NCBI GenBank assembly: GCA_034521515.1
Contig: JAXHMH010000002.1
Coordinates: forward strand, 88,379-152,378
Direction: 5' to 3'
Source: Candidatus Saccharimonadota bacterium
GTDB taxonomy: Bacteria; Patescibacteriota; Saccharimonadia; Saccharimonadales; JAXHMH01
DNA length: 64,000 bases
Part shown: piece after piece, positions 1 to 64,000 of the stretch
How positions within the stretch are numbered: position 1 is the first letter of the stretch
Layout of the letters: every line of letters starts with the position of its first letter
Notes under the pieces: model-generated
What the model saw: the letters and a program-made list of their open reading frames with translations, nothing else
What the model was told of the DNA's origin: nothing
Database searches by the model: none
Translations under genes and position numbers: made by a program

Positions 1-462
1 CGTACTACTTCAAGGCTTTGTTTAGCCTGCTCGTCATCCAAAGAACTATAAAACACCGATATACCACCTAGGCACCGCTGTGCCATATTTGGATTAATTT
101 TGGTATCGAAAAAATCGCCGTACTTTTTGTTAGGGTCAGTCCACGGCGCCACGAGTATAAGTTTATCTACAGTTACACCCAAGTGCCCACTCATCCACTT
201 CAGCAAAAACCCTGCCCCCCGCACTTAAGCCAACCAGAGTTGTTTCGTGCGTAATACGGCGTTCGCGGCCAAACTCCAACGACCAATCACGGTAGTCCGG
301 TTGATATGGCTTGGGCATCTGCGGACGTGTCACTTGGTAACGATGCTGCTCCAACTTTTTAGTAGCCCACGGAAACCAATTAGCCTCGTAAGGCTTTGGA
401 ATGCTTGGGTTCTCATACTTATCCTGCCTGGGTTTGCCATGCACCAAAACTGCGTTTTTCAT
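1..462 (-). pseudogene. alpha/beta-fold serine hydrolase (YdeN/RBBP9-like), frame broken at a homopolymer; 3' end runs off the window
   Basis: ORF 163..462 reaches the nucleophile elbow GLSAGG and then gives a nonsense tail. Shifting one base at the C6 run 215-220 restores ...GAGFLLKWMSGHLGVTVDKLILVAPWTDPNKKYGDFFD...ISVFYSSLDDE, open to base 1. Confidence 0.6.
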
Positions 463-486
463 TAAGTAGTAGTATAAAATATTTAC

Positions 487-996
487 TCAACGATTGCAAC
501 TATTTTCCCAAGGGCAGTTAGTTGTTTCTGTGCCTGGCTTAATCTGCTGTATGCCAAAAATAAGTGCACGGTTTGACCAGTACTCTTTACTCTTATCGGT
601 CGCGGCCTCGCTGTCTGGGAATGGCTCGCCTAGTTCGCCAATCCAAGCGCTCCATAACTTGTAAGTGTCGCCTTCTTTTCGTAGCACAATACTAAGATGA
701 TTTGTTGGCTCCGGGTCGCGATTTTTAACAAACTTGGTGTAAGTATCCCTACCCTCGCGGATTGCGTAAACAATCTCATCGGATTCATCAACTTTAACGC
801 ATTCTGTTTTGCCAATAACTATACCTAGATCCAGCTGAACAGGAACTTCTTCTCCGGTAGCTTCAATCGTAGATAAAGCTTCCCTAACCAACTCTTCCAG
901 CCCTGGGGTAGCCTCAAAATGTGTTGGCGCATGCGAATCTGCCGGGTTCATGTAAACCTGTTCGCCATTTTTAGTCATCCCAAAATCAACTAGCAT
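487..996 (-). CDS. hypothetical protein (169 aa)
   Basis: Long ORF co-oriented with its neighbours. I recognise no family. Confidence 0.55.
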   Translation of the reverse strand: MLVDFGMTKNGEQVYMNPADSHAPTHFEATPGLEELVREALSTIEATGEEVPVQLDLGIVIGKTECVKVDESDEIVYAIREGRDTYTKFVKNRDPEPTNHLSIVLRKEGDTYKLWSAWIGELGEPFPDSEAATDKSKEYWSNRALIFGIQQIKPGTETTNCPWENSCNR

Positions 997-1068
997 GTCT
1001 TTTATGCGCCTCTTTCTCGTACTGATCTTTCACCGTTATGTAATGTGGTAGTTGATCTTGGCTTATCA

Positions 1069-2400
1069 TTATAAGTTTTTGAAGTGGGCGGGAAGGTTGA
1101 TGATTTGGACGCGCTGTTGGTTGGTGGTATCGCGATCGCGGACGGTTACTGTGTTGTCTTCTAGGGTGTCGAAGTCTATAACGACACAGTGCGGGGTGCC
1201 GATTTCGTCCTGGCGGCGGTAGCGTTTACCGATGTTGCCATTATCATCCCACATGACGTTGCCGATTTCTTTTTTGAGCATCTTGTAAACTTCACGGGCT
1301 TTTTCTACCAGCTCCGGCTTGTTTTTGAGTAGTGGCGATACGGCGACTTTTACAGGGGCTAGATGCGCTGGAAGCTTTAGGAATACGCGCTTTTCACCGT
1401 TTACCTCGTCTTCTGTATATGCGCTGACAAGCACGGCCATAATAGCGCGCTCCACACCAAAGCTTGGCTCAATCACATGCGGTACAAACGGTTCACTACC
1501 ATCCTTTGGCCTGTATTCCATGCTTTTGTTACTAACGCGTTCTATATTTTTGAGGTCAAAATCTGTGCGGTACGCTAGCCCAAGTAACTCATCACGCCCA
1601 TGAGGGTAATCAAACTCGTAATCTATAGTGCGCTCAGAATAATGCGCTAGTTCGTCCTTTGGAACATCAAGCTCATGGATCTTGTCTTCCGGCAAACCGA
1701 GGTCACTCAAGAACGCTTTTACATCATTGCGCCACTGCTCGAACGACTCTTCCCAGTTGTCCGGATTAATGAAGTACTCAATCTCCATCTGTTCAAATTC
1801 GCGGCTGCGAAACACAAAATCACGTGGGCTAATCTCGTTACGGAACGCCTTACCCTGCTGCGCGATACCAAACGGCAAATCCGGGTATAGAGTATCCACC
1901 ACATTCTTGAAGTTGGTAAAAATACCTTGCGCCGTTTCAGGTCTAAGGTAGCTAATCGAGTTATCGTCTGCGATAGGGCCAACATTGGTCTTAAACATCA
2001 TATTGAACTGACGAGCCTGTCCGTATGAATCTTTACTTCCACATTTGACGCATGGCTTTGTATAATCGAGATGATCTTCCCGATAACTTTGACCGCACTT
2101 ATTACATACCACCATAGGGTCAGTAAAAGTATCGACGTGACCACTAGCCTGCCAGACCTTCTGGTTCATCAAAATAGCCGCATCTACGCCGAACATGTCA
2201 TCGCGCTCATCAACGAATGTCTTCCACCATAAATCCATAATGTTTTTCTTGAGTGTCACGCCAAGCGGACCGTAATCCCACGTACCAGCCAAACCACCGT
2301 AAATCTCCGAACCCTGGAAAATAAACCCCCGCCGCTTACACAGACTAACGATGTCGTCTAACTTAATTTCTTTACTCATATGCGCCATAGTATACACCAC
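1069..2400 (-). CDS. glyQS: glycine--tRNA ligase (homodimeric class II type)
   Basis: Diagnostic N-terminus RGFIFQGSEIYGGLAGTWDYGPLG plus class II core and anticodon-binding domain. The likely true start is ATG 2379 (MSKEIKL), 7 nt after a TATACT box, which would make it leaderless. Confidence 0.95.
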   Translation of the reverse strand: MVYTMAHMSKEIKLDDIVSLCKRRGFIFQGSEIYGGLAGTWDYGPLGVTLKKNIMDLWWKTFVDERDDMFGVDAAILMNQKVWQASGHVDTFTDPMVVCNKCGQSYREDHLDYTKPCVKCGSKDSYGQARQFNMMFKTNVGPIADDNSISYLRPETAQGIFTNFKNVVDTLYPDLPFGIAQQGKAFRNEISPRDFVFRSREFEQMEIEYFINPDNWEESFEQWRNDVKAFLSDLGLPEDKIHELDVPKDELAHYSERTIDYEFDYPHGRDELLGLAYRTDFDLKNIERVSNKSMEYRPKDGSEPFVPHVIEPSFGVERAIMAVLVSAYTEDEVNGEKRVFLKLPAHLAPVKVAVSPLLKNKPELVEKAREVYKMLKKEIGNVMWDDNGNIGKRYRRQDEIGTPHCVVIDFDTLEDNTVTVRDRDTTNQQRVQIINLPAHFKNL

Positions 2401-2647
2401 CTCTGGGATATGGGCGAGAGATTGACATTAATTATATGTAAGGCGGCAATCCACAAATCAATGTACTTTATACAAAGTAAGCGATAAGTCATAAAACCAA
2501 ACCTCGTCAGCACCCAGATGAAAATCAAAATCATCAACAATATATTGTTCCAACCAAAAACTCATCACGTTAAACCCAACCTTCTCCTCACCCATCCCCC
2601 ACCACCCAATCCCAACACACTACCAATCCCATCACAAACTTGCCTCT

Positions 2648-2677
2648 CAATAAATAATGCTATAGCATACTTTATTG
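2648..2677. promoter_or_regulatory. 30-bp palindrome CAATAAATAATGCTATAGCATACTTTATTG immediately upstream of the 2680 start (candidate operator)
   Basis: Near-perfect dyad centred on TGCTATAGCA. A second copy (27/30 identical) lies at 3260-3289. Confidence 0.6.
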
Positions 2678-2679
2678 AT

Positions 2680-3282
2680 ATGGCACGCAATGACAAAACT
2701 TCGCAGATTATTGACGCCATCCTGAGATATGGCTTGACTCCAACCGTATTGGCTACAGGAATGGTTCTCCCTGGGCTACTTGTTGCACTTGATAAACCAC
2801 TGGATAAAATTTTAAACGGCGTAAATAAGCGTGAAAAAGAAAGAGAGCTCAGACGAGTTCTTAGCTATATGAAGTGGCAAAAACTAATTACGGACAATTA
2901 CGAATATGGTCTAAAGATCACAGACAAAGGCCGAGAGAGACTAGAGGCTATCGACATAAACAAGTTATCAATAAAAGAGCCCCCTAAATGGGACGGATAC
3001 TGGCGAATTATTTTTTACGATATCCCCGAAAAGCACAAAGCAGGACGAAACGCCCTAACCTTTAAGCTGCGCTCTGTCGGTTTTTATCAAATGCAAAAAA
3101 GTGTTTGGATACATCCCTTGCCCTGTAGAGACGTAATCGAAGCGATCTGCACAGTCTACGGCTTAGAAAAATATGTGACGTATACAGAATGTCGCTCTTT
3201 CGATAATGAAGCAGTCCTATTAGAACGTTTTAAGAAAAAATTACCCAAAACTAAGTTCTCAATAAATCGTGCTATAGCATAG
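2680..3282 (+). CDS. winged-helix plus PaaX/Cas2-fold C-terminal domain protein (putative transcriptional regulator)
   Basis: GYWRIIFYDIPEKHKAGRNALTFKLRSVGFYQMQKSVWIHP matches the PaaX/Cas2-like ferredoxin-fold signature, and LSYMKWQKLITDNYEYGLKITDKGRERL looks like a wHTH. The track ORF starts at 2518, but its first 54 aa translate a C-rich repeat, so ATG 2680 (MARNDK) is preferred. Confidence 0.7.
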   Translation: MARNDKTSQIIDAILRYGLTPTVLATGMVLPGLLVALDKPLDKILNGVNKREKERELRRVLSYMKWQKLITDNYEYGLKITDKGRERLEAIDINKLSIKEPPKWDGYWRIIFYDIPEKHKAGRNALTFKLRSVGFYQMQKSVWIHPLPCRDVIEAICTVYGLEKYVTYTECRSFDNEAVLLERFKKKLPKTKFSINRAIA

Positions 3283-3289
3283 TTTATTG
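3260..3289. promoter_or_regulatory. second copy of the 30-bp palindrome (CAATAAATCGTGCTATAGCATAGTTTATTG), overlapping the last codons and stop of the 2680..3282 gene
   Basis: 27/30 identity to 2648-2677 with the same dyad centre. Confidence 0.6.
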
Positions 3290-3335
3290 TGAAAGAGGTA
3301 GGTGAGGGATTGATGGGGGCGAAAAGCTTGAAACC

Positions 3336-4034
3336 TTAAATGCGGACTAGTCGTTGGAGCATTGTGTTTGTTAGCTGAAGCACGTCGTTTGCGATATTGT
3401 CTTTGATACCCTTAACCTGCCCCAACTTTTGCGGGCTGTCCACGGTCAATGCCAGGCGCAATATTTTAATATGTTCAGCGCTGTACGGCGCACCTTCTCG
3501 TTCTAAAAACGCCATGTCGTCAAACTCAAACAAATAGGTTTTACCCTCTTGCAAGGTTAGACCTTGTTGAGTTGTTTTGAGGTTGGGACTAAGGCCGGTG
3601 ATTTTTAACAATTGCATACTAAACCACAGTTCGCTGAGAACCGGTGATATTGTGTCGTCATCCAGTCCTGCCAGTGAGCCACTTAGCGTGTCAAAATAGT
3701 CCGAATCTGCTGCTTCTTCGGTTATGCGGTTGGTGCGTTTAAGTAGTTCGTAACCCAACATAGTCCGGTCTATGTCTTTAGCAATATTGCCATAGTTTGC
3801 GAGCATACGTGAAGAAATAAGCGTGCCGATTTCGCCCTTGCCTGGTAAATACGTAATATTATTAACACTGAATAGTTCTATACCGCCGGCTAATTTTGAA
3901 CGCTGACGCCGTACACCACGAGCCATCAGCTTCAGCTTACCGTAATCTGGAGTAAGCACCGTCAGTATACGATCAGCTTCTTGATAATCAGTTCTAGCAA
4001 GCACAATACCGGTTGTACTGATATGTGATTTCAT
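3336..4034 (-). CDS. recO: DNA repair protein RecO
   Basis: N-terminal OB-fold pattern GIVLARTDYQEADRILTVLTPDYGKLKLMARGVRR. There is a 4-nt start/stop overlap with the upstream gene. Confidence 0.85.
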   Translation of the reverse strand: MKSHISTTGIVLARTDYQEADRILTVLTPDYGKLKLMARGVRRQRSKLAGGIELFSVNNITYLPGKGEIGTLISSRMLANYGNIAKDIDRTMLGYELLKRTNRITEEAADSDYFDTLSGSLAGLDDDTISPVLSELWFSMQLLKITGLSPNLKTTQQGLTLQEGKTYLFEFDDMAFLEREGAPYSAEHIKILRLALTVDSPQKLGQVKGIKDNIANDVLQLTNTMLQRLVRI

Positions 4035-4417
4035 ACTTTGTATGATTGCAAAGTTCGCTCAACTGCCGATACAACTTGTTGCAACTTGGCCTGAGGTTTG
4101 TATAAATATCGAGCAACGCCTAACGAATCTAGTCCAGCCTGGCCAGTCGGTAACATTGACTCTGGCACCATAGTAAGCAAAATAATTGGTATGTCTTGCC
4201 AATCTGTATAACTACGGAATTCATACAAAAACTCAATACCATTATGTTCAGCTAGCTGTAGTTCTAGAATAATAATGTCGGGACGATTAACATCGGCTAG
4301 CTGCACAGCTTCTTGACCAAGCTTAGCCCAATCTATAGCATGACCAGCCTGCCCTAGCGCTTGCTCATAATTACGCGCCAGTATTGCATCTGGCTCGATA
4401 AGCAAAACTCTAGCCAT
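4031..4417 (-). CDS. stand-alone receiver-domain protein with Glu at the phospho-acceptor position
   Basis: CheY-like fold markers are retained (IPIILLT, YLYKP). The acceptor motif reads DIIILELQL (E where D is expected) and the acidic pocket reads LLIEPD. Confidence 0.75.
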   Translation of the reverse strand: MARVLLIEPDAILARNYEQALGQAGHAIDWAKLGQEAVQLADVNRPDIIILELQLAEHNGIEFLYEFRSYTDWQDIPIILLTMVPESMLPTGQAGLDSLGVARYLYKPQAKLQQVVSAVERTLQSYKV

Positions 4418-5139
4418 TATGTAGCAACCAGCTCCAACTGAGGACTTAGCGATAATGTCGCCGCTAGTCCAGTTAAGTTACCACGCCGCGTTACTTTCAG
4501 CTCACTAGACATTGCCTCAAATAGCGTGTCGGCTACAAACACGCCGGTGCTAGCAGAATGTCCGAACGCCGGCAAGGGCTGGCGTGAAGTTGTCTGTAGG
4601 GCACGAGCTTTACGAAACCCTGCTGAAGACAAGCCTTCAAGCTCACCAAAAGCACCCGCTACAATACCACCCTTGCCGCGGTGCGCCGATAAAACCAGGC
4701 GTGATTTTTTATCGGTATTTTGCGCTTGAGCTTCAATAAACGAGTAGCCTAAAGCAGTTATGGCAGACTCAAAACTACGGCGATCCGTCATAACCGGCCC
4801 ATATTTACCGGCTAATTTTAGCTCGATATTGCAAGCATACTCCCGCGCAATTTTATCAAGTTTGTGAGCAGCGTCTTGCAAAACGGATGATACGGTCACC
4901 GGCTCCATAGAAAGCGCCAGCTGGCCACTAGCAATCTGAGTAGATAGAACATAACTATCGACGAACTGCAAGGCAGAATCGGCAATTAATTCAATCTGGT
5001 TTAGCCTAGCGCTATCGCCGCCACGTGCTAACTGAGATGCCTGCGAGATATGCAGTAGCGGAGTTTTGAGTTGCTCAGCAAGCGACCTCAAAGACTGATC
5101 TTGGGCTGTTGATGGCGCAGCTGTCCGTTGATCTCCCAT
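4417..5139 (-). CDS. soluble degenerate histidine-kinase-like protein
   Basis: The H-box-like segment LAEQLKTPLL aligns to SHELRTPL with E at the His position. The C-terminal half keeps only remnants of the ATP-lid (GNLTGLAATLSL). No TM segment. Confidence 0.6.
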   Translation of the reverse strand: MGDQRTAAPSTAQDQSLRSLAEQLKTPLLHISQASQLARGGDSARLNQIELIADSALQFVDSYVLSTQIASGQLALSMEPVTVSSVLQDAAHKLDKIAREYACNIELKLAGKYGPVMTDRRSFESAITALGYSFIEAQAQNTDKKSRLVLSAHRGKGGIVAGAFGELEGLSSAGFRKARALQTTSRQPLPAFGHSASTGVFVADTLFEAMSSELKVTRRGNLTGLAATLSLSPQLELVAT

Positions 5140-5254
5140 AGCGATAAATCGTACCCTCTCTCGCTCGTTAACTAACTGCCATTATACAATGCGAACGATT
5201 CTCAAAATAGTGTAGAACTCACTGCAACGCGCATATAGCCGCTTGGTCAATCCG

Positions 5255-6190
5255 TTACGGTACGAAACTTAAGTTTCTTAGGATAATGTTATTAAAATCT
5301 TTGATATATTCTTGAGATTCGGTTGAAATGCGTAAGGTCTTATCGCGTAGCGGGAACAGGACAACTGTACCAGTTTTACCGCGTTCAATCTCGCCGTTTA
5401 TACGCGCACCCGTCACGTCCGGTACTTCATCAACGGATATTGCGCTCACATTGACGGTTCCACGTTCACTGTCAGAATCATACTTAGACAGCGCACGATC
5501 ATAAGCCTCATCAACTACCTCTAGTTTTAATGCAAACGCCGTGTCACCACCAGTATCCGGAACAAAATCCGGGTGGAAATATCCTTCTATAGGTCGGTTA
5601 CTACGATCTGATTCTATGACATGCGCCGACCATGTTTTGGGGTAACTAATACTTACGCTGCCGAAAGCACTTGGTCCGTTATACTCTTTGAGCGGTCGTT
5701 TCTCTCTTTGTATAAACTCCGCCTCTTTTTCTTTTAATGCCTCTGCTACGGCTTCATCGGCGGCTGCTTGGGCTAATTCATCCGCGTTTTGTTTATACTC
5801 TTGCCGTTCCATAAATGCCCACGCTCCGAAACCGCCGGCACCTAAAAGCAGTACGACTAATATAATCAACGGAATAATGAGCAGTTTGTGGTGTTGCTTG
5901 CGCTGCGAGGCAGAAACTGGGTCAACATTTGGCGGTGGAAAATCCCTCGGAATATCTTGATGATACATATTCTGAGGTGGTTGCTGTTGATTCGTGGTCT
6001 GCGCTGCTGCTGGTTGGGGTTGTGGCGTGTTTTGTTGGGCGCCCTGTACTCCACGATCTGGAGAAATAACTGTTTGTGGCTGTGGATTTTGACTTGCTGG
6101 AACGGCGCGCTGAACCGGCTGCTGCGGAGAGCGTGGCGTATAGCCTGGTTGGGCACTAGAGCGTTGTGGTTGTCGATAATCTGAATCCAT
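5255..6190 (-). CDS. membrane-anchored protein: Pro/Gln-rich N-terminus, one TM helix, unknown C-terminal domain
   Basis: LLIIPLIILVVLLLGAGGFGAWAF is a TM segment preceded by about 110 low-complexity residues. Confidence 0.6.
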   Translation of the reverse strand: MDSDYRQPQRSSAQPGYTPRSPQQPVQRAVPASQNPQPQTVISPDRGVQGAQQNTPQPQPAAAQTTNQQQPPQNMYHQDIPRDFPPPNVDPVSASQRKQHHKLLIIPLIILVVLLLGAGGFGAWAFMERQEYKQNADELAQAAADEAVAEALKEKEAEFIQREKRPLKEYNGPSAFGSVSISYPKTWSAHVIESDRSNRPIEGYFHPDFVPDTGGDTAFALKLEVVDEAYDRALSKYDSDSERGTVNVSAISVDEVPDVTGARINGEIERGKTGTVVLFPLRDKTLRISTESQEYIKDFNNIILRNLSFVP

Positions 6191-6258
6191 AGTATCCCGC
6201 TTATGTTACCAGAGGCAGCCATGACAGAGCAACTTTGTTATGGGTTATTAATACGTAT

Positions 6259-8515
6259 CTAAAAGTTTTTGAATCTCGGCTGACGATAATATGCGGTCGT
6301 ACACACGTACATAGCCGACTGTCCCATAGAATGGTCTTTAGCAACTGCTGCTGAATCTGCCGCCAATACCCATATGCGTATCCGTATTATCATCTGGTCA
6401 CTGGCCGGATACATAACTGCATTCAGAGGTTTCTGTTTTTTTGCCACATAAAAGCGTTGCTCATCGCCATCATATGTAAGCGTTAATAGATGCCAATCCG
6501 TGTCTACGGGGACGGATGTTCCACCTTGTGAGTAATTGCCATTAACCGCGGCTGCGTAGTTGCCTGATGTATTCGCGCCAATCCAATACGCAGAACTCCC
6601 TAACGTCGTTGAAGCTCCCTTGAACAAAAGATACGTCCATGTGCCCGTCCAGTAGCTAAACTTCGCCCAAACGGATATAGTTACCTCATCAATATTTTCA
6701 GGAATCGCCGGTACACTTAAGTGATCTTGGGAACTAGAAAAACTGTAGGCACTATTTGGCCTGCCGTGATGATCGGAAGTCATTGATACATCGCCGCCTG
6801 TTGATCCATCATTAGCATGCGGCGTACTGTCCTTGACATTACCGTTCAATGCCCAATGCGCGATAAGACCCCTCTGTAAATCCGAAATTTTTATATGTGA
6901 GCCTCCGGTTTTATATAGCTCCGCAGCACCCGTCGCGTCAATCGCGTAACTATGTACCCGAAAGCCATCAGCAAGACCTTCCCACATAGCAGTAGTACCC
7001 ATTTGTGAGCCAACGTAAAGTCCATCGCTATATGTAATGTTGTAGTTACTTGAGAATGTATCAGACAGAGCGCCGTCCTTGTATACCGATAACGTGTCAC
7101 CATCTTGACCCACAAACAGCCAGTGCGACCATGTGTCTTGCTCGAGGAGCTGCGTCGTATTAATGCTATTATCACCAATTTCTGTTTTTATTGAACCGTT
7201 AGCTCGTTGTGTAAGCTTAAAACCTGAGCCGTCCGTCATTGACAAGAAGCTGGACAAAAGTTCTGTACCACCATTTGTCTCCTCACTTGTGTTGAGCCAT
7301 AACGAAATGCTGAAATCGCTACTGGCATGCCTAAGGTTCGAGTGGTCTGGTATATGGACATAATCTGTACTACCATTAAAAGCAAGAGCCGCAGACGAGC
7401 GCTCAAACCTGTCTGACGCTGAAGTTGCTCCTGAAATCGTCCCATGGTTACTGTATGGAGTTGCATCCCGAGCGTGCCCATCCAGACTCCAATGCCCCGT
7501 CAACATCTTCTGTGCTTTAGAAATAGATATATCTTGATTATCACGGTATTGGTAACGAACTATCACGATACCAGAGCCTCCGTCACCGCCAGTTGAGCCT
7601 TCATCTAGACGTGGCCGCCACCGCCGCCACCGCCAGAGTTTGGAGCACCATCTTCTGCTGAAGCCACCAATCCCCTGAGCCGCTATCAATACCACCGTCA
7701 CCACCCCCACCGATACCTCCTACGCCGGGGCTGCACTATACCAGCGTGCACCGCCGCCGCCAGCAAATGCACCATTTTCCCCCCAGTTAGCAAATTGTGG
7801 AAAGTGTTTTCCTGCACCTCCATCAGTGGACGCTTCCCTGATGATTCAGCGCCACCGCCACCACCGCCGCGACGACTTGTGTGAACACTGGTAGAATTAC
7901 CGTCACTTCCATCATGACCCTGACCTGATACCCCAGTACCACCGGAGCCATTCGGACTATTTGAATGCGAGCCTCCACCGCCACCGGAACCCCCATTAAC
8001 TGCATGACGAACTGTACCGCTTGCCCCACCACCGCCTCCTCCGATGGCAGTAAGCGTCCCGAGCGTTGAGTCTCCGCCATTTTCACCTGTCTGTGCTTCA
8101 GTGGTTCCATCACCACCGGCTCCACCACCACCCACGACAATAGGTATGCTTGTATCAATATTAAAGTTTGATTCATATATAAGCCCACCTGCACCGCCTC
8201 CACCGCCGCGATAATACGCCGCCGAACCACCGCCTCCGCCTCCGCCTGCAACGACCAACACTTCAGCGTAACCCGACTCTACAACCGACAACGTACCAGA
8301 CTCCTTGAATGCGTGATATCTGTATCTTCCTATTTCTGCAACCTCACCTCCTTCAAAATGCGGATACACAACAGTACCTCCCGGCGACTCTGGAAGCCCA
8401 TCGATAAACATAATATAGCCGGCGCGTGCTACTGTTGAGAAAAGAATATAGAAACAAGCGACACCGAAGCAAGCAAATATCTGTTTTTACGAATTTTGCG
8501 GTAAAGTTCTTTCAT
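6259..8515 (-). pseudogene. secreted glycine-rich-domain plus tandem LamG/ConA-like lectin-domain protein, interrupted by several frameshifts
   Basis: Track ORFs 7698..8411 and 6259..7710 overlap. Between about 7600 and 7880 the sensible glycine-rich translation (GGAGKHFPQFANWGENGAFAGGGGARWYSAAP / VGGIGGGGDGGIDSGSG / EDGAPNSGGGGGGGH / GGDGGSGIVIVRYQY) hops between all three frames. The signal-anchor MKELYRKIRKN... starting at 8515 is joined only after a shift near an A5 run. The LamG-like repeats read HWSLDGHARDATPYSNHG...FNGSTDYVHIP and HWALNGNVKDSTPHANDG. Confidence 0.65.
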
Positions 8516-8586
8516 ATGTGTTGATTTTTACTACTTACTCGCTACCATCATACCATGAGTGCCTAAACGCGGCTGTCCGCTTACGT

Positions 8587-9081
8587 CTAATGATATTGGT
8601 ACAGAAACAGCCCCTTGAATTTGTTTTGTGCTTTTTTATCAGGGATCTGGAAGGCGAAGCTAGCTAATTTTACCTTTTTGCCTTTGTATTTTTGAGTAAT
8701 TTTTTTATCCAACCTTTTCATATATTTATCAAGTAGGAACACGTATATGCCCTCGGCTTCCGGCCAATTAGCGTGCCAAAAATTCTTCCACCGTATTTGT
8801 ACTAGCTTACGGTATTTCCAGGTGTGAGCGCGTGCCAACAAAACCAATAATGGATTTATCTCATAACCGACAACATTCCAGCCTCGCTGCGCCGCTGCTC
8901 TTATTACCCTGCCATCACCGCATCCCAGCTCTAGCATGGTCTGACCTGGCTTTAGGTCTAACATATCAAGCGCTGTGGTGATTTGTCGCTTGGTGGTCGG
9001 TAAATAAGGTGCCCCAAACAACACCACAAACCCAAATAATAAAATCAGAGCTACGCCTATAAACAATAATGTTGAAATCAT
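8587..9081 (-). CDS. membrane-anchored class I SAM-dependent methyltransferase
   Basis: N-terminal TM helix followed by SAM motif I LELGCGDGR. Confidence 0.7.
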   Translation of the reverse strand: MISTLLFIGVALILLFGFVVLFGAPYLPTTKRQITTALDMLDLKPGQTMLELGCGDGRVIRAAAQRGWNVVGYEINPLLVLLARAHTWKYRKLVQIRWKNFWHANWPEAEGIYVFLLDKYMKRLDKKITQKYKGKKVKLASFAFQIPDKKAQNKFKGLFLYQYH

Positions 9082-9281
9082 TCCTGCCCAAACTCGGCTT
9101 GCACCTTTTTGACTTTGTTTTCGGCTATCTTTAGCTGTTTTTCTAATTCTTTAATAAGCTGCATACCCTGCTCATACAACTTGACTGCTTGATCTATATC
9201 CAATTCACCCGATTGAAGTTCGCTCAAAGCCGTATCAAGCTCTGCTTGTAGTGTTTTGTAATCTTTCTTAGCTGCTGCCAT
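9078..9281 (-). CDS. xseB: exodeoxyribonuclease VII small subunit
   Basis: 67-aa helical protein (LSELQSGELDIDQAVKLYEQGMQL) directly downstream of xseA. Confidence 0.85.
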   Translation of the reverse strand: MAAAKKDYKTLQAELDTALSELQSGELDIDQAVKLYEQGMQLIKELEKQLKIAENKVKKVQAEFGQE

Positions 9282-9285
9282 AGTA

Positions 9286-10404
9286 CTATTTTACCTTATC
9301 TATATGATTAATCTGAGCTTCAAACTGACCATCCCGCAATTGTACTGACACGTTTTGTCCGACACGTATTTTACTGACAGTACCCACCAACAAACCGCCG
9401 GCGCGTATGATAGCATAGCCACGTTTGAGCACCTGGGCTGGGTCGAGTAGACCCAATAGTTTGGTTTTTTGCTGAATATTCTGCTGTTCGTCTGATAACA
9501 AATCCCTGACCATTCTACGCAAATCGTACCGTTTATCTTGTGCGGCTTGCTTGTGCCGACTAACTGTCTGAGTTAGTGCTTGGGCTAGCTGTTTTTGGCT
9601 AGCTGGCAGCTGGCCAAGAACTTGATTTTTATCTGGTGTGAGCAGCTCTGCCGCATTACTTGGTGTACTGGCGCGTTGATCAGCCGCCAGTTCAACCAAA
9701 CTCACATCTACTTCATGCCCTATTGCCACCAACGTTGGAACCCGGCTGGCCGCCACTGCCCTAGTAACCTGTTCGGTACTAAAGGCTGCTAAATCGTCAG
9801 GGCTACCGCCGCCGCGAGTCATAACAATCAAGTCTAAATCCTCATGCGTATTTAGATATTCAAGTGCCGAAATTAATTGAGCCGGCGCAGACTCACCCTG
9901 AACCTGAGTATCGACCAACAATACTTCTATTCCACCCCACCTTGTGTTAAGTATTTTAATAAAATCATTATAGGCGGCTGATTCTTTGGAGGTTATCAAA
10001 CCTATTTTAGCAGGCGGAAACGGCAGAAGACGCTTGCGCTCGGCATCAAATAAGCCCTCGGATTTAAGTTTTGCCTCCAGGAGTGTAGCAGCCCGTTTCA
10101 ACGACCCTTCGCCGACTGGCTGAATTGACTGCACATTAACGCTAAACCCATACAACGAATGCAAGCGCGGATTTCCGCGTACTTGTAACATCATGCCATC
10201 TTCTAGCGGTCCAGGTAACTGATAGACCGTACCAAAAAATTTAACACTAGCATGCTCGTCTTTTAACGTAAAATACACCCACCGGTTTTTACTAACCCGC
10301 AAATTAGCCAGCTCACCGACCACGACGACATTAGGATACGCCATTTCTAATGTTTGATTAAGAACGGCAACGAAGTCGGTTGGTGAAAAGATAAGATCGT
10401 TCAT
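9286..10404 (-). CDS. xseA: exodeoxyribonuclease VII large subunit
   Basis: N-terminal OB fold (VVVGELANLRVSKNRWVYFTLKD) and catalytic core (IGLITSKESAAYNDF, MTRGGGSPDDL). Confidence 0.9.
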   Translation of the reverse strand: MNDLIFSPTDFVAVLNQTLEMAYPNVVVVGELANLRVSKNRWVYFTLKDEHASVKFFGTVYQLPGPLEDGMMLQVRGNPRLHSLYGFSVNVQSIQPVGEGSLKRAATLLEAKLKSEGLFDAERKRLLPFPPAKIGLITSKESAAYNDFIKILNTRWGGIEVLLVDTQVQGESAPAQLISALEYLNTHEDLDLIVMTRGGGSPDDLAAFSTEQVTRAVAASRVPTLVAIGHEVDVSLVELAADQRASTPSNAAELLTPDKNQVLGQLPASQKQLAQALTQTVSRHKQAAQDKRYDLRRMVRDLLSDEQQNIQQKTKLLGLLDPAQVLKRGYAIIRAGGLLVGTVSKIRVGQNVSVQLRDGQFEAQINHIDKVK

Positions 10405-11444
10405 GTTTCTTGTGGGTGCTTAGCTTGCAAATTTCGTTGATAAAAGAAGTATCCCGGCGGTATCTGAAGCCCCATACTTATTATCCTAAATGTCAGCACA
10501 ACTGGCAGACTCAAGCCAACCGGTACGCCAGCAGCAGCAAACACGCCAGTCATAAGCGCTTCGTAGATACCAATCCCTCCCGGCAACACCGAAATAATAC
10601 CGGCGAAGTTTGCAACAGCATACGCCAATATAATCGCACCTGGATTAACCACCTGGCCAAACGCCAAAAATACACTCCAAATGGCAAACACCTCAGAGAT
10701 ATTGGCTGCCGTTGCATAAACCAAAGGCCAACGCAACAAATTAACGTTCTCGCGCAATAATCGATAGTTGTCATGAAGCTCGGTGAACACCGTTTTAACG
10801 CTGTTAATCTTAATAGTTTCCGGATGTCGCGGCCTAATAACGTGTATTATTCGATTTACGGCAAGTGTCAAAGTTGTGAAGAAGCCATTTATTCGAGCCT
10901 TACTGCTAATAATGTAAACCGCCAGTACCGTACCAACGAACAGTAATGTGGCAAGTGAACCGGCCACAAGCATTACGAAACTATTTACGTCTCCCGCGAG
11001 CGCCAACAAAAACAATCCAACACCCAGTAAGAGCTGGAAAGAAATAAACAGCAACGCAAACCGCATGATTTGCACCAGGGTGGTTTTGCCGGCTTTAATG
11101 CCCTCTTTGCGTAGGCGCAAACCAAGATACGAAAAGCCACTGACGCCGGCGCTCGGGAAAATGTTGTTTACAAAATTCATCTCAAGACTGAGCCGAAACA
11201 TTGGTTTCGTCCGGAAACGATCACCCAAAATACGGAAAACACCTTGATATACTTTGCCCTGACAATAGTGATTTGTGGCTGCAAGCGGCACAATGAGCAA
11301 AATAAACCATAAGTTAACTTCCCGCAGATTACGCAGCGTATCGCCAATCTGCTCGCGCAAGGCGTATGCGGTACCCAATAACGCCAAGAACGTAACGATT
11401 GTAGCGATGGTTTTCCAGTCTTTTCGGCGAATTGTCTCAACCAT
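10401..11444 (-). CDS. polytopic membrane protein, UPF0104/flippase-like (LPG-synthase TM-region) family
   Basis: About 8 predicted TM helices. The track ORF starts at 11627 but would overlap the divergent gene. ATG 11444 (MVETIRRKDW) lies 9 nt after a TATAAT box. Confidence 0.6.
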   Translation of the reverse strand: MVETIRRKDWKTIATIVTFLALLGTAYALREQIGDTLRNLREVNLWFILLIVPLAATNHYCQGKVYQGVFRILGDRFRTKPMFRLSLEMNFVNNIFPSAGVSGFSYLGLRLRKEGIKAGKTTLVQIMRFALLFISFQLLLGVGLFLLALAGDVNSFVMLVAGSLATLLFVGTVLAVYIISSKARINGFFTTLTLAVNRIIHVIRPRHPETIKINSVKTVFTELHDNYRLLRENVNLLRWPLVYATAANISEVFAIWSVFLAFGQVVNPGAIILAYAVANFAGIISVLPGGIGIYEALMTGVFAAAGVPVGLSLPVVLTFRIISMGLQIPPGYFFYQRNLQAKHPQET

Positions 11445-11487
11445 TGATTCTATATTATAGCTTATTGGCCGTATACTGGTATGTAAT

Positions 11488-12849
11488 ATGGGTAAATCTG
11501 TTTGTATTTTAGGTCGCCAACCGGCATTAGGTTTAGCAGAACTTGAGAGTTTGTATGGCTCCGAAACCGTTTTGCCTATCGGCAATACTGGCGCTCTACT
11601 TAATCTTGAAGCCGACCACATCACCATGAGTCGGCTTGGCGGTAGCCTTAAACTTGGCCGTTACCTTACCGAACTGCCTTATACCGACTGGGGTCGGATT
11701 GAGCAGTTTTTAACCAAACAGTTGCCAGATTATACCGCCGACTTGGAGCCAGGTAAGATACGGCTAGGTCTGAGCCTCTACGGTTTTAATATTCATCCGC
11801 GCAAACTAAACGCCACCGGACTGACGCTAAAAAAAGCAATCCGTCAAACCAGTAAATCTGTCCGCGTCGTCCCCAACAAAACATCTGAGCTTAACGCTGC
11901 GCAGGTTATCCATAATCAACTTACCGGACCGAGCGGGTTTGAAGTATTGCTAATTAAACACCAAGATAAAACAATTGTGGCTCAAACTATCGCTGTACAA
12001 GATATCAATGCCTATGCCGCCCGTGACCAAGCTCGGCCAAAACGTGATGCTCGTGTCGGAATGCTGCCGCCAAAACTTGCACAAATTATTATAAACCTGG
12101 CAACAGGAGAAAAGAGTGTGGAGGCTGGAGAGTGGAAGTCAGGCTCAGCTACCGTGCTTGACCCGTTTTGCGGTACTGGTGTCGTGCTGCAGGAAACGAT
12201 GCTGATGGGCTATAACGCCTACGGCACTGATCTGGAGCCGCGTATGGTAGAGTACACCGCCACAAATCTAGATTGGCTGAATATCACATCTATCAAACAT
12301 CGGGTCAACCAGGGCGATGCCATGAATAAAGAGTGGGTCGAGCCGTTTAGCGTTATTGCGGGCGAGACCTATCTAGGTCGCCCCTTTTCTACTGTCCCGC
12401 GACCTGAAAAATTGCGTGAAGTCATGCAAGACGTAGATACCATTCACCGAGAATTCTTGCAAAACGTGGCGAGGCAGACCAAAAAAGGATTCCGTCTCTG
12501 CATTGCTGTCCCTGCCTGGTATCGCGGTGACACTGGCGGTGCCAGGGCTGTCAGGGCGAGTGCTGTGCACGGCGCAGATGAGCAACGGACTGAGCCGTAT
12601 ATAAAATACGGTGAAGGAGTAGCGCAATCTGCAACAAAGCACAGTGCCGCAAGCAAAGGCGGTGTTACGAGCACTGCTCGGAAGCAGGTCTTTGCGACTG
12701 ACAGATTCTGGCACCTGCCAGTACTTGATAATATCGAGGAATTGGGGTATACTCGGCAGAGTTTTGTTCACGTCTCAAAAGAAGACCTGATTTACCACCG
12801 AGAGGGGCAAATCGTCGGGCGCGAACTCGTAGTATTACAACGTAATTAA
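11488..12849 (+). CDS. SAM-dependent N-methyltransferase (UPF0020/Trm11-like fold) carrying a 63-codon structured insertion
   Basis: Motif I VLDPFCGTG, catalytic-loop region GETYLGRPF, and family-typical C-terminus LIYHREGQIVGRELVVLQR. Codons translating 12533-12721 are low-complexity (TGGARAVRASAVHGADEQ...). Confidence 0.75.
   Translation: MGKSVCILGRQPALGLAELESLYGSETVLPIGNTGALLNLEADHITMSRLGGSLKLGRYLTELPYTDWGRIEQFLTKQLPDYTADLEPGKIRLGLSLYGFNIHPRKLNATGLTLKKAIRQTSKSVRVVPNKTSELNAAQVIHNQLTGPSGFEVLLIKHQDKTIVAQTIAVQDINAYAARDQARPKRDARVGMLPPKLAQIIINLATGEKSVEAGEWKSGSATVLDPFCGTGVVLQETMLMGYNAYGTDLEPRMVEYTATNLDWLNITSIKHRVNQGDAMNKEWVEPFSVIAGETYLGRPFSTVPRPEKLREVMQDVDTIHREFLQNVARQTKKGFRLCIAVPAWYRGDTGGARAVRASAVHGADEQRTEPYIKYGEGVAQSATKHSAASKGGVTSTARKQVFATDRFWHLPVLDNIEELGYTRQSFVHVSKEDLIYHREGQIVGRELVVLQRN
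12533..12721 (+). other. structured element A: 189-nt (63-codon) in-frame insertion closed by a 20-bp terminal helix
   Basis: 12533-12545 pairs with 12708-12721 (13 bp, 1 bulge) and 12548-12554 pairs with 12698-12704 (7 bp). The core AGCAACGGACTGAGCCGTAT-ATAAA-ATACGGTGAAGGAGTAGCG is shared with element B. Confidence 0.6.
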
Positions 12850-12854
12850 CAACC

Positions 12855-13026
12855 CAGTCACTTAAGCCTCTTACTTGGATGCAGTACAAGGAAGTAACAA
12901 GTAGCGGATCGAGCCGTATGCACATACGGTGAGGAAGCAACGGAGTTACTGACGCAGTAATGCGCCAAGAAGTCAGCGGAGTTGCATGCTCCGCATGCAA
13001 GCAGGCTGACTGGTAAGAGGTTTAAG
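12855..13026 (+). promoter_or_regulatory. structured element B: rpmA 5' leader whose closing helix sequesters the Shine-Dalgarno
   Basis: 12861-12874 CTTAAGCCTCTTAC pairs with 13013-13026 GTAAGAGGTTTAAG (14 bp, one G.U that is valid only on the + strand). The 3' strand contains the SD AAGAGG and abuts ATG 13027. Internal hairpins lie at 12914-12929, 12946-12960 and 12982-13000. Confidence 0.55.
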
Positions 13027-13299
13027 ATGAGTAAAGTTAAAGCTGGTGGCTCAAGCAAGAATGTCCATGACAGTCCCGGACAAAGACTGGGCGTCAAACT
13101 ATTTGGCGGCCAAGAAGTTAAAACTGGTCAAGTAATCGTCCGTCAAACCGGCTCAACCAAACGCGCCGGTAAAGGCACATTTATTTCACGAAATTATACA
13201 ATCCACGCTGCAAAAGATGGGGTCGTCAAATTTACCAAGCGCCGTGTCCGCCGTTTTACTGGCAAAAGCGCACCGCGCACCGAAGTAACCGTCGAATAA
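13027..13299 (+). CDS. rpmA: 50S ribosomal protein L27
   Basis: MSKVKAGGSSKNVHDSPGQRLGVKLFGGQ... is canonical L27. The track ORF start at 12982 translates the leader, and ATG 13027 has the SD AAGAGG. Confidence 0.92.
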   Translation: MSKVKAGGSSKNVHDSPGQRLGVKLFGGQEVKTGQVIVRQTGSTKRAGKGTFISRNYTIHAAKDGVVKFTKRRVRRFTGKSAPRTEVTVE

Positions 13300-13307
13300 T
13301 TTCTGTA

Positions 13308-14333
13308 TTAGTTGCTACTAATATCTGAGATACGACTGTGTAAATCGTCCAGTGCAGAGCGTTCGGACGTACCGGCACGGATTAGTTCGTCTGCACCGTT
13401 TTCCAGCCGTCTTGTTACTTGAGTAAGCTCGTCCGCGAAATCTTGAAGCCTTGCTGTTGACAACGATCCATCTTCGGCTAAACGCATAAGCATCATTAGT
13501 TGGTTGCCGATATCATCCAGCCTAGCTACTCCTGGGAGGGATTCTACAGCTCCCTCTTGATCACGCAGAGATTGCATTTCTTTGCGCAATCCAGTGCTAA
13601 TTTCTCCAAAGTCATCGCGCAAATCTGCTATTTTTTCTATGTTTGCCTGAACCTCTTCATCGCATTGCTCTTGGTGCTCCTCTACAGACGCTGCTTCGCG
13701 TTCTTCTACATGCTGTTCTACGCCTTCTTCAGAGTAAGCCTTTTCAGGATCTTCGTTAATCTCGCCTACTCCTTCGACTAAGTGTGCTCGGTTATCGTCG
13801 ATAAGGAGTACAGCATCCTTTACCTCGGGCTCCATGCCCTGAACTGCCTCGAGTTTATTTGCTACCGCAGATTCTATGTTACGCTTTGTTAAAGAAAAAT
13901 TTTCTGCATAATCACGGAAAGCACTGCTCATATAGCCCAAATCGCTGGGGTCTACACTACTGCCATCATTCATACTAAACAATTGTGAACTTATGTTCTT
14001 GAAGCCATTTATTTGATCGTCAAGACTTCTAACCCATGTGTTTTGATCATTACTTTCTACTTGCAGATAGTTTAAGCGACTAGTAAGAGCTTCTTTTTTA
14101 GGCTCTGCTTGTTCAAATGCTGTCTCCAAAGCTACCGCACTCATTTGAGCCTTAACTTCCGGTGCTATAACCTCTGTCAAAGCCTTTAACCGCTCACTTT
14201 GCTCGGCTTCGCCTAAACCCTCTTGCGAAACCTGGATAACTTCCCGCAAGCCTTCGGCCTGGAGCAACTCGACAGTTTCTTGTGGTTCAAACTCAGCTTG
14301 TGGTGGTAGTGCTACTTTTTGTTCTTGAGACAT
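13308..14333 (-). CDS. acidic coiled-coil hypothetical protein (341 aa)
   Basis: Long ORF with a leaderless-type promoter directly upstream. No family recognised. Confidence 0.6.
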   Translation of the reverse strand: MSQEQKVALPPQAEFEPQETVELLQAEGLREVIQVSQEGLGEAEQSERLKALTEVIAPEVKAQMSAVALETAFEQAEPKKEALTSRLNYLQVESNDQNTWVRSLDDQINGFKNISSQLFSMNDGSSVDPSDLGYMSSAFRDYAENFSLTKRNIESAVANKLEAVQGMEPEVKDAVLLIDDNRAHLVEGVGEINEDPEKAYSEEGVEQHVEEREAASVEEHQEQCDEEVQANIEKIADLRDDFGEISTGLRKEMQSLRDQEGAVESLPGVARLDDIGNQLMMLMRLAEDGSLSTARLQDFADELTQVTRRLENGADELIRAGTSERSALDDLHSRISDISSN

Positions 14334-14339
14334 AGCTAC

Positions 14340-14368
14340 ATTATACTACATTATTGCTTAATAAGCAA
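14340..14368 (-). promoter_or_regulatory. sigma70-type promoter TTGCTT-N17-TATAAT, 6 nt before ATG 14333 (leaderless mRNA)
   Basis: The minus strand reads TTGCTTATTAAGCAATAATGTAGTATAATGTAGCT-ATG. Confidence 0.55.
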
Positions 14369-14470
14369 TAGCATTATTCCATATATAACGCACACCTTTA
14401 ACGTAACTGATTTTCGGTAATGTGACCTTAAAAAATGTGGACTCAGCTCTAAAGAATTTTCTAGATAATC

Positions 14471-15016
14471 TTACTCGGACTTTTCGCTTTTGGTGACATC
14501 AAGTACTAAACCTCCCAGCTTCCCAGTTTCAATCCCGGCATCTGTATCATGGTATCTAGCTTCGTGTATAAACTCCGGTTTGCCTTTCATGGCGTACATT
14601 ATTTCAAGTGGTTCAATATGCTTGTCCGTTCCGGTGTAGGCTTGCGGTAGCTTACAGTGCACCATCGATAACTCCTGATCAAACATGTCAAACGTTACCG
14701 ACTCCCCGTTGTCAGCCTGTCTAGTAATTTTATTAGGCTGATCTTTTGTGAGCGTATCAAACATGCGCTGTACGCGACCATTTTCTTTTGACCGGCTTCC
14801 ATACCCGTTCTCTACAGCACGATCATCATCTGGTGCTAAGACTCGTAGCTGTAGTGCTCCTTTTGGTAATTTTAGCGTGGTCAGTGGATCCATAACCACT
14901 GGATCAATGTCTCCGTTGGCAAATTCTACGATAGTTTTCTGATTATGGAGTAAGGTTGCATGGAAAGCTTTTTCTGAATCATAAAAACGTTCTGGGTTGT
15001 TTTTGTTTTCTGACAT
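14471..15016 (-). CDS. hypothetical protein (181 aa)
   Basis: ORF with a near-identical promoter architecture upstream. Confidence 0.55.
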   Translation of the reverse strand: MSENKNNPERFYDSEKAFHATLLHNQKTIVEFANGDIDPVVMDPLTTLKLPKGALQLRVLAPDDDRAVENGYGSRSKENGRVQRMFDTLTKDQPNKITRQADNGESVTFDMFDQELSMVHCKLPQAYTGTDKHIEPLEIMYAMKGKPEFIHEARYHDTDAGIETGKLGGLVLDVTKSEKSE

Positions 15017-15025
15017 GACGCACGT

Positions 15026-15054
15026 ATTATACTACAAAATTGTAGAATAAGCAA
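15026..15054 (-). promoter_or_regulatory. sigma70-type promoter TTGCTT-N17-TATAAT, 9 nt before ATG 15016
   Basis: The minus strand reads TTGCTTATTCTACAATTTTGTAGTATAATACGTGCGTC-ATG. It shares TTGCTTATT and GTAGTATAAT with the 14340-14368 promoter. Confidence 0.55.
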
Positions 15055-15091
15055 TAACGCTATAAAGCTACTACTATTTTACTGCTTACGA

Positions 15092-15991
15092 TCAGCTGCT
15101 CAGATGTTGTTTAATCTTGTCTACAACATCTGCGATCACAACCTGTGATTTAACGAGATAATCGTCTACGCCGAGTGATTTAGCTCGCTCTTTGTCACTT
15201 TCTTGACTTAGAGCTGTGAGCATAATCACCTTAACGTTGGTTGTTTCTGGTGTATTTCGCAAAATATCTAGCACGTCAAAGCCGCTGACCTTGGGCATCA
15301 TCACATCAAGCAAAATAAGATCTGGCTTATAATCCAACGCTGCAGAAAGCGCTTCTTCACCGTTAGGCACGCGCTGTGTCTTAAAACCCTCGGCATTCAA
15401 CCTAACTTCATAGGTGTTTGCGAGCGCATCATCATCTTCAACTAATAGGATCTTTTTGGGATGATTACCAGGAGTATCTGCTTGTGCAGCTTCAGCTGGT
15501 TGTTGCGATGTGTTTTCCGTGGCTGCCGGTGGCGTGGCTTGAGGTTCAGCTGTCTGGTTAGTTTCGGGTTGATTTACTGGCTGAGCTGGTTCGGGTGTAT
15601 CTGTAGGAGTCGCGGCGGGTTTGGTTTCATTATTTTGTTCAACCTCCGCCGCCGAGTCTGGCGTCACGTCGTCGGCTGGTGCTGAATTAGCGCTTGGTGT
15701 ATCTACGTTAACATCAGGAGTTGGTTCAACTTGTTGATTAGTTGCAGCTTGAGCTTCACCCGTATTTGCCTCTGTTTGATTTTCTGCTCCGGTAATGTCA
15801 GCTGGTGGCTCAGCAACCGGTGAAGGCTGAGTTGTTGAGTTATCTGCCGACGTAGTGTCTGTATCAGCAGGCGCAGTGTTCGGCTCTTGCGGCGCCGTAG
15901 ACTCCGTAGGTTGATTCATGTCCGAAGGTTGTTGTTTTTGATTCTGTTCATCCATAAGCATAATGCTACCCCAGACATTCATAAATATCAA
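15092..15991 (-). CDS. response-regulator receiver domain preceded by a ~175-aa Pro/Thr/Glu/Gln-rich disordered N-terminus
   Basis: Canonical receiver (ILLVEDDD, DLILLDVMMP, MLTAL, YLVKS). The exact start is uncertain (several Met in the first 13 codons). Confidence 0.75.
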   Translation of the reverse strand: MIFMNVWGSIMLMDEQNQKQQPSDMNQPTESTAPQEPNTAPADTDTTSADNSTTQPSPVAEPPADITGAENQTEANTGEAQAATNQQVEPTPDVNVDTPSANSAPADDVTPDSAAEVEQNNETKPAATPTDTPEPAQPVNQPETNQTAEPQATPPAATENTSQQPAEAAQADTPGNHPKKILLVEDDDALANTYEVRLNAEGFKTQRVPNGEEALSAALDYKPDLILLDVMMPKVSGFDVLDILRNTPETTNVKVIMLTALSQESDKERAKSLGVDDYLVKSQVVIADVVDKIKQHLSS

Positions 15992-16047
15992 CTACAGCCT
16001 GAGAAGCCGATTGAAATACATCTGTAGCGAAGTCCCCGACATCCAGG

Positions 16048-17643
16048 TTATTTTAAAGCTTTTATAAATCCGCTAAACATTGGGTGGGCGCGATTAGGAC
16101 GTGACTTAAACTCCGGGTGAAACTGGCTCGCCAAAAAGAATGGGTGATCGAGTCCTTCAATTATCTCTACCAAGTGACCGTCCGGACTGGTACCACTCGC
16201 TCTAATCCCCCAAGCTTGGTATTGATCTCGAAAATCGTTATTACACTCATAACGGTGACGGTGACGTTCTACAATGTTTGATGTTTTGTATACCTGTTCA
16301 GCTAAACTCTTTTTCACCAACTTACATGGATAATTACCCAGACGCATTGTGCCACCGGTATTTTCCTTGCCTTTTTGATCTGCCATAGTGTTAATCACCA
16401 AACACTTGCTGGTGTTGTCGAGTTCTTCAGAAGTCGCATCTTTGATTCCACCGTTGCGTGCAGCAGCCACTACTGCCATCTGTAGACCAAGGCATAGACC
16501 GAGATATGGAAGCTTGTTGGCGAGGGCATATCGAGCGGCGTTAATCTTACCTTCTAGCGCACGTGTACCAAACCCGCCAGGCACGACAACCCCGTCAATA
16601 TCCTGGAACACCGGGCTGAGATCTACGTCGCCTTCTAGCTTTTCAGCATTGATCCAGTGCAGATTTAGGTTTGTGTCATTCGCCCATGCAGCACTTTTGA
16701 GTGCCTCAAAAACCGACATATAGGTATCTTGGTTATCCATATATTTGGCGACAACTCCAATATCTACCGTGTTATTCTGCTTTGCCTTAGCACGATCCAC
16801 CATTTTGCGCCAATCTTTAAGGTGTGGTCTACTTACTCTTAAGTTTAGTCTCTTGGCTATAGTCTCGGTTATATTAGTGTCCTCTAGTGTAAGCGGCACT
16901 TCGTAAATACTCGAGGCATTAGGCAGCAGTGCTATGGCTTCTGGCGTTACACCGCTAAATAAGCTGAGTTTATTGATAACCGATTTAGGCGCCTTATCTT
17001 CACTTCGTGCCACCAATACATCCGGAACAATTCCGAGTCCTCTAAGGTCGCGAACAGCGTTCTGAGCCGGCTTTGTCTTCAGCTCACCGCTTGCACCAAG
17101 ATAAGGCAAATATACAACGTGCACGAACAAACTGTTTTCCCGACCAACCTCAAACGAGAGTTCACGGATGGCCTCAAGAAAACTCAATCCCTCATAATCA
17201 CCTACTGTACCGCCTATTTCTACAATATGGACATCAAACCCTTTGGCAGCCGCCTTGATTTGTTTCTGGATTGCCTTCGTAACATGCGGAATAAATTGCA
17301 CGGTTTTACCAAGATACTTACCACGGCGCTCGTCTTCAATGACTTGACGCAATACTCTCCCGCTCATCAAGCTACTGCTTTGCGTCAACTCTTGATCTAA
17401 AAACCTTTCATAATGCCCTAGATCCAAATCGGTTTCAGCACCATCCTTAGTAACAAAACACTCGCCGTGTTCTGCCGGATTTAGCGTACCAGCATCGGTG
17501 TTTAAATAAGGGTCGCACTTCTGAACGTTTACACTCAAGTTACGAGCTTTTAAGAGGTTGCCAATGGAAGCGGCCGTAATACCCTTTCCTAATCCAGAAA
17601 GCACACCACCAGTTACAAAAATGTATTTAGTCGGTTTTGCCAC
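16048..17643 (-). CDS. pyrG: CTP synthase
   Basis: KYIFVTGGVLSGLGKGI N-terminus and glutaminase domain GLCLGLQ. GTG start with AAGGGG upstream. Confidence 0.95.
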   Translation of the reverse strand: MAKPTKYIFVTGGVLSGLGKGITAASIGNLLKARNLSVNVQKCDPYLNTDAGTLNPAEHGECFVTKDGAETDLDLGHYERFLDQELTQSSSLMSGRVLRQVIEDERRGKYLGKTVQFIPHVTKAIQKQIKAAAKGFDVHIVEIGGTVGDYEGLSFLEAIRELSFEVGRENSLFVHVVYLPYLGASGELKTKPAQNAVRDLRGLGIVPDVLVARSEDKAPKSVINKLSLFSGVTPEAIALLPNASSIYEVPLTLEDTNITETIAKRLNLRVSRPHLKDWRKMVDRAKAKQNNTVDIGVVAKYMDNQDTYMSVFEALKSAAWANDTNLNLHWINAEKLEGDVDLSPVFQDIDGVVVPGGFGTRALEGKINAARYALANKLPYLGLCLGLQMAVVAAARNGGIKDATSEELDNTSKCLVINTMADQKGKENTGGTMRLGNYPCKLVKKSLAEQVYKTSNIVERHRHRYECNNDFRDQYQAWGIRASGTSPDGHLVEIIEGLDHPFFLASQFHPEFKSRPNRAHPMFSGFIKALK

Positions 17644-17795
17644 CGCTTTTTTACCCCTTATTTATGCCCTTAACTCTAGCATAGCCCCGCCCGAACCTAA
17701 AGTGTTTTATCTTATTAAAACTTCTTGCCTACCAATCCCAATTATCTAAAACGTGCTGTCATAGACTACTAACCCGCCTACTAGACCATATTTTC

Positions 17796-18410
17796 ACTAT
17801 TTCCAAGACCAGGTCCTGGAAATAGTCTACTGCTGCGAAGGCCGGGAGAATCAAATACCCTGTTACTTTTTGTCCGCTAAAAAGTAACCAAAAACCTCGT
17901 CACGGCTGAAAAAACAAGAGTACGAAGCAGCACTGGTTGGCCGCGCCGGCAGAACGACAAGCGGCTCCGCCAGTTTTTCTAGTTACTTTGGCGGAGCTTG
18001 ACTACCGGCTTGACTCGTCCAACCAGCACTCCTTCGCTTCTGTTTTTCAGATGTGACCCTCATTAGTTGTGTTCTTTTTAAAGAACACATAATTAACCGG
18101 AATGGCGAAGCCATTCCGGGGTCTGGCTCTGCAAAGTCCTGACTAGATGTTGTGTAAAAGAGGCGCCCTTGGGCGCGAGAGCTGTCTGACCCCTCACCAC
18201 TCTCGAAAGAGATGGTGAGGGGGAGTTCCGACAGCATTCCCTTTTTGCCTGCCACCAGGCAAAGCCTGCTGCGCCGCAAAAAGAGACGAACCAGCGAGCC
18301 TGTTTTAGACAACAGATAGATCAAGAGTTTGCAGTCGCCAGTCGGTTCTTTGCATACTTTCTTGCGACCAAGAAAGTATGGCGCATACGGGTCGCCTCGG
18401 CGACCGGCGC
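17796..18410. ncRNA. candidate large (~615 nt) highly structured RNA of unknown class
   Basis: At least 11 local hairpins and 2 long-range helices (details in findings). This is the largest non-coding gap in the window, and the only ORF in it (17983..18423) is compositional junk. The strand is unresolved. Confidence 0.5.
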
Positions 18411-18513
18411 AACAGTTATCCAAACAAAATTCGTATTACAATACATATCTATTGAGAATCATGTTATATCAAATATAAAAATGTGTTTTAGTTGAATTAC
18501 GTAATTGTTGGAA

Positions 18514-19719
18514 TTACTGTAACTGCTGCTTAGCGGCGTCGAGTTGTGGATCACGATCAGCCTCAAAATCGTCTTGAGTTAATTCAACCGTTTGATCGGG
18601 CTCTATGCCCTCCTTATCTATATTTCTGCCATCCGGCGTAAACCAACGTGCGATCGTAACTTTTAGTTGAGCACCTCCGCTTAATCGCACTAGACGCTGT
18701 ACGCTACCCTTACCATAGGTTTGTTCGCCGATAATGGTCGCCAACTCGTAGTCCTGTAAAGCACCGGCCACAATTTCGCTCGCACTCGCACTACCCTCGT
18801 TCAGCAATACAACCGTTGGCACGTCACGCAACAAAGCTGAGCCCTCGGAGCGGAATGTCTTGACTACGACATCCTCTCGTTTTTCTTCTAGAACCGTCTC
18901 GCCGTTCTCTACCCAAAGACCTGCTAAACTGACCGAGGCGTCCAGTAATCCTCCAGGGTTGTTGCGTAGATCAAGTATCACACCCTCAACGCCGACACTA
19001 CGGAACTTTTCGGCAGCCTCTTGTACCAACCTTTCGGTATCATTGCCAAACCGACTCACTTTCAAATAGCCTATACCGTCAGTTACTTCGGATTCAACAC
19101 TCGGAATAACTATTTTGTCACGGGTTATTGTCAACTCCAGCTGTTTTGATTGCTCACGGATGATTGTTAGCGTTACGTCGGTACCTTCTGGCCCACGGAT
19201 TTTACTTACTGCCTCGCTTACAGAAATATCGTAAGCGTTTTCGCCGTCTATCTCGGCTACAATATCTTGAGCGCGAAGGCCGGCTGCTTCTGCAGGAAAA
19301 CCCGAAATGGGTGCCACGATAGTTATATAGTTATCTTCACTCTTGCTAAGCTCAGCACCAATACCGGTAAATGTCCCGGAAAGCCCTTCTTCAAAATCAG
19401 CCGACTCTTCAGCATCCAAATATTCCGTGTAAGGATCACCCGTCGCTCCAGCCAAGCCTTCTTTGAGTCCGTCCATGAGTTCATCAAGTTCAAGCTGTCC
19501 GTCGTAATTATTACGTAGTGATGAGTACAAATCTTGTACCTCATTCATGTCAAGCGAATCTGGTAAATCTTGGTTGGTACTTATGGGATCAACTGATGAT
19601 AGATTGAATTGCAGTGTTCCGTTTCCAACCAAAAACCCCAAAGAAAAAATAACTACAACTACAAAAATTGATTTTGCCCAGCTCGGCACTGTAATAGAAT
19701 TGCGCGATCCACGCCCCAT
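18514..19719 (-). CDS. S41 family C-terminal processing peptidase with PDZ domain
   Basis: N-terminal TM anchor, PDZ (GFPAEAAGLRAQDIVAEIDG), and catalytic region LLNEGSASASEIVAGALQD. Confidence 0.85.
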   Translation of the reverse strand: MGRGSRNSITVPSWAKSIFVVVVIFSLGFLVGNGTLQFNLSSVDPISTNQDLPDSLDMNEVQDLYSSLRNNYDGQLELDELMDGLKEGLAGATGDPYTEYLDAEESADFEEGLSGTFTGIGAELSKSEDNYITIVAPISGFPAEAAGLRAQDIVAEIDGENAYDISVSEAVSKIRGPEGTDVTLTIIREQSKQLELTITRDKIVIPSVESEVTDGIGYLKVSRFGNDTERLVQEAAEKFRSVGVEGVILDLRNNPGGLLDASVSLAGLWVENGETVLEEKREDVVVKTFRSEGSALLRDVPTVVLLNEGSASASEIVAGALQDYELATIIGEQTYGKGSVQRLVRLSGGAQLKVTIARWFTPDGRNIDKEGIEPDQTVELTQDDFEADRDPQLDAAKQQLQ

Positions 19720-19803
19720 GAAAACCCTCCGTTTTTGTCAATATGTGCCTATTATTATGGCACACCTACGCCTAACTTTCCGCAATAAATACGACTTTAT
19801 ACG

Positions 19804-20982
19804 TTATCGATAATACGTATTGTAATTACACTCCGATGGACCGCCAGCCATATGAGCATATACACTTACATGACCGTCTGAGTGTTGAACAATAGCCACA
19901 TAACCATACGCGTTACTTACCGTGCCTAGCATTTGATCAGAGCAACCTCGGTAAAGATAGCCATCATCAATAGAGTACACAGCGCCATTACCTGGAGCAT
20001 AATCTATCCCGCCATGATATCCCGAAGCGTAAAGACTCCAAGGGTTCCCGTAGCTTTGTGTGATAGCTACTGGGTTTACAGGCTGATGTTTGATGTATGG
20101 CGCCGGATTAACCGTCGAACCGTTCACGCGCACCTCTAAGTGCAGGTGAGCGCCTGAAGACAACCCCGTACTACCAACCTCTCCAATTATGTCGCCTCTA
20201 CCTATGGGGCCAACCGGAGATGTTTTAAAGCTGCCACTGCTCAGCGCTGCCGCTAAGGCCGCTTCAGCTTTTCTGCGCTCAGCCTCAAGTTCGTTCACCA
20301 ACGCCTGATAACGAGCTTCCTCGCCCTTTGTTTTCTCAAGTAATCGTTGCTGTTGAGACCGGTTACTGGAAAGTTCCTGTCGTTGAAGGGTTTGCTTCTT
20401 CTTCAACTCCTCTTGATCACTCTTTTTTTCTTCAATGTCCTGTTTGAGTCGAATAACTTCTTCTGTTGATTCTTGTATACCCGCTTTGAGCCGCTCCAGA
20501 TACTCTTGTTCGTCAATAAATTGAGAAAAACTATCACTAGCTACCAGCAACTCCATGGTTGAAGCGCCGCCGCGTTTGTACAAAGCCTTCATGTTTGATT
20601 CAAGTAACCCTTTTTGTCGTTCAAGCTCTTTCTCTGCCTCATCAAGTTCTTTTTCCAACCTGGCTATATTGGTAGTTGTAAGTTCTATTCTTCTTTGGAC
20701 TTGCGTAATTTGCTCGTCTAGCTCGGATACCGCTTCTTCTAATGATTCTGCGGCATGGGCGTGTTCCTCAGCTTTTTCGCTAGCATCATTTATTCTCTGC
20801 TCAATTTGCCTGGCCTTCTCTTGTAAGTCATCCACCGATTGAGCGCGTAAAATAAAGTTAGTATTAAAAGGAAGACTGACTGCACTGATAAGAAACACAG
20901 TCAAGAGACCGCCAATAATAATTTTGTTCTGAAGAGTTTTGGTTTTCATTTTTTGTTTCTTGCTAAAAGTTAGCTTCAACAA
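19804..20982 (-). CDS. coiled-coil (EnvC/PcsB-like) protein with a circularly permuted M23/LytM peptidase domain
   Basis: Long coiled coil, then GEVGSTGLSSGAHLHLEVRVNG (normally the C-terminal M23 motif), then GYHGGIDYAPG...VAIVQHSDGHVSVYAHM (normally the N-terminal M23 motifs). Sits directly upstream of ftsX-ftsE. Start TTG 20982 or ATG 20949. Confidence 0.8.
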   Translation of the reverse strand: MLKLTFSKKQKMKTKTLQNKIIIGGLLTVFLISAVSLPFNTNFILRAQSVDDLQEKARQIEQRINDASEKAEEHAHAAESLEEAVSELDEQITQVQRRIELTTTNIARLEKELDEAEKELERQKGLLESNMKALYKRGGASTMELLVASDSFSQFIDEQEYLERLKAGIQESTEEVIRLKQDIEEKKSDQEELKKKQTLQRQELSSNRSQQQRLLEKTKGEEARYQALVNELEAERRKAEAALAAALSSGSFKTSPVGPIGRGDIIGEVGSTGLSSGAHLHLEVRVNGSTVNPAPYIKHQPVNPVAITQSYGNPWSLYASGYHGGIDYAPGNGAVYSIDDGYLYRGCSDQMLGTVSNAYGYVAIVQHSDGHVSVYAHMAGGPSECNYNTYYR

Positions 20983-21103
20983 AATGAATTATACCCTCCT
21001 CCATGTATTAAACACAAGGACTTTTCATTATAGATAAGCCTGAGCATTTCCACAAGCTTCTACATTGCCCCTTTAATTCTATGTGTGCAAAAAACCGGCC
21101 GCC

Positions 21104-22060
21104 CTACCACCGTTTCAACTTAAGATACTTTTCCATCGCTAGGCTACTTGAGAATATACCTACCAATATACCCAGCAAGATAGTACTGAAAAATATTGCA
21201 ATAATGGTTGTATACTCGGTAAAGAAGCTATGTGTCGCGGCAAATTCAGCCTGATTTTCCAGACCAGAACCAACCGAAAATATGAGCGAATACACTATGG
21301 CTGTAGCCGCTACACCGGCAATGACGCCGTAGATTGAGGCTTCAATCAAAAACGGCCCTCTTATATATCCCGGTGTTGCTCCGATTAGCTTCATGCTCCG
21401 GATTTCTTCAGAACGAGTGAAAATAGCGATACGTATAGTATTAAAGATAATAAGTACTGAGATAATTGTGAACACTGCCGCTGCCAAGATACTTGCCGTC
21501 GTAATAAAACGTTGCATTGATGCGGCTCGATCAATCGTCTTTTTGGCGTCGGTACGCCCAAGCGTAACACTCTCAACTACATTGTTGTATTGTTCCTGGT
21601 TTGCAATGTTGCCAACCTCTTCCAGCCGATTCAAGTCAGTTACGCTAATCTCATAAGACGCCGGTAAACTGTCGCCCCCGACTAAGGCCAACCCGGCTAA
21701 TAGCTCCGGATCATTCTCAAAACTTTGCAAGAAGCGCCGCTGAGCTTCATCTTTGGAGACAAACTCTACAGTATTAGTATGAGGATGTTCCTGTATAGCA
21801 CGCTCTAGCTCGGACTGGGTTGCAACTGGGGCATCATCTAGTAAATACACCGACACTTTAAGGTTACTGGATAGTTCACTGATAACACCTCGTGCCGTCA
21901 CATTCAAAACAACTGCCAATAAAATTATTGTAAGTGCGACCAACATAACGGCTATAGCAGCGACACTCAGCCACGCATTTCGGAACAAGTTTCGGCTGCC
22001 GGTCTTCACGATGCGACCGAATGTTACCAATTTGTGGTGTAACTTCTGTTCGTTTTTCAC
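21104..22060 (-). CDS. ftsX: cell-division permease-like protein FtsX
   Basis: 4-TM topology with a large extracytoplasmic loop, adjacent to ftsE. Confidence 0.85.
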   Translation of the reverse strand: MKNEQKLHHKLVTFGRIVKTGSRNLFRNAWLSVAAIAVMLVALTIILLAVVLNVTARGVISELSSNLKVSVYLLDDAPVATQSELERAIQEHPHTNTVEFVSKDEAQRRFLQSFENDPELLAGLALVGGDSLPASYEISVTDLNRLEEVGNIANQEQYNNVVESVTLGRTDAKKTIDRAASMQRFITTASILAAAVFTIISVLIIFNTIRIAIFTRSEEIRSMKLIGATPGYIRGPFLIEASIYGVIAGVAATAIVYSLIFSVGSGLENQAEFAATHSFFTEYTTIIAIFFSTILLGILVGIFSSSLAMEKYLKLKRW

Positions 22061-22078
22061 TGCACAGTCTCCATGGCG

Positions 22079-22756
22079 CTACCTATATTCCCCGCTAGCC
22101 TTATCACTAACGACTCGTCCGCCCTCAATCGCGACCACCCGGCGTTTAAGCTTGTTGACTATATCAAAATTATGCGTTGTTAGCAGTACGGTAGTACCAT
22201 ATCTATTAACCTTTTCGAGAACTCTTATCACGTCCCAGGCATGCTTTGGGTCAAGATTTCCAGTCGGCTCATCTGCTATCAAGATTTTGGGCTGCCGAAC
22301 CACGGCTCGAGCAATCGCCACACGTTGACGCTCGCCGCCAGACAATTCATCTGGCATACGATCTTCTTTACCTTTCAACCCAACAATATCCAACACGCGC
22401 GGAACGGTATGGTTGATTTCACTGTTCGTATGACCAACTATTTCTAATGCAAAAGCAATGTTTTCAAATACTGTCCGGTTCTGCAATAATCGAAAATCTT
22501 GAAACACCACGCCAATCTTCCGCCGTAGCAACGGGATATCTTTGTCTCGCAGCTTGTCATAATCAATACCGCCGATGACTATTTTTCCGCTGGATTGGCG
22601 CTCTTCACGTGTAAGCAACTTTAACAACGTAGACTTACCAGCACCGGATTTGCCAATAATAATAACGAACTCTTTGGGTTCAACGTGTAAGGATACCCTG
22701 TCAAGTGCCGTATTAGTCCGTCCGTACACTTTAGTAACTCTATCTAATAAGATCAT
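22079..22756 (-). CDS. ftsE: cell-division ATP-binding protein FtsE
   Basis: Walker A GKSGAGKST, signature LSGGERQR, Walker B ILIADEP. Confidence 0.9.
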   Translation of the reverse strand: MILLDRVTKVYGRTNTALDRVSLHVEPKEFVIIIGKSGAGKSTLLKLLTREERQSSGKIVIGGIDYDKLRDKDIPLLRRKIGVVFQDFRLLQNRTVFENIAFALEIVGHTNSEINHTVPRVLDIVGLKGKEDRMPDELSGGERQRVAIARAVVRQPKILIADEPTGNLDPKHAWDVIRVLEKVNRYGTTVLLTTHNFDIVNKLKRRVVAIEGGRVVSDKASGEYR

Positions 22757-22917
22757 TTACCTACCGATTCCTTAATCAATTTATTGCCTGTGCTGATACA
22801 ATTTCAAGCACCCAAATCGGACGAAATTTCTGCGACTTGTTGCTGTTACTCTGTCTATGACACTCAATTGCATCAACCCGATTCATCGCATCCATTATAG
22901 CAAACTAAGCGTGAGAA

Positions 22918-24009
22918 CTATGCATTATCCGCATAGGTCTGCTCTAGATAAGCATCGATGAACTGATCTATGTTGCCCGCAAGCACTGAATCCGGATCGC
23001 TGGATTCATGTTTGGTTCGCAAGTCTTTTACCTGTTTATACGGGTGCAAAACGTAACTGCGAATCTGATTACCCCAAGCTGCCTGTTCATTCGGACCTTT
23101 TAGTTCGGTTATTTTTTCAGCATGTTGCTCAACTTGTAATTGTGCAAGGCGGGATCGTAAAACCGTCATAGCAGTCTCCTTATTCTGTATCTGTGAGCGT
23201 TCGTTTTGTATGGCGACAACTATCCCTGTTGGGAGGTGAGTTATACGAACAGCAGAATCCGTTGTGTTGACACTTTGACCCCCTTTACCTCCGCTTCTGT
23301 ACACGTCGACCCTTAGGTCTTTTTCGTCGACCTCTACAGCGTCTGGTTCATCAATCTTTGGCAATACTTCAACTTTTGCAAAACTTGTTTGACGCAAATT
23401 ATCAGAGTTGAACGGGCTGAGCCTGACTAACCGGTGTACTCCGTCCTCTCCCTTGAGCTTTCCATAAACATATGCACCGCTCAACTCTAGAGTCGTGCTT
23501 TTAATACCGGCTTCGTCGCCAACCGACTCATCAATTACTTCAACCTGTACCTCATGGGCTTCTGCCCAGCGCGCATACATGCGCAATAGCATCTGAGCCC
23601 AATCTTGTGCATCAGTACCGCCGGCTCCAGCATGAATACTAACAATGGCATCGTGTTCATCATATCTGCCACTTAATTTTAACTCGTTTTTCATGACCTC
23701 GTACCGCGATGACAGTGCCGTAAATTTTTTTTGCAGTTCTGGCGATAAAGCCTCGTCACCTAACTCCGCCAGTTCCGCCAGTTCATGAACCTCTTGCTCT
23801 AATTCTTGCCACGGATTAATCTTGCGCTCCAGTTTAGCCTGTTGTTTCAGGTTAGTTTGCGCTGAAATATTGTCAGTCCAAAAATCTGGTTTTTGCGCTT
23901 TATCACGTAATTTTTGTAATTGCGCCTCTGCATCTTTAATCTGCAATTGACTAATCGCCTGCGATACATTGGAAACTAGGGCTTTGGATTGTTTTTGTAA
24001 CTCCTGCAT
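22918..24009 (-). CDS. prfB: peptide chain release factor 2 (uninterrupted frame)
   Basis: SPF tripeptide (RLSPFNS) and GGQ ([11 protein letters not shown]). The likely start is MQELQK at 24009; the track ORF extends to 24030. Confidence 0.9.
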   Translation of the reverse strand: MQELQKQSKALVSNVSQAISQLQIKDAEAQLQKLRDKAQKPDFWTDNISAQTNLKQQAKLERKINPWQELEQEVHELAELAELGDEALSPELQKKFTALSSRYEVMKNELKLSGRYDEHDAIVSIHAGAGGTDAQDWAQMLLRMYARWAEAHEVQVEVIDESVGDEAGIKSTTLELSGAYVYGKLKGEDGVHRLVRLSPFNSDNLRQTSFAKVEVLPKIDEPDAVEVDEKDLRVDVYRSGGKGGQSVNTTDSAVRITHLPTGIVVAIQNERSQIQNKETAMTVLRSRLAQLQVEQHAEKITELKGPNEQAAWGNQIRSYVLHPYKQVKDLRTKHESSDPDSVLAGNIDQFIDAYLEQTYADNA

Positions 24010-24030
24010 ATAGTAGGAGATTATAAACAA

Positions 24031-24399
24031 TTAAACCATTAAGAGATAGGCTACTAATACGCCAGTGATCACCAGCACTAAGACTGCAGCAATAATAAGC
24101 ATGCTTTTAGAACCGTGATGTTTTTCGCCTACCGACGATCCAGTAACTGGTTGGTTGGCAGCTGGTGTTTGCGGTTGCTGCTGTGCAGGATCCTGCACAG
24201 GCTGTTGCGGTTGTGGCGGAGTCTGCCCAGCTGGCGGCGTTGGTGGCGTAGCTGGTTGTGGGTTTTCTTGAGGAGCAGGCTGCTGCTCTGGCTGTGGTGG
24301 CGTTGGTGGCGTAGCTGGTTGTGCTGGCGGTTGAGGATCTCCGCTCGGTGTTGGTTCTTTTGGTGGTGTTGGCTGCTGTGGATTTTCGTTCGGATTCAT
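24031..24399 (-). CDS. proline-rich protein with C-terminal TM anchor
   Basis: PQQPTPPKEP... repeats (27-nt direct repeat 24232-24260 / 24297-24325), then MLIIAAVLVLVITGVLVAYLLMV. Confidence 0.55.
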   Translation of the reverse strand: MNPNENPQQPTPPKEPTPSGDPQPPAQPATPPTPPQPEQQPAPQENPQPATPPTPPAGQTPPQPQQPVQDPAQQQPQTPAANQPVTGSSVGEKHHGSKSMLIIAAVLVLVITGVLVAYLLMV

Positions 24400-24472
24400 A
24401 ATTATACCCTCTGCTTACCTTATAATACTGGTCAGTATAACTAGCATCATCGCTAAGCACAAGCGTTAGGCG

Positions 24473-25759
24473 CTATTGCCAAAGTACCTTTAACTTGCGA
24501 TGAAGCTCCTCAACAAACTCATCGCCGGCGTTGCCAAGTGCGCCCATACCCCAAGTTTTTTCTTTGAACATTTCTTGCGTAATGGCGACTATCCGGTTTT
24601 TAGACACTGCTTTGATTCTCTCCGGTAATTTGTAGTAATCATCAATCTCACCATCAAAGAAGTAACGACAACTATACCCCATTGCTGTGCCGGCAACGGT
24701 TTGCCCGCTCCGTTGATAACGGCCAATGGCGTACTGCTTGGCTGCCGTAACATCTGCGTCATTGAGCTCGCCGGCAAATACAGCGTGCAGTTCGTTAATG
24801 ATGATATCAAACAGTTTGTGGGCATTCTTTGGCATAACCTGTGAGCCAAACCACCAATTGCTCGACTCGCGCGTCTGGCCAAAGCCTGAGCTCATTCCAT
24901 AAACAAGACCTTGCTCCCGAGCACTACCCAGAATTCGTGAATAAAGTGTCTCGGTCAACATTGTATTTATTAGATGCAAAGCATCGCTTTCCGGGTCGCG
25001 CATCCGTCGGTGCATAAAGGTGTCGATATAAAAATACAGGTTATCGACTGTGTTATTTTTTAAGTACAGTGCATTTTCTAGCGAGTGCGGTGTTTCGTGC
25101 GGAAGCTCCAACCTACCATCACCTTTTGGCAGTTCAATTGCTCCAAGCAGTTGCCTGATTACTTTCCGGCGAGCAGGCGGCAGTTTCCCGGCAAATACAA
25201 ACCGTAAGTTACTGCTGGTGTGCGTTCTTTCGTAATGTGCGCGGAGATCATCTGGTTGTACGTTCTCCATAAGCTGCAATCGCTCCTGATCTGTTAGTAC
25301 TGAGAAGCCGTAAGCTTGACGAAGCGCGAGACTCAAGTGACGGAAATGACTGTTGGAGCGGGCGGTCAACTCTTCACGGACATTGCCAAACTCAGCCCTA
25401 AACTCTTCTTCTAAAAATAGTGGCTTAGTTATAGCAATCAAGAGTAGATCAAGCACCCGATCCCACTCAAAGTCGGCACACTCCGCTTCATAGGTAATAT
25501 CGTATGTGCCTGTGCTGGCATTATTATATGCACCGTTTTTCTCAAATTCTGCCTGAAATGTTCGAGCCTTAGGAATAAGCTCATTTGCTCCAAGCAGTAC
25601 ATGCTCCATCATATGGGGCGTTTCCCACTTATCTTTTTCTACGAGATACTCTCCGGCACGAAAATTCAGTTCATAAGTCATAACAGTGGCATCTGGTATA
25701 TGTACCAATAAACCCCGTGCACCGTTCGGTAAAACAATTTCTGTCGTATTATGCTTCAT
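24473..25759 (-). CDS. M16 (pitrilysin/insulinase) family zinc peptidase
   Basis: Inverted zinc motif HxxEH present as HMMEH. Confidence 0.8.
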   Translation of the reverse strand: MKHNTTEIVLPNGARGLLVHIPDATVMTYELNFRAGEYLVEKDKWETPHMMEHVLLGANELIPKARTFQAEFEKNGAYNNASTGTYDITYEAECADFEWDRVLDLLLIAITKPLFLEEEFRAEFGNVREELTARSNSHFRHLSLALRQAYGFSVLTDQERLQLMENVQPDDLRAHYERTHTSSNLRFVFAGKLPPARRKVIRQLLGAIELPKGDGRLELPHETPHSLENALYLKNNTVDNLYFYIDTFMHRRMRDPESDALHLINTMLTETLYSRILGSAREQGLVYGMSSGFGQTRESSNWWFGSQVMPKNAHKLFDIIINELHAVFAGELNDADVTAAKQYAIGRYQRSGQTVAGTAMGYSCRYFFDGEIDDYYKLPERIKAVSKNRIVAITQEMFKEKTWGMGALGNAGDEFVEELHRKLKVLWQ

Positions 25760-25861
25760 AAGAGACTACTACACTTTTTACTTACCACGCAAACCACGTG
25801 ACAATTAACTAACCCGTCTACAAGCCTACTATTAAAAGAAATAAACAATCGCTGCATAAAC

Positions 25862-28471
25862 CTATTTACGCTTCTTGCTCTTTGTTTTTGCTTTACGCTT
25901 TCGCTCGGCCTTGCGAGCTTTTTTTACCTTATCGCGAGATTGTTTCTTCTGTTTTTCTTCAACGTGTTGTGGCACAAAATCAGTTTCACGGAACTCCTCA
26001 GCTTCAAGTATTTTATCTGCGTTGTTCACCGAGCGTCGTGCCGCCCTGGTTAGTTCAGTTTCCGTAGGCCGGCCAAGCTCTTCTTCTTCGACTGGTCGAG
26101 CATGGAATAACGCTCGAACAATATCGTGTCGCAAGCTATACTGCATCTCTTCAAACAAACGTTGACCTTGACGACGATATTCTACCAACGGATCCTTTTG
26201 CCCGACACTTATCCAAGAAATTCCCTCGCGCAGATGTGCCATATTCTCTAAATGCTGCATCCATAAATTATCCAAAATTTGTAGGTAAATATCTCTCTCA
26301 ATGCGACGTAATACTTCAGGCGTAAAAGCTGCCTCGCGGCCGGCATATAGCTCCATAGCCTCAGCCTTAAGCACTTCACCGAACTTATCGGCAGGACTAT
26401 CGAACAACCGATCGAGTGTCGGATCATCGAACGGAAACACTTCGGTCACAATGGCTTCAAACTGGTCGCTGGTTAGTAGAGGCGACTCAGCCAGTGCCCG
26501 CGACTCTTCTTCAATAAACACCTTTATGCGCTTACTTATATCCTCCTGTTTTAGTACTTCACGCCGCATGGTATAGGTTGCTTTACGGTGACGGTTCATC
26601 ACGTCATCGTATTGAACAACGTTTTTACGCATATCAAAGTTAAAACCTTCTACTTTCTTCTGAGCTCCCTCCAAACTTCTAGAAATAGCACGGTTCTCAA
26701 TTGGAGTCTCGTCGTCTACGCCAAGCCGTTTCATAATGGCACCTATTCGCTCACCACCGAATATTCTCATCAGGTCATCTTCGGTACTGACAAAAAACTG
26801 CGTAAGACCGGAATCGCCCTGACGACCCGACCGTCCACGCAGCTGATTGTCAATTCGGCGGGATTCATGTCTCTCAGAACCAATTACATATAGACCGCCG
26901 ACTTTTTTGACATCTTCATCGAGTACGATGTCGGTGCCACGACCGGCAATATTTGTCGCTAAGGTTACTGCCCTTTTTTGACCGGCTTTCGCAACAATAT
27001 TTGCTTCCCGCTCGTTATTCTTAGCGTTTAGTACCTGATGGGTGATCTTTTCTTTATTAAGAAGTGCGCTTAACCGCTCGTTCTTTTCAATCGATGCCGT
27101 ACCAATAAGTACTGGTTGACCTCGCTGTTGTGCTTCTTTCACCTCTTTGACAACCGCTCGGAATTTACCTGACTCGGTCTTATAGATACGGTCCTGTCTA
27201 TCTTCACGGATCAATTTCTTGTTTGGTGGCACTTCTACGACATCTAGCTTATAGATTTGGTGAAACTCGTCAGCCTCCGTCGCCGCAGTACCTGTCATAC
27301 CAGAAAGCTTTTCATACAATCGGAAGTAGTTCTGAAAACTAATCGTGGCCAAAGTCATAGACTCTTGTTGTATCTCGACCCCTTCTTTGGCTTCGATAGC
27401 TTGGTGTAGCCCTTCGTTATAGCGACGACCTTTCAATAATCGGCCGGTAAATTCGTCTACGATAACAATCTCACCTTCGCTGGTTGCTACATAGTCTTTG
27501 TCACGCTTGAAGATTGCCTGTGCTTTTAACGCTTGTTCGAGGTGATATATAGTCCGGATATTACCCGCAGCGTACAAGTTATCAATACCTAGTATTTTCT
27601 CGACATGCTCGATACCGTCATCTGTCAATATAACCGCACGGCGCTTTTCGTCGACCTCATAATCTTTGTCTCGCTCTAAGTTACGTACAACCTTAGAAAA
27701 CTGCTCATAGGCGCTGCCGCTAGTCATTGATGGTGCAGAAATAATCAGCGGTGTCCGAGCTTCATCGATCAAGATTGAATCAACTTCGTCGACAATCGCA
27801 AAGTGTAAATCGCGCTGGCGAAGCTGGTCGATCTCCCTAACCATATTGTCGCGTAAATAATCAAACCCAAACTCATTGTTTGTGCCATATGTCACGTCAG
27901 CGGCATATGCTTCTTGGCGTGAACATGGCTTGAGATGTTCGAACCGTGGATCCTGATGATCATTATTGGAAAAAGAGGCGTCATAAATATACGAGGCATC
28001 CGCAACAATCACCGCAACAGATAAACCTAAGAAATCGTAAACTTGACCCATCCAACCGGCATCACGTTGAGCCAAATAGTCGTTGACAGTAATAATGTGA
28101 GCACCTTTTCCGGTCAAACCGTTGAGATAAACTGGCAACGTCGCAACCAAGGTTTTACCCTCACCGGTTTTCATTTCTGCGACTTTACCTTCGTGCAGCA
28201 CCATGCCACCAATCAGCTGCACATCAAATGGCCTCATCTCTACCGTCCGGCTGGCAGCTTCGCGTGCAATAGCAAATGCATCAGGAAGAATTTTATCCAG
28301 TGACTCATCTTCAAGACGCTTTTTCAATTTTTCCGTCTGTGCCTTCAGCTCGGCATCGGACATTTTTTTGTACGTTTCAGCCAACGCGTTAATATCTTTA
28401 ACGCGTTTCTGCATGCGTTTGAGCGTTTTTATCTGCGGGTCTCCGAGGACACGCTTAACAATCTTTTTCAA
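25862..28471 (-). CDS. secA: preprotein translocase ATPase SecA
   Basis: MKTGEGKTLVATLP Walker A, DEVDSILIDEARTPLIIS, and a Lys-rich tail without a zinc finger. Confidence 0.97.
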   Translation of the reverse strand: MKKIVKRVLGDPQIKTLKRMQKRVKDINALAETYKKMSDAELKAQTEKLKKRLEDESLDKILPDAFAIAREAASRTVEMRPFDVQLIGGMVLHEGKVAEMKTGEGKTLVATLPVYLNGLTGKGAHIITVNDYLAQRDAGWMGQVYDFLGLSVAVIVADASYIYDASFSNNDHQDPRFEHLKPCSRQEAYAADVTYGTNNEFGFDYLRDNMVREIDQLRQRDLHFAIVDEVDSILIDEARTPLIISAPSMTSGSAYEQFSKVVRNLERDKDYEVDEKRRAVILTDDGIEHVEKILGIDNLYAAGNIRTIYHLEQALKAQAIFKRDKDYVATSEGEIVIVDEFTGRLLKGRRYNEGLHQAIEAKEGVEIQQESMTLATISFQNYFRLYEKLSGMTGTAATEADEFHQIYKLDVVEVPPNKKLIREDRQDRIYKTESGKFRAVVKEVKEAQQRGQPVLIGTASIEKNERLSALLNKEKITHQVLNAKNNEREANIVAKAGQKRAVTLATNIAGRGTDIVLDEDVKKVGGLYVIGSERHESRRIDNQLRGRSGRQGDSGLTQFFVSTEDDLMRIFGGERIGAIMKRLGVDDETPIENRAISRSLEGAQKKVEGFNFDMRKNVVQYDDVMNRHRKATYTMRREVLKQEDISKRIKVFIEEESRALAESPLLTSDQFEAIVTEVFPFDDPTLDRLFDSPADKFGEVLKAEAMELYAGREAAFTPEVLRRIERDIYLQILDNLWMQHLENMAHLREGISWISVGQKDPLVEYRRQGQRLFEEMQYSLRHDIVRALFHARPVEEEELGRPTETELTRAARRSVNNADKILEAEEFRETDFVPQHVEEKQKKQSRDKVKKARKAERKRKAKTKSKKRK

Positions 28472-28565
28472 TGATTCCTCCCTGACTAGACTTCAGAAAA
28501 TGCTGCCAATACAGGTTATTGTACCTTAGTTATGGCACCTTATTCCAGATTATTTTCAGAAATAC

Positions 28566-28940
28566 TTATATTTCTTGACCACCTGTCTGCCGCCTAAGCC
28601 GCGCTAAAACCTTGCGATGCAACTTCTGGCTACCGTGCGTATCTTTATATTTCTTAAGGCGGTTTTTTAGTTTTGCTTCCACGATATCAATCGCTGCAAA
28701 CATATTTACTGTCGATTCTTTGGTAGCGATGCGTTCTTGTGGCAAGTGCATAATAACCTCGCAAGTGCAGGTTTTTTTAGTTTTATTTTTTGACTCTTTC
28801 AAAAACACATCTGCCCTGACACTCTCTCGAGCATGACGCGGCGTAAATCGATCCAGTTTACCAATCTTGTTATCAACGTATTTCTGCAGCTCTGGTGTAA
28901 CCGTAGTGTGAACGCCTCTTATCTCAATATTTTTTATCAT
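28566..28940 (-). CDS. hpf: ribosome hibernation promoting factor (short HPF/RaiA type)
   Basis: MIKNIEIRGVHTTVTPELQKYVDNKIGKLDRF is the family N-terminus. SD AGGAGGG upstream. Confidence 0.85.
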   Translation of the reverse strand: MIKNIEIRGVHTTVTPELQKYVDNKIGKLDRFTPRHARESVRADVFLKESKNKTKKTCTCEVIMHLPQERIATKESTVNMFAAIDIVEAKLKNRLKKYKDTHGSQKLHRKVLARLRRQTGGQEI

Positions 28941-28958
28941 AAACCCTCCTCTTTTAAT

Positions 28959-30203
28959 CTATATTTTGTCTTTGCCGTTCATATACGGTCTCAGGACTTC
29001 AGGGACTGTAATAGTGCCGTCGGCTTGCTGGTAGTGCTCAAGGACAGCAATCAGCGAGCGAGCCAACGATACAGCCGTACCATTCAATGAGTGCAACATC
29101 TCCACGCTGCCATCTTTCCGACGAACTCTAACATTTAAATTACGTGTCTGAAAATCTGTGCAGTTACTACAACTTGTCAGCTCACGATACTCTCCGTCAA
29201 CGCTGGACCAATACTCGATATCGTACTTTTTAGCGGCGGGCGCGCCAAGATCACCAGAAGCAATATTAATGACACGATAAGGAATTCCGATTGCCTGCCA
29301 TAACTCTTCTTCAAATGAGAGTAGTTTTTCGTGCATATTTGCACTATTTTCGGCAGTCGTAAAAGCGTACATTTCTAATTTATTAAACTGATGGACTCGG
29401 AAAAGCCCACGCGTGTGCTTACCATACGTACCTGCTTCTTTTCGGTAACATGGACTTAGTCCAGCATAGAGCAACGGCAGCCTGTCTTCATCTATAATTT
29501 CATCAGCATGATAACCGGTCAATGGCAACTCAGACGTACCTATTAACGTAAGATCTTCGCCATCAATGTGATACTCGTCACTTTGCTCGCTAGTCCTAGG
29601 CTCAAAACCAGTACCCGTTGCGATCCTGCTGTTCACCATGTGCGGAACCAACATATAGGTAAAACCTTTTTGATTAACAAAATCCAGCGCATACTGCGTT
29701 ATGGCATTTTCAAGTAGCGCCAAATCACCTTTTAGAAAATAGAATTTTGTCCCAGCTACTTTAGCGCCACGCTCAAAATCAACCCAGTCGCGCCCTGTAG
29801 CAATATCCAAATGATCACGCGCCCCCGTTTTTTTGTCACCAAATGTCTTTATCTCAGCGCTTTTATCTTCATCGCCCACCGGTACGTCGTCAAGAGACAT
29901 ATTTGGCACTTGTTTGAGTAAGTCTGTAAATTCTTTGTCTATCGATGTCAACTGATGTTCAAGATCAGCTAAGCGTTCCTTGATTTCACGCCCTTTGGCA
30001 ATTTGCTCGTCACTGGGGCGTTGACCCTTCATACTCTCTGAGATTTCGTTGCGTTGGCGGCGCAACTCTTCGACTTGTTGCTGTAGCTCACGTCGCTTTT
30101 CATCAAAGCCTAGTAGCTGCGTTATATCAACGTCGTAGCCTTTTTGTTTGGATTTTTCTGCAACCAGTTTTGGATTATCTCTAATAAATTGAATGTCTAT
30201 CAT
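28959..30203 (-). CDS. serS: serine--tRNA ligase
   Basis: N-terminal coiled-coil arm and class II core (FRVHQFNKLEMY, GTAVSLARS). TATAAT lies 6 nt before the ATG, so it is leaderless. Confidence 0.95.
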   Translation of the reverse strand: MIDIQFIRDNPKLVAEKSKQKGYDVDITQLLGFDEKRRELQQQVEELRRQRNEISESMKGQRPSDEQIAKGREIKERLADLEHQLTSIDKEFTDLLKQVPNMSLDDVPVGDEDKSAEIKTFGDKKTGARDHLDIATGRDWVDFERGAKVAGTKFYFLKGDLALLENAITQYALDFVNQKGFTYMLVPHMVNSRIATGTGFEPRTSEQSDEYHIDGEDLTLIGTSELPLTGYHADEIIDEDRLPLLYAGLSPCYRKEAGTYGKHTRGLFRVHQFNKLEMYAFTTAENSANMHEKLLSFEEELWQAIGIPYRVINIASGDLGAPAAKKYDIEYWSSVDGEYRELTSCSNCTDFQTRNLNVRVRRKDGSVEMLHSLNGTAVSLARSLIAVLEHYQQADGTITVPEVLRPYMNGKDKI

Positions 30204-30247
30204 AATTCTATTATAGCGGACGCTGGTTCTTTTTCCTTAAGAATGAT

Positions 30248-30808
30248 CTAAGAATCTAGTTGGTGTTTTAATAATAAAGCAGCAAGCTCAATCTGCACAC
30301 GTTCATCACTGAACGGATAACATAACTTATCGCTATCAGCCGTAATCGGGTATATCTTCTCCCCGCCGTATTCAGTATAGATACTATCGTTTAACATCCC
30401 CTTACAGTTCACATCGGTTAGTTTACCACCAGGCTCCAAGACAATCCTGTCATGCCGAACATCTCCACCTTCGTCATATGTTTCTTGGTTCATGGTCACA
30501 AGCCATCCATCTACCAGTAAGCTTCGGATTTCCCGACGCTTAGAAAAAAGCGTTGCTTCGCGGTACCTAAACTGGTAATACGTAGCATCGTGTGGCACTG
30601 CGTGCGCAACAAGTAACCTGCTCGCGTGCACTGCTAGTTTAAGTGTTTTTGATCTTTCTTGTTGCTTCTTTTCAACCTCTAACCTAGCTCGTTCCTCAGC
30701 ATCTTTCTGTGCTCTTTTTTGAACAACTTCTCGCTCTTTCGCTCTTCTGAAAACATCATCAAATTCACTGGCCATAGTACGTACTCCCGCTGAATAACAG
30801 TTTGACAC
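30248..30808 (-). CDS. hypothetical protein
   Basis: ORF only. The likely start is MASEFDD at 30775. Charged helical N-terminus. Confidence 0.5.
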   Translation of the reverse strand: MSNCYSAGVRTMASEFDDVFRRAKEREVVQKRAQKDAEERARLEVEKKQQERSKTLKLAVHASRLLVAHAVPHDATYYQFRYREATLFSKRREIRSLLVDGWLVTMNQETYDEGGDVRHDRIVLEPGGKLTDVNCKGMLNDSIYTEYGGEKIYPITADSDKLCYPFSDERVQIELAALLLKHQLDS

Positions 30809-30824
30809 TCTTTATATATAATTG

Positions 30825-31619
30825 TCAACGAGTATTTTTGGCTGATTTTTTCTGTAATGCTTTCACGGTGAGCTCGGTACGCTGACGAGCGTAAGTACAA
30901 TAGTCACAATCGCCACCCATAGCCGCTTTACCGACTGCTGGCATGTCACCCTCTAGGCAATTTTTTATATCCGATAAGGTTGACTCTACCCAGCCGTCGC
31001 TCCCGGTATACGGGATTATTTTGGTCTTAAACTCAACCCGGTTATCAAATTCGTCCATATCAAGCCGACCATTGCAGTACACAAAGTAACCGGTGTCACT
31101 GACCTTAAAGCCGTTTTGCCTCAGCAGCCACTGGTAAACCTCCATCTGCCGCTTATAACTCATCTGCCAATCGGCATCAATCGTCACGTCGCTTTGTTTG
31201 GCGGTGGCCTTATAATCAACGACCATCAGCTCACCTGCCTCGTTTACCCAGATATCATCCACTGCTCCAAATACATGAAAATTAGTCGGCTCATGAACCG
31301 CAGCAACACCAGTAAAATTAGCCCGCCAAGTATCAAGCTCGTCGTGCTCGTACGGTACAGCTGCTACCCCAAAATCTTCCATCATGGGGTGAGGCTTTCC
31401 CTGCTTGCGATATACATCGAACTCTTTTTTGAGCAGTTCATCAACTGCAGAGTTGATTCTAAATGGTGGGCTACTCGGTCGCCTAACCTTAAGCCTAGCA
31501 TCAAGCCAAAAACAGCGCGGACATTGCACGAACAACTCTATCTTACTTCGGCTCACCTTAAATACTTGCGTTTGCCCTGGTTTATAGGGAGACGTACGTT
31601 GTCTTGAGTAATATGCCAT
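30825..31619 (-). CDS. PD-(D/E)XK nuclease family protein with four-Cys (Cas4/AddB-like Fe-S) arrangement
   Basis: CPRC near the N-terminus and CDYC near the C-terminus. Catalytic-type motif GAVDDIW...LMVVDYKA. Confidence 0.7.
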   Translation of the reverse strand: MAYYSRQRTSPYKPGQTQVFKVSRSKIELFVQCPRCFWLDARLKVRRPSSPPFRINSAVDELLKKEFDVYRKQGKPHPMMEDFGVAAVPYEHDELDTWRANFTGVAAVHEPTNFHVFGAVDDIWVNEAGELMVVDYKATAKQSDVTIDADWQMSYKRQMEVYQWLLRQNGFKVSDTGYFVYCNGRLDMDEFDNRVEFKTKIIPYTGSDGWVESTLSDIKNCLEGDMPAVGKAAMGGDCDYCTYARQRTELTVKALQKKSAKNTR

Positions 31620-31651
31620 TAGGTCTCCATTCTACACGAGCAGCCGGCCAA

Positions 31652-32899
31652 TTACTTGTCGGATTTTTGTAAAATTACCAATGATTCTATATGCGGGGTA
31701 CGTGGGAAAAAATTATAACCAACTACACTCTTTACCTGATAAGCCGGTAATAGCTTAGCAATATCACGTGCTTGAGTGGCAGGGTTACAGCTTAAATAAA
31801 CCACCGTTGGCGGGAGAACATCAATTACTCTATCAACCACTTTGTCATGCAACCCCGCTCTTGGTGGATCAAAAATAACCGATGTATATTCAGTGATATA
31901 GTCCAAAGCCTGTTCAGTGCTGGCCTGCACCACTTTACTGGACTGCCCGGCATTGTGCTTTGCCATCTTAACGTTGTGTTCATCCAGTTCAACAATCGTA
32001 TCAGCACCCACGCTTACACCAATTGTACCCACCCCGCCATACATATCGACAATCTGCTTGTGGCCATTTACTGCTTGTTTTATGTGCATGAGAGCTTGCT
32101 CGAATAGCGGCACATTTACCTGAAAAAACGAGTTTACATCGTATAGGAAATCATGGCCGGCAATATTATCGGTTAGTCTAATATCATCGTACACGTATAG
32201 CTTTTTGGTAATAATGCTTGCTGGGCTCTTGGGGTTAGAATAATATACCGCCACACCTTTACAAACTTCAGCCAATTCTTTAATTTCTGGGAAATCTTGG
32301 TCTTTTACAAAAATGGCGGCAACTGTTTCTTGACGTTGATTAGCGCGAACTACCACCGTTTTAAGTTGGCTACCGCGCACGCCTGCTGTGTTTAAAATTG
32401 CACAAATTCTGTTGGCAGTTTGGTCAACTTCGGGTCGCGCAATACTACTGCCTTCAACGATGCGTTTGCCATGTGTGCCCCTATGAAATAACGCTAAATG
32501 CAAACCATTCTCGTCCGCCCAAAAGCTGTACTCCATTTTATTTCGGTAATAAAGATAATCGTCAGGACTAACGAAATCAGCCTCCGGTGTGACTACGCCT
32601 TCACGGTTCAACGTTTCTTCAAGGATATTTTGTTTGTAAGTATTTTCAGCTGCATAAGACAGTGTCTGCCACGGGCTGGTACTCAAAAACGCTTCATCTA
32701 CCGGTTTTATTCGCTCGCTTGATGGCTTAATAATATCTTCAGCTACTGCTTCAACATAATCACGACGTTTTTTAGTGACCCGAACTACCAAACGTTCGCC
32801 AGGGTAAGCGTTCCAAACAAATACTTTTCGCCCGTCGGCCAGAGATCCCATGCCTTGACCACCATGAACTAGTTTTTCAATGACAATTTCTTCTTGCAT
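31652..32899 (-). CDS. TRAM-domain RNA (uracil-5-)-methyltransferase, RlmD/TrmA family
   Basis: N-terminal TRAM-like OB fold, then DMYGGVGTIG and IFDPPRAGL motifs. Confidence 0.8.
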   Translation of the reverse strand: MQEEIVIEKLVHGGQGMGSLADGRKVFVWNAYPGERLVVRVTKKRRDYVEAVAEDIIKPSSERIKPVDEAFLSTSPWQTLSYAAENTYKQNILEETLNREGVVTPEADFVSPDDYLYYRNKMEYSFWADENGLHLALFHRGTHGKRIVEGSSIARPEVDQTANRICAILNTAGVRGSQLKTVVVRANQRQETVAAIFVKDQDFPEIKELAEVCKGVAVYYSNPKSPASIITKKLYVYDDIRLTDNIAGHDFLYDVNSFFQVNVPLFEQALMHIKQAVNGHKQIVDMYGGVGTIGVSVGADTIVELDEHNVKMAKHNAGQSSKVVQASTEQALDYITEYTSVIFDPPRAGLHDKVVDRVIDVLPPTVVYLSCNPATQARDIAKLLPAYQVKSVVGYNFFPRTPHIESLVILQKSDK

Positions 32900-32904
32900 G
32901 CGGT

Positions 32905-33741
32905 CTAGTTAGTAAAGCCGGCAATCAAAACCGCAACGCTAACGAACTGCAATCCATACGCAATCAAAATATAATTGCGCTCAACTACTGCATAGTCTTT
33001 CCAGGCACTACGGCGGCGGTTACTCAGCCACAAGTTCGCAAACAGCAGTACCAATCCGATTAACACAATACCCTGCACTGCATACACATGCCCCGCTAAA
33101 CTCTCAAATCCATAAAGCGTTGTTGCAAGCGTAGTGAATAATATCAAAAGCCACGGCAAAAACACCGCAAGAACCGACAATATATAGGCTGAAGGTACAA
33201 ACTTGCGAGCCTTTTCGTTTTGACGTTCGCTTAGCCACGCCAAACCGAAGCCAATCACCACAATACCAGAGATAAGCTTAAGGACAGCCACATCCGAAAT
33301 ACCGCTCAACATAGCGACAACGCTTGTCAGTAACCCCATAGTGACCGCCAAGTAAACCCAACGCCAAACATACACACGTTTAGTCATGGCCTTTTCGTAG
33401 CTGCTTCGCCATCTTGTCAAAAGTAACAGCGAATAAACCGCACTAACACCTAGCAACACGGCAAGTAACACGCGCAAATCTATGTCCATCAAGATGCGCT
33501 CAGCGCTTACGAGCGAGGCATCCTGTGAGTCAGCCAGTGGATTAGTTGTTAGGTAGCGTACCGTCCATGAGAAGTAAGTTGCTGCCATAAACGCCCACGT
33601 TACGACTATTGCAAGAATGCTGCCAATTAATGTTAGCCTATACAAGGTTCTCAATAATGTAACTGGCTGCTTGGTGCGCTTTGTAGAGGTTGGTTTCTTT
33701 GCCGTCTTTGTCTTTGCCTTAGTTGTTGTCTTCTTTGCCAT
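32905..33741 (-). CDS. polytopic membrane protein with Lys/Thr-rich N-terminus
   Basis: MAKKTTTKAKTKTAKK start preferred over the track start at 33849, which would overlap the upstream gene. About 7 TM helices. Confidence 0.55.
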   Translation of the reverse strand: MAKKTTTKAKTKTAKKPTSTKRTKQPVTLLRTLYRLTLIGSILAIVVTWAFMAATYFSWTVRYLTTNPLADSQDASLVSAERILMDIDLRVLLAVLLGVSAVYSLLLLTRWRSSYEKAMTKRVYVWRWVYLAVTMGLLTSVVAMLSGISDVAVLKLISGIVVIGFGLAWLSERQNEKARKFVPSAYILSVLAVFLPWLLILFTTLATTLYGFESLAGHVYAVQGIVLIGLVLLFANLWLSNRRRSAWKDYAVVERNYILIAYGLQFVSVAVLIAGFTN

Positions 33742-33778
33742 AATAAAGAGTGTACCATTTTCGTGATATTGTGAACAC

Positions 33779-34180
33779 CTAGCTGCCCCAAGAGTGTTCT
33801 TCAAGATGAGCCTGAAAGTACCCCAGTACCATTTGGGAAAAATCATCATCTAGACTCAGCTTCTTGGCCTTTTCACGCCAAAATCGCAGTACCATCTCAC
33901 CCCCGTCGGACAAATCTACCACACGAAATCTAGCACTGAGCACGTTTGTATCATATTCTCTTCTGCGAGTAAGCGAGCAGATCGCTTCTAGTGCCACGCT
34001 TTCATCGGTCAATTCGGCGTTAAATTTACGGTACTCGCGGCCGCCTTGTATATACGAGTAACCTTTCTCTGCTAACCTCTCGGCCAAAGCAAATCCCACC
34101 CGTGCTTCCTTTTGAATCTCGTCGACACTACCTGACGGCACTGCATCCAAAGCGAGCCGTTCGAGTTCACCCAAAACCAT
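33779..34180 (-). CDS. hypothetical protein (133 aa)
   Basis: ORF tightly packed after the LysRS gene. No family recognised. Confidence 0.5.
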   Translation of the reverse strand: MVLGELERLALDAVPSGSVDEIQKEARVGFALAERLAEKGYSYIQGGREYRKFNAELTDESVALEAICSLTRRREYDTNVLSARFRVVDLSDGGEMVLRFWREKAKKLSLDDDFSQMVLGYFQAHLEEHSWGS

Positions 34181-34183
34181 GGC

Positions 34184-35716
34184 TTATTCTTCCAGTCGCA
34201 GCCGTGCAATCAACCACTCGCGCGGTAATATGCTTAAAAACCAGCCGGCTCGCGGGCCGGACGATTTATTAATCAGCGCACGGTACAAGGTTGCAAACAG
34301 TTCTTTAGGCGGCACGTCAGTGTACTCCTTAAACTCATAAATAGCCTTATGGAACCATTCACCGTCAGCATCACCAGGGGCAGCCGATATCTTATCAGCA
34401 AGCTGATTCATAAAATCGCGCTGCTTAGGGCTGAACGCCTGCTCGTCAACTGTTTCGGCAAGCGAAAACTTAACTTCTTCCGGCGCCCACGTTGCCAGCC
34501 ATTTGTCGATAAACTTAAGTTCGGCAATAATCGTGTCACGTTGCTGTTGAACGTGCGCTTTATGCTCGGTTCGAGCAATCACGTCCAAGGTCTTTTCTGC
34601 ATCACCAAGCGATGCCTGATAGCTTGCCACTAAGTGCGAAAACGGCACACTACTAACCGTAATCTGCTCAATGCCTTCGGTGCACAGACCAACTAACTGC
34701 TCTTCGCCTTCATCTTTATTTGGCTTGGCAAGCAACTGTGCAAACTCGTCAATCAGGCGCACCACACCCCCTTGCGGATCGAAAAACAACGCTCTCGACG
34801 GTGCCATGCGCAATATAAAGTAACGTGAAACTTCCGGTGGCAGTACTTCGACCACCTCGCTCATTAAAATACCATTACCACTGCTGGCACTCATCTTCTT
34901 GGTATCTCCAGCGCGATTAACAAAGTCATAAGGGATCGGATACGGTGCCGGAGCTTGAAACACCCGATCCATCAATGCTCGACCGGTATCATAGCTACCA
35001 CCCTTACTTCCATGATCGCGCCCGAACGGCTCCACCTGCACACCGAGTAACCACCAGCGCGCCGGCCAATCTACTCGCCAATCCAGTTTTACCTCGCCGC
35101 TCTGGTAGCTTGTCGCTTGTTCATTACCATCCTTATCCAAATATCGGATAATTTTTTTATCAACATCAATGCCGACAAAAGGTCGTTTCTTCAAGTAGCC
35201 GCCTTCATTTACCTGTATAGGCGACCATTGCTGGTCGAGCGTACGCCCCGAGACGTCTTCTAGCACTCGCCTTGTCTCATCAATCGATTCCAGCACCCGC
35301 TCAATCGCCGGTACAAAAAAGCCAGCACGATATTTTTCGTGCGCACGCAACATATCAAACTCAATACCGAGCCGCGCTACACTGTCGAGAAAGCTTTGCA
35401 ATGCAAAATCTGCATATGATCGCTGCGAACCATCGGGTGCTGGCAAGTCACATAATGGCATGCCTAGATATCGCTCGTACTCTGCCGGAACCGATGACGG
35501 AACTTTTCGGAAACCGTCTAAATCATCGACAAAGTGTACGTGTCGCACGCGACGCCCCCGTTTGCGCAGCTCGCGCAACAGCGCATCACACGTAATAATT
35601 TCACGTAAATACCCCATATGGTACGAGCCGGATGGCGCAATACCGCTTTCGATTAACAACTCACCTTCCGGGTGCGCTTGCGTCAGTTCGTCGGCAATTT
35701 TATTCAACCACTGCAT
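34184..35716 (-). CDS. lysK: class I lysine--tRNA ligase
   Basis: Class I signatures: PSGSYHMGYLRE (HIGH-type) and KMSASSGNG (KMSKS-type). Class I LysRS is the minority form in bacteria. Confidence 0.9.
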   Translation of the reverse strand: MQWLNKIADELTQAHPEGELLIESGIAPSGSYHMGYLREIITCDALLRELRKRGRRVRHVHFVDDLDGFRKVPSSVPAEYERYLGMPLCDLPAPDGSQRSYADFALQSFLDSVARLGIEFDMLRAHEKYRAGFFVPAIERVLESIDETRRVLEDVSGRTLDQQWSPIQVNEGGYLKKRPFVGIDVDKKIIRYLDKDGNEQATSYQSGEVKLDWRVDWPARWWLLGVQVEPFGRDHGSKGGSYDTGRALMDRVFQAPAPYPIPYDFVNRAGDTKKMSASSGNGILMSEVVEVLPPEVSRYFILRMAPSRALFFDPQGGVVRLIDEFAQLLAKPNKDEGEEQLVGLCTEGIEQITVSSVPFSHLVASYQASLGDAEKTLDVIARTEHKAHVQQQRDTIIAELKFIDKWLATWAPEEVKFSLAETVDEQAFSPKQRDFMNQLADKISAAPGDADGEWFHKAIYEFKEYTDVPPKELFATLYRALINKSSGPRAGWFLSILPREWLIARLRLEE

Positions 35717-35793
35717 ATACGTGAGTTTTTATCCTTTCCTTCTCATTAACAGTTAGTATACCTCAGATAGATATGAGTCGAAACTGGTAGTAA

Positions 35794-36090
35794 TTATTGC
35801 ACGTCTGAATCTAGTATTTGGTCGCTACGTGCGATAGCTAGACCGCGAATAATCATATCTCCTTCCTTTATACAATACGGCACAATTCTCTCGTTGCCCT
35901 CTTGCAACCGTCGGTTCATTTCAAGCCAAATGCTGTGGACACCCTGTTCTAACAGGCGCTCGGGGTTACCACAAAACACTAAAAACGGTTCGGGTTCATC
36001 TACAGGTACTTCGCGCAACTCATCTGAACCAATGCTGTTACTGGCATCAATCGCCTCTGCTACTTGTGCTCTAAATTCACTAAACTCCAT
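35794..36090 (-). CDS. hypothetical protein (98 aa)
   Basis: SD AAGGAG precedes ATG 36090 (MEFSEF). The track extension to 36150 translates a terminator hairpin. Confidence 0.5.
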   Translation of the reverse strand: MEFSEFRAQVAEAIDASNSIGSDELREVPVDEPEPFLVFCGNPERLLEQGVHSIWLEMNRRLQEGNERIVPYCIKEGDMIIRGLAIARSDQILDSDVQ

Positions 36091-36111
36091 ACTTTTCTCC
36101 TTACTTAACAT

Positions 36112-36163
36112 TAAAAACTCCCCGCCGTGAGTACTTCTGGTCGTATGCACCGGCGGGGAGTTT
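36112..36163 (-). terminator. intrinsic terminator or attenuator hairpin immediately upstream of the 36090 start
   Basis: 36118-36127 CTCCCCGCCG pairs with 36151-36160 CGGCGGGGAG (10 bp plus AAA/TTT extension). It is followed on the minus strand by TTTTT, then AAGGAG and the ATG. Confidence 0.6.
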
Positions 36164-36407
36164 AAGTTATAAAAGAAGAATACGCCTTGGTGCTACGACC
36201 AAAGCTTGGACTTGTTTACAGGCGATAAAATTCTATAAAAACTCATGGCCACTATTTTTCCATACATTAGCACTCTTAGCAAATAGCGATAAAAGTCAAG
36301 ATATCTTAAAAACCACAAAAAACTTTACTTAACTAAATTTACTATTTTTTAAAACATATGTTCCATTTTGTTTGAGCTTTTTCTACCCTAGTTTTTCGGA
36401 TTAGAAA

Positions 36408-36438
36408 TAAACGCGCCACTCGACTGGCGCGTTTATTT
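36408..36438 (-). terminator. bidirectional intrinsic terminator downstream of greA; 31-nt sequence repeated at 44489-44519
   Basis: TAAACGCGCCACTCGACTGGCGCGTTTATTT has stem AAACGCGCCA/TGGCGCGTTT with A- and T-tracts on both sides. Confidence 0.75.
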
Positions 36439-36448
36439 ATATACTGAT

Positions 36449-36907
36449 CTATGCTATTTCGGCAATCTTATAAGTAGCAGTTTCGGCGGGCGTAACGATT
36501 TCGACTTCTTCTCCCTCTTTTTTGCCAAGTAGAGCTTTGCCGATTGGTGACTCATCAGAGATTTTTCCATTTAGTGGATCGGCTTCGACAGTCCCGACCA
36601 CCTGAAACTCTTTGGTCTTTCCTTTGGCTTTGAGCTTTACGCTAGAACCTAAACGCACCTTATTGTCACTTTTTGGTTTAGAGATAACTTCAACGTTTTG
36701 CAAAATGTTTTCAATTTCTCCAATTCGTCCCTCAACACGCTCTTGCTCCTGGCGAGCTGACGTATACTCAGCATTTTCACTCAAATCGCCAAATTCACGC
36801 GCTGTTTTGATTCGCTCGGCAATTGGTCCGCGTTGAGCAACCAAATCCTTAAGTTCGGCCTCTAACTCCGATACGCCTTCCTTTGTCAAATGAAACTGTT
36901 TTTTCAT
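36449..36907 (-). CDS. greA: transcription elongation factor GreA
   Basis: LTKEGVSELEAELKDLV...FGDLSENAEYTSARQEQ is canonical GreA. Confidence 0.93.
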   Translation of the reverse strand: MKKQFHLTKEGVSELEAELKDLVAQRGPIAERIKTAREFGDLSENAEYTSARQEQERVEGRIGEIENILQNVEVISKPKSDNKVRLGSSVKLKAKGKTKEFQVVGTVEADPLNGKISDESPIGKALLGKKEGEEVEIVTPAETATYKIAEIA

Positions 36908-36970
36908 AATTACATACCCTTCCTTTATCAGGTCACCTCTGTTTAGGTCTCACAGAATGGCCCTAGTATA

Positions 36971-38233
36971 TCAAGCTTTTTTGCCACCTACTAGCTCTTT
37001 TATAAGCTGGTTCTTATTAACCGTTGTTGCATCCGCAGAACTGCGTGATTTTAACTCAAATACCTGCGCTTCTGTCGTCTTATCGCTGACGACGACACGG
37101 TACGGTATACCCAGCAAATCGGCATCAGCAAATTTTTCACCCGGGCGCGCATCCCGGTCATCATATAATACTGAGATATTTCTGTTCGTCAACTCATCGT
37201 ACAATTTATCGGCTTCTGATATCACATGTGGTGTATTTCCGAGCCTTGCAAGATAAACAACCGCCGGTGCAATACTACGTGGCCAAACCAGACCTTTATC
37301 ATCAGAGAATTTCTCGGCTAGCACTCCTATTAACCGTGACACGCCTATGCCATAGGAACCCAAGTGAACCGGTTGCCTGCTACCCTGCTTGTTAGTAAAC
37401 ATAAAGTCCATTTGTTCACTTTTTTGTGTTCCAAAATTAAAGATATTACCCACCTCGGCACTTTTTACTTTTTCTAACTCGTCGCGCTTTACACCAAGAT
37501 CTGTCAGTGTCTTATCGTCCATAACCTCTTCGTTCACGGCAATATTTTTTTTGCGGTGCACATAAATAACATCTTCACCTGCTTCACAGATTGTCTGAAA
37601 CTCATGGCTAAACTGTGTAAAAGCTCCGCCGCTAGCAAACGTAATGTAGGTCTCATCGCCTATCCCAAGCCGTTCATATACTCGGTTATAAGCCTCTATT
37701 GTTGCTTGATAAAACGCCTCATGCTGAGCCTCATCAATGCTGCAAGAATACATGTCTTTCATCAAAAACTCACGCCCCCGCATCACGCCGCTCTTGGCTC
37801 GCAGCTCGTTGCGCATCTTTGTCTGAAACTGGTACACGTTAATCGGCAAATCTTTATAGCTGTTTAAGTGCTGTTTTACCATCTCGACAATCGGCTCCTC
37901 GTGCGACCAACCTAGCCCGACTTCCGTGCCATCTTTCAGTTTAGATTTAAACCAAATGTCGACTATTTCATCATTCCAGCGATCAGTAGCCTCCCAGGTA
38001 GCTTTGGGCTGCAAGCTGGTCATCAGCAGTTCCTGGCCGCCTACAGCGTCCATTTCTTCTCTTATAATGCGCTTTATATTTTCAAGTACCTCAAGTCCAA
38101 GCGGTAAATAACTATAAGCTCCGGCCATTTCTTTATGAATGTAACCAGCCTGAATTAACAGTTGGGCGTTACGTGCGGTTTCATCCGCCGGCACGTCTTT
38201 GCGCGTACGAGTAAATAGTTGTGAACGTCTCAT
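36971..38233 (-). CDS. proS: proline--tRNA ligase, short form (420 aa, no room for the bacterial INS editing domain)
   Basis: MRRSQLFTRTRKDVPADETARNAQLLIQAGYI N-terminus, class II motifs, and C-terminal anticodon-binding domain. Confidence 0.9.
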   Translation of the reverse strand: MRRSQLFTRTRKDVPADETARNAQLLIQAGYIHKEMAGAYSYLPLGLEVLENIKRIIREEMDAVGGQELLMTSLQPKATWEATDRWNDEIVDIWFKSKLKDGTEVGLGWSHEEPIVEMVKQHLNSYKDLPINVYQFQTKMRNELRAKSGVMRGREFLMKDMYSCSIDEAQHEAFYQATIEAYNRVYERLGIGDETYITFASGGAFTQFSHEFQTICEAGEDVIYVHRKKNIAVNEEVMDDKTLTDLGVKRDELEKVKSAEVGNIFNFGTQKSEQMDFMFTNKQGSRQPVHLGSYGIGVSRLIGVLAEKFSDDKGLVWPRSIAPAVVYLARLGNTPHVISEADKLYDELTNRNISVLYDDRDARPGEKFADADLLGIPYRVVVSDKTTEAQVFELKSRSSADATTVNKNQLIKELVGGKKA

Positions 38234-38250
38234 CGTAGCTTCATTCTACC

Positions 38251-39042
38251 TTAGAAAATTCTGAATATAAACAATAGGCTAAAAGCAATCATATTTTTAA
38301 TAGCGTGTAACCCGATCGCCGGCCACAGACTACCGGTTTTTTCGCGCAACCCGACAAGTACTATTGACAGGACGAACGTATCAATCGCCACCGCCCAGTG
38401 TAGTGGATCACCGCTACCAAAACCCAAATGCGCTGCCGCGAATACAACGCTGGTAATAAAACCGGCAACCCACATGTTCATTCTCCGTCGTAATCCGGTG
38501 TATAAAAATCCACGACATAGAATCTCTTCGTATAGCGGCGGCAAAACAACTAAACCTACAAATACCACTAGTAGCGGCCAGCCGCTGACTGCCCTGTCAA
38601 ACCCCAGTTGTTGTTCTTGCTGAAAATCAACACCTGGCAAAAAGTTATAAACCGCTACCGATGTGACGATGAATAGCGGAAAATAATACCCGTACCCTAG
38701 CAAGGCATTCAACCCGTCTTTGAGCTGTGGTCTCTTGAGACCGATACTTCGCCAGTTGGTTTTCGTCCACCGCAAAATAAGTCCAATCAACGCCGTACCA
38801 AGCAAAGCCGTCAAGAGAGACATCGCAAATAGGGCGTACTGGTTTGATTGTAACCACCTCTGCGCCTGATCCGACGAACCAAACCGCAATGCCGCATAGC
38901 CGCCCACTACGACTAAGCTCAATATCTGAGCCGAAATATAGACAGCGAACGTCCCAAACAAACTCAGATTAGGCGTGAGACCTAAAAAAGGAGTTTTAGG
39001 TTTTTCGGCTACTGATTGCTGTTCATGGTCGTTATCAGTCAT
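38251..39042 (-). CDS. CPBP family intramembrane glutamic endopeptidase
   Basis: EEILCRGFLY and FAAAH motifs in a polytopic membrane protein. Confidence 0.8.
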   Translation of the reverse strand: MTDNDHEQQSVAEKPKTPFLGLTPNLSLFGTFAVYISAQILSLVVVGGYAALRFGSSDQAQRWLQSNQYALFAMSLLTALLGTALIGLILRWTKTNWRSIGLKRPQLKDGLNALLGYGYYFPLFIVTSVAVYNFLPGVDFQQEQQLGFDRAVSGWPLLVVFVGLVVLPPLYEEILCRGFLYTGLRRRMNMWVAGFITSVVFAAAHLGFGSGDPLHWAVAIDTFVLSIVLVGLREKTGSLWPAIGLHAIKNMIAFSLLFIFRIF

Positions 39043-39064
39043 GACGCCATCCCCACATCAGTTC

Positions 39065-40171
39065 TCAGAAAAAACGCCGGATATCAACGACTGTTATAAC
39101 CACTATAAGTAGCATCAGCACCATAAACCCGGTGCCGTGAATGCGCTCTTCCAGTTCTTTGTTAAGCGGTTTTTTCAACGTCCTAAATATCAATGTTACA
39201 AACAGCCGTCCGCCATCAAGTGCCGGTATAGGCAGCGCGTTCATGATCCCTAGACTCACAGATACCAAGGCAATAACAAACAGTACTTGCGCAATACCGA
39301 TTGCAGCGGTGTCGCTCAATATCATAAATACAGCAACTGGTCCACCTACCGCTTCGCCGGCTACTTCTGGTTTTCCAGCAAAAAGATTTTGAACCACGTA
39401 ACCCAAGCCCCGTAATGACACATCGGTATACTGCAGCGTACTGACAGCACCGACTATCGGTGCCGACCACGTTGCCCGTATTACTTGAGCATCAGCCGGC
39501 GCCACTCCAAGATAGCCCTGACCGTTGGCATCTTCGTTAAGTGTCGCGCTAGTTTTAAATACCTCGCCATCACGAACATATTCAATATCTACCGTTTGTC
39601 CACGCAAACTTTCGGTAATTGCCGGTAGTTCATCAGCCCGCTCTATAACCTCTCCATCCACCCGTTGTAGCTCGTCACCAGACTGCAAACCGGCTTCGGC
39701 CGCCGGAGAGTCTTCAACCACGCCGACAAATATCTGACTGCTCACCAGCTCAGTATCGGCTGCTACACTAAATTGCTCGCGATCATAAAACGGCAGATCT
39801 GCTAAGTTTGCCTTGGGCATACCGACCAGTGCCAAGGTGGTGAACAGTATGGCTGCTACCAAGAAGTTCATACCCACACCGGCCAACAAAATTTTTACCT
39901 TGGCACCTAATTTTGCGGCACCATAGCTACCTGGGGTGTCGTCCTCGTCGTGTTCACCTTTGAGCTTGACGAACCCGCCCAAAGGCAGCCAGTTAAGCGT
40001 GTAGGTTGTGCCGTGCTTCTTGGTTAGCACTTTTGCCCGTGGCGGGAAACCAATGCCAAATTCTTCAACTTCCACCCCATTACGACGTGCGGCAATAAAG
40101 TGGCCAAACTCGTGCACCACCACCAAACCGACAAATAACAAAATACCCAAAATCAATAATACAATTGCCAT
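39065..40171 (-). CDS. rseP: RIP (site-2) metalloprotease RseP
   Basis: HEFGHFIAAR zinc motif, PDZ domain, and NALPIPALDGG. Confidence 0.9.
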   Translation of the reverse strand: MAIVLLILGILLFVGLVVVHEFGHFIAARRNGVEVEEFGIGFPPRAKVLTKKHGTTYTLNWLPLGGFVKLKGEHDEDDTPGSYGAAKLGAKVKILLAGVGMNFLVAAILFTTLALVGMPKANLADLPFYDREQFSVAADTELVSSQIFVGVVEDSPAAEAGLQSGDELQRVDGEVIERADELPAITESLRGQTVDIEYVRDGEVFKTSATLNEDANGQGYLGVAPADAQVIRATWSAPIVGAVSTLQYTDVSLRGLGYVVQNLFAGKPEVAGEAVGGPVAVFMILSDTAAIGIAQVLFVIALVSVSLGIMNALPIPALDGGRLFVTLIFRTLKKPLNKELEERIHGTGFMVLMLLIVVITVVDIRRFF

Positions 40172-40875
40172 TATTGCCCGAACCTCCGCTGTCTATTTTT
40201 GTAGTCTTCTATTGCTGCATCAAAATCATCAGTGTCAAAATCCGGCCAGTGTTTGTCGGCAAAATATAGTTCGGCATAGGCGGCGCGCCACAGCATGAAA
40301 TTACTTATTCGCTGCTCACCAGAGGTTCGTATAATCATATCAACCGGCGGAATATCAGGCGCATAGAGGTACTTTTCCAGCGTTGCCGGTTCAAGCGCAC
40401 GCATGTCCTCACCCGCCTCGTTTGCTTGCCTGACAGCCTCGGTAATTTCTTGTTGTCCGCCGTAGTTAAAGCACAATCCAACCGTACCGGCAGTATTGTT
40501 TATGGTTAGCTCCTCGGCTTTTTCTATGGCATCTAATAACTTTTTATCCAGCTTATCCTTGGTACCTAAAAACCGTACCCTAATATTCTCTTTGTGCAGC
40601 TCTTTGACCTCATTATTCGCCACCCAAAGCGCTAGATCCATCAAATAACCGACTTCTTCCTCGGATCGTTTCCAGTTCTCGGTGGAAAACACAAATACTG
40701 TCAAATAGCGTAAACCTTCCAGTTTCAACGCATGTTTAGCGATTGTTTTTAGATTTGCGTATCCTTTGCGATGCCCGTCCAGGGTTGATAAACCTTGCGC
40801 TTTTGCCCAACGACGGTTGCCGTCAAGTATCAGTCCGATGTGAGTTGGTTGGGTTGCTTGTTTGTTGTGCTGCAT
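40171..40875 (-). CDS. uppS: isoprenyl transferase (undecaprenyl-diphosphate synthase)
   Basis: HIGLILDGNRRWA and RTSGEQRISNFMLW motifs. Confidence 0.93.
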   Translation of the reverse strand: MQHNKQATQPTHIGLILDGNRRWAKAQGLSTLDGHRKGYANLKTIAKHALKLEGLRYLTVFVFSTENWKRSEEEVGYLMDLALWVANNEVKELHKENIRVRFLGTKDKLDKKLLDAIEKAEELTINNTAGTVGLCFNYGGQQEITEAVRQANEAGEDMRALEPATLEKYLYAPDIPPVDMIIRTSGEQRISNFMLWRAAYAELYFADKHWPDFDTDDFDAAIEDYKNRQRRFGQ

Positions 40876-40964
40876 GCTATATAAGTATAACCTAGCTCGT
40901 TGTTTAAGTAATGAATTTTCTGAGTCCCAGCCGCTTGCTAAATTCTTTTAACATGAGACTCGAC

Positions 40965-41528
40965 CTAAACGGTCATAATCTCTTGCTCTTTGGCTTTGGC
41001 GTGAGTTTCAGCCTGTGACTTTACTTCTCCCATAGCCGTATCAACTTGTTTTTGCAGATGCTTGGCATCGTCATCGCTGATATCTTTGTTTTTCTTTGCT
41101 TGATCAATTTCTTTATTGGCATCGTGCCTAACGTTGCGCATGCTCACCATACACTCTTCCAGTTTGGTTCCGACTAATTTAACGTACTCCCGGCGGCGCT
41201 CTTCGGTCAACGGTGGTACTGGCACGCGTACGACCTTGCCGTCATCCATCGGATTCATTCCTAATCCTTGATTGTTACGAATCGCTGCTGAAATAGCCTG
41301 AATATTATTCGGGTCAAACGGCGTAATCTGCAAAAGTTGCGGCTCGGGTGTGCTAATGCTGCCTACCTGGATCAATGGCATTTCCGTGCCGTATGCCTCT
41401 ACCATTACACCATCCAACATGCTCGGGTGCGCCCGACCGGTGCGGATTTTTTTTAACTCATCCTCGAAGTGCTCAAGCGCTGCGTTAAACTTGGTTTTTG
41501 CTCGGTCTACTAATTGACTTGGATTCAT
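40965..41528 (-). CDS. frr: ribosome recycling factor
   Basis: RTGRAHPSMLDGVMVEAYG...PPLTEERRREYVK. Confidence 0.93.
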   Translation of the reverse strand: MNPSQLVDRAKTKFNAALEHFEDELKKIRTGRAHPSMLDGVMVEAYGTEMPLIQVGSISTPEPQLLQITPFDPNNIQAISAAIRNNQGLGMNPMDDGKVVRVPVPPLTEERRREYVKLVGTKLEECMVSMRNVRHDANKEIDQAKKNKDISDDDAKHLQKQVDTAMGEVKSQAETHAKAKEQEIMTV

Positions 41529-41539
41529 ATACTCTGATT

Positions 41540-41797
41540 CTACTTTCTCTGATTATAGCTTCCTATTGCAACTGTCTTTGCGATACACATGGTCCGCATG
41601 CACGAAAACGCTCTATCTCTGGCCTCTTCATCTCTTGGGCCAGGATACATATCAGGCCAATTCCCATCGTTTTCTACAGCAAACTCCACACCATCTATTG
41701 CCCGCTCACGGACACTGATATCGCTCGCACCTTCTACGGGGCACTCTTTGCCACATGTCTCAAATGGCTCACATCGTATTTTTTGTGGTACACCCAT
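41540..41797 (-). CDS. small Cys-containing hypothetical protein (85 aa) in the slot normally occupied by pyrH
   Basis: Strong SD AGGAGG 7 nt before ATG 41797. The stop lies 12 nt before frr. Six Cys residues. Confidence 0.55.
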   Translation of the reverse strand: MGVPQKIRCEPFETCGKECPVEGASDISVRERAIDGVEFAVENDGNWPDMYPGPRDEEARDRAFSCMRTMCIAKTVAIGSYNQRK

Positions 41798-41944
41798 TTA
41801 ATCACCTCCTGAACATATTTATTGTAGTACGGATTAAACAATTACTGAAGGATCGTGGCTTCATCCTGGTGTTTTTTGAGATGAGTCCGTAGACACCATC
41901 CCGCTGCTAGAAACTATAAAAGGGCTCGATCCTATTTATCAATG

Positions 41945-42547
41945 TTAAGCGACTTCGCCCAATGCGACACGACTAAACCGGCGTACTACGATGTTCTCGC
42001 CCAGCTTAGCGATGTTCTCTTTAACGTACTCACCTACGGTCTGATCCGGATCTTTAACAAAAGGTTGGTCCAACAAACAGCGTTCTGCAAAATGCTTTTT
42101 GACCATACCGTCTACAATTTTATCAATCATATCAGCTGGCTTGCCATCGGCTTTTGCTTTATCAACAAATTCTGCACGGATCTTGCTAGACTCTTCCTCT
42201 GGCACATCATCGGTGCTGACATACTGCGGCGCTGAAGCAGCAATATGCATAGATAAATCTTTTACAAGCTCAGTAAATAATTCGTTACGAGCTACAAAAT
42301 CAGTCTCGCAGTTGACTTCTACCAACACCCCTATACGACTGTCGTGGTTGTAGGTTCCAACTACTCCAGCGCGGGCTTCACGTTCGCCACGCTTTTCGGC
42401 CTTAGTTAAACCCTTCTTGCGCATGGCTTCCAACGCCTTATCAAAATCACCACTAGTTTCTTCTAGAGCGGCTTTGGCATCCGTCAAACCTACACCCGTC
42501 AGATTCTTTAGCCTCTTAATATCATCAATCTTAATATTCGCCATCAA
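41945..42547 (-). CDS. tsf: elongation factor Ts (short, 200 aa)
   Basis: LKNLTGVGLTDAKAALEETSGDFDKALEAMRKKG UBA-like N-terminus. SD AAGGAG. Confidence 0.92.
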   Translation of the reverse strand: MMANIKIDDIKRLKNLTGVGLTDAKAALEETSGDFDKALEAMRKKGLTKAEKRGEREARAGVVGTYNHDSRIGVLVEVNCETDFVARNELFTELVKDLSMHIAASAPQYVSTDDVPEEESSKIRAEFVDKAKADGKPADMIDKIVDGMVKKHFAERCLLDQPFVKDPDQTVGEYVKENIAKLGENIVVRRFSRVALGEVA

Positions 42548-42573
42548 TATTCTCCTTCATCAAAAATTACTGT

Positions 42574-43467
42574 CTACTTATCTTTGTCTTTATCTGCAGT
42601 TTTAGTAGTTGTTTTTGTGGCTGCTTTTTGATGTTTTACCTTACCGTTTTCGATTGCCGATTGAACATAGCCGACAATCAATTGAATCGTCTTGATCGCA
42701 TCATCGTTAGCCGGAATAGGGTAATCAATATCTGTCGGGTCAGCGTTAGTATCAACTAAGGCGACAACCGGCAAACCAAGCTTACGTGCTTCACGTACTG
42801 CATTAATCTCGTGAATAATGTCTACCACAAATACAGCGCCAGGTTTGGCTTGCAATTCCTTAATACCACCGTACATGTGATTCATTTCGTCGATTTCTTC
42901 CTGAAACCGCTGCACTTCTAGTTTGCTATATTTAGCCTCTAGCTGACCACTCTCCATTTTGGACTCTTGATCTTTTAGGTGCTTAACACGCCCGCCAATA
43001 GTATTACGGTTGGTTAACATACCGCCAAGCCATCTTTCAACCACATACGGCATGCCGGTTTCTTCGGCAGCTTTTTTAACGACATCTCGCGCCTGTCGCT
43101 TAGTGCCGACCAATAGCACTTGCTTGCCCTGCGCAGTCGTATTTTCTAGAAACTTTAGGGCGTCCTCCAGCTTGTCGACCGTTTTTGTCAGGTCAATTAT
43201 GTGGTTGCCCTCGCGCTTGCTGTGAATATACGGCGCCATCTTTGGGTGCCACCGGCTGGTTTTGTGGCCAAAATGGGCTCCGGCCTCTAATAGTTGTTTG
43301 ATATCTACCCCGTTAGAAACTTTCTTCGTTCCTGTGGTAGTAGTTTTATCCTCTTTTGTTTCTGTCTGTTTGTTTCTTACGGGGTCTACCTTTGTGGTAG
43401 TTGCTTTTGTGGTTTTGGTGTCTTTAACGTCCTTGGTTTCTGACGCAGATTCAGCTTTTGTAGCCAT
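42574..43467 (-). CDS. rpsB: 30S ribosomal protein S2 with Lys/Thr-rich N- and C-terminal extensions
   Basis: LLEAGAHFGHKTSRWHPKM core. Confidence 0.93.
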   Translation of the reverse strand: MATKAESASETKDVKDTKTTKATTTKVDPVRNKQTETKEDKTTTTGTKKVSNGVDIKQLLEAGAHFGHKTSRWHPKMAPYIHSKREGNHIIDLTKTVDKLEDALKFLENTTAQGKQVLLVGTKRQARDVVKKAAEETGMPYVVERWLGGMLTNRNTIGGRVKHLKDQESKMESGQLEAKYSKLEVQRFQEEIDEMNHMYGGIKELQAKPGAVFVVDIIHEINAVREARKLGLPVVALVDTNADPTDIDYPIPANDDAIKTIQLIVGYVQSAIENGKVKHQKAATKTTTKTADKDKDK

Positions 43468-43657
43468 ATCGTTTACTGCTTCCTTTCTTATGCTCCTCGG
43501 TTTCTCACGGTTATTTTAGTAATATGCAATCAGATTACTAAATACCGCGAAAAGCGGAGGGGCTGATTCTTGACCTTCATTTGGGTGCCTTTGCTGCCCT
43601 GCACGGGTAAAGCCAAGGAGAACCACTATCCCAAACTGCTTAATTTGTAGTGACCCA

Positions 43658-43686
43658 ATACTACCAGATAAGCATCAGGGACGCAA
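43658..43686 (-). promoter_or_regulatory. candidate rpsB promoter TTGCGT-N17-TAGTAT, giving a ~190-nt leader
   Basis: The minus strand reads TTGCGTCCCTGATGCTTATCTGGTAGTAT. Confidence 0.4.
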
Positions 43687-43733
43687 GCGGCATTCGTAGC
43701 TGTTTATCGGAAGACAAACCATCGTTTTGTTTT

Positions 43734-44141
43734 TCACAATTTTGGTAACGGAACACCGGTCTGCTTGCTCACTTGGCGTGCCCACTCAAACAGAGCCTCC
43801 ATTTGACGCTCAAGTTCAACTTTATCTTTGGCGGTCAGCACTTTTTTAGCCTGGATTTTGGTGATAATACTATAAATTTCTTTGATGTCACTCTCTACAC
43901 CCAGCAACCTATTGTCAATATTCGTCAACTTAGCATTCATCTCACGCATCTCGGCATGCAATGAGACGTTGTCGTTTTCTAGCCTGGTAAGCCGCCCGTC
44001 AATTTGCTCAAACCGCCGGTCTACTTGCTCGAACCGTTGGTCCACTTGGTCGAAACGCTTGTCCACAAGCGAAGCTAGGCTTTGGATAGCCTGCGCTATA
44101 TCATCAATATCGGTCGGCTTATTAGAACGCTCCTTAGTCAT
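43734..44141 (-). CDS. small coiled-coil protein, paralog of 48506..48748
   Basis: Repeats FDQVDQRFEQVDRRFEQIDGRL. The C-terminus EWARQVSKQTGVPLPKL resembles RWIHEIAKQTGVKLSEI of the paralog. TATACT lies 6 nt before ATG 44141, so it is leaderless; the track start is 44156. Confidence 0.65.
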   Translation of the reverse strand: MTKERSNKPTDIDDIAQAIQSLASLVDKRFDQVDQRFEQVDRRFEQIDGRLTRLENDNVSLHAEMREMNAKLTNIDNRLLGVESDIKEIYSIITKIQAKKVLTAKDKVELERQMEALFEWARQVSKQTGVPLPKL

Positions 44142-44270
44142 GTCTCTAGTATACATATACCCGGTGCCAAGATACTACTTTATTAGAAATAAAAATCTCA
44201 TTTATCCACATTCAAACAAGCAACAACCGTCAATCGCTTGAATGAAACTACACAGGTACTTAATACGATC

Positions 44271-44316
44271 AAATACTTTCAATTTATTGACGGCCGTCAA
44301 TAAATTGAAAGTATTT
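44271..44316. repeat. perfect 46-bp palindrome (23-bp arms, no spacer)
   Basis: AAATACTTTCAATTTATTGACGG|CCGTCAATAAATTGAAAGTATTT, followed by TTTTATTT on the + strand. Confidence 0.9.
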
Positions 44317-44397
44317 TTTATTTGTGGTTGTTGGTATTGGTGTCAGGAGTAGTTTGTGTGAGTGACTAAGACAACTAGTGGTAGCGGAGGGGGCAGA

Positions 44398-44463
44398 ATG
44401 TGCGGGGTGCGCTTGTCTGTCAATATGGCGGTCTCGGGCTTTGTAGTAATGCTGCGAAGATAG
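44398..44463 (+). CDS. candidate 21-aa hydrophobic peptide MCGVRLSVNMAVSGFVVMLRR
   Basis: GGAGG lies 7 nt upstream of the ATG, and the stop is 25 nt before a strong terminator. No other coding capacity lies between the palindrome and the terminator. Confidence 0.3.
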   Translation: MCGVRLSVNMAVSGFVVMLRR

Positions 44464-44488
44464 CTCGTACTTAATTGAGAGCAAATCT

Positions 44489-44519
44489 TAAACGCGCCAC
44501 TCGACTGGCGCGTTTATTT
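44489..44519 (+). terminator. intrinsic terminator, 31/31 identical to 36408-36438
   Basis: Same hairpin TAAACGCGCCACTCGACTGGCGCGTTTATTT. It sits in a divergent intergenic region, which implies a short + strand transcript ending here. Confidence 0.7.
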
Positions 44520-44627
44520 TACTCCTTGATTACTAAAAAATTTAGTTAGGTAGTACGGTGTTATTAATAAAGTTTTGACATGCAATTAAGGTAATTTATT
44601 GTGTTACAATAACCCCAAAGGACAAGC

Positions 44628-45542
44628 GTGATGTTGAGCCAGAAATCAAAACCAACATTTGTATCATTCAGGCGGGCTCTAAAGGGTATCTATAGACCGG
44701 GGTTAGTATTGCTGGGTCTGGTGTTTTGCGCTGGTTTATGGCCAGGTGTAGCCTTGGCTCAACTCACCCCACCCAGCGGCCCAAATAGCCCTAGTTCGCA
44801 GCGTCCGACACTAAGCCAAGTCTACGATAAGCTAACGACTGGCTCTGCCTCGCCAACCCAATCCGGATTCGTCGGACCAACCAGCGGACCAAGTAGCACT
44901 ACCATGCATAGCCTCAATGACTTAATGGCTCTCATGCCAGAAGTAGATGACACCAATTGCGCTCAGCCAAGTGACGTGATAGACGGCCAGACTTATTGGG
45001 GGTTATGTAGCACAGATTGGGGGCCACAGGTAGGGACGGCGAGTAGTGTGAATGATGATTGGCCAATTCGGTTAGCCGCTACAGGAAGCAGCAACAGTTT
45101 TGCCACTGGAGATGACGGTGATTTACAAATCGGGGTAACTACCAGTCCACGCTTTACAGATAACGGTGACGGTACAGTTACCGACAACATTACCGATCTT
45201 ATATGGCTTCAAGATGCAAACTGCAATGGCGGAAGAACTTGGTCAACGGCTGTTTCAGACGCGAACAATCTAGCAAATGGTAGCTGTGGGCTCACTGATG
45301 GGAGTAGTGCCGGCGATTGGCGACTACCAAATGTTCGGGAGCTATACAGCGTTCTCGACTTCGGACACTATAATCCAAGCATTGTGAGTGGCCATCCATT
45401 TACAAACTTACAAACCGACAGCTACTGGACTTCTACTACGCGCGCACCTAATACTTCCGATGCATGGCGTACAAGTATTACTTCAGGTGGGGTGGGTGCT
45501 AGGGATAAATCCTTGGGTGCTTTTGTCTGGCCAGTTCGATAA
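44628..45542 (+). CDS. secreted DUF1566 (Lcl C-terminal domain) protein
   Basis: Signal peptide, then FTDNGDGTVTDNITDLIWLQDAN, DWRLPNVRELYSV and YWTST motifs. Start GTG 44628 or ATG 44631. Confidence 0.75.
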   Translation: MMLSQKSKPTFVSFRRALKGIYRPGLVLLGLVFCAGLWPGVALAQLTPPSGPNSPSSQRPTLSQVYDKLTTGSASPTQSGFVGPTSGPSSTTMHSLNDLMALMPEVDDTNCAQPSDVIDGQTYWGLCSTDWGPQVGTASSVNDDWPIRLAATGSSNSFATGDDGDLQIGVTTSPRFTDNGDGTVTDNITDLIWLQDANCNGGRTWSTAVSDANNLANGSCGLTDGSSAGDWRLPNVRELYSVLDFGHYNPSIVSGHPFTNLQTDSYWTSTTRAPNTSDAWRTSITSGGVGARDKSLGAFVWPVR

Positions 45543-45589
45543 AAATCAAATTTTTTTATATAGTTACCCCTACTGATACGAGGTTAGGT

Positions 45590-46411
45590 TTACCTTACAG
45601 GAAGTACGTAGTTAGTGCTGGTTTTGGCAACAATTGGCGTGTAACCATCGCTGAAGCCAACGAGTAGAGCATTGTTTGCTCCAAAACTAACCGATGTCCA
45701 GTAATGTTGGCCAGATGCTACACTAGCAAATGGGTGACCTGAAGGTAACGGAGGATTCCACCTACTATAGTCAATCAAGCTTGTTAACTCGTATATATTA
45801 GGGAGTCTCCAGTCTCCAGCAACTGAACCATCACTGAGGCTGCAGGAACCACTCGCTAGGTTGTTGGCGTCATTGATTGCAGTTGCCCAATCTCTTGTAC
45901 CAAAACAATTAGCATGACGTAACCAAACTAAACCAGTTAGGTTGTCAGTTATCGTACCGTCGCCATTATCAGTAAAGCGTGGGCTGGTGGTTTCTCCTCT
46001 TTCTAAATCTCCGTCATCTCCAGTAGCATAACTGGTGGTTTGTCCGGTAGCAGCAAGCTTAACCGGCGTAAACGCTTCAATAGTCCCCGCTTCACACAAA
46101 CTCCAGTATGTTTTTCCGGACGTTACCTGGTTGCTCTCAGCGCAATCCTGATCGGCCTCTGGCAGCAGGCCGAATAACTCATCTAAGCTGCACATTGGGG
46201 TGGTGTCACCCGGGCCGGTGGTTGGTTCGGTGAAGGTTGCGACCATAGTACCGGCGGCTCCGGTTTGTAGGCGGTTGCATAAGTCATCTAGGGTGTAGCT
46301 TTGGCTGGATGGGTCGGTTGGTGGAGCTGGTGGGTTTAGGCTGGCAAACACGGCACCGCCAATACCAAGCAGTAGTACGGCAATCAGGATAGGGACTACT
46401 CGCTCTCCCAT
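45590..46411 (-). CDS. secreted DUF1566 (Lcl C-terminal domain) protein, convergent paralog
   Basis: FTDNGDGTITDNLTGLVWLRHAN, DWRLPNIYELTSL and YWTSV. The N-terminal region is also alignable with the 44628 gene. Confidence 0.75.
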   Translation of the reverse strand: MGERVVPILIAVLLLGIGGAVFASLNPPAPPTDPSSQSYTLDDLCNRLQTGAAGTMVATFTEPTTGPGDTTPMCSLDELFGLLPEADQDCAESNQVTSGKTYWSLCEAGTIEAFTPVKLAATGQTTSYATGDDGDLERGETTSPRFTDNGDGTITDNLTGLVWLRHANCFGTRDWATAINDANNLASGSCSLSDGSVAGDWRLPNIYELTSLIDYSRWNPPLPSGHPFASVASGQHYWTSVSFGANNALLVGFSDGYTPIVAKTSTNYVLPVR

Positions 46412-46530
46412 GAAGCTAAGTGTCTTTTTGATAGCTGTGGCTAGTGTTTGTATTAACCGTTTGATAGTGGCTCCACTGTCTTGCTGTCTTACTCTCTTGC
46501 CTACTTGCTTATGGTAGGTAGTATAGCAGA

Positions 46531-46622
46531 GGGAAGGGCTAGGGTGTAGGGGTTAGGGTGAAGACAGGGTGAAGGGTACAGGGTGAAGGGTTTAGGGTTT
46601 AGGGTTGTGTGGGGGTATGGGG
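46531..46622 (+). repeat. G-tract array: 13 runs of G3-5 in 92 nt, built from 7-nt units AGGGTNN
   Basis: 46541-46607 reads AGGGTGT AGGGGTT AGGGTGA (agac) AGGGTGA AGGGTAC AGGGTGA AGGGTTT AGGGTTT AGGGTTG. Confidence 0.9.
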
Positions 46623-46703
46623 TTTAGGAGTTAGCAGAAGCCCCTGGTTACGAAAACACACAACTACTCGCATGTTTGGTAGACTCTGCTTCTTTTTGCG
46701 CTG

Positions 46704-46738
46704 CACCCTACACTACACCCTGCACCCTATACCCTACA
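46704..46738 (+). repeat. inverted C-strand partner array (7-nt units CACCCTA CACTACA CCCTGCA CCCTATA CCCTACA)
   Basis: Read directly from the sequence. It abuts the rpmE -35 box. Confidence 0.85.
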
Positions 46739-46742
46739 TATG

Positions 46743-46771
46743 TTGACAACAACCTAACAGGGGTGTACACT
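46743..46771 (+). promoter_or_regulatory. rpmE promoter TTGACA-N17-TACACT
   Basis: Consensus -35, 17-nt spacer, about 95 nt upstream of ATG 46872. Confidence 0.6.
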
Positions 46772-46871
46772 GCACCGGTCTAAATTTATACAATGACGGT
46801 CGACTGCAGTTACGGCTCACTGCTAACCGGCCTAGTAATTAAGTAGCAATTAAGCAGCCAGGGATTTATAA

Positions 46872-47222
46872 ATGAAAAAAGATTTACACCCCAAGGACTA
46901 CCGCCCGGTCGTCTTTCAGGATTTATCAAATGGATGGTCGTTTTTGACACGATCCACTGCCCCAACCGAAGAAACCACTAAATGGGAAGATGGCAAAGAA
47001 TACCCTCTGATTAAAGTGCACATTAGCAGCGCTTCTCACCCATTCTTTACTGGTCAAGAAAAACTACTCGACGTCGAAGGTCGTGTAGACAAGTTCAAAG
47101 CTCGTTTTGCTGCCGCTAAAGACCGCCAGGAAGCTATGAAAAAAGCTGCTACCAAAGCAAAAACTCGCGCCGAAAAGAAAGAAGCTGAGAAGGAAGAGGC
47201 TGAAGAAACTACCGAAAAATAG
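46872..47222 (+). CDS. rpmE: 50S ribosomal protein L31, type B (no CxxC zinc motif), with Lys/Glu-rich C-terminal extension
   Basis: [17 protein letters not shown]...[24 protein letters not shown]. Confidence 0.9.
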
Positions 47223-47350
47223 TTGGTAGTGGACAGTAAAAGGTCGACATAGATAGCGAGTAGCGTTTAGCGCACAGGGATGAGTCAATAGTTCAGTGAT
47301 TTAATTTTGAGCTGGCCGTCAAAAAAACACCCCCTATTCCTCCCCCTTCC

Positions 47351-47420
47351 ACCCTAACCCCTAAACGCTATACCCTAGCCACCCACTAGACCCTGGCCCC
47401 TAAACCCTATACCCTATTCA
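47351..47420 (+). repeat. C-strand 7-nt-period array running up to the prfA start codon
   Basis: ACCCTAA CCCCTAA ACGCTAT ACCCTAG CCACCCA CTAGACC CTGGCCC CTAAACC CTATACC CTATTCA, then AT-ATG. Confidence 0.8.
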
Positions 47421-47422
47421 AT

Positions 47423-48478
47423 ATGGATCAAAAAGAACAACAACTACGAGCCGAGCTAGAAGAATCACGGGACAAGCTAACTGACCCGGAAATTTTTAGT
47501 GACCCAAAGTATCCAAAACTAGCTAAGCGCCAAAAGCACCTGGAAGACGTTCTTGCCCTGTTCGATGAGCGCAACCAGCTCACTGAGGCTCACGCACAAG
47601 CCACCGACATGGCCAGCGGCTCCGACCCAGAACTGGCGGAACTTGCTAAAAATGAACTTATGGAGCTGGAGCCTAAGTTGGCCAAAAACCAGGAAAAGTT
47701 AACTGAAGCACTCACTCCCAAAGACCCCAATGATGATAAAGACATTATTATTGAAATCAGAGCGGCAGCCGGTGGCGATGAAGCCAGCCTGTTTGCTGGC
47801 GAGTTATACCGTATGTACGTACGCTGGGCAGAAAATCATAATTATAAAACCGAGCTCATTAGCGAAAGCCCGTCGGACGCCGGCGGCTATAAAGAGATTG
47901 TCTTTAGTGTCCGCGGCGAGGAACCCTACCGCATGCTCAAATTTGAAGCTGGTGTACACCGAGTACAGCGCATCCCAGTAACTGAAAGTCAGGGTCGTGT
48001 ACACACCAGCACCGTGACGGTAGCCGTTATGCCCGAAGCCGAAGAAACTGATGTAGAGATAAATGAGGCTGATCTTAGAGTTGATGTCTACCGCAGCGGT
48101 GGCAAAGGCGGCCAAAGCGTCAACACCACCGATTCCGCGGTTCGTATCACACACATACCATCCGGGTTGGTTGTTGCTAACCAAGACGAAAAATCGCAGA
48201 TTAAAAACAAAGCCAAAGCGATAAATGTGCTGCGCGCCCGTTTGCTCCAGGCAAAAATTGATGAGGAACATCAGCAGCTATCCGATGCCCGCAAAAAACT
48301 AATCGGCAGCGGCGCGCGCAGCGAAAAGATCCGCACCTACAATTTCCCTCAGGATCGCATCACCGACCATCGCATCGGCTACTCACGCAGTAACATCCCT
48401 GCCGCCCTCAGCGGAGACATAGACGATCTGATTGAGCGGCTACATGCCGCCGAACACGAGCTTTTGAGTTCGGAATAA
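47423..48478 (+). CDS. prfA: peptide chain release factor 1
   Basis: PVT tripeptide ([14 protein letters not shown]) and GGQ ([11 protein letters not shown]). Confidence 0.93.
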
Positions 48479-48505
48479 ACCAGCTGTGGGTGGTACAATG
48501 GACTC

Positions 48506-48748
48506 ATGAGCGAAGACCAATTTACCAAACTATTCAAAGAGGTTCAGAAGGTCAATACTAGACTGGAAGCTCACGCAGAAGAGTCCAGACAACAACACCT
48601 GGAGATTAATGGTGCTATAGGTGATTTGGCTGGACAGATAAAAGATTATCACCAAGAAACGATATTGCTCGCGCGCAAGGTAGACCGCCTGGAGCGTTGG
48701 ATTCACGAAATCGCCAAGCAAACCGGTGTCAAGCTATCTGAAATTTAG
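48506..48748 (+). CDS. small coiled-coil protein (80 aa), paralog of 43734..44141, inserted between prfA and prmC
   Basis: Extended -10 TGGTACAAT lies 6 nt before the ATG, so it is leaderless. The C-terminus is shared with the paralog. Confidence 0.65.
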   Translation: MSEDQFTKLFKEVQKVNTRLEAHAEESRQQHLEINGAIGDLAGQIKDYHQETILLARKVDRLERWIHEIAKQTGVKLSEI

Positions 48749-48757
48749 ATTTAGACC

Positions 48758-49591
48758 TTGAAAACAAACGCTTTTTTAAACTCAGCCCAAGAGAAATTGA
48801 ACAACAACGGCATTGCCACTGCCCGATTGGACTGTTTAATTTTGTTAGAGGATGCAACTAACCAGAGTCGCTCGTGGCTGTTGGCACATCCAGAATATGA
48901 GTTGAAAAGTTATAAAGTTGAAAAGTTGAAAGATCAGATTGAGCGACGCGCCAACCATGAGCCCTTGGCATACATACGCGGTAAGTCAGAATTTTATGGC
49001 CGCGAGTTTATTATTAACTCGCACACCCTACAGCCTAGACCAGAGACCGAAACGATGCTTGAACTATTGTTCAAGCAAGTTGAAAGTAAAAAGTTAAAAG
49101 TAAAAAGTATTGTAGATGTAGGGACTGGCAGTGGATGTATTGCGATTACCGCTAAACTGGAAATGCCAGAGCTCGAGGTGTACGCGACTGATATCGATGA
49201 AAATTGCATAAAGACTGCCAGGCAAAATGCAAATAGCCTAGGTGCGGATATAAAGCTCCTCCACGGCAACCTCATAGAGCCAATGTTCAAACTTCAAACT
49301 TCAAACTTCAAACCATGCATAGTTGTAGCGAATCTGCCCTACGTTCCTGATAATCACACGATCAACCAGGCAGCCATGCACGAACCCAGACACGCTATTT
49401 TTGGCGGATCTGACGGACTAGACCTATACCGCGAGCTGTTTGACCAGCTTCAATCGCTGCCAAACCAACCAGCATTTATACTAACCGAAGCTTTGCCTCC
49501 GCAACATAAAACACTTCAAAATATAGCCAAAACTGCCGGCTATAACCTGCAGCAAACTCAGGATTTTATACAACTATTTAAGCAAGACTAG
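48758..49591 (+). CDS. prmC: release-factor glutamine N5-methyltransferase PrmC/HemK
   Basis: ARLDCLILLE N-domain and VDVGTGSG motif I. The catalytic tetrapeptide reads NLPY rather than NPPY. TTG start. Confidence 0.85.
   Translation: MKTNAFLNSAQEKLNNNGIATARLDCLILLEDATNQSRSWLLAHPEYELKSYKVEKLKDQIERRANHEPLAYIRGKSEFYGREFIINSHTLQPRPETETMLELLFKQVESKKLKVKSIVDVGTGSGCIAITAKLEMPELEVYATDIDENCIKTARQNANSLGADIKLLHGNLIEPMFKLQTSNFKPCIVVANLPYVPDNHTINQAAMHEPRHAIFGGSDGLDLYRELFDQLQSLPNQPAFILTEALPPQHKTLQNIAKTAGYNLQQTQDFIQLFKQD
49286..49313 (+). repeat. perfect (TTCAAAC)x4 heptanucleotide repeat inside prmC
   Basis: Read directly from the sequence. It encodes FKLQTSNFKP. Confidence 0.95.
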
Positions 49592-50796
49592 TTTTGCGGG
49601 AACTCGCCAAGCCTCACACTAATTGATTGTTCTTGACCATCACGAATTATGGTAAGCGTAACTTGTTCGCCGACTTGCAAACGGCCTATCAAAGACGCCA
49701 AACTATTGCTCCCGTCAATCTCCTCACTGCCGACATGAGTAATGATATCGCCTTCTTGCAAACCAGCTTCATCGGCCGGACTGTCGGCCATAACAGATGA
49801 CGGTTCGCCTTCTTCAGCCGGCACAATATAAGCGCCGCTGGTTACGTCTAAATCAAACTGTTCCGCCAACCCTTCGTTTAGCTGCACATACCGCACGCCA
49901 ATATAGGGGCGTTGCAACTCCCCTTCATTTAAGACGCTGGATATAAGCCCTTTTACATCGTCAATTGGTATGGAGAACCCGATACCCTCAGTTCCGTCGC
50001 CTCGCGCTACTGCTGTATTCACACCTATGACTTCACCTTTGAAGTTCACCAGAGGACCGCCAGAATTTCCCTGATTTATGGCTGCATCTGTCTGGAATAA
50101 ATTCTGCAGCGTGTCAGCTCCACGGCTGCCACCCGCTCGAACATTCCGACCAAAACCGGATATAATCCCTGATGTCACAGTATTTTGAAATTGCCCAAGC
50201 GCATTGCCGATAGCAATTACCCTATCACCTACCTGCACTTCGCCAGAATTACCTAGTTCAACTGGTTTTAGTTGATTGCCGCGTGCGTCATTAATTTTTA
50301 AAAATGCAATGTCCAGCGGGTCATTAGCACCCGTCCGGCCAATCACCTCCACATCATCGAGCTCTGTTCCGTCCGATAACGTCAAACTAACCTCAGCAGT
50401 TCCTTCTGGTACAACGTGCCGATTAGTCAATACCGTGCCATCTTCACTAATAATAAACCCGCTCCCTGCGCCGGCTTGCTGCCTGGTTGATGGCCCAAAA
50501 AATCCTAGTGAAGTTTGTTCAGTCACTACATGCACCGAGACAATGCTTTCGCCGACTTCGTCAACGATTTCACTGATTGCCTGTCCCTCGTTTACAACTA
50601 CTTCTTGTGCTGTCTGTGTCTCCTGATGCTGGCGGCTGCCAGAGGCCAACCACCCGCCCAAAAAACCAGCCGATGTACTCAGCAAAAACACTAGCCCAAC
50701 TAGTGCCAACTTGGCTCGATCAAAATTCAACATAAATTGTCTTGGTTCAGAACCCTTTGATTGCTTCATAAACCCCCTTTTAAAACCGCGTATCAT
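49588..50796 (-). CDS. htrA: HtrA/DegP family serine protease with PDZ domain
   Basis: TNRHV, catalytic GNSGGPLVN, C-terminal PDZ, and an N-terminal TM anchor. Confidence 0.88.
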   Translation of the reverse strand: MIRGFKRGFMKQSKGSEPRQFMLNFDRAKLALVGLVFLLSTSAGFLGGWLASGSRQHQETQTAQEVVVNEGQAISEIVDEVGESIVSVHVVTEQTSLGFFGPSTRQQAGAGSGFIISEDGTVLTNRHVVPEGTAEVSLTLSDGTELDDVEVIGRTGANDPLDIAFLKINDARGNQLKPVELGNSGEVQVGDRVIAIGNALGQFQNTVTSGIISGFGRNVRAGGSRGADTLQNLFQTDAAINQGNSGGPLVNFKGEVIGVNTAVARGDGTEGIGFSIPIDDVKGLISSVLNEGELQRPYIGVRYVQLNEGLAEQFDLDVTSGAYIVPAEEGEPSSVMADSPADEAGLQEGDIITHVGSEEIDGSNSLASLIGRLQVGEQVTLTIIRDGQEQSISVRLGEFPQN

Positions 50797-50799
50797 TTG

Positions 50800-51570
50800 C
50801 TATATCGCTTTGTCGCCCCAGTCAGAAAACGCCAAAACAACCACCACAATAGCTACCATTATAAACATGAATTGCCGTCTTAGTAAGATGGACAACCTGT
50901 CAGTCTGCTCCAAATAATACAACCCCGCCAAACCGAACCCAAGAACCGTCAATAATAAGGCTGGCTGCGGCAAAAAATTATAAAACAACAACCAGTGACT
51001 CAGGATCCATACCAACGCAGCACAAAAATACCCCCAAGTGTGCGCATATAATGGCGTATGTCGTTCATCAAAACTGGTAAAGAAATGTCGCGCGCAGACG
51101 TAGCCGACCACTCCTGCCGACAAAACCATAACTCCAGTCGGCGCCGACCCCCATACCGAGAAAATTGCAATTAAACCAAAGGTGTGGGCAACAAATGCTT
51201 GCAGACTTACGGATAAAATATCCGCTTTTGGTTTTAAGACAATCAGCCATATTCCGTATAGCAGGGCAAACAAGGCCTGCATACCACTGCTACCGGTTTG
51301 TGTCATGAACCCTAAAATCGCCAATCCTACAATAATATCTACCGCGTTAGCGCGAATATTTGGCCACCAGTGACGCGGCTGTACGGCCAGCATCCGCCAC
51401 TTGGCAAGCAATACAACCGCCAGTGCAAGCATGACCAAGCCCCACTGCATTAAAACGTACATAACAACCGGTATCAGTATGTTGAACGCAACATACAGTA
51501 CATGGGCGAACCCACCGCGCGGTTTAATTTTGGAGGCGATTTTGTTCATTAGCTCCCAGTAGTATAACAA
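50800..51570 (-). CDS. polytopic membrane protein, unknown family
   Basis: About 8 TM helices. The start is uncertain (ATG 51549 is possible) and overlaps the end of the LCP gene. Confidence 0.55.
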   Translation of the reverse strand: MLYYWELMNKIASKIKPRGGFAHVLYVAFNILIPVVMYVLMQWGLVMLALAVVLLAKWRMLAVQPRHWWPNIRANAVDIIVGLAILGFMTQTGSSGMQALFALLYGIWLIVLKPKADILSVSLQAFVAHTFGLIAIFSVWGSAPTGVMVLSAGVVGYVCARHFFTSFDERHTPLYAHTWGYFCAALVWILSHWLLFYNFLPQPALLLTVLGFGLAGLYYLEQTDRLSILLRRQFMFIMVAIVVVVLAFSDWGDKAI

Positions 51571-53164
51571 AGTCTACGTCACCTGGGTCAAAGTCCTCGT
51601 CCGGTAATTTATCAAGCACATCAACCCCGAACCGCTCCTCCAAATAACCCAGGGTATACTCATTCTCCCCATCGCTCAAATCTACAATAACCGTCTCTGT
51701 TAAATCTGACCTTGTGTAAAACTCTATTTCATCTATAGTGTAGCCGCGAGCTTTTAAGTCCTCTGTGGAGCGAGTCGCTAGCCCAGGTATACCGGCGGCA
51801 TTATAAACAGCAATCTTGGCATCTTCGCTTTTTAGGTAACCGTCTCGTAATTCAAACCGTAAGAATTCTTGAATATCGTCGTAGTTACCTAGACCGGCAC
51901 GAGGTACCACTACTGACAAACCGCCTATGTTATCGGTTGTCAAATAATCGTTTGGAGGCCCGGCCAGACCGATCGATTTAATGTCGTCAGGCTGCACAGC
52001 ACTGGCATACTCATATAGTTTGGCTAATTCATCGACACCGGTAAAGCTCGTCCGCACATGGTCGCCAAGCGCATCCATAAGCTGCGTCATCCGTACCGGA
52101 TTAGCATACGTACCAGCTGAAGATATTTTCCTACCAAGCGCAACCAACAGAATCCGTTGACGCTCGGATCTATCAAAATCACCCCGCGGGCTTGTTTTTC
52201 GGCTACGAGCAAACGCCAACGCTTTTTGCCCGTCAAACGTTTGATTGCCGGACGCTACGTCCAACAAATAGGGACGGCCGTTTATCAGCATATGTTCGTA
52301 AACAGCCAGTTCCTCAGGTACATCAACTTCCACCCCGCCAACTATATCGATAGCCCTTTCAAACCCCTTAAAATCAATAATCACATGGTAATGAATCGGT
52401 ACTCCGGTTACTTCACTTACCTTAGACCGCGCAGCCTCAAGACCAATTTCTGCTGCCCGCTCTTCTTCATTGCCCTCTTTCATAGCCGCCATTTTGGCAT
52501 TTGCAAACACTGCATTGATTTTTGTATACCCTCCATAAGGTCCAGCCTGGACATACAAATCCCTCGGAATGCTCACCAATGCACCCTCATCATTGACCGG
52601 ATCAAGGCTAGCAATCAAAATCGTGTCCGTCAGATCGGGTCCTTCTTGTCCATCACCACCTTTACCCATCATCAGTACGTTAATACGGCCATCCTTGGCG
52701 ATGTTTTCTTCCAGAACCGACACACCACCACTAAATGTTTGTTGTGCATTCAAAAATGCTCGTCCAAACAAATACCCCGCCGACACGAGGCTGACCAAGA
52801 ACACAGCGGTGACCATTTTCATCATGACGCGAGACGCCGAAAATCGCTTGGCTCGTTTTGGTTTTTTGATTTTGTGCGGCTTTTCCTCATGTGATTTAGT
52901 TTTATCTTGATTGAAAGGTGAATTTGCCGGACTATCCGGTTGTGGGGTCGTATTCCGGGTACCCAGTCCCGCTTGGCTGACCGGATTAAATCCTTCAGCT
53001 TGCTTGAAATCGTCCAGCCTATGCCGGCTCATGGAAGGTGTTCGGTTACGATGCGGTGCAAACGGGTTACTTTGATCGCGTCTTTGAGTATCGTCAATAA
53101 GACCGTCAACTGACTTACGGCGATGCCTATCTGAAGGAATTTTATAGCGATGATGTTGGTTCAT
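51524..53164 (-). CDS. LytR-CpsA-Psr (LCP) family cell-wall glycopolymer transferase with disordered cytoplasmic N-terminus
   Basis: RINVLMMGKGGDG...LTDTILIASLDP and SIPRDLYV motifs, preceded by a TM anchor. Confidence 0.85.
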   Translation of the reverse strand: MNQHHRYKIPSDRHRRKSVDGLIDDTQRRDQSNPFAPHRNRTPSMSRHRLDDFKQAEGFNPVSQAGLGTRNTTPQPDSPANSPFNQDKTKSHEEKPHKIKKPKRAKRFSASRVMMKMVTAVFLVSLVSAGYLFGRAFLNAQQTFSGGVSVLEENIAKDGRINVLMMGKGGDGQEGPDLTDTILIASLDPVNDEGALVSIPRDLYVQAGPYGGYTKINAVFANAKMAAMKEGNEEERAAEIGLEAARSKVSEVTGVPIHYHVIIDFKGFERAIDIVGGVEVDVPEELAVYEHMLINGRPYLLDVASGNQTFDGQKALAFARSRKTSPRGDFDRSERQRILLVALGRKISSAGTYANPVRMTQLMDALGDHVRTSFTGVDELAKLYEYASAVQPDDIKSIGLAGPPNDYLTTDNIGGLSVVVPRAGLGNYDDIQEFLRFELRDGYLKSEDAKIAVYNAAGIPGLATRSTEDLKARGYTIDEIEFYTRSDLTETVIVDLSDGENEYTLGYLEERFGVDVLDKLPDEDFDPGDVDFVILLGANEQNRLQN

Positions 53165-53251
53165 AAATGCTTATGCTAAAGTATACGTTTGCGACCCTGT
53201 TTCGTAAACCGTGCATATCCACCAAATGTGCGGTATAGTTGTAGTCTGAAT

Positions 53252-53935
53252 ATGCAACAGACACCTATCATACCACAACCGCAGGCTGATTCTGAATCGT
53301 CGCATCCGCCTTCTTTTCACAGCCCACCAATTGAGCCGCCCAAACCGGTTAAACCTAGCAAAAAACAACGCCTCAAATCAGCACTGTCTACCATTAGCAT
53401 CCTTTTGATAGCTCCCATAGTCGCCCTGTTGCTGACCGCCTTCGTGTTCCAATCCTATCAAGTAGATGGGCCAAGCATGGAAACCAGCCTGTACCACGGA
53501 GACCGCTTAATTGTACTAAAAACCGCTAAAACCTGGGCTGACCTAAGAGATCAAGACTTCCTACCTGAGCGCAGCGATATAATTGTGTTCAATCGAACGG
53601 TGGACAACAATGCACATCAAAATAGACAACTCATCAAGCGAGTAATCGGACTGCCTGGTGATCGAGTCGTGGTACGCGACAATAAGCTTACTGTTTTTAA
53701 CGCTGACTTTCCGGCTGGATTCAATCCAGATCGAGCTGGAGGCTATCAAGATTATGTGTCGCCCACTACTCCGGGAAACGTAGACATAACTGTACCCGAC
53801 AATGAACTGTTTGTTTTAGGTGATAACCGGCCAAATTCACTTGATTCCCGCTCGTTTGGTACGATATCGTCCGACGAGGTTATAGGTACGCTTGTGTTTC
53901 GAGCCTATCCGTTCCGCGAAGCCAGAACATTTTAG
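53252..53935 (+). CDS. lepB: signal peptidase I
   Basis: GPSMETSL (catalytic Ser), KRVIGLPGD (Lys box), GDNRPNSLDSR. ATG 53252 is preferred over the track start at 53189. Confidence 0.88.
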   Translation: MQQTPIIPQPQADSESSHPPSFHSPPIEPPKPVKPSKKQRLKSALSTISILLIAPIVALLLTAFVFQSYQVDGPSMETSLYHGDRLIVLKTAKTWADLRDQDFLPERSDIIVFNRTVDNNAHQNRQLIKRVIGLPGDRVVVRDNKLTVFNADFPAGFNPDRAGGYQDYVSPTTPGNVDITVPDNELFVLGDNRPNSLDSRSFGTISSDEVIGTLVFRAYPFREARTF

Positions 53936-53963
53936 GGTGCTTATATTAATAGCTATTATATAA

Positions 53964-54830
53964 CTACTGGCTGGTTAATGTTTTAACGATACGTCGTAAA
54001 TCATCGTCGTTTTTAAAGTGAATCTCCAGCCTGCCGCCTTTGGCGGTATGTTTGAGCGTTACATCGGTTTTAAGTTTACTGCCAATCCGTTTTGTCTCCG
54101 GTGTGGTTGTAGAAACGCGCTTTACGGCCGCTTTCTGTGAACCGGCACTATTGCGGCTGCCCACAACATACTGCTCAGCCTGACGCACCGACCAACCATT
54201 TTTTAAAATCAGCTCTAGCAATTTCTGTTGTTTTACCGTGTCGGGCTTAAGTGCCAAAATTGCACGGGCATGACCTTCAGTAATTTTTTGTTGAGCCAAC
54301 GCATCGCGCGCTTTTTCAGGCAACTGTAACAGTCGCACAATATTATTTATGGTGGTAGCAGCTTTACCAAGCCGGCTGGCTATGTCTTTATAGTTCATAT
54401 TGAACTGCTGATGCAGTCTTTCTATCGAGACTGCTTGCTCTAACGGTGACAAATCAACTCTCTGTACATTTTCTATAAGTGCTACTTCTAGCTTCTCAAG
54501 CTCTGCGGCGTTTCTAATAACTGCTGGCACCCTGTCCAGCCCAGCAAGTTTAGCAGCTCGCCAGCGTCGTTCACCGGCAACTATTGAATACTTATTGTGT
54601 TCAATAGGGGTTACTATCAGAGGCTGCACAATACCGTAACGTTTTATTGAATCTGCTAACTCTTCTAGTGCAGTCTCGTCAAAATGTGATCGCGGCTGAT
54701 TTTTGTCCGGCGAAATATCAGCAATGAGTATATTTTGTATTCGTTCGCCTTCATTTATAAGGTTCTGGGTATCCAGACCTTTTGGTATAAGCGAATCGAA
54801 TCCACGGCCTAATCCGGTTTTAGCGCTCAT
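53964..54830 (-). CDS. parB: chromosome partitioning protein ParB
   Basis: GLGRGFDSLIP and GERRWRAAKLAG motifs. ATG 54830 overlaps the parA stop (ATGA). Confidence 0.9.
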   Translation of the reverse strand: MSAKTGLGRGFDSLIPKGLDTQNLINEGERIQNILIADISPDKNQPRSHFDETALEELADSIKRYGIVQPLIVTPIEHNKYSIVAGERRWRAAKLAGLDRVPAVIRNAAELEKLEVALIENVQRVDLSPLEQAVSIERLHQQFNMNYKDIASRLGKAATTINNIVRLLQLPEKARDALAQQKITEGHARAILALKPDTVKQQKLLELILKNGWSVRQAEQYVVGSRNSAGSQKAAVKRVSTTTPETKRIGSKLKTDVTLKHTAKGGRLEIHFKNDDDLRRIVKTLTSQ

Positions 54831-55588
54831 GCTACTGCCCTTTTTATTATTTCTTTTGTAAGCTGCTTGTAAGCACGAGCCCCGCGTGACCATTTATCAT
54901 GATCGGCAATTGTTTTGCCATAACTTGGTGCTTCAGCTAAACGGACATTTCTCGGAACCACTGTACTTAAAACTTTATCTCCAAAATGCTTTTTTAGTTC
55001 AGCTTCAACTTGACCGGACAAACTCGTACGTGCATCATACATTGTGAGCACCACACCAAGTATTGAAAGATTATGATTTAGCCCATGCCTTACTTGGTCT
55101 ATAACGCTAAGCAACTGGCTTAAACCTTCCAACGCATAATACTCGGCTTGAACCGGAATCAATACACTATCGGCAGCAGTTAACGCATTGACCGTAAGTA
55201 ACCCAAGCGATGGCGGACAATCTATCAATATATAATCATGGCTACATTTTTCGATTGCTCGTTTTAATAATGTCTCGCGGCTCAGCGTACCGACCATATC
55301 AACTTCTGCTGCAGCTAAGTTCGCGTTACTCGGCAGTACAAACAACCCATCGGTTTCAGTCTCAAGTATGGTTGACGCGGCATCCGCATTATCAAACAAT
55401 ACATCATATAAGGTTGAGCCGAGCGAATGTTTATCCAAGCCAAGTCCACTTGTAGCATTACCTTGAGGATCAGCGTCAACCACCAAAACTGTCTTGCCAG
55501 CTTTAGCTAGATAAGCCGCGACATTAATAGCCGTCGTAGTCTTGCCGACTCCACCCTTCTGGTTAATAACCGCAATAGTATGACTCAT
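54827..55588 (-). CDS. parA: chromosome partitioning ATPase ParA/Soj
   Basis: Deviant Walker A NQKGGVGKTTT. Confidence 0.92.
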   Translation of the reverse strand: MSHTIAVINQKGGVGKTTTAINVAAYLAKAGKTVLVVDADPQGNATSGLGLDKHSLGSTLYDVLFDNADAASTILETETDGLFVLPSNANLAAAEVDMVGTLSRETLLKRAIEKCSHDYILIDCPPSLGLLTVNALTAADSVLIPVQAEYYALEGLSQLLSVIDQVRHGLNHNLSILGVVLTMYDARTSLSGQVEAELKKHFGDKVLSTVVPRNVRLAEAPSYGKTIADHDKWSRGARAYKQLTKEIIKRAVA

Positions 55589-55808
55589 GTATATGTTGTA
55601 CCCCTATTACATCTAGATTACCACTATTACCTCACCCAGTAAACGCCGTAAAAATATCATTTTAGACCGTTTTTAAATGATTAGCTATTGGTCTCACGCC
55701 AAAAAACCGCACGTCGTAAAATACTACATACTCTCATCAACTACCGCATATATGTCAACATATTGACATATTTTGTTAAACTAGCCGTATAATACTAGCC
55801 TTTTTAGG

Positions 55809-56552
55809 TTATTCTATTGTTTCCAGAAAGTCTTTCCATTTGTCCTCTGGGATCTCACGCTGGGAGTGGGCGAAGATCAATATCCCTTCCCTGACCATGA
55901 TTGCTGTCTGTGGGCCGTTGGTACTTTTCCCGACAAAGGCCATCCCGTCAGATAGTTCAATTTGCTCAGTTGCAAAGATATCGCCCGCTAACTTCTTGAG
56001 GCCTTCTTGCGGGTTAGTAGAGAAGTTTTCTGGCATTTCTTGCTGGCTAACAGTTACAGCGACGTCGTCAACTCTACTCGTAAAGCTCGCCACCTTCTTG
56101 TCGCTATCATAGCGGAGCCCACTTAGCACTGCGCCGCTATCGCTTGGTGGTAGTAGAGTTGCAAACGGTGGAACTTGAGCGCTATCAGATAACACACCAC
56201 CCTGTTGCTCTTCTACTTCTGTGCCATTTCTCGTCAGAGACAACGCCACTGCTCCTACTAAGACTAGGGCTACTACCCCTGTACCAGCTGTCGCCAACTT
56301 GATTTGCTTGCGGTTTAGCCGAGGAGGCCTCAACTTCGGTAGGGTCTTAGGAAAAAACTGCTTTATTATTGACTCTTTTTTACCGCCCGGCTTGGGTGGT
56401 GCGACAGCTTGGGCATCTTTAGCTAACCGGCTGCGGATGTAATCGTAGGTCTCCGGTTTTGCTGGTGCGTTTTGTTCAACTCCGGCACGCTGCTGTAGCG
56501 CTCGCAACTCGGGGTCGTCGTCTAGCCAAAAATCGTCTTTGTTGTTACCCAT
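55809..56552 (-). CDS. single-pass membrane protein, unknown C-terminal domain, immediately downstream of the giant gene
   Basis: Cytoplasmic N-terminus, TM ATAGTGVVALVLVGAVALSL, and a ~130-aa extracytoplasmic domain. Confidence 0.55.
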   Translation of the reverse strand: MGNNKDDFWLDDDPELRALQQRAGVEQNAPAKPETYDYIRSRLAKDAQAVAPPKPGGKKESIIKQFFPKTLPKLRPPRLNRKQIKLATAGTGVVALVLVGAVALSLTRNGTEVEEQQGGVLSDSAQVPPFATLLPPSDSGAVLSGLRYDSDKKVASFTSRVDDVAVTVSQQEMPENFSTNPQEGLKKLAGDIFATEQIELSDGMAFVGKSTNGPQTAIMVREGILIFAHSQREIPEDKWKDFLETIE

Positions 56553-56591
56553 ATTTATTCCAAGCTTACCATAAAACCGCTTAATCGTGCT

Positions 56592-59500
56592 CTAGAATGG
56601 CGTATCCAGCGGCTGTTGCTCACCGCCAGTAAACGTTTTGCCGTGCCGTAAACGTTTAGACGGGTCAGATGTAAAGAATAGTGACAAGTCGTTTAGTGTA
56701 GGACCCCTGGTTACATCGTCTGGGTAACCGTATGTCTGCGAGCTATCTATGGTGATCGTAAAGTAAAAATATCTAGCAAAGTCAGTATCCGTACCCGTAC
56801 CGTCTAGCGGAACAAAATCTTCCGGATTGCCAAGTGTCACATCACCAAAATCAGTAGCAACACCCCAACTGTTATTGCTCGCTGTCGATGAACGATAGAT
56901 AGTTTGCCAACGAGCACCAATCGAGTTATCAACTCCGTTCATGAGCCATTTAGTCGGAAAAACATTGGTGTCTGTGTCTATCAACCGCGAATACCGTGCC
57001 ACCTGTGGTTGTGATTGCAAAGTAGCCGTGTAGTGCTGATTAGACGACAGGATAGTTGTGCCTGAGCTCGAAACTTCTCCGTCAATAGTAATGGAATCAA
57101 TCCCAAAATCGTTATGCCAAATATCGCCCGTACTACCGAGTGTAACAAGCAGGCGCAACTCCGTGGAGCTATCGCTAACGACGGAGGACAGGTCAAACGA
57201 TTCCTGATTCCACTGCTGTGTCCCACCAGTAGCAACATCCGGGCCACCCGACCCATACGTGGCCTGTGTTGTCCAGCCTCCACCATTTTCATTTGTTTGT
57301 ATCTGCACAGTTGCTAGGTTGCTATTGCCACGCTGGTTCCAATAGAATTCAATGTCCCAGTTGTGTGTTTCCGCATTGAGTGTCTTATTAAAGGTCATAT
57401 GAAAAGTATCCCCGCCTGCAGCTGGAGATGAAGCCTCTGTGTATACATAACCGTCAGGATTACCTCCTTGTCCTGAAGTCGGACCAACATCCACGGACGG
57501 AGTATCGTTGGTATCATGCGACCATGCTCGGTTAGTGCCTGATGAGTTTAAACCGTCGGTTCCATTATCAGAAACAAACGTCCATGCACCTTCGTCACCG
57601 TCGTTGTCTGCATCAAATGTGTATGTACCGTATGTCACGCTCTGTTGTATACAACCGCCTCCTAACATGTATAGCTTCCCTTCATCATAGGTGACTGCAG
57701 AACCGTAGCGTTCACCCTCATACTCAACGTTAGTTTGATACCATTCACCGATACCCGTCGGCTCATTGCCTGTCGCTATAGTAGTATTTGCACTAATAGG
57801 TGACACATAGGTGTTGTTTGTGCAGACATTTGCACTGGAGCGCCCGCCAACGATATACATAAATCCGTTAGCTGCAAACCCGTCTGCGCCGCTCACCGCT
57901 TGCGTTAAGTTTGTAGTAAACGACCAAGGATCAAGCGTCCCATCCGCGTTTATTTGCGTATATTGCACATCACTAAAATAGTTCGTACCATCATCCCCGC
58001 CTATAATGTATAAGTTATTCGCGTACGCGATGGTTGTAAGACCACTTCTAGCTACATCAAACGTATTTGCTTCGGTTGTCCATGTGCTTGCGATGTCACC
58101 GCCACTATTAAGCTGGGGCGAAACATAAACTGAGTCGCTTGCATTTCCAGTATTGTCTATACCGCCAGTAATATACAGACGATTATTCCATTGGGCAGCA
58201 CCAAGCTGTGAACGTGCGCCAGGCAAGCCATTTGTAGCAGCAGACCACGATGATATATCACCAGATGAAGGAGTGGCATAATACACCGATGATTGTGGAT
58301 CTCCAAGTGAGTCTATCTCCTCTGGGGAGGAGTAATACGTATTAGAGATTGGACGATCTTGGACATTCCCAGGTCGAGTCCAGCCAATTGATATATTGTC
58401 TCCGACACTACCCTCTTTGTAGTTTGCTTCAATATAATAAGGCACGCCGGCTGTTAGAGTTACTGGCGAAGATTCTTGGGATCCATACTTAGTCCATTCA
58501 TTCGGGTTTGTCCAGCCGGTAACAGACGCAATTACGCTAACATTGTCGGGGTTTAAATCCGTACTTAACCGTAATTCAGAACTATCGTCACTAGCTATCC
58601 AAAACGTATAATCGCCTGTGGTAGGCGGACATATAATTGCAGACAGCCGTCCGCCGAAATTATCTGCGATATTTGTCGGTCCCGCCAGATCGGAGCCGCT
58701 TAGCGTTTGTGTAGAATCTGGATTATCCGGAAAGCTTGGTTCGTTATACAAATCTGAAACAGCCGTCCCGCCGCCAATATCATTCCAGCGCTCAAATCGA
58801 GAATTTCCCGTGGTATTTCCACTACAGCTATCATCTCTACCGCCAACGTAGTACAGCGACCCCCCTGCCGACTCAAGCTGCCCCCAGGCTCGCCCTTCAG
58901 GTAAAGAACCGGTTGAGTCAGACCAACTCCCTATAGTACCATCCGGGCTAAGTTGGGCATATTGAACGTTATCTGTCGCCGCACTACCAGGGGTAGTACC
59001 ACCCGCTGCGTAAATATAACCACCCAGTACAGTGGCACTAGCTCCTATACGGCTATTAGCGGTAGCAAAATCTCCAGTGGATTCGGTATAGTCAGCAGTT
59101 GCTCCGGAGTTATTATTATAAATTTGGAATGTCTGTAGTGATGGCTCAAAGCTACTACAGCCACCAGGGCTAGCACCAACATTACAGCCACCGATCACGT
59201 AAGCATACGAGTTTGACACAACCATACTAAGACCCCAGCGTTGGTTAATCGTAACTACCGATTTATTGAACGTCCCAATAGAACCGTCACTAACATTGAC
59301 TTTAGCAAACTCGATATCCGGAATAATTGTCCCTCCGCCACCGTCCTCGTATCCTCCAACGGCATATAAGTAGCCGTTGTAGCCAAAGGCGTAGCCGCGC
59401 CGGCGCCCAATAGACAGTGTGTTTGGAGACTCAATCCAGCCAGAACCAGACACCGCCACAACGTCATTATTATCATCAAACTGGGCATATAAGACCGTGT

Positions 59501-62500
59501 CTTTGTCCACTTCTGTATCACTCACACCACCAATCAAGTATATATAGTTTGCATACACCGTACCTGAATGAATACCCAAACCCTGGCTGCCACCAGTGCT
59601 TGGATCGGAGTCCATCTGTAACTGACCAGCGGTCGAACAGCTAGCAATAGCACCACCTGTTTGAATATTGCATTTATATATACCGGTGCTGTACGTCGTG
59701 CAACCCGCCTGCGTGCTGTCTGTGCACCCCCCAAAGATAAATAGATTGCCCGGATTAGAGCCAGCTGAATCTGGGTTAGCCCTTGCATATGCGAAAGTAT
59801 ACGAAACATTCGCAGCCCCAGTACCAGTTAACGATTGAGATGCCCAGGCGCCTGATAAACTCCCGTCATCATTAACCGTGTTTCTAAATATCGTATTAGT
59901 GTTGCCACCGCCATCAAGCCCGCCCACAACGTAAATGCGGCTTTCAAACACTGCCACACCGGCGGCAGCGACACCTGTGGTGCCATTTATCCGGTTTGTG
60001 CTATCGACACACCAAGAACCATATGATGACCCACTGCATGTAGCTGGCTCCCGAAGCGTTCCATCTGGGCCAATAGAGACATATGCTATATTCCCAGATA
60101 CATCACTTGCACCAGGCGTAGATCCGTCACATGTGTAGTCCACGCAGCCGCCAATCACATATAGATACCCGTTAAGGACTACGCTCACGCTCAACATATG
60201 ACCAATCTGCCCCACAGCGTCACCAGGTGGCGGCAAGTCACAATCATACGGGTCACCACCCGTACAATTACCTGAACCGCTCGCTTCTGTAATACTTACT
60301 GTCGAGGCATCACCGTCCTGGTTGATATCACCGTAAATCATAGACGACGCTGCTGTCGTGCAACTCCCATCAACGGTACTCTGCACCATACAGCCTGATA
60401 CGCCATACAATGTATTCCGCCACGATACAAACCCATACCCCTGCCGCGTGTCCGTTACATTTAGGATGGTATTCCAATCCGTCAAACTACCATCAGCATT
60501 GATACTTGCCAGCTGAATATCATCCCGGGTGCTCGTACAGTAACCGCTACCGTTTGTCACCGAGCAACCTCCTGCTATATAAATATAGCCGCCCCATATG
60601 GTACTAAAGTTGCCGCCCCACGCCATGCGCGACGTACCAAATCCGTTGGTCTCTACCCAATCGTTCATTGTGCCATTACTATTGAGTCTTGTGTAATACA
60701 CGCTATCTTGCAGCGTGCCGCTACTATTACCCCCGAGCAGATACATACGGTCGTTATAGACCTCTACTGAGTGGTTATGACGCGCATTCGGCAACGATGT
60801 CATGCCCGCAGAAGTCCAACTACTGAGCGTACCATTAGGGTTAATATCGGCAAATTCAACAGTACTCACGCCACCACTCGCTGCATCTGTCTGACCACCG
60901 AGCAAATATATGCGGTTGTTGTAGGCTTTGGCGGCCGCAAATGTCCGTTCGCTGCTTAGACTAGTGTCCACATACCAGTGTTCCCAGTTATCCGGATCTG
61001 TGTCTGTGGGATGCCACAAGCTAGGCTCGCCATTGGCACCTAACTTTGCAATATAAACAGTGTCGGTGCGGGTATCGCTGCCATCTTGACCACCAAATGC
61101 ATAAAGAAAACCGTTATACGCGACGACTGATAATGCAGACCTTGGAGCTGGCAAGTTATATGCCGGATCGGTACACCACCCACTGCAAGCTCCTTCACCA
61201 GGATTTGGACTTTCTACTATACCTGTAACTGGATTGAATTTGGCCCAATAGACATTAGATTCACTTGCGCCTGTACTTACGCCTGATGAATATTGAATAA
61301 CGACTAAGCCAGATTCACCATCACTACCAGTGCTGCCAGACCCACCGCCTGACCCACCTATACCTGAGCCGTCCTGCAAAGCGTCACCATTATTTCCTGG
61401 AGTAGTACCACTACCAGCCGTATTGGTAGTACTTGAACCAGTAGTGTAGCTAGAGCCACCACCGCCACCACCGCCACCAGCATCTCCACTTGCAGATGCT
61501 GATCCACCGCCGCCTCCATATCGCCCGGAACCGCCGCCGCCGCCGCCAGCAACTCCAAGCCCAATATCAGCAAGACCGCCATCACCACCACTTGTTACAC
61601 CACCATTTCCTGTGCTTCCGTCATCACCTTGACCAGTACGCCCATCAGCGCCATCACCACCTGTCTCACTACTTCCAGCAGATCCGTCATTAAGCCCCCC
61701 TGTCCCGGCACTACCACCAGATGACGGGGTGCCGCCGCCACCACCACCAGCAGATGAAGAGTTGCCACCACCTATACCATTTGTGCCTCCTCCGGCGCCT
61801 CCGTTACCCCCAGCCGTACCAGAGGAGTTATCGCCACCACCACCGCCGGCGCCACCAGCACCGATAATCAGAGGAGTGGAACTCCGATATACACCACTAT
61901 AACCACCGCCACCACCACCATCCCCAGAGTAGGTTCTCGCTATGCCGCCGTCACCACCACCACCAACGCGCACATTTAACGTTTCACTGGGGGTTACCGA
62001 AACAGTCGACCTAGCAAAACCACCACCGCCGCCATTACCACCTGCACTTGCGCTACCACCGCCGCCACCGCCACCGCCGCCACCCCATGTGCTAATAGTC
62101 ACTTCTGTAATACCGGTTGGAACCTCGAAATCAAAACTACCAGGGTTGGTATAAGAACTAGCGCTCAGACCGGTTGTTCCTTTGCCACCAATAACATATA
62201 TATAACCACCAGCAACTGCCGTACCAGCCGCCCATCGCTCCTCATCAAGAGGCATGGTGTTTTGCCATTCGTCAAAACGTGCGCCAGTAGTGCTACCTTT
62301 CTGGATAAGCTCGTTGTCTACATTGAAGTCTATGTTTGTTTCATTGTTGCCACGCATCAGCTTACTAGCGGTTTCGATGTATACACTCGGGTCAATACTA
62401 ATTGGGTAGGTTGCAGTTTGGAGTTCGCTGGCGATAATCTTAAGTTCATTGCCACGGAGCTCAAACCGGGCTTGCGCCGGGCTAAGTTCTCGCTTGCCTT

Positions 62501-63332
62501 CTAAAATAAACGGCGCCGGGATACGAAACAATAACTGCTCTTTGTTGGCATTTTCTCTAGCATTTTTTAATAGTTCTGCATCCTTTTCAGAACTTGTGCT
62601 GACTTTACCAAGCAGTGTTGGGTCGGCACCATATACACCGATAGACCCATCATTTTCTAGGCGCATCTGAGTACCTTCCGGCAAACCAACGTCATAATCA
62701 AACGTCATAGTGTCACCCTGGTGGGTATGCAATATGATGTCCTCTTTTATGGCGCTCCCTTTTAATGTATAGACTTTGTGGGCATCCATTCCTTTAAGCG
62801 GATACACCACTTGGTTTACGTCTTTGCGCGGCATCCCGAGGCCAAACTTGGGCGTAAAGGTTATAGATACTTCATTCACCGGGTCGGTAATTGATGTGCC
62901 TTTTTGGGGATCGAGTGGCAAGGTTGCTATGAACTTCGGTGTACCGCTTTGCCCAACAGACGAACCAACAAACGGAGCGTAGCCTTTGTTGTATTCATAC
63001 ACACCGTTTTCTTCGTCCAGCTGGAGTTTCTCGCCATAACTTTCGACGGGGTCATCCAGCAGCGCACGAGCGTTGGCAGCAAGTTCATAGCTAGCGTCTT
63101 GTATGCGTGGGTTGATTAGTCCAAAGAACACGCTGAGCAGTATGAGCAACGCAAGCAATACGTAGCCGATACGTCGCAGTAGTGTGCGCTTCTTAAAGTA
63201 TTGATCTATGCGGTAGATGTCGCGGGGGACTTTTTGCCACATCAACACTCCCACCTCTTTGCGCCAACTGGAAATATGACGAAAGCTGCGGGCAAAAAAC
63301 TTGTTTTGGAACGGATTATTTCTTTTACCCAT
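56592..63332 (-). CDS. giant (2246 aa) membrane-anchored surface protein: glycine-rich domain, multiple Kelch-like repeat blocks, PA14 domain, MAM-like domain
   Basis: N-terminal TM IGYVLLALLILLSVFFGLI. Glycine-rich domain at about 61265-62120, ending GESGLVVIQY. At least 18 Kelch-type strands (YIYVIGG, LYAFGGQDG, IYLLGGQ, MYLLGGN, and so on). PA14 at about 58370-58810 (FERWNDIGGG...GDYTFWIASDDSSELRL...YYIEANYKEG). MAM-like at about 57080-57625 (TFDADNDGDEGAWTF...WHNDFGIDSITIDG). Confidence 0.85.
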   Translation of the reverse strand: MGKRNNPFQNKFFARSFRHISSWRKEVGVLMWQKVPRDIYRIDQYFKKRTLLRRIGYVLLALLILLSVFFGLINPRIQDASYELAANARALLDDPVESYGEKLQLDEENGVYEYNKGYAPFVGSSVGQSGTPKFIATLPLDPQKGTSITDPVNEVSITFTPKFGLGMPRKDVNQVVYPLKGMDAHKVYTLKGSAIKEDIILHTHQGDTMTFDYDVGLPEGTQMRLENDGSIGVYGADPTLLGKVSTSSEKDAELLKNARENANKEQLLFRIPAPFILEGKRELSPAQARFELRGNELKIIASELQTATYPISIDPSVYIETASKLMRGNNETNIDFNVDNELIQKGSTTGARFDEWQNTMPLDEERWAAGTAVAGGYIYVIGGKGTTGLSASSYTNPGSFDFEVPTGITEVTISTWGGGGGGGGGGSASAGGNGGGGGFARSTVSVTPSETLNVRVGGGGDGGIARTYSGDGGGGGGYSGVYRSSTPLIIGAGGAGGGGGDNSSGTAGGNGGAGGGTNGIGGGNSSSAGGGGGGTPSSGGSAGTGGLNDGSAGSSETGGDGADGRTGQGDDGSTGNGGVTSGGDGGLADIGLGVAGGGGGGSGRYGGGGGSASASGDAGGGGGGGGSSYTTGSSTTNTAGSGTTPGNNGDALQDGSGIGGSGGGSGSTGSDGESGLVVIQYSSGVSTGASESNVYWAKFNPVTGIVESPNPGEGACSGWCTDPAYNLPAPRSALSVVAYNGFLYAFGGQDGSDTRTDTVYIAKLGANGEPSLWHPTDTDPDNWEHWYVDTSLSSERTFAAAKAYNNRIYLLGGQTDAASGGVSTVEFADINPNGTLSSWTSAGMTSLPNARHNHSVEVYNDRMYLLGGNSSGTLQDSVYYTRLNSNGTMNDWVETNGFGTSRMAWGGNFSTIWGGYIYIAGGCSVTNGSGYCTSTRDDIQLASINADGSLTDWNTILNVTDTRQGYGFVSWRNTLYGVSGCMVQSTVDGSCTTAASSMIYGDINQDGDASTVSITEASGSGNCTGGDPYDCDLPPPGDAVGQIGHMLSVSVVLNGYLYVIGGCVDYTCDGSTPGASDVSGNIAYVSIGPDGTLREPATCSGSSYGSWCVDSTNRINGTTGVAAAGVAVFESRIYVVGGLDGGGNTNTIFRNTVNDDGSLSGAWASQSLTGTGAANVSYTFAYARANPDSAGSNPGNLFIFGGCTDSTQAGCTTYSTGIYKCNIQTGGAIASCSTAGQLQMDSDPSTGGSQGLGIHSGTVYANYIYLIGGVSDTEVDKDTVLYAQFDDNNDVVAVSGSGWIESPNTLSIGRRRGYAFGYNGYLYAVGGYEDGGGGTIIPDIEFAKVNVSDGSIGTFNKSVVTINQRWGLSMVVSNSYAYVIGGCNVGASPGGCSSFEPSLQTFQIYNNNSGATADYTESTGDFATANSRIGASATVLGGYIYAAGGTTPGSAATDNVQYAQLSPDGTIGSWSDSTGSLPEGRAWGQLESAGGSLYYVGGRDDSCSGNTTGNSRFERWNDIGGGTAVSDLYNEPSFPDNPDSTQTLSGSDLAGPTNIADNFGGRLSAIICPPTTGDYTFWIASDDSSELRLSTDLNPDNVSVIASVTGWTNPNEWTKYGSQESSPVTLTAGVPYYIEANYKEGSVGDNISIGWTRPGNVQDRPISNTYYSSPEEIDSLGDPQSSVYYATPSSGDISSWSAATNGLPGARSQLGAAQWNNRLYITGGIDNTGNASDSVYVSPQLNSGGDIASTWTTEANTFDVARSGLTTIAYANNLYIIGGDDGTNYFSDVQYTQINADGTLDPWSFTTNLTQAVSGADGFAANGFMYIVGGRSSANVCTNNTYVSPISANTTIATGNEPTGIGEWYQTNVEYEGERYGSAVTYDEGKLYMLGGGCIQQSVTYGTYTFDADNDGDEGAWTFVSDNGTDGLNSSGTNRAWSHDTNDTPSVDVGPTSGQGGNPDGYVYTEASSPAAGGDTFHMTFNKTLNAETHNWDIEFYWNQRGNSNLATVQIQTNENGGGWTTQATYGSGGPDVATGGTQQWNQESFDLSSVVSDSSTELRLLVTLGSTGDIWHNDFGIDSITIDGEVSSSGTTILSSNQHYTATLQSQPQVARYSRLIDTDTNVFPTKWLMNGVDNSIGARWQTIYRSSTASNNSWGVATDFGDVTLGNPEDFVPLDGTGTDTDFARYFYFTITIDSSQTYGYPDDVTRGPTLNDLSLFFTSDPSKRLRHGKTFTGGEQQPLDTPF

Positions 63333-63423
63333 ATACCTACACTCGCACCGTTGTTTTGGCGTTTCTCCTAACGCTTAGTATTGTACCAATTTATCTCTAG
63401 TGATGAAACTGTTCACAGTAGGA

Positions 63424-64000
63424 TTACTGACCATTAGTTGTGAAGTTCAGCTCGCCGACAAATACATTAGCGTTGCTTTGTGCTTTCACGTTTATCTTGA
63501 AGATAACGAAGTTGTTAGCTGACGAGGTGGAGAAGCCACAGCCGTCGGCCTCGTTACCACTGATACCGACCGTCTGCCATGTGTTTGCGGTTGTAGTAAC
63601 GGTGGTTTCAGTACCACATTGGTTAATCGTGCCGCCTTCGTTGCGGAACATTTCGTAGGTGACTTTGCCGTTACTAACGTTATCTGTACGAGCCGTCAGC
63701 GTAATCGTATCGTTACTCGCAAATTGTTTGAAGGCGGTTGGTAACTGGTAGGTAATGTAGATACTGTATTCTTGCTCTGTTATCTGTGGAGATGTCCATT
63801 GGTAGAAGTTACGGGCTTCGCCGCTGTCACACATTGTTGTGTTTACGCTGAGGCCGCCGCCGTTACCACAGAAGTCTGCTGTCATCGTACCTACGCCCGT
63901 GCCGTTTAGGACAGCACCTGGGAATTCTGGCAATAGGTTGACGTAGTTGTCTGGAGGTGATCCACAAGCACCCCAACCATCAGCCTCGTAACACTGAATG
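63424..64000 (-). CDS. secreted/surface protein fragment (5' end beyond the window)
   Basis: The frame stays open to the window edge upstream of the track Met at 63933. Cys-, Thr- and Asn-rich beta-type sequence. Confidence 0.5.
   Translation of the reverse strand, partial: IQCYEADGWGACGSPPDNYVNLLPEFPGAVLNGTGVGTMTADFCGNGGGLSVNTTMCDSGEARNFYQWTSPQITEQEYSIYITYQLPTAFKQFASNDTITLTARTDNVSNGKVTYEMFRNEGGTINQCGTETTVTTTANTWQTVGISGNEADGCGFSTSSANNFVIFKINVKAQSNANVFVGELNFTTNGQ

Follow-up and report, generated by a model that had tools for sequence, protein, structure and literature searches.

Rickettsia palindromic elements (RPEs) are dispersed palindromic repeats of ~100-190 nt, found in frame within housekeeping genes, where they occupy tolerant loops, and also between genes; we know of no transposase for them. 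ERIC (IRU) and REP/BIME sequences are imperfect palindromes of transcribed operon intergenic regions, often located just past stop codons, and they show compensatory changes. REPs measure 20-40 nt, bear a GTAG or CGTC tag and have a RAYT partner gene; ERICs are, to our knowledge, confined to enterobacteria and vibrios and are not found in frame inside genes. MIRUs are mycobacterial intercistronic tandem direct repeats that encode small ORFs and keep termination and initiation coupled, while MITEs are marked by terminal inverted repeats common to the whole family, by target-site duplications and by a parent IS. RPEs were reportedly described by Ogata et al. in 2000.

We analyzed a 64-kb stretch of Saccharibacteria DNA (the window) and found in it two copies, A and B, and only these two, of a dispersed, structured palindromic family that is conserved as a nucleic-acid fold, not as protein. 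A lies in frame and without a stop codon inside ORF 11488-12849, as had been read from the bare sequence. Its parts and its host gene are:

11488-12849, + strand: host gene, Trm11/UPF0020-type SAM-dependent methyltransferase of 453 aa (P0001, Candidatus Saccharibacteria MAG), from the ORF, homologs and Pfam
12532-12722, + strand: element A, whole; Y-shaped fold of closing stem, core rod and accessory hairpin
12532-12554 / 12698-12722, + strand: closing stem of A, 23 bp, from the fold
12532-12554, + strand: 5′ arm of the closing stem, inserted sequence encoding T-G-G-A-R-A-V-R
12698-12722, + strand: 3′ arm of the closing stem, native host coding sequence T-D-R-F-W-H-L-P-V, from the protein alignment and the insert-free DNA of loci L139 and L140
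12556-12650, + strand: core rod of A, helix coordinates from the fold
12540-12666, + strand: region of A matched by the family covariance model R1 (96.0 bits, E = 2.5e-22)
12592-12614, + strand: apical hairpin of A, GAGCCGTAT-ATAAA-ATACGGTGA, with a 7-bp stem
12653-12695, + strand: accessory hairpin H2 of A, from the fold; belongs to a Saccharibacteria-type module

The sequence-only reading had proposed a hairpin-closed structured element within the methyltransferase gene, and folding places this far beyond chance: segment 12525-12730 reaches -104.3 kcal/mol, versus -69.6 +/- 4.5 for shuffled sequences (z = -7.66), and none of 200 dinucleotide shuffles folds as well as the native sequence. The limits given there held to within 1 nt, but the closing stem, put at 20 bp, comprises the 23 bp listed above. 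The core motif occurs twice in the window, in A and in B, versus 0 occurrences expected by chance. The apical stem opens with a G.U pair, has tandem G-A / G-A at its flanks, and covaries in divergent copies (for example CCGTAC/GTACGG and ACTGTAC/GTACAGT). Evidence for H2 comes from helix 6, where both sides have changed in 11 of 17 pairs; the H2 internal loop is conserved as G.GU ... A.C.G (AGCAGG-like).

The host protein matches Pfam families PF01170, PF13847 and PF01555, and its AlphaFold2 model has a mean pLDDT of 79.5. Alignment with orthologs bore out the suspicion that A is an insertion: of 120 methyltransferase homologs, 87 lack it and show a gap of five residues at the site, and 15 carry inserts there. 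Insert-free orthologs have five residues between A-V-P-A-W and F-K-H-L, such as K-T-A-S-G in L139, and the insert-free DNA at the A site reads TGG AAA ACC GCC AGC GGT TTC AAA CAC. Measured against these orthologs the net insertion in A is 57 codons (171 nt), and 53-65 codons in other orthologs; the earlier figure of exactly 63 codons arises from where the stem happens to stop. Nor would deleting the hairpin restore the protein, as had been supposed, since the 3′ arm at 12698-12722 encodes the native, family-wide motif F-x-H-L-P-V-L-D. Residues 349-404, the insert, have predicted pLDDT below 50 between flanks at 72-96 (AlphaFold2), so that the insert is predicted to be a disordered loop outside the methyltransferase fold. 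Seven orthologs share the conserved peptide EQRTEPYMKYGEGVAQ.

Among orthologs 60-96 nt separate the W codon from the core, varying always by multiples of 3, and six A copies align without gaps, all in frame; because the insert-bearing orthologs were recovered via intact proteins, these frame observations carry an ascertainment bias. The A-site alignment is stop-free, but so are 22-26% of column-permuted alignments, which makes this weakly informative. A metagenome scan for the P-A-W codons, a gap and the core hairpin gave 7 matches, only 2 of them real A sites, and since both are identical to P0016 the scan is uninformative as to frame. Antisense copies occupy the same site as A in P0058 and probably in P0006; the frame stays open in them, and they encode unrelated peptides. 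The same methyltransferase has a second insertion site of the family.

The closing stems pair the insert with native host sequence: the F-W-H-L-P-V codons in A, and the Shine-Dalgarno sequence of rpmA in B. The 5′ arm of A repeats in inverted form the host codons that lie on the 3′ side, and among six orthologs its outer 12 nt are limited to this lineage. Within the 3′ arm, TGG (W) stands in place of the usual K codon and pairs with CCA of the 5′ arm. Automatic detection of outermost stems was overextended by spurious long-range pairs, and only clean cases were used. A, B and their orthologs have dissimilar closing stems, which share only the inner P1 (YTTGR / YCAAR).

A homologous element downstream of A had also been noticed, and B is indeed such an element, at 12856-13032, matching A in architecture and core motif and scoring 96.6 bits with the covariance model. 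Its features are:

12856-13032, + strand: element B, whole, between the methyltransferase stop (12847-12849) and the rpmA start; -76.8 kcal/mol, z = -8.05
12861-12874, + strand: 5′ arm of the B closing stem, CTTAAGCCTCTTAC, anti-Shine-Dalgarno; inverted repeat I25
12876-12967, + strand: rod of B, from the fold
12911-12932, + strand: apical hairpin of B, from the fold
12971-13011, + strand: hairpin H2 of B, from the fold
13013-13026, + strand: 3′ arm of the B closing stem, GTAAGAGGTTTAAG, ending directly 5′ of the ATG at 13027
13027-13299, + strand: rpmA, ribosomal protein L27 (PF01016), the downstream cistron, whose position is conserved in all orthologous loci

The rpmA Shine-Dalgarno sequence AAGAGG (13015-13020) lies inside the 3′ arm of B. 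In the predicted fold it is masked by the 14-bp stem, which begins 11 nt past the upstream stop, and the pairing of Shine-Dalgarno with anti-Shine-Dalgarno covaries between the window and L124. At insert-free loci the spacing from stop to ATG is 1-3 nt, and AAGAGGAAG or AGGAAG lies within the final methyltransferase codons.

We found at least 120 loci with the exact core in genome contigs, almost all from Patescibacteria, and their flanks fold into the same rod. Beyond Patescibacteria the family is patchy, with for example many copies in one Deltaproteobacteria MAG group. A covariance-model search for further copies, as suggested alongside the sequence-only reading, yielded 124 in 100 loci (0.74 Mb), and as many as 3-4 of them fall within 8 kb. 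In an alignment of 94 sequences, 89.2% of cells are paired, versus 30-44% when the partners are slid, and the covariation score is 0.556, versus 0.08-0.11 in controls, a level that none of 500 shuffles reached. Elements span 120-190 nt: a core rod of ~125 nt, to which Saccharibacteria copies add a hairpin of ~45 nt. The core hairpin has a conserved stem and a variable loop (3-7 nt), and copies from different phyla keep the unpaired purine-rich loops and, at specific positions, G.U pairs.

Most copies are intergenic, in tight junctions between cistrons: we found them at gyrB|gyrA and ftsW|murG, after rplE, after rplB (in the L3-L4-L2 cluster) and in a tRNA-Gly leader. More than 100 intergenic copies share the nucleotide core and contain stops. 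In-frame copies were found in PurL, GuaA, Fpg (two copies), Dus and IleRS, in either orientation, and those that are inverted (IleRS, Fpg and Dus) likewise leave the reading frame uninterrupted. The IleRS copy is found in oral Nanosynbacter / taxon 488 strains (L027). A search of 1.84 billion representatives placed the insert peptide inside RluD-like, PrmC, NrdR and DHFR-like proteins; the second-best peptide match after self, with nine stretches (P0121), was set aside as a false positive, being an unrelated repetitive surface protein. Relative to co-directional neighbors, 42 copies are antisense and 17 sense, and in 99 of 114 copies the motif strand out-folds its complement whatever the direction of the neighboring gene.

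Rfam 15 (4,227 families) gave no match at gathering score in the window or in 16 related loci. At E <= 10, the segment 12400-13100 returned only a spurious mir-344 (16 bits), and at E <= 1 no match in 17400-18600 overlapped any copy. The family was not found by blastn in plasmid and phage collections, and the 4 matches in viral contigs were all bare hairpins without the rod, hence at chance level. Clustering of 1,113 ORFs neighboring the copies showed only syntenic housekeeping genes recurring, and no transposase, RT, Y1, RAYT or TnpB. In the full-text literature on palindromic repeats or structured RNAs of CPR/Saccharibacteria we found no description of the family. Four other proposals were considered and dropped: a dimeric operator (the spacing varies), an SRP-like motif (no Rfam match), a box C/D or k-turn RNA (motifs differ between A and B) and a DNA uptake sequence.

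The copies cluster by site and not by genome: identity is 58-87% among A copies and 75-76% among B copies, versus 52-65% between A and B. A copies are mutually orthologous, and B copies likewise, across lineages whose synonymous sites are saturated. Insert identity is ~67% at each of the three codon positions, whereas four-fold sites in the host gene reach 34%. Substitution rates at the three codon positions amount to 0.29 / 0.26 / 0.33 for the insert and 0.375 / 0.23 / 0.54 for the host-derived arm, and the insert has no codon-position periodicity. In six A copies 85.4% of cells are paired, and both sides have changed in 35 of 72 pairs. A and B are ancient orthologous insertions, and they are under purifying selection at the nucleotide level.

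We think it probable that A is an old in-frame copy of this dispersed, structured palindromic Patescibacteria family, most likely translated, in the manner of an RPE. The sequence-only reading offered a translated, in-frame, mobile-type palindromic insertion of RPE type as one of two possibilities, and the multi-copy family, the 87 insert-free homologs, the in-frame copies in unrelated genes and the low-pLDDT loop all support it. A would have inserted into a surface loop of the methyltransferase, between A-V-P-A-W and F-x-H-L-P, and the ribosome would read through it to make a disordered loop of ~57 residues. B would be a sister of A that entered the junction of 1-3 nt separating the methyltransferase gene from rpmA, where its stem may gate or couple translation of L27. 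The closing stem may have lengthened as the 3′ flank was copied in inverted form, for instance through template switching at the hairpin, and the antisense copies at the A site may have arisen by inversion in situ; the functional or mobile form would be the single-stranded form of one particular strand. No hallmark of mobility was found: the junctions of A and B showed no clear target-site duplication, the copies share no terminal repeats, and no transposase or reverse transcriptase recurs among the neighboring ORFs. A purely selfish, dead insertion predicts neither the purifying selection on orthologous copies nor the antisense bias of 42 to 17.

Among other explanations, one that is possible in our view though doubtful is that the element now serves its hosts as a cis-acting RNA device, co-opted and kept for what its fold does in the operon transcript, with gating or coupling of the next cistron, processing of RNase III or RNase P type, and stabilization of an mRNA segment as candidate roles; it competes with the selfish-passenger part of the preferred reading, not with the insertion history. 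Purifying selection with compensatory changes in orthologous A and B, where host synonymous sites are saturated, would suit such a device, as would the purine-rich loops and G.U positions conserved across phyla, the copies in tight core-operon junctions and the tRNA-Gly leader, and the covarying Shine-Dalgarno stem of B. However, with copies mostly antisense to flanking genes (42 versus 17) it is the less well folding complement that would appear in the operon mRNA, the many orthologs without A and B mean that neither is essential, and a device leaves the in-frame coding-region copies in either orientation unexplained. Another explanation, which we rate as rather unlikely, is a non-autonomous single-strand transposon mobilized in trans, either as ssDNA via HUH/Y1 enzymes (like IS200/IS605-derived PATEs or REP-RAYT) or as RNA via a reverse transcriptase. 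In its favor, 99 of 114 copies have one strand that folds better than the other; a conserved stem with a variable 3-7 nt loop suits recognition of a hairpin, not of a duplex operator; the orientation bias with respect to gene direction probably implies one with respect to replication direction; and the distribution beyond Patescibacteria is patchy, as in the Deltaproteobacteria MAGs. Yet no Y1, RAYT, TnpB or RT gene recurs near the copies, the flanks showed neither a fixed target motif nor a duplication of the target, phage and plasmid collections lack the family, and the closely studied copies are ancient, not recently moved. A tentative proposal is that the family is a strand-specific functional module long maintained in CPR genomes. 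It may be an RNA device retained by the host in operons and even within coding regions, whose flank-pairing stem would gate the next cistron or direct transcript processing, or a SINE-/PATE-like repeat that spreads and persists through a folded single-stranded intermediate and builds its own closing stem from an inverted copy of the target flank. Either version would explain the purifying selection, the conservation of G.U pairs and purine loops, the strand asymmetry and the copy-specific stems.

The other possibility left by the sequence-only reading, an RNA element removed or acting at the RNA level, fared poorly as regards removal, and we consider very improbable an intervening sequence (a mini-intron, or one excised by RNase III as in rRNA) whose fold is kept for excision to give a working methyltransferase. 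A fold strongly conserved in a coding region without codon-position periodicity is an intron-like pattern, and the nearly perfect 23-bp closing stem would suit RNase III, but excision of the stem would lose the conserved F-x-H-L-P-V, the A copies are gapless and in frame with 5′-junction length differences all in multiples of 3, and family members are mostly intergenic. Inverted copies are also open (at the A site and in IleRS, Fpg and Dus), which a strand-specific ribozyme would not explain, and at the 4 junctions whose flanks could be named by Pfam we found no split gene, only complete, different genes on either side. Domain V of group II introns (RF00029 in Rfam) is a hairpin of 34 nt marked by the AGC triad, a bulge of 2 nt and a loop of GNRA type. 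Its lower helix resembles the core hairpin GAGCCGUAU...UACGGU, in the 9-nt GAGCCGUAU, the G.U pair after AGC and the complementary UACGGU. The core hairpin, however, has a 7-bp stem and a 3-7 nt loop, with no bulge, upper helix or GNRA; no Rfam intron or ribozyme matched even at E <= 10, and no other group II intron domain is present. A lineage-specific protein linker or mini-domain under protein-level selection, which the peptide EQRTEPYMKYGEGVAQ kept in seven orthologs might suggest, is effectively refuted by the codon-position pattern and by the same nucleotide core in more than 100 stop-containing intergenic copies; the segment is moreover predicted to be disordered by AlphaFold, and antisense versions at the same site encode unrelated peptides.

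CPR/Patescibacteria genomes are among the most streamlined known, and still this family places structured inserts of 120-190 nt in the tightest core-operon junctions and in the frames of essential enzymes, where they are kept for very long. Gene regulation in the CPR superphylum is almost unexplored. Genetic transformation of Saccharibacteria has been reported (PMC10633639). If the conservation reflects function, the family would be a widespread class of RNA (or ssDNA) absent from Rfam, with a role in CPR operon expression. If it reflects selfish persistence, this would be a second instance, independent of the first, of protein-coding genes harboring selfish DNA, with a structure signal much clearer than in Rickettsia and a visible mechanism by which a palindrome grows into host sequence. 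Should the single-strand version be true, it would be the first bacterial repeat shown to spread and persist via a folded single-stranded intermediate. For annotation of CPR genomes, the family inflates protein lengths and yields spurious small ORFs and apparent peptide motifs (EQRTEPYMKYGEG).

Set beside the described systems, the family shares with ERIC and REP, compared by description, the form of intergenic operon palindromes with compensatory changes; we know of no sequence similarity to either. REP/RAYT was rejected on the element size of 120-190 nt, the lack of an evident GTAG/CGTC tag in the flanks inspected and the lack of a recurrent associated gene. The placement of B between the methyltransferase gene and rpmA is comparable to the intercistronic placement of MIRUs, but the family consists of structured palindromes, not tandem direct repeats. 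Like MITEs (including Correia/NEMIS) its members are small, non-coding, multi-copy and hairpin-forming, and possible RNase III substrates; they differ in that the closing stems are copy-specific and partly host sequence instead of terminal repeats. At the A and B junctions no clear duplication was seen, and among the 1,113 ORFs of the loci no transposase recurs and no parent element turned up. Integron attC sites have R″/R′ boxes (RYYYAAC ... GTTRRRY) and form cassette arrays of one orientation; this candidate was rejected, as copies of the family are dispersed in core operons in both orientations, with no R boxes evident at the ends inspected.

The likeness to RPEs, also drawn by description, is in short dispersed palindromes with in-frame and intergenic copies and an insert tolerated in a loop: the family is a dispersed, multi-copy palindrome, its in-frame copies have insert-free orthologs, and the loop in which A lies is predicted to be a tolerant one. 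Unlike RPEs, it resides in Patescibacteria and has a covarying structure whose purine-rich loops and G.U pairs are common to several phyla, its orthologous copies are under purifying selection at the nucleotide level, and its closing stem recruits the host flank.

The methyltransferase frame that carries element A exactly encodes P0001 of a Candidatus Saccharibacteria MAG, whose homologs are annotated as Trm11 or SAM-dependent methyltransferases (Pfam PF01170 and PF13847). The sequence-only reading had described a hairpin in this frame and a homologous copy, element B, downstream; both are present, the coordinates of the first being right within 1 nt. The predicted fold of A is Y-shaped, with closing stem, rod and second hairpin; shuffled versions of positions 12525-12730 average -69.6 ± 4.5 kcal/mol, where the actual sequence reaches -104.3 (z = -7.66). 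B has the same architecture (z = -8.05) and a common core, with many compensated substitutions between the two.

11488-12849, plus strand: methyltransferase open reading frame, 453 aa
12532-12554 / 12698-12722, plus strand: predicted closing stem of A, 23 bp
12556-12650, plus strand: rod of A, short helices with purine-rich internal loops between them
12592-12614, plus strand: apical hairpin capping the rod of A, GAGCCGTAT-ATAAA-ATACGGTGA
12653-12695, plus strand: predicted second hairpin of A
12856-13032, plus strand: B, separating the stop codon of the methyltransferase from the initiation codon of L27 (ATG 13027)

Against zero expected, the window contains two occurrences of the core pattern, which is also present at 120 or more loci among one-genome-per-species contigs, where an estimated 87 or so matches would arise in random sequence of that size. 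The same rod, in different sequences, stands in the flanks of nearly all these loci; about five were excluded as chance matches. Patescibacteria (Saccharibacteria, Kaiserbacteria, Campbellbacteria, Peregrinibacteria and others) account for nearly all of them, alongside a few non-CPR MAGs that include a Deltaproteobacteria group rich in copies. These groundwater MAGs (L018, L029, L038, L041, L043, L063, L071, L075, L081; about 42-43% GC) carry a subtype whose loop has 7 nt (ATCACCA), which indicates either spread outside Patescibacteria or mis-binning.

Among 94 aligned members 89.2% of cells are paired, against 30-44% with partners slid 1-3 columns, for a covariation score of 0.556 versus 0.08-0.11; none of 500 shuffles attained the observed values. 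Single pairs mix types (e.g., GC36 / AU26 / UA22), and divergent copies show the apical stem to covary as well. Covariance model R1 gives A and B 96 bits each (E about 1e-22) and picks up no further copy in the 64-kb window; run over 0.74 Mb of related loci, it recovered 124 copies of the family, many 8-kb loci holding 2-4. Rfam 15 has no family that matches a copy, phage and plasmid collections hold nothing similar, IMG/VR contains no complete element, and a literature search on CPR/Saccharibacteria repeats and structured RNAs found no description of the family.

Alignment with orthologs bears out an insertion. In 87 of the best 120 homologs, all full length, the site is empty, five residues separating A-V-P-A-W and F-x-H-L. 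Seven carry a sense insert with peptide EQRTEPYMKYGEG, two (P0058, P0006) carry 58-59-aa inserts of unrelated sequence, and six have shorter inserts; these last, of 12-26 aa (P0034, P0043, P0045, P0068, P0070, P0092), may be deletion remnants, P0034 containing EQR. In AlphaFold2 prediction of the host protein (mean pLDDT 79.5), residues 349-404 have pLDDT of about 30 and fall between a confident strand (336-345) and C-terminal elements.

Insert-free DNA at locus L139 reads TGG AAA ACC GCC AGC GGT TTC AAA CAC, and L140 is similar; it follows that native coding sequence (T-D-R-F-W-H-L-P-V) supplies the 3′ arm of the closing stem of A. The clean deletion of the hairpin envisaged earlier would take a conserved motif with it, and the net insertion is 57 codons. 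The K codon has become TGG, pairing with CCA of the 5′ arm, in five of six aligned insert-bearing orthologs, and GTG in the sixth (L124). The 3′ junction is fixed among orthologs; the 5′ junction varies by multiples of 3, the W codon lying 60-96 nt from the core, and the window lineage has an additional ACTGGCGGTGCC that mirrors GGCACCTGCCAGT. The palindrome probably grows by inverted copying of its 3′ flank, for example through template switching, and recombination between stem arms could invert the interior in place. In P0058 the whole element is inverted at the A site, in frame (L127:2557-2686, minus strand). The P0006 insert (L126:2515-2735), an in-frame rod hairpin resembling a divergent inverted copy, is probably another; the two suggest in-situ inversion between stem arms.

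The gene order LPG synthase, methyltransferase, L27 is kept in loci with recovered flanks, and the A-site copies of six genomes align gap-free across 232 columns, with 85.4% of cells paired (31-45% in slid controls) and two-sided changes in 35 of 72 pairs (0/500 shuffles attain these values). Identity groups by site, not genome (A-A 58-87%, B-B 75-76%, A-B 52-65%), so A and B were each inserted once, ahead of the divergence of these lineages, whose host proteins are 51-59% identical with saturated four-fold sites (identity 0.34). Substitution rates by codon position are nearly equal in the insert (0.29 / 0.26 / 0.33) and follow the usual coding pattern in the host-derived arm (0.375 / 0.23 / 0.54); the insert is therefore constrained as nucleic acid, not peptide. 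Insert-bearing genes are dispersed among insert-free ones in a rough neighbour-joining tree, which, given the orthology of the copies, implies repeated loss.

In insert-free loci the methyltransferase stop lies 1-3 nt from the L27 ATG, and the Shine-Dalgarno sequence (SD) lies within the last methyltransferase codons (AAGAGGAAG in L121; AGGAAG in L123 and L126). Where B is present the SD is gone from these codons, and AAGAGG in the 3′ arm of its closing stem, immediately upstream of the ATG, pairs with an anti-SD 5′ arm that starts 11 nt past the stop; this pairing covaries between the window and L124. Plausibly the stem would mask the SD and ribosomes terminating upstream would relieve the masking.

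Most copies are intergenic and fill very tight core-operon junctions (gyrB|gyrA, ftsW|murG, after rplE, DEAD helicase|xseA); in several Parcubacteria one lies directly 3′ of rplB in the L3-L4-L2 ribosomal-protein cluster, and in L008 the element takes in the last four ftsW codons and stop. Relative to co-directional neighbours, the strand bearing the G.U pairs and tandem G-A motifs is antisense 42 times and sense 17 times; in 99 out of 114 copies it folds better than the complementary strand (-89 vs -78 kcal/mol). At L046:1569-1891 a tRNA-Gly gene (1693-1766), with tRNA-Thr next, lies within 0-3 nt of two oppositely oriented copies, the sense one of which would make up its pre-tRNA 5′ leader.

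Other copies preserve reading frames, in sense in PurL (L049) and GuaA (L077), as in the window methyltransferase, and in antisense in Dus (L120), Fpg and IleRS. P0007 is 528 aa long because of an additional in-frame copy elsewhere in the same methyltransferase (L125:1460-1587, 37 bits). Among 1.84 billion representative proteins searched, the A peptide turned up within an RluD-like protein, PrmC, NrdR and a DHFR-like protein, and in many 57-101-aa ORFs, presumably calls over intergenic copies.

L117:6270-7559, minus strand: Fpg/MutM gene, 430 aa, with antisense in-frame copies at 6414-6541 and 7191-7318
L022, L026, L027, L032, L042, L047, L055, L061, L066, L107, antisense: one orthologous in-frame copy in isoleucyl-tRNA synthetase, common to oral Saccharibacteria loci

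The latter include complete genome CP128407 (a named strain, oral taxon 488), which makes RNA and proteomic work on this copy practical.

Elsewhere in the window, Rfam at gathering score finds zero RNA genes, tRNAs included, over 1-64000. Two minus-strand genes are separated by about 870 nt (17644-18513) with no convincing ORF and no Rfam match at E <= 1; this interval contains a 160-nt rod-like hairpin (17899-18057; -66 kcal/mol, z = -4.4) not matched by R1. A perfect 23+23-nt palindrome with zero spacer lies at 44271-44316, and two separate palindromes at 36402-36441 and 44489-44516 have TAAACGCGCCACTC / GACTGGCGCGTTTA in common; these may be another small repeat or terminator type.

Of the two explanations first offered for A, removal at the RNA level finds no support: intron and ribozyme models are unmatched, the frame and length of A copies are conserved, and the inverted copies are open too. 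The stop-codon test of A copies is weak, the orthologs were ascertained as intact proteins, and an unbiased metagenome scan returned too few A sites. Pfam-named flanking genes at four junctions are complete and distinct on either side, with no split gene. The other explanation, a translated insertion like the Rickettsia palindromic elements (RPEs), is right in kind, with the insert most likely translated. The best classification of the element is as a new family of palindromic repeats in Patescibacteria, with a well-defined structure. It behaves like RPEs, ERIC or MIRU, and shares with RPEs the in-frame residence in protein genes described for them; outside the known picture are its covarying fold across phyla, the nucleotide-level selection on ancient orthologous copies, and closing stems built from host flanks.

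Follow-up and report, generated by a model that had tools for sequence, protein, structure and literature searches.

The structured leader of rpmA in a Saccharibacteria genome is probably one copy of a dispersed palindrome-like repeat

Results

Two copies of a folded element at the methyltransferase-rpmA gene pair

The window analysed here, that is, the whole 64-kb stretch of Saccharibacteria DNA, carries a gene for a SAM-dependent methyltransferase directly upstream of rpmA (Table 1). The spacer between the two genes is filled by a structured element (B) consisting of a basal helix, P1, and two arms, and a homologous element (A) lies within the methyltransferase ORF about 320 nt upstream of B. 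Both fold as Y-shaped three-way junctions, and in each case none of 200 shuffled sequences was equally stable. An earlier sequence-only reading had described A and B as copies of one structured element, and the comparison bears this out: the two align with 73% mean column identity and share a core, GAGCCGTAT-loop-ATACGGTGA, which occurs exactly twice in the window against an expectation of zero. Furthermore, at 26 base pairs both partners differ between A and B and yet still pair, while a single pair is lost; the exchange of AGYARCGG box variants between the copies, which had also been remarked upon, thus amounts to compensatory base-pair change. The positions given for CAGTCA, TGACTG and the two strands of P1 were likewise all confirmed in the window sequence. 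The closing helices do differ in sequence between the copies, as had been claimed, although that of A is formed by 12532-12555 and 12697-12722, and not by the local CTGGC/GCCAG palindrome.

These are the only good copies in the window, both being located at the methyltransferase-rpmA pair. A weak match to the R2 covariance model at 55350-55422 on the forward strand (17.4 bits, E 0.025) may represent a decayed third copy. When the region was searched for transcription signals, no terminator and a single promoter-like site were found, a count not above chance. This sigma-70-like site (TTGATA-17-TATACT, 12725-12753 on the forward strand, 10/12 matches) lies directly 3′ of element A and about 100 nt 5′ of B and, judging by its sequence, could give rpmA a separate transcript.

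Table 1. Features of the methyltransferase-rpmA locus, with positions in the window (MFE, minimum free energy fold; R1 and R2, covariance models).
Feature	Position	Strand	Evidence and remarks
Trm11/UPF0020-like SAM-dependent methyltransferase gene	11488..12849	+	Pfam matches, homologues, synteny in 82 loci; hosts element A
Element A, in frame in the methyltransferase ORF	12532..12722	+	MFE -104.3 kcal/mol, z -8.4; R1 match 12542-12711, 166 bits; residues ~349-404
CAGTCA	12855..12860	+	Could pair with TGACTG at 13007-13012; equivalent motifs in L002, L030
Element B, full fold (P1, arm 1 and hairpin 2)	12858..13030	+	MFE -75.5 kcal/mol, z -7.2; R1 match 12861-13026, 157 bits; fills the methyltransferase-rpmA spacer
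P1 5′ strand (anti-SD), CTTAAGCCTCTTAC	12861..12874	+	Inverted repeat I2, 14 nt, 93% complementary; homologous helix covaries in L002, L030
Arm 1 of B, conserved family core	12875..12968	+	Rod; tandem G.A and A.A internal loops; apical stem GCCGUAU/AUACGGU; R2 match 93.8 bits
Hairpin 2 of B	12971..13011	+	Symmetric GGNG/GCAG internal loop; inverted repeat I1; covarying helices 7 and 8, 9 and 10
P1 3′ strand, GTAAGAGGTTTAAG	13013..13026	+	Holds rpmA SD AAGAGG (13015-13020); abuts ATG at 13027
rpmA (ribosomal protein bL27)	13027..13299	+	Pfam PF01016 Ribosomal_L27, E 9e-23

Most rpmA loci lack the element, and where its fold is clear it pairs with the Shine-Dalgarno sequence

Gene order was compared across 82 loci, comprising 80 species-representative Saccharibacteria loci and 2 metagenomic loci. 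The methyltransferase gene lies directly 5′ of rpmA in essentially all of them, and in about 65 the spacer measures 0-16 nt and has no leader, which implies translational coupling between the two genes. Spacers of 135-192 nt are those that carry the element, which the covariance models place between the two genes at 9 of the 82 loci. We note that in Saccharibacteria rpmA is not adjacent to rplU and has the methyltransferase gene as its universal upstream partner. Beyond the nine spacers, the same models detected copies upstream of the methyltransferase gene (L050), inside it at a second variable site (L054), upstream of xseA (L015) and, in L030, also on the opposite strand downstream of pyrG. 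Overall, some 12 of roughly 85 rpmA loci carry the element, and about 85% of the clade's rpmA loci are without it. In L001 and in the contig of P0002 the in-ORF copy is the only one, and rpmA starts 2 nt past the methyltransferase stop. Finally, about 17 copies fall within roughly 1.5 kb of the gene pair in the 82 genomes, a clustering that hints at a preference for this locus, which would be unexpected of a randomly inserting selfish element.

At rpmA itself, P1 was found to hold the Shine-Dalgarno (SD) sequence, in line with the sequence-only reading. Minimum free energy folds place the SD in the 3′ strand of P1 in the window and in L002, L030, L008, L047, L057, L059, L133 and L176, whereas those of L004 and L072 do not (L125 was judged on its terminal sequences alone). 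P1 differs in sequence among these rpmA-proximal copies, showing that SD pairing is kept by covariation; a comparison of relatives for such covariation upstream of rpmA had been proposed as a check. Some rpmA leaders have no hairpin 2 and form a plain rod closed by the anti-SD/SD helix. Between the methyltransferase stop codon and the 5′ strand of P1, which follows it, there are 7-36 nt. The alternative pairing that had been suggested between CAGTCA and TGACTG would be incompatible with P1 and with the base of hairpin 2 alike; as CAGYCA/UGRCUG it can be drawn in all three leaders of the three-way-junction type, a comparison of three sequences only.

Among copies lying upstream of genes other than rpmA, the SD falls outside P1 in most, inside P1 in L087, and in L127 it is the start codon that lies within P1. 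The SD of rpmA is base-paired in the 3′ strand of P1 because B abuts the start codon, and for a copy so placed the pairing is almost a geometric necessity.

Copies are dispersed across spacers and within conserved protein genes

Covariance models were built from 5 and then from 15 copies. An exact-pattern scan of metagenome contigs returned at least 120 loci and, among the matches listed, the models bore out 94 and 21. The scan and the models thereby provide more than 110 further copies, most of them far from rpmA and the methyltransferase gene, which contradicts the idea that the element is confined to this gene pair.

Pfam assignments of the surrounding ORFs identify two kinds of context. 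In the first, the element is fused in frame into a protein gene whose ORF remains intact: it is antisense in isoleucyl-tRNA synthetase (IleS) on about a dozen contigs, one IleS having two copies, and in DNA polymerase I (PolA), and it is sense in uracil-DNA glycosylase (UDG) and glutamate dehydrogenase (GDH). Both the methyltransferase and IleS offer two such sites. The presence of a near-copy in the upstream ORF of the window, which the sequence-only reading had found puzzling, is explained by this habit of in-frame insertion. In the second context the element is intergenic, its neighbours including genes for a Clp ATPase (clpB-like), GltX, L10 (rplJ), DnaA, S2 (rpsB) and COX1 (cytochrome oxidase subunit I), and the flanking genes have no common functional theme. 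Gene 3′ ends face the element 68 times and 5′ ends 33 times, and of 42 downstream ORFs 10 run in the same direction as the element.

The element can also occupy one protein site in either orientation, since at the methyltransferase position that holds the sense copy A in the window L324 carries an antisense copy (96.5 bits) and L325 a decayed antisense one (14.8 bits). Copies of opposite orientation are found close together in L185, at 1280-1373 (-) and 1508-1605 (+), and in L324, at 1345-1514 (+) and 2513-2684 (-), where one overlaps the methyltransferase start and the other lies antisense inside the ORF; orientation might be flipped in place through inversion between the element's arms. A few bases 3′ of P1, a recurrent motif resembling GCGG(T)TTTTGATA is found in L183, L126/L160, L127 (1694-1862) and L165 (4891-5058), and may mark a subfamily whose unit is longer, or else a tail resembling a terminator. 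As a separate observation, the IleS encoded by L149 (924-4475, +) has an extra NUDIX domain (PF00293, E 1.9e-8) at residues ~250-311 that is absent from IleS of L086 and L132. A phage origin was considered and rejected: 120 viral contigs fit a relaxed version of the pattern, but none of the 80 viral matches tested was borne out by the covariance model.

The fold is maintained by compensatory change

An alignment of 17 copies is paired in 92.3% of its cells, a figure that falls to 29-39% once the partners are slid, and 49 of the 57 pairs have changed in a compensatory way. With 84 distinct copies, in an alignment that was fitted to the model and whose apical stem was partly fixed by the search pattern, the corresponding values are 92.5%, 31-39% and 50 of 57. 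At one conserved position G.U is the commonest state (70/84 copies), indicating that the fold is strand-specific. The sequence of P1 differs in nearly every copy, and its pairing is kept and often perfect. Hairpin 2, for its part, is missing from the shorter, hairpin-type members of the family.

Copies that occupy the same site in different species have also changed in a compensatory manner, with 15-21 double changes against 1-3 lost pairs for the A-type copies within ORFs, and 11-13 against 1-3 for the B-type copies at rpmA. Unpaired positions are conserved at least as well as stems. In IleS, the element is 0.91 identical between clades as compared with 0.66-0.73 for the flanking coding sequence; within one clade the values are 0.99 and 0.84-0.88, whereas within the other the element, at 0.91, is slightly below its flanks at 0.94-0.95. 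The compensatory evolution at shared sites, together with the conserved internal loops, suggests a function beyond selfish persistence.

One pair of copies bears on how the element multiplies. L114 and L112 are 97% identical over the whole element and have unrelated distal flanks, which shows that a duplication took place recently. Their common unit of ~270 nt (L114 1026-1294; L112, minus strand, ~11092-11261) appears closer to a segmental duplication than to a precise transposition; it comprises the element, small upstream hairpins (GTCCCGCATAACGGGAC; GGCACTCTTGAGCGCGTGTCAAAGTGCT) and a downstream partial inverted copy, in a palindrome mosaic reminiscent of BIMEs. We had considered that P1 might be made from the target flank on insertion, and rejected this since L114 and L112 carry P1 intact: P1 is part of the unit and diverges later. 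An alignment by the model of AAGCAGG with the V-K-A-G-G codons of L008 and L004 had suggested that hairpin 2 might derive from a duplicated 5′ coding end of rpmA; this too was discarded, since dozens of copies without any relation to rpmA also have hairpin 2.

Among the copies examined, no conserved terminal inverted repeat (TIR) or terminal motif was evident, and inspection of 87 copies, among which there was no close filled/empty pair to define the ends, revealed no evident target-site duplication (TSD). Since neither a transposase or other partner gene nor a partner IS element was identified, the mobility of the element is described here as putative.

In-frame copies are read through as a peptide insert

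The methyltransferase of the window matches a protein from a Candidatus Saccharibacteria MAG without a single difference. Homologues of the methyltransferase are mostly 385-400 aa long. A minority of 440-470 aa have an insert between AVPAW and GFxHLP, and in several of these the insert contains the conserved peptide EQRTEPYMKYGEGVA, which is the translated RNA core. The element is therefore present or absent at orthologous sites, the insert being missing from most methyltransferase homologues just as most rpmA spacers are empty. Reading from the sequence, the conserved GA motifs leave just one sense frame free of TGA and TAG, which accounts for the recurrent RTEPYxxYGEG peptide (LVHRxSNTAHSxTP in the antisense case).

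The disorder of the insert was examined for the methyltransferase only. An AlphaFold2 (AF2) model of the window's protein has a mean pLDDT of 80.5 and a pTM of 0.80, with values below 50 confined to residues 349-404 and two short loops, and pLDDT over the insert itself is ~26-30. This fits a tolerated, predicted surface or disordered loop of the methyltransferase. In addition, proteins P0121-P0138, annotated in metagenome-assembled genomes (MAGs) as 'hypothetical proteins' of 44-72 aa, are the open sense frame of intergenic copies. A profile search with the in-frame peptide returned only such spurious ORFs of 44-72 aa and no host proteins.

Discussion

A dispersed repeat as the probable source of the rpmA leader

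We consider it likely that element B is a copy of a dispersed, structured, palindrome-like Saccharibacteria repeat of 120-170 nt and not a regulator specific to L27, a reading that takes in the coupling at rpmA proposed below. Members of the family are built around the conserved rod of arm 1, to which some add a second hairpin to give the three-way junction, with a closing helix that is always paired. Copies are found in intergenic spacers, mostly facing the 3′ ends of genes, and also in frame within protein genes in either orientation, and have presumably spread by selfish duplication, with any benefit to the host being conjectural. Under this model, B would have landed in, or been duplicated into, the normally 0-16-nt methyltransferase-rpmA junction in the lineage of the window, A being a paralogous copy in a surface loop of the methyltransferase.

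The occlusion of the SD at rpmA is, in this model, probably a side-effect of insertion that is relieved by upstream ribosomes. Given the short distance from the methyltransferase stop to P1 and the ancestral coupled arrangement, we infer that coupling survives across the insertion: ribosomes terminating at the methyltransferase stop would melt P1 and keep rpmA translated, and this melting would preserve the ancestral methyltransferase-rpmA translational coupling.

Alternative explanations

A broader possibility, which we hold to be less likely, is that the element is a functional, strand-specific RNA or single-stranded DNA (ssDNA) module kept by compensatory evolution, for example as a protein platform for RNA turnover, processing or control of translation, or else a new kind of mobile element free of TIRs and TSDs that passes through a structured intermediate. 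If this were true, the rpmA copy would be a genuine translational switch between P1 and the upstream CAGYCA pairing.

More specifically, the loops of arm 1 might bind a trans-acting protein or ligand that controls the translation, stability or processing of many transcripts, in which case the copy at rpmA would be a true operator under regulation, in which the expression platform sequesters the SD and CAGYCA/UGRCUG is the alternative pairing. We regard this as unlikely, even though it would sit well with the 11-21 compensatory changes by which same-site copies keep their fold across species, with unpaired positions as conserved as stems or more so, and with IleS copies that are better conserved than their flanking coding sequence between clades. 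The placement of the SD within P1 at rpmA and L087, and of the start codon in L127, is also consistent with such a module, as is the alternative helix available to all three leaders of the three-way-junction type. The genomic context argues otherwise: downstream ORFs are co-oriented with the element in only 10 of 42 cases, genes turn their 3′ ends towards it about twice as often (68 versus 33) as their 5′ ends, the neighbouring genes lack a functional theme, and the SD is outside P1 in most upstream copies other than those at rpmA. Moreover, the copies in IleS, PolA and one methyltransferase are antisense, so the mRNA of the host gene cannot fold in this way.

Occurrence in both orientations relative to transcription would be in keeping with an element that acts as ssDNA, its fold serving, for example, as a signal for replication or recombination or as the target on which a Y1/HUH-type enzyme works, and RNA being irrelevant. 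A strand-specific fold with conserved G.T(U) pairs points in the same direction, as does the GC skew: of the 74 loci where it is non-zero, 58 have the element's sense strand on the C-rich strand, a bias that is nevertheless confounded by gene orientation and by non-independent same-site copies. An unsystematic look at the surroundings brought no HUH or RAYT-like gene to notice. Conserved G.A and A.A loops in tandem, such as those of the element, are a feature more of RNA motifs; we think it improbable that the element acts at the level of DNA alone.

The sequence-only reading had likened the leader to a ribosomal-protein autoregulatory element or a riboswitch-like toggle, and part of this stands, in that a folded, SD-hiding element is found before rpmA. 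In an L27-specific (or methyltransferase-specific) leader, excess L27 would bind the element and stabilise the SD-sequestering helix, and any effect of A would be exerted by way of translational coupling. Sequestration of the SD in front of rpmA is conserved, copies appear enriched around the gene pair, and the loci with an in-ORF copy only and rpmA 2 nt past the methyltransferase stop (L001 and the P0002 contig) could be accommodated in this way, but with most of the clade's rpmA loci devoid of the element, over 100 copies elsewhere beside unrelated genes, no match to a ribosomal leader in Rfam and no similarity to E. coli 16S, 23S or 5S rRNA in a covariance-model search, we find specific autoregulation by L27 hardly credible.

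The underlying searches were as follows. Rfam gave no match across the whole window at gathering thresholds and, for the element region with E up to 10, nothing relevant beyond a chance mir-344 match, so that neither an L21/L27 leader nor any other relevant family was recovered; the lack of an Rfam match, the functionally unrelated neighbours and the orientation of downstream ORFs likewise speak against a riboswitch. The R2 covariance model, run with filters off against the E. coli rrnH operon (16S, 23S and 5S), gave matches that all had E >3, the rRNA in this comparison being that of E. coli and not of Saccharibacteria. A self-splicing intron or ribozyme was rejected as well, given the absence of an Rfam match and the in-ORF copies, which are free of stops in frame and in some cases antisense to the host gene. 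The CUGA/GA motifs similarly do not denote a hammerhead or a k-turn, since CUGA is variable (UCGA, AUGA, GCGA, GUGA) and no ribozyme model matched.

Comparison with known repeats and leaders

By analogy, the closest known kinds of element appear to be the Rickettsia palindromic elements and the bacterial MITEs. A search of the literature for L27/rpmA leaders, and for repeats of the MITE or RPE kind, brought up nothing specific to Saccharibacteria or Patescibacteria. Patescibacteria have tiny genomes and are thought to be streamlined.

The Rickettsia palindromic elements (RPE) were described by Ogata et al. 2000, and a review that covers them (PMC2229807) lists a 12-bp TIR for RPE in its table; related protein-coding palindromic repeats are found in Wolbachia. 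The likeness to the Saccharibacteria element lies in a length of 100-170 bp, a long stem-loop, dispersed intergenic copies, in-frame fusion into conserved housekeeping genes that are left intact, and a host with a reduced genome and a host-dependent lifestyle, with no transposase known; the Saccharibacteria insert, too, lies in a predicted disordered surface loop. There is, however, no sequence relationship, and the Saccharibacteria element belongs to another phylum (Patescibacteria), has a conserved internal core, non-canonical loops, often a three-way junction and hypervariable termini, and occurs in both orientations at one protein site.

The MITEs with which it was compared (Correia/NEMIS, ERIC, RUP and YPAL; PMC2229807) are similar in being small, non-autonomous dispersed repeats that form stable hairpins in transcripts, can influence how adjacent genes are expressed and in some cases have open frames fused to ORFs. 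In contrast, what defines MITEs is the presence of conserved TIRs and, as a rule, a duplicated target site (TA or other), and neither was found here; the Saccharibacteria element is conserved internally, the opposite of a TIR-defined repeat, and no partner IS element was identified. REP/BIME sequences resemble it as dispersed palindromes that favour gene 3′ ends or the space between convergent genes, and one locus is a mosaic with small hairpins, but REPs are 20-40 nt long, strictly extragenic and RAYT-associated, whereas the present element is 120-170 nt long and also intragenic.

Ribosomal-protein autoregulatory leaders include the L20 and L10 leaders and the L21_leader of Rfam, which lies upstream of rplU-rpmA in Bacillota. 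The rpmA copy is like these translational operators in being a structured 5′ region with a basal helix that occludes the SD, and differs from them in that the element is not operon-specific, is missing at the majority of the clade's rpmA genes, matches no Rfam leader and shows no detected mimicry of E. coli rRNA.

Although the genomes of this lineage are presumed to be streamlined, a structured repeat has colonised their spacers and has entered essential genes in frame (IleS, DNA polymerase I and the rpmA-linked methyltransferase). It explains recurrent disordered inserts of 40-60 residues in its host proteins as well as spurious small 'hypothetical proteins' in MAG annotations, and it counsels caution, as such copies are not to be taken for gene-specific riboswitches or ribosomal leaders. 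If the compensatory evolution at shared sites reflects function, the element would be a new class of structured nucleic acid in a major uncultivated lineage, and its in-ORF copies a rare case of selection for an RNA fold layered over protein coding.

A second structured region in the window

Between the ORF at 18514-19719 (-) and pyrG at 16048-17643 (-), the minus strand of the window has ~870 nt (17644-18513) that are dense with perfect hairpins and contain no convincing ORF. The region had no match in Rfam with E up to 1, and its fold has an energy of -328 kcal/mol (z -9.9 against 20 shuffles). Among its hairpins, one (18241-18283) is a weak match to hairpin 2 of the element (E 0.003), and the whole may be either a large structured ncRNA or a patchwork of small palindromes.

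Follow-up and report, generated by a model that had tools for sequence, protein, structure and literature searches.

Positions 17829 to 18416 of the window, the whole 64,000-nucleotide stretch of Candidatus Saccharimonadota DNA analysed here, hold a non-coding, quasi-palindromic unit of 588 nt, which we consider, with a probability of roughly 55%, to be one copy of an unannotated family of non-autonomous, MITE-like foldback DNA elements. The non-autonomous mobile reading was preferred because the element behaves as a discrete insertion. The unit has a defined anatomy and belongs to a family that is spread across phyla and shows insertion-like, multi-copy behaviour; the window itself contains a single copy.

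A structured tract between pyrG and the S41 peptidase gene

The element lies in the non-coding gap between pyrG (16048-17643, minus strand) and the gene for an S41 peptidase (18514-19719, minus strand), both of which were confirmed by Pfam. The first-pass annotation had assigned positions 17796-18410 of this gap to a large structured RNA, and every local hairpin that it described was found in the sequence. An inverted-repeat search recovered exact or near-exact repeats at 17796-17826 (15 nt, 93%), 17862-17888 (10 bp), 18068-18089, 18097-18119 (10 bp), 18190-18222, and 18353-18380 (12 bp), and the long-range helix proposed between 17924 and 18019 was recovered as an inverted repeat of 17923-17943 with 18016-18036 (81%). 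The hairpin at 18163-18176 turned up in a terminator scan, while the hairpins at 17964-17997, 18244-18263, 18299-18314, and 18391-18404, as well as the long-range helix 18181-18186/18230-18235, were contained in the minimum free energy (MFE) folds.

The structure of the tract far exceeds chance. The MFE of positions 17780-18425 was -276 kcal/mol on the plus strand, compared with -191.6 +/- 6.0 for shuffled sequences (z -14.1), and -299.8 kcal/mol on the minus strand, compared with about -206 (z -13.0). The tract is non-coding and strongly structured, and its only ORF (17983-18423, minus strand) had no Pfam match. A reading of the tract as a decayed gene was rejected, since homologs were found and the ORF had no Pfam match. 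The tract delimited in the first-pass annotation is thus real, although the unit defined by the terminal-repeat alignment is 17829-18416: the earlier right boundary fell 6 nt short of the element's end, and the 15-bp palindrome at 17796-17826 lies just outside the left end, at a distance of 2 nt, because the unit starts at 17829. This palindrome was absent from the homologs and is not part of the family unit. It was also noted that an independent short-read contig with an identical pyrG gene (L001) ends at approximately window position 17857, inside the element.

No known RNA family was identified. A cmscan search of the whole 64-kb window against Rfam 15 at gathering thresholds gave 0 matches, a more permissive search of 17500-18700 (E<=10) yielded chance-level matches only, and the homologous loci did not match any Rfam family either. 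The covariance models of ROOL (RF03087), GOLLD (RF01998), OLE, raiA, and HEARO had no match in the window or in the homologous loci, and those of RNase P, tmRNA, SRP, 6S RNA, and group I and II introns were likewise without a match, in agreement with the earlier judgement by eye. The terminator scan returned 3 weak sites compared with 1.6 expected. A cluster of intrinsic terminators, that is, GC-rich hairpins followed by a U-tract, was not found in the tract; the T-tract of the core hairpin described below is located upstream of the hairpin, and the core module is not an intrinsic terminator because it has no U-tract.

Several other features of the window were recorded. No tRNA, rRNA, or riboswitch was identified with Rfam at gathering thresholds. 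The response regulator encoded downstream of pyrG (15092-15991, 299 aa) has a low-complexity N-terminal extension of about 180 aa, rich in P, T, Q, A, E, and N, whereas the orthologous receivers in relatives are 129 to 139 aa. Two ORFs without a Pfam match (13308-15016; 341 aa, acidic, and 181 aa) separate the response regulator gene from the L27 gene; in at least one relative (L002), the two genes are side by side. Low-complexity ORFs were also located at 7698-8411 (237 aa, rich in glycine runs) and at 24031-24399 (122 aa, rich in Pro and Gln, with a hydrophobic C-terminal segment).

Element anatomy and the conserved core hairpin

The element as a whole is assigned to no strand, and its parts are given on the plus strand. 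Alignment of its left end to the reverse-complemented right end gave a score of 45 (z 5.9 against shuffles) and terminal inverted repeats of about 85 nt, each with 2 hairpins. The left terminal inverted repeat (17829-17912), which aligns with the reverse complement of 18328-18416, begins with ACTGCTGCG and holds the hairpin P1 and an A-rich linker. P1 (17862-17888; GTTACTTTTT/AAAAAGTAAC, 10 bp) corresponds to the conserved core hairpin in inverted and diverged form, and the inverted-repeat search paired it with 18349-18374. Together with CCAAAAAC, it forms a segment (17862-17895) that repeats the 3' core, likewise inverted and diverged; the reverse-complemented core reads CWTACTTTCTTG-loop-CAAGAAAGTAWG-CAAAGAA. 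P1 was kept as GTTCCATTTTTG..CAAAAACGGAAC in 3 homologs (L006, L066, and L143) and had the canonical form in 3 others (L065, L128, and L147); the left copy as such was near-canonical in L065, L128, L147, L104, L062, and L152. It is followed at 17889-17908 by a CAAAAAC linker and the 5' strand of the closing helix (CGGCTG), which are complementary to 18336-18352; the counterpart of the closing helix in L006 is AACAGGCGG/CCGCCTGTT.

Interior module A (17924-18035) consists of a long-range helix around the hairpin 17964-17997. Its flanks, GCGCCGGCA..CAAGC and CCGGCTKGACTC, are conserved, and the hairpin is unlike that of L006 in sequence with the pairing retained. In L036, the left end is followed by module A in the same order as in the window. 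The interior junction motif (18181-18235) has the layout GCTGTCTGA, variable hairpin (18190-18223), GAGTTCCGACAGC. In the form CTGTYTGA..GAGTTCCG (window 18183-18232), with a hairpin of varying length, it was present in L065, L066, L143, and L147, and also in the Roseateles-type elements and in Ralstonia GMI1000.

The right terminal inverted repeat, which extends from 18328 to 18416 in the terminal-repeat alignment, ends with CGCAACAGT. It contains a GTCG segment, here called X, and the invariant pyrimidine linker TTCTTTG (18341-18352), the GTCG being complementary to the loop CGAC of the adjacent core hairpin. This hairpin, S2 (18353-18380; CATACTTTCTTG-CGAC-CAAGAAAGTATG), is the signature of the family. 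The remaining segment (18381-18416) is a terminal bipartite hairpin, with an outer GCGC/GCGC helix and an inner part at 18389-18406, and the A-rich end GCAACAGT; nearly all lineages have at this position a hairpin of another sequence, followed by CGAAA or GCAAC. Within the family, the copy in the window is somewhat degenerate, with a canonical right end and a diverged left end.

Full-length homologs were identified in L006/L012, L065, L066, L143, L147, L128, and L098. The elements are about 480 to 600 bp long, with terminal inverted repeats of 60 to 100 nt. From the outside to the inside, each terminal repeat consists of a small bipartite hairpin, a near-invariant 12-bp hairpin, and a pyrimidine linker, which reads TTCTTTG on the outward-reading strand and runs on into the helix that closes both ends. 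In the interior, a small number of conserved junction motifs carry hairpins that vary in sequence and length. The reverse-complemented right end had a partner 400 to 520 nt upstream of the core in 11 independent lineages, with z-scores of 5 to 25. Terminal hairpins were present at both ends though the left and right sequences differ, and since each end has its own complementary hairpins despite this difference, local folding is what is conserved. Furthermore, the interior halves are inverted copies of each other in several members. The element is bounded by long terminal inverted repeats, and its pseudo-two-fold symmetry explains why no strand could be chosen in the first-pass annotation. Strand calls from the counts of G.U and A.C pairs over whole elements were rejected, with too few and mixed events. 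The comparison of lineages indicates that folding is under selection, because size and design are constant in the 11 lineages, the interior motifs are shared across phyla, and the substitutions in the hairpins are compensatory.

The longest block common to the window and L006 was the 12-bp hairpin with its flanks (window 18346-18380). A scan of metagenome contigs for the exact pattern TTGCWTACTTKCTTG-N4-6-CAAGAAAGTA matched at least 120 contigs, in which the inner hairpin and its 5' flank (YTCTTTG-CWTACTTTCTTG-loop-CAAGAAAGTAWG) were nearly invariant. The flank TTCT, which was not demanded by the pattern, was present in essentially all of the matches listed. After clustering, 41 sequence contexts of very different G+C content were obtained among the matches listed. 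In 111 distinct copies among the matches listed, double, compensatory changes were found at 7 of the 12 stem pairs, along with 6 G.U wobbles and 1 A.C pair. The length of the loop was 4, 5, 6, or up to 10 nt. The 3 to 5 nt located directly 5' of the TTCTTTG linker are complementary to this loop. The match reached 4 nt or more in 28 of 40 lineages, where 5.2 would be expected and the highest count among 2000 permutations was 13.

Readings of the core as a promoter of the sigma-70, sigma-54, Bacteroidetes, or phage type were rejected by eye, as the spacing and hexamers misfit and the loop varies in length. Scans with the 18-mer CAAGAAAGTAWGGCGCAT were also set aside: the matches in viral contigs were chance matches, and among 30 genome matches only that in L036 was real, 3 matches in Saccharibacteria being to a conserved coding gene.

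Copies, carriers and insertion sites

In the relatives, the genes are found in the conserved order prfB-ftsE-ftsX-CHAP-S41-pyrG-response regulator, and the spacer between the S41 gene and pyrG is about 86 to 107 nt (L002/L003, L004/L005, and L013), compared with 870 nt in the window. With a gap of about 90 nt as the usual state among the relatives in Saccharibacteria, the extra sequence in the window is an insert; this short-gap comparison is with distant relatives only. The S41 protein was 100% identical to one from a Candidatus Saccharibacteria MAG, whereas that of the next relatives was only about 60% identical. When the homologous regions upstream of pyrG were collected, as proposed in the first-pass annotation, a structured homolog was found in L006/L012. 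In L006, L007, and L012, pyrG is preceded by a gene for a 966-aa WD40 protein and a non-coding tract of 715 nt, and the tract in L006 is homologous to that in the window and had fold z-scores of its own of -10 and -12. The homolog in L006/L012 is located at the same site and in the opposite orientation relative to pyrG compared with the window copy, so that the tract is not a pyrG leader. Nor is it a single-copy, locus-specific RNA tied to pyrG: the tract is an insert at this site, reversed in the L006 lineage, and belongs to a dispersed multi-copy family. The WD40, or beta-propeller, gene (L006 6395-9295), which is located between the S41 gene and the element, is found neither in the window nor in the other relatives.

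A filled and an empty site were identified in Roseateles. The spacer between the genes for a GH88 protein and an MFS protein is 646 nt with the element inside in Roseateles sp. BYS96W (L165) and in L123, and 95 nt without the element in 6 contigs (L166-L171), with the GH88 proteins of filled and empty loci belonging to the same 90%-identity cluster. The BYS96W locus is situated at about 45.2-45.9 kb of JBIGIA010000012.1 (GCA_043555975.1). In the alignment, the flanks join exactly at the element ends (GCCGGGATTTCG...CGAATTCCCGGC), and the empty allele (L166 3693-3705, compared with L165 4225-4240) has kept one TCCCGGC, which corresponds to the last 7 nt of the element. No direct repeat was found at the flanks of the window element and no clear target-site duplication at the Roseateles site, where the sole candidate is the palindromic CCGG inside the terminal TCCCGGC. 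The target in Roseateles may be recognised via complementarity to the element end. It was also noted that the ends of the Roseateles element form GCCGGGA/TCCCGGC hairpins. A comparison of Faecousia strains for a second filled and empty pair gave only a 73-nt length difference.

Reduced forms of the element were also found. Ralstonia CFBP 8695 contains an internally deleted copy of 176 nt in the glgX-glgB spacer, which consists of the two ends only, and solitary end modules exist (L036 6290-6390). Both orientations relative to the neighbouring genes were observed, and many copies are located at the 3' ends of convergent genes. In the 41 contexts among the matches listed, no protein family, transposase, or nuclease recurred in the neighbourhood, and no autonomous IS with the same ends was found among the neighbouring genes. 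The genes located between inverted copies encode MgtE, a priA-like protein, and membrane proteins.

Flanking proteins and database records placed the family in Saccharibacteria (the window and L065), in the Oscillospiraceae Ca. Faecousia and Pusillibacter faecalis, and in Betaproteobacteria, where it was found in Roseateles and where larger parts of the element are present in the Ralstonia solanacearum complex, in Comamonas, and in Variovorax; the matches in Burkholderia, Caballeronia, Paraburkholderia, and Chitinibacter were short where listed. A total of 144 plasmid records matched, mostly Ralstonia megaplasmids, at 2 to 6 places each and at 18 places in strain RRA.1, none of which carried an annotation of the element. 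In Ralstonia pseudosolanacearum GMI1000, one of five copies is located at 756869-757364 of the megaplasmid NC_003296.1. Diverged copies were found in 4 contigs with one sample prefix (L065, L066, L084, and L104), one of which was assigned to Saccharibacteria, and a Ca. Faecousia contig contained at least 4 copies among other repeat modules. The intergenic regions of the Ca. Faecousia contig L118 (4500-13000) are full of several repeat families of 70 to 300 nt in both orientations, which include a 666-nt tandem unit and yield many spurious ORFs. At L065 13930-14050, a near-consensus promoter (TTGATT-N17-TATAAT) and a putative tRNA gene, identified by eye, are located about 20 to 60 nt beyond the element end.

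The family is not phage-borne, as the gapped core pattern had 0 matches among 2.9 million viral contigs. A BLAST search of phages and plasmids with the window element gave no match. The family is unnamed in Rfam 15, in the annotations of the 144 plasmid records, and in the part of the literature covered by full-text searches, in which neither the hairpin sequence nor the topics of ornate RNAs and MITEs in Saccharibacteria and Ralstonia gave a match. PMC10969869 mentions a MITE in Ralstonia avrA.

If the foldback-element reading is correct, the element would be moved in trans by an enzyme encoded elsewhere. The putative enzyme would recognise the folded, sequence-conserved ends, either in single-stranded or extruded DNA or in read-through RNA. 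The density of hairpins would then stem from the two-fold palindromic design and selection for foldability rather than from an ornate tertiary RNA fold, and the window copy, which lies between the S41 gene and the promoter of pyrG, is probably simply read through by transcription.

Alternative readings and known systems

The size, the junction motifs, and the 12-bp hairpin are conserved from Patescibacteria to Betaproteobacteria, which speaks against a MITE-like nature, as this conservation exceeds that expected of a decaying selfish element. Together with the lack of an observed target duplication or transposase and the position of some copies beside tRNA and rRNA genes, it keeps 2 other readings in contention, a large RNA and an RNA end module.

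According to the first of these, which we hold to be distinctly less probable than the mobile-element reading, the family is a new class of large structured non-coding RNA with paired 5' and 3' ends, a defined fold, and a functional hairpin, and its mobility is secondary. It would account for the extreme fold z-scores in the window and L006, for a length and interior motifs (CTGTYTGA-hairpin-GAGTTCCG) that are constant over 3 phyla with variable-length hairpins at fixed positions, for the compensatory changes and the excess of G.U over A.C in the core hairpin among the matches listed, and for the several diverged copies retained in contigs with the same sample prefix; having no Rfam match, the class would be new. 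However, the left end is the inverted right end, so that neither strand is privileged, and G.U and A.C pairs, counted across whole elements, are too few and too mixed to single one out. Neither a promoter nor a terminator signal was seen, most stems are perfectly Watson-Crick paired, and both orientations occur at one site. The clean indel between near-identical strains, the internally deleted copies, and the solitary ends also argue against a large RNA. The novel structured RNA of the first-pass annotation thus stands as far as structure, the absence of an Rfam match, and compensatory changes are concerned, but the unit turned out to be a multi-copy insert with terminal inverted repeats that is polymorphic for presence and absence.

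The second reading, which appears unlikely, is that the conserved unit is a cis-acting RNA end module in which the hairpin and an upstream UUCUUU protect or process RNA ends, the full element being 2 such modules back to back. The module is likened to the REP/BIME stabilisers of mRNA and, more speculatively, to a triple-helix cap beside an RNase P site, because it precedes a tRNA or a tRNA-like minihelix. In gut Oscillospiraceae, the module stops 1 to 2 nt before the mature 5' ends of tRNA-Lys, 5S rRNA, and 23S rRNA (L053 632-660 and 983-1011; L057 585-613; L164 3004-3041, P. faecalis), in rRNA operons with the layout 23S-tRNALys-tRNA-5S, and the first G of each of the three genes belongs to the module stem. 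Outside Oscillospiraceae, a two-part hairpin and an A-rich tail are found at the same position. The module may also border directly on a convergent tRNA gene at its 3' end (L053, L057, L081/L091, and L164). The many copies at the 3' ends of convergent genes are a further point in favour of this reading. The position before tRNA and rRNA genes suggests a role at the RNA level. The 5S gene of P. faecalis has a sigma-70-like promoter where the module would be.

Further features in favour of the end module are that the loop pairs with the 5' flank and that the TTCTTT linker is a parallel, Hoogsteen-type match of the purine arm AAGAAA and changes with the arm, CTTTTT occurring with GAAAAA and TTTTT with AAAAA, a rule that is based on few independent variants. 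An H-type pseudoknot or triplex alongside the full 12-bp stem was rejected on linker length, by geometric reasoning and not by computation. A triplex with loop pairing is on the same reasoning incompatible with the covariation-supported 12-bp stem, and would, if real, be an alternative conformation to it. In addition, the module has no U-tract and is thus not an intrinsic terminator, and its orientation relative to the neighbouring genes is mixed. The most elaborate proposal, slightly more doubtful than the end module itself, is that the family is a structured mobile nucleic acid in which the end module would switch from the hairpin to a U.A-U/C+.G-C triplex pseudoknot upstream of a tRNA or tRNA-like helix, as a counterpart of the MALAT1/RNase P arrangement, and would have been domesticated in Oscillospiraceae as a leader of tRNA-Lys, 5S, and 23S.

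It is improbable that the core is a recombination or inversion site. On this view, a tyrosine recombinase would use the inverted arms of 12 to 13 bp around a spacer of 4 to 6 bp as its core sites, which would make the element invertible, and sites of the lox/FRT/dif type have a similar layout of arms and spacer; the interior is flanked by inverted repeats, and 2 lineages have opposite orientations at the pyrG site. However, the spacer ranges from 4 to 10 nt, with 4 nt being too short for a crossover region, and it covaries with the flank, which indicates base pairing rather than protein spacing. No recombinase gene recurs in the 41 contexts among the matches listed, and the left and right ends retain distinct subtypes across lineages. 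It can practically be dismissed that the hairpins cluster by chance or that the tract is an assembly artefact or a decayed gene, as the one short-read contig that breaks within the tract is outweighed by z-scores of about -13 to -14, homologs in over 100 independent assemblies as well as finished genomes, and an ORF without a Pfam match.

If the foldback-element reading is correct, a single unannotated family accounts for hairpin-dense "orphan" spacers in Saccharibacteria, gut Oscillospiraceae, and Ralstonia solanacearum, and such tracts would no longer be miscalled as novel ornate RNAs or spurious ORFs. Two questions are then raised, which enzyme recognises the folded ends and whether the end module has been co-opted for RNA processing or stability, and both are testable in the cultured carriers GMI1000 (Ralstonia pseudosolanacearum), Roseateles BYS96W, and Pusillibacter MM59.

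Among known systems, the large ornate RNAs ROOL, GOLLD, OLE, raiA, and HEARO resemble the element in size, helix density, and conserved junctions with variable stems, and some of these classes (ROOL and GOLLD) are located near tRNA genes. The element differs from them in being two-fold inverted and indel-polymorphic, with no covariance-model match and 0 matches in 2.9 million viral contigs. The likeness to the MALAT1-type ENE triple helix with its tRNA-like RNase P site would include a U-rich strand, a U-rich Watson-Crick strand, and an A-rich strand with one C.G-C position, placed directly upstream of a tRNA or tRNA-like helix; it follows sequence logic only, and the geometry conflicts with the full stem. 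PATEs derived from IS200/IS605 are also non-autonomous, with hairpin ends, a short guide-like complementarity beside the hairpin, and no target duplication. Their ends are, however, on the same strand, whereas the ends of the element are inverted repeats including the flanks, their guide pairs with the cleavage site, whereas the flank of the element pairs with the hairpin loop, and no gene for TnpA or TnpB was found near the element.

REP/BIME and pneumococcal BOX elements, which are thought to act on mRNA ends, are likewise modular intergenic palindromes that are sometimes clustered with other modules, as in L118. REPs are 20 to 40 nt long, tagged with GTAG/CGTC, species-specific, and present in hundreds of copies, whereas the element is 0.5 kb, GTAG-less, low-copy, and cross-phylum; moreover, the hairpins in the window all differ, and none recurs elsewhere in the window.

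The closest likeness in behaviour is to MITEs and other small palindromic mobile repeats (Correia, ERIC/IRU, RUP, bcr1, and Nezha), which are non-coding, intergenic, multi-copy, and transposase-less, have terminal inverted repeats, and can fold as whole units into a long hairpin, with presence/absence polymorphism, internal deletions, and either orientation. The window element is correspondingly short (588 nt) and non-coding with terminal inverted repeats, and the insertion polymorphism was seen in Roseateles; an autonomous IS with the same ends, as expected for a MITE, was not found among the neighbouring genes. Typical bacterial MITEs have terminal inverted repeats of about 4 to 30 bp and a length of less than 500 bp (PMC10969869). 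By comparison, the family has longer terminal inverted repeats (60 to 100 nt) that are themselves built of hairpins and a length of about 0.5 to 0.6 kb, with no target duplication seen or parent IS found, and its end hairpin is near-identical across phyla, whereas the known MITE families are genus- or family-specific. For a MITE-like family, the long structured ends, the 12-bp hairpin shared across phyla, the complementarity of loop and flank, the mirror-repeat pyrimidine tract, and the placement of end-module copies exactly where tRNA and rRNA genes have their 5' ends would all be unusual.

Follow-up and report, generated by a model that had tools for sequence, protein, structure and literature searches.

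Background

Upstream of the H. influenzae hmw adhesin genes lie 7-bp repeats that act as promoter phase-variation SSRs; these repeats are perfect, and changes in their copy number and in expression are documented.

Mrazek 2007 (cited in PMC4679880) reported that among long SSRs heptamers are the commonest class in many prokaryotes, and the G-rich heptamer repeats GGGAATC in Xanthomonas and GGGGA(C/T)T in Nostoc form G-quadruplexes (G4) in vitro (Rehm 2015, PMC4692102). The Xanthomonas and Nostoc repeats favour positions upstream of open reading frames (ORFs) and the non-coding strand; inverted copies occur too, and close species differ in the length and sequence of the repeats (PMC4692102). 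In E. coli the effects of G4 depend on strand and position, and the authors of the 2015 study could not demonstrate a regulatory role for their own repeats (PMC4692102).

Here we analysed a stretch of 64,000 nucleotides (64 kb, hereafter the window) of a 706-kb contig from a small-genome Saccharibacterium (Saccharimonadales) of ~46% GC, in which three arrays of degenerate AGGGTNN heptamers, A1, A2 and A3, lie close to rpmE and prfA. These arrays belong to an already-described kind of bacterial heptameric SSR. The original prediction had called them unexplained by any annotated feature and had overlooked the G-rich heptameric SSRs of the same strand and position bias in the literature (PMC4692102). 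Like the repeats of Rehm 2015, they are made of tandem 7-nt units with one G3-4 tract each, are intergenic, lie a short way upstream of an ORF with the G-rich side on its non-coding strand (3/3 arrays), include inverted copies able to form stem-loops, vary between close relatives and have no demonstrated function. The Rehm repeats, in contrast, are near-perfect, genome-wide and very abundant, with a preference for 4 units, whereas A1-A3 have variable spacer bases, 5 to ~13 units and one locus in 64 kb. Between divergent ORFs, the very setting of A1 and A2, the Rehm repeats are under-represented, and their host organisms differ from the present one.

Other described classes share fewer features with this locus or share them in part. 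The SSRs with 5-11-nt units of Mrazek 2007, as summarised in PMC4679880, likewise favour period 7 as a non-triplet unit, are sporadic among lineages and have been attributed to polymerase slippage; this class and the cyanobacterial heptamer repeats are, however, defined by perfect or near-perfect runs and by genome-wide excess, compared with a single 3-kb hotspot of mixed units here. The TAACTGA repeats of Beggiatoaceae and cyanobacteria resemble our arrays in lying a few nt upstream of start codons, those of ribosomal protein genes included, where a Shine-Dalgarno sequence (SD) is rare, but they are not G-rich, comprise 2-6 perfect copies at ~170 loci per genome, and have been proposed to regulate translation (MacGregor 2015, PMC4679880). 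The locus resembles the hmw SSRs in having heptamers ahead of a gene for a surface protein and in varying between strains; unlike them, A1-A3 have degenerate units and flank housekeeping genes too. Searching the literature for the repeat strings as such brought up nothing but Candida primer sequences, which are unrelated. In IMG/VR, contigs with heptamer arrays numbered 68 for the AGGGT core, 77 for GAGGT and at least 120 for AGTGG, and the AGGGT core itself occurred with period 7 in 68 contigs, period 8 in 39 and period 6 in at least 120. AGGGT as a special viral heptamer family was rejected, composition-matched cores being as common or commoner in this collection.

Results

Layout of the arrays and their neighbours

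Array A1 (46531..46622) has its G-rich strand on the + strand and lies upstream of a - strand gene (45590..46411), identified by Pfam as encoding an Lcl_C (DUF1566) secreted or surface-type protein and belonging to a lineage-specific insertion. Its ~13 units read AGGGA AGGGCT AGGGTGT AGGGGTT AGGGTGA AGAC AGGGTGA AGGGTAC AGGGTGA AGGGTTT AGGGTTT AGGGTTG, then GGGGTAT GGGG, and decayed units extend the array to about 46634. Counting bore out the 13 G3-5 tracts and the nine 7-nt units that had been predicted from the sequence, each of the latter beginning AGGG; the loops between tracts, stated earlier as 1-7 nt, span 2-8 nt as we read them. On the - strand A1 is immediately followed by TATACT (46520..46525), noticed earlier and read from the sequence as a predicted -10-like hexamer for the DUF1566 gene, and a period-8 tandem repeat (CTGTCTTG x3.1; 46476..46500) adjoins A1 in the 5' leader region of this gene.

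Array A2 (46704..46738; AGGGTAT AGGGTGC AGGGTGT AGTGT AGGGTGC) has its G-rich strand on the - strand. It had been expected to adjoin the rpmE -35 box, and it does stop 4 nt before the TTGACA of the sole promoter-like site in the region, TTGACA-17-TACACT (46743..46771, + strand), which aligns with TTGACC...AACAGAGGTG..TATACT in relatives. The rpmE gene itself (ribosomal protein L31; 46872..47222, + strand; Pfam L31) is preceded by an 11-nt tandem duplication in its leader (TAGCAATTAAG x2.4; 46833..46858, + strand).

Array A3 also has its G-rich strand on the - strand, with ~12 units (AGGGTAT AGGGTTT AGGGGCC AGGGTCT ... AGGGTAT AGCGTTT AGGGGTT AGGGTGG ...) that occupy the final 90 nt between rpmE and prfA, as far as the prfA ATG (47423). 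The array predicted here at 47351-47420 is thus real but longer, covering 47330..47420 with 10 C tracts. It had further been proposed that prfA (release factor 1; 47423..48478, + strand; Pfam RF-1) has no SD owing to the array, but the missing SD is not peculiar to this genome, as several array-free relatives likewise have none before prfA. The next gene, prmC, was identified by Pfam PrmC; all four neighbour assignments made beforehand therefore held.

A decayed G-type partner of A3, here A3' (47254..47279, + strand; TAGCGAG TAGCGTT TAGCGCA CAGGG), is 73% complementary to 47352-47377, with a perfect 10-bp match (TAGCGTTTAG / CTAAACGCTA). The arrays are arranged as two inverted pairs, A1/A2 and A3'/A3, which have the heptamer core alone in common. 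Complementarity between A1 and A3 is ~71%, as matching 5/7 core bases gives, the exception being one shared 13-nt block; specific inverted repeats formed by A1 and A3 around rpmE were rejected on this account.

Tracts of G3 or longer number 13 in A1 and 4 in A2, against the 10 C tracts of A3 on the + strand, and each array has at least 4 that are consecutive. G4Hunter peaks, a score that had been suggested as a check, were 1.88 for A1, 1.24 for A2 and 2.28 for A3. A1 and A2 sit ~120-135 nt from the start codons of their genes, and A3 abuts that of prfA. The gene downstream of each array (DUF1566, rpmE, prfA) has the G-rich strand as its template strand, which for A1 follows from its position upstream of a - strand gene. 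The heptamer organisation, G4-prone composition, inverted arrangement and closeness to promoters that were originally described are all real.

Periodicity, core and spacer

The motif AGGGTNNAGGGTNNAGGGT, allowing up to 2 mismatches, has 11 matches in the 64-kb window against 0.10 expected, and 11/11 fall inside A1-A3. Autocorrelation at lag 7 gave 6 segments of the window reaching 19/28 matches, compared with 0.03 in shuffles. Tandem Repeats Finder (TRF) reported period 7 in A1, A2 and A3, with periods of 7/14/21 in A1 and AGGGTTT x2.9 at 100%. Over whole arrays the match is 73-78% with many different NN pairs, and perfect repetition of one unit is confined to short sub-runs (46587-46606).

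Among the 16 seven-nt units, where positions 1-4 were fixed by how units were parsed, T occupies position 5 in 12, and the information content at positions 6-7 is 0.24-0.41 bits. Reading the in-register run at 46566-46609 gave 0 changes in 30 core positions, while both NN positions vary. A kept AGGGT core with two varying spacer bases is the pattern to be expected if the G tracts, or a binding motif, were under selection.

A local hotspot of tandem duplication

Within these 64 kb the motif arrays occur at one locus only. The original prediction had seen the same arrays at 2589-2637 and 12116-12143, but there are zero AGGGT/ACCCT motif matches at either place, and their 7-nt periodicity reaches 17/28 at lag 7, a level at which shuffles already give 1.4 segments. 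The site at 3294 likewise has a different motif, with a 7-nt periodicity that does not rise above noise. Nor did a dispersed family in coding and non-coding DNA emerge: all strong period-7 and period-8 repeats of the 64 kb lie within one 2.9-kb stretch (46.47-49.32 kb) spanning the DUF1566-rpmE spacer, the rpmE-prfA spacer and prmC. TRF found 9 loci in 46412-49591 (2.8 per kb); the rest of the window has 0.49 per kb, and relatives have 0.5-0.6. The hotspot is local and specific to this genome, and it mixes several unrelated 7-, 8-, 11- and 15-nt units.

The arrays foreseen inside prmC illustrate this mixture, since further period-7 arrays do exist there but not with the same unit. On the + strand, prmC contains a period-8 repeat (AGTTAAAA x4; 48900..48931) whose unit is unrelated to AGGGT, a period-7/14 repeat (AAAGTAA x3.9; 49077..49109) in a linker of variable length, and a perfect TTCAAAC x4 (49286..49313) in a loop of variable length. 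Three extra copies of TTCAAAC would add 21 nt and leave the frame unchanged. As a separate observation, this perfect repeat could shift the frame of prmC, but it differs from the AGGGT repeat.

Relatives and a second assembly

About 30 Saccharibacteria loci retain the rpmE-prfA-prmC synteny together with the rpmE promoter, yet no arrays were found in these ~30 orthologous loci or in 4 more. The rpmE-prfA spacers of relatives measure 56-110 nt; in most of them a hairpin with a T-run can be seen, and TATACT comes after it. Lag-7 segments are rare there, as 278 kb of relatives contained only 2 lag-7 segments.

A separate assembly of the same organism (L001; run SRR26473340, 3287 nt) shows no difference from the window beyond 46735 (~3.2 kb identical overall), and the 3 substitutions and the 5-nt indel that distinguish the two all fall in 46699-46735, i.e., in A2 and the bases just before it. 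The strain comparison that had been suggested thus showed variation in length and sequence between close relatives at A2, in this single comparison, while the sequence of A1 comes from one assembly only. A 19-mer in the A2 of L001 (AGGGTACAGGGTGAAGGGT) is identical, in inverted orientation, to A1 at 46573-46591.

L001 was the only other contig found, and the DUF1566 protein was on no other record. An exact scan of JGI metagenomes for the rpmE promoter gave no match, a search of 5.8 billion proteins gave a best PrfA relative with 77% identity, and the five window proteins found in the protein collection are all singleton 90% clusters.

Discussion

We consider it probable, with moderate confidence, that A1-A3 are lineage-specific G-rich heptanucleotide SSRs remodelled by slippage within a local hotspot, and not a dispersed element. 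They are degenerate tandem AGGGTNN arrays and, since each unit has one G3 tract, the G strand could form G-quadruplexes and the C strand i-motifs. The arrays would have arisen in this lineage, where slipped-strand mispairing of 7- and 14-nt units may remodel them, and blocks may also be copied between arrays because these stand in inverted orientation. With the G strand as the template of the downstream gene, any effect would concern how the promoter opens or is used, or else a C-rich leader that has no SD, and would shift as the arrays shift. The evidence does not all point the same way. Neutral slippage alone fails to explain a kept AGGGT core with free spacer bases, slippage only duplicates or deletes units, so that the 3 substitutions would need conversion or hypermutation, and head-on orientation does not account for the 3-kb hotspot, as relatives with the same orientation have no excess.

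As the original prediction allowed, the arrays could be G4 or H-DNA structures, or protein-binding arrays. A stronger form of this, that they are selected cis-regulatory elements for DUF1566, rpmE and prfA, acting through G4 or i-motif structures on the template and non-template strands or as AGGGT/ACCCT protein-binding sites, seems to us rather unlikely, although it would accommodate the conserved core beside a free 2-nt spacer and the G4Hunter values of 1.9-2.3. The three arrays are oriented alike with respect to the gene that follows and adjoin or overlap promoter elements, but with two inverted pairs a consistent orientation arises by chance roughly 1 in 2. A published heptamer class has the same position bias, and G4 effects in E. 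coli depend on strand and position, yet it was in this closest known class that a regulatory role could not be shown (PMC4692102). Furthermore, the motif is at no other promoter in the 64 kb, relatives use the conserved rpmE promoter without arrays, and two assemblies that agree everywhere else differ at the arrays.

That A1 and the neighbouring octamer repeat form a contingency (phase-variation) tract switching the Lcl_C/DUF1566 surface protein is improbable. The setting is suggestive, with a tract upstream of a secreted or surface-type gene in a lineage-specific insertion, SSRs in promoter and 5' leader, perfect sub-runs that could slip (AGGGTTT x2.9) and a polymorphic sister array in A2. 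Slippage rates are, however, lowered by the degeneracy of the units, and A1, which is known from one assembly, lies upstream of the -10 box and neither between promoter hexamers nor in coding sequence. Unit number has no bearing on promoter spacing or frame, as A1 and A2 are upstream of the -10/-35 elements and A3 is outside coding sequence, and equivalent arrays precede the housekeeping genes rpmE and prfA. We give similarly little credence to a bolder idea, in which a locus-restricted repeat process would keep G3 cores, scramble spacers and copy between inverted arrays, such that the G4/i-motif arrays act as a fast-evolving switch coupling Lcl_C/DUF1566, as a host-interaction surface protein, with the translation-termination genes for L31, RF1 and PrmC in a reduced-genome epibiont.

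It is very doubtful that the arrays work at the RNA level, either as G-type and C-type halves of a long hairpin (a terminator, processing site or attenuator) or as a C-rich Rho-loading site in the rpmE-prfA transcript. The segment 46520-46750 does fold with z = -3.4 on the + strand, but A1 and A2 are situated upstream of each of the two divergent promoters and therefore no known transcript spans them. The sense strand of A3 is C-rich and G-poor, while the rpmE-prfA spacer folds no better than shuffles (z = -0.40), and the hairpin or terminator reading of this spacer was rejected on that value. Among viral heptamer arrays, a C-rich partner within 150 nt was downstream in 8/49 and upstream in 1/49, in some cases followed by T-runs; here, no T-run follows A2 or A3 and the + strand of the region has no terminator-like site. 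Rfam gave no match in 46380-47460 at E up to 5 and none in the whole window at gathering thresholds, and no tRNA or tmRNA was found in the window.

Equally slight is the prospect that collisions drove the mutagenesis, with rpmE-prfA-prmC transcribed head-on to replication and accumulating clustered indels and duplications. Head-on conflicts are described as giving indels from cis-regulatory into coding regions as well as substitutions in promoters (Sankar 2016, reviewed in PMC7451550). Taken in coding orientation, genes of the - strand have a GC3 skew of +0.089 and those of the + strand one of -0.158; the + strand is C-rich in either gene direction, which identifies it as the lagging strand. 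The - strand carries 49/57 genes, parAB are nearby, and the weak lag-7 sites at 2584 and 12102 are also in + strand genes. Across 20 relatives with the same operon orientation relative to neighbours, however, tandem repeats number 0.60 per kb inside and 0.51 outside. We downgraded collision because these relatives have no excess, even though the head-on orientation is supported; it would be at best a contributing factor and needs something lineage-specific.

A mobile or templated origin, as a REP/MITE-like element with array termini or through telomerase-like or reverse-transcriptase repeat addition, both of which had been raised originally, is extremely improbable despite the inverted A1/A2 and A3'/A3 and the match of some units to the plant-type telomere repeat TTTAGGG, for each spacer occurs once only in the window and has no match in 2.9 Mb of further loci, the two pairs share only the heptamer core, the arrays are internal between conserved genes with heterogeneous units, and no transposase, integrase or reverse transcriptase is among the window ORFs (Pfam). 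REP, BIME and MITE elements were accordingly rejected, the window and these further loci having no second motif cluster or spacer copy and the arms matching through the core only (~71%), as were telomeric or templated arrays at this internal locus, given its heterogeneous units and a window with no reverse transcriptase.

If the reading as slippage-remodelled G-rich SSRs holds, Saccharibacteria (CPR) would add an example to the little-studied G-quadruplex-prone heptamer repeats, and such arrays can be the fastest-changing sequence of an otherwise clonal locus and a useful strain marker. They are also a warning for assembly, because a contig broke beside the arrays, at 46688. Two features go beyond the current explanation, namely the conserved core against a free spacer, and at least 9 short tandem duplications in 3 kb around essential translation genes. 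Both bear on whether G4-forming repeats in bacteria are under selection or only a by-product of mutation.

Elsewhere in the window, the sites at 2589 and 3294 do form an inverted repeat, as had been noticed, but of another kind than A1-A3: it is a 50-nt repeat with a palindromic box, and its arms, 580 nt apart, flank a PaaX-like gene.

Results

Heptamer arrays around rpmE

The three arrays of the seven-nucleotide unit AGGGTNN described around rpmE (46872-47222, + strand) are real. A1 (46531-46622) carries its G strand on the + strand, and A2 (46704-46738) and A3 (47330-47420) carry theirs on the − strand. When up to two mismatches were allowed, AGGGTNNAGGGTNNAGGGT was matched 11 times in the 64-kb window, compared to 0.10 expected, and all 11 matches fell inside A1-A3. 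Clusters of G3+/C3+ tracts comprised 13 (A1), 4 (A2) and 10 (A3) tracts, with shuffled sequences reaching at most 6. TRF assigned periods of 7, 14 and 21 to the arrays, and G4Hunter peaked at 1.88 in A1 and 2.28 in A3. Position 5 of the unit was T in 12/16 cases and positions 6-7 were near random (0.24-0.41 bits), while positions 1-4 are fixed by the parsing of units. Along the in-register run 46566-46609 all 30 core bases were kept and both NN positions varied.

Each spacer separating the arrays is unique, and A1 and A3 match through the core only (~71%). A3 also has a G-type partner, now decayed, at 47254-47279 (pair I8), such that, together with A1/A2, both pairs read on the + strand as G-type array, spacer, C-type array and gene. 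Folding of the A1-A2 region was moderately better than shuffles (z = −3.4), but that of the rpmE-prfA spacer was not (z = −0.40). No match to an Rfam family was obtained, and Pfam scans of the window ORFs found no transposase, integrase or reverse transcriptase.

The original prediction held for A1-A3 and the arrays inside prmC, and failed at the distant sites. Positions 2589-2637 and 12116-12143 gave zero motif matches, and their periodicity (17/28 matches at a lag of 7 nt) is reached by shuffles 1.4 times per window. The 2.6/3.3-kb pair, previously grouped with these arrays, is a separate feature unrelated to AGGGT, namely a 50-nt inverted repeat (arms 2629-2678 and 3259-3308, 74% complementary) which brackets a PaaX-like gene (ORF 2518-3282, PaaX_M/Cas2-like domain). 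Each arm has a self-complementary box (TCAATAAAT..GCTATAGC..TTTATTGA), and the left arm runs on into a C-rich tract (2572-2630), the right arm into a G-rich one (3293-3330), with G4Hunter scores of 2.08 and 1.6, respectively. The layout resembles a pair of operators or the boundaries of a cassette. At 12.1 kb, the proposed MTase ORF (11488-12849) matched N6_N4_Mtase weakly (E = 1.6e-6, 28.7 bits; cut-off 26.7); its listed extent shares 140 nt with the adjacent − strand gene, therefore its true start is probably later.

Genomic context and promoters

The genome belongs to the Saccharimonadales (Saccharibacteria/TM7), and the window was drawn from a 706-kb NCBI contig. Its PrfA shares at most 74% identity with any species representative and at most 77% with anything in 5.8 billion proteins. 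In L348, the nearest contig to have long flanks, rpsB and rpmE are adjacent, divergent genes with 367 nt between them, whereas in the window they are separated by a coiled-coil gene and two Lcl_C/DUF1566 genes assigned by Pfam (44628-45542, +; 45590-46411, −). This three-gene insertion shows when window 43734-46411 is set against L348 4206-4572. Its coiled-coil gene contains 21-nt coding repeats (43992-44066), and the two Lcl_C paralogues are convergent and 49% identical. A perfect 46-nt palindrome (AAATACTTTCAATTTATTGACGG|CCGTCAATAAATTGAAAGTATTT; 44272-44317), followed by a T-run, separates the coiled-coil gene from the first DUF1566 gene, the two being divergently oriented. Downstream of rpmE lie prfA (47423-48478, +), an 80-aa coiled-coil ORF, prmC (48758-49591, +) and an htrA-like gene (−). 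The 80-aa ORF has only a C-terminal motif (..AKQTGV.L..) in common with the coiled-coil protein, and other, unrelated genes occupy its spot in relatives.

On the − strand, TATACT (46520-46525) directly follows A1, upstream of the second DUF1566 gene. A2 ends 4 nt before the rpmE −35 box. The region has one promoter-like site, TTGACA-17-TACACT (46743-46771), and relatives have promoters that align with it. A3 stops just ahead of the prfA ATG. It had been blamed for the missing SD of prfA but is not its cause: several relatives with short, array-free spacers likewise have none. Each of the three arrays places its G strand on the template strand of the gene that follows, and no terminator-like site was found after them on the + strand.

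The rpmE leader (~100 nt) contains a motif, GACTGC-hairpin-GCTAACC (46795-46830), conserved here and upstream of rpmE in six relatives (L004, L008, L009, L011, L348 and L349), with 5/9 predicted pairs kept via two-sided changes in at least one sequence. It has no Rfam match and is a candidate L31 autoregulatory leader. Other relatives have the rpmE promoter ~10 nt from the ATG, without a leader.

Comparison with relatives

No such arrays were present in ~30 Saccharibacteria loci with rpmE-prfA-prmC synteny, where the rpmE-prfA spacers measure 56-110 nt; in most of these a hairpin and its T-run can be seen, with TATACT after them. At equal threshold, two lag-7 segments (scored as matches per 28 positions at a 7-nt offset) occurred in 278 kb of relatives, compared to six in the window's 3-kb region. 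By this comparison, the arrays arose recently and are lineage-specific.

A single further assembly of the organism exists (L001, Logan run SRR26473340). It is identical to the window over 46736-49979; three substitutions and a 5-nt indel all fall within 46699-46735, i.e., A2 and just before it. Its version of A2 holds a 19-mer identical, inverted, to A1 46573-46591, which suggests copying between these inverted arrays. L001 begins at window position 46688, in the unique A1-A2 spacer where no 31-mer is repeated, and this break reflects either a population heterogeneous at A1 or a coverage drop over the G-rich array.

A local tandem-repeat hotspot

Every strong segment of period 7 or 8 in the 64 kb falls within 46473-49324, which makes this a local hotspot rather than a family. 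Besides A1-A3, these segments comprise an octamer repeat, located in the leader of DUF1566, and three arrays inside the conserved prmC gene with unrelated units, i.e., AGTTAAAA x4 (48900-48931), AAAGTAA x3.9 (49077-49109) and a perfect TTCAAAC x4 (49286-49313). The prmC repeats map to protein loops of variable length among orthologues; gain or loss of one or two TTCAAAC units would shift the frame. TRF density was 2.8 loci per kb in 46412-49591 and 0.49 per kb in the rest of the window, compared to 0.5-0.6 per kb in 20 relatives, both inside and outside the same operon.

Discussion

In many prokaryotes, long SSRs are reported to be built most often of heptamers, which may be due to polymerase-template interaction (Mrazek 2007, as cited in PMC4679880). 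The G-rich heptamer repeats of Xanthomonas and Nostoc form G-quadruplexes in vitro, favour the non-coding strand and sites upstream of ORFs, also occur as inverted copies that could form stem-loops, and differ between close species in both length and sequence, without proven function (Rehm et al. 2015; PMC4692102). A1-A3 have in common with this class the unit length, a G3 tract per unit, a bias in strand and position, the presence of inverted copies, and variability. However, they differ in their degenerate spacer bases, their location between divergent genes and, as far as 64 kb shows, their confinement to a single locus. In IMG/VR, AGGGT-core heptamer arrays were found on 68 contigs and composition-matched cores on 77 and at least 120, thus the AGGGT motif itself is not special; at period 8 the AGGGT core was found on 39 contigs. 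The viral arrays have a C-rich partner downstream in 8/49 and upstream in 1/49, which matches the polarity of the window arrays.

On balance, we favour the reading that A1-A3 are G-quadruplex-prone heptameric SSRs, made and reshuffled by slippage and inter-array copying, in a genome-specific tandem-duplication hotspot. Any promoter or leader effect would be secondary and putative. Selection of A1-A3 as regulatory elements would fit an AGGGT core conserved while the spacer bases are free, yet we regard it as unlikely.

Head-on replication-transcription conflict, reported to yield indels and promoter substitutions (PMC7451550), is at most a contributing factor to the hotspot: GC3 skew (+ strand C-rich irrespective of gene direction) does place the operon on the lagging strand, transcribed head-on to replication, but no hotspot is seen in relatives that share this orientation.

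The GC3 skew marks the − strand, which carries 49/57 window genes, as leading; parB and parA are present at 53964-55588, and the replication origin is probably close by, to the right of the window. Elsewhere, the window encodes a heliorhodopsin-family protein (32905-33849; Pfam E = 3.6e-25). It also encodes a Kelch/PA14 repeat protein of 2246 aa (56592-63332), whose gene has several coding repeats of triplet period at 61.3-62.1 kb.
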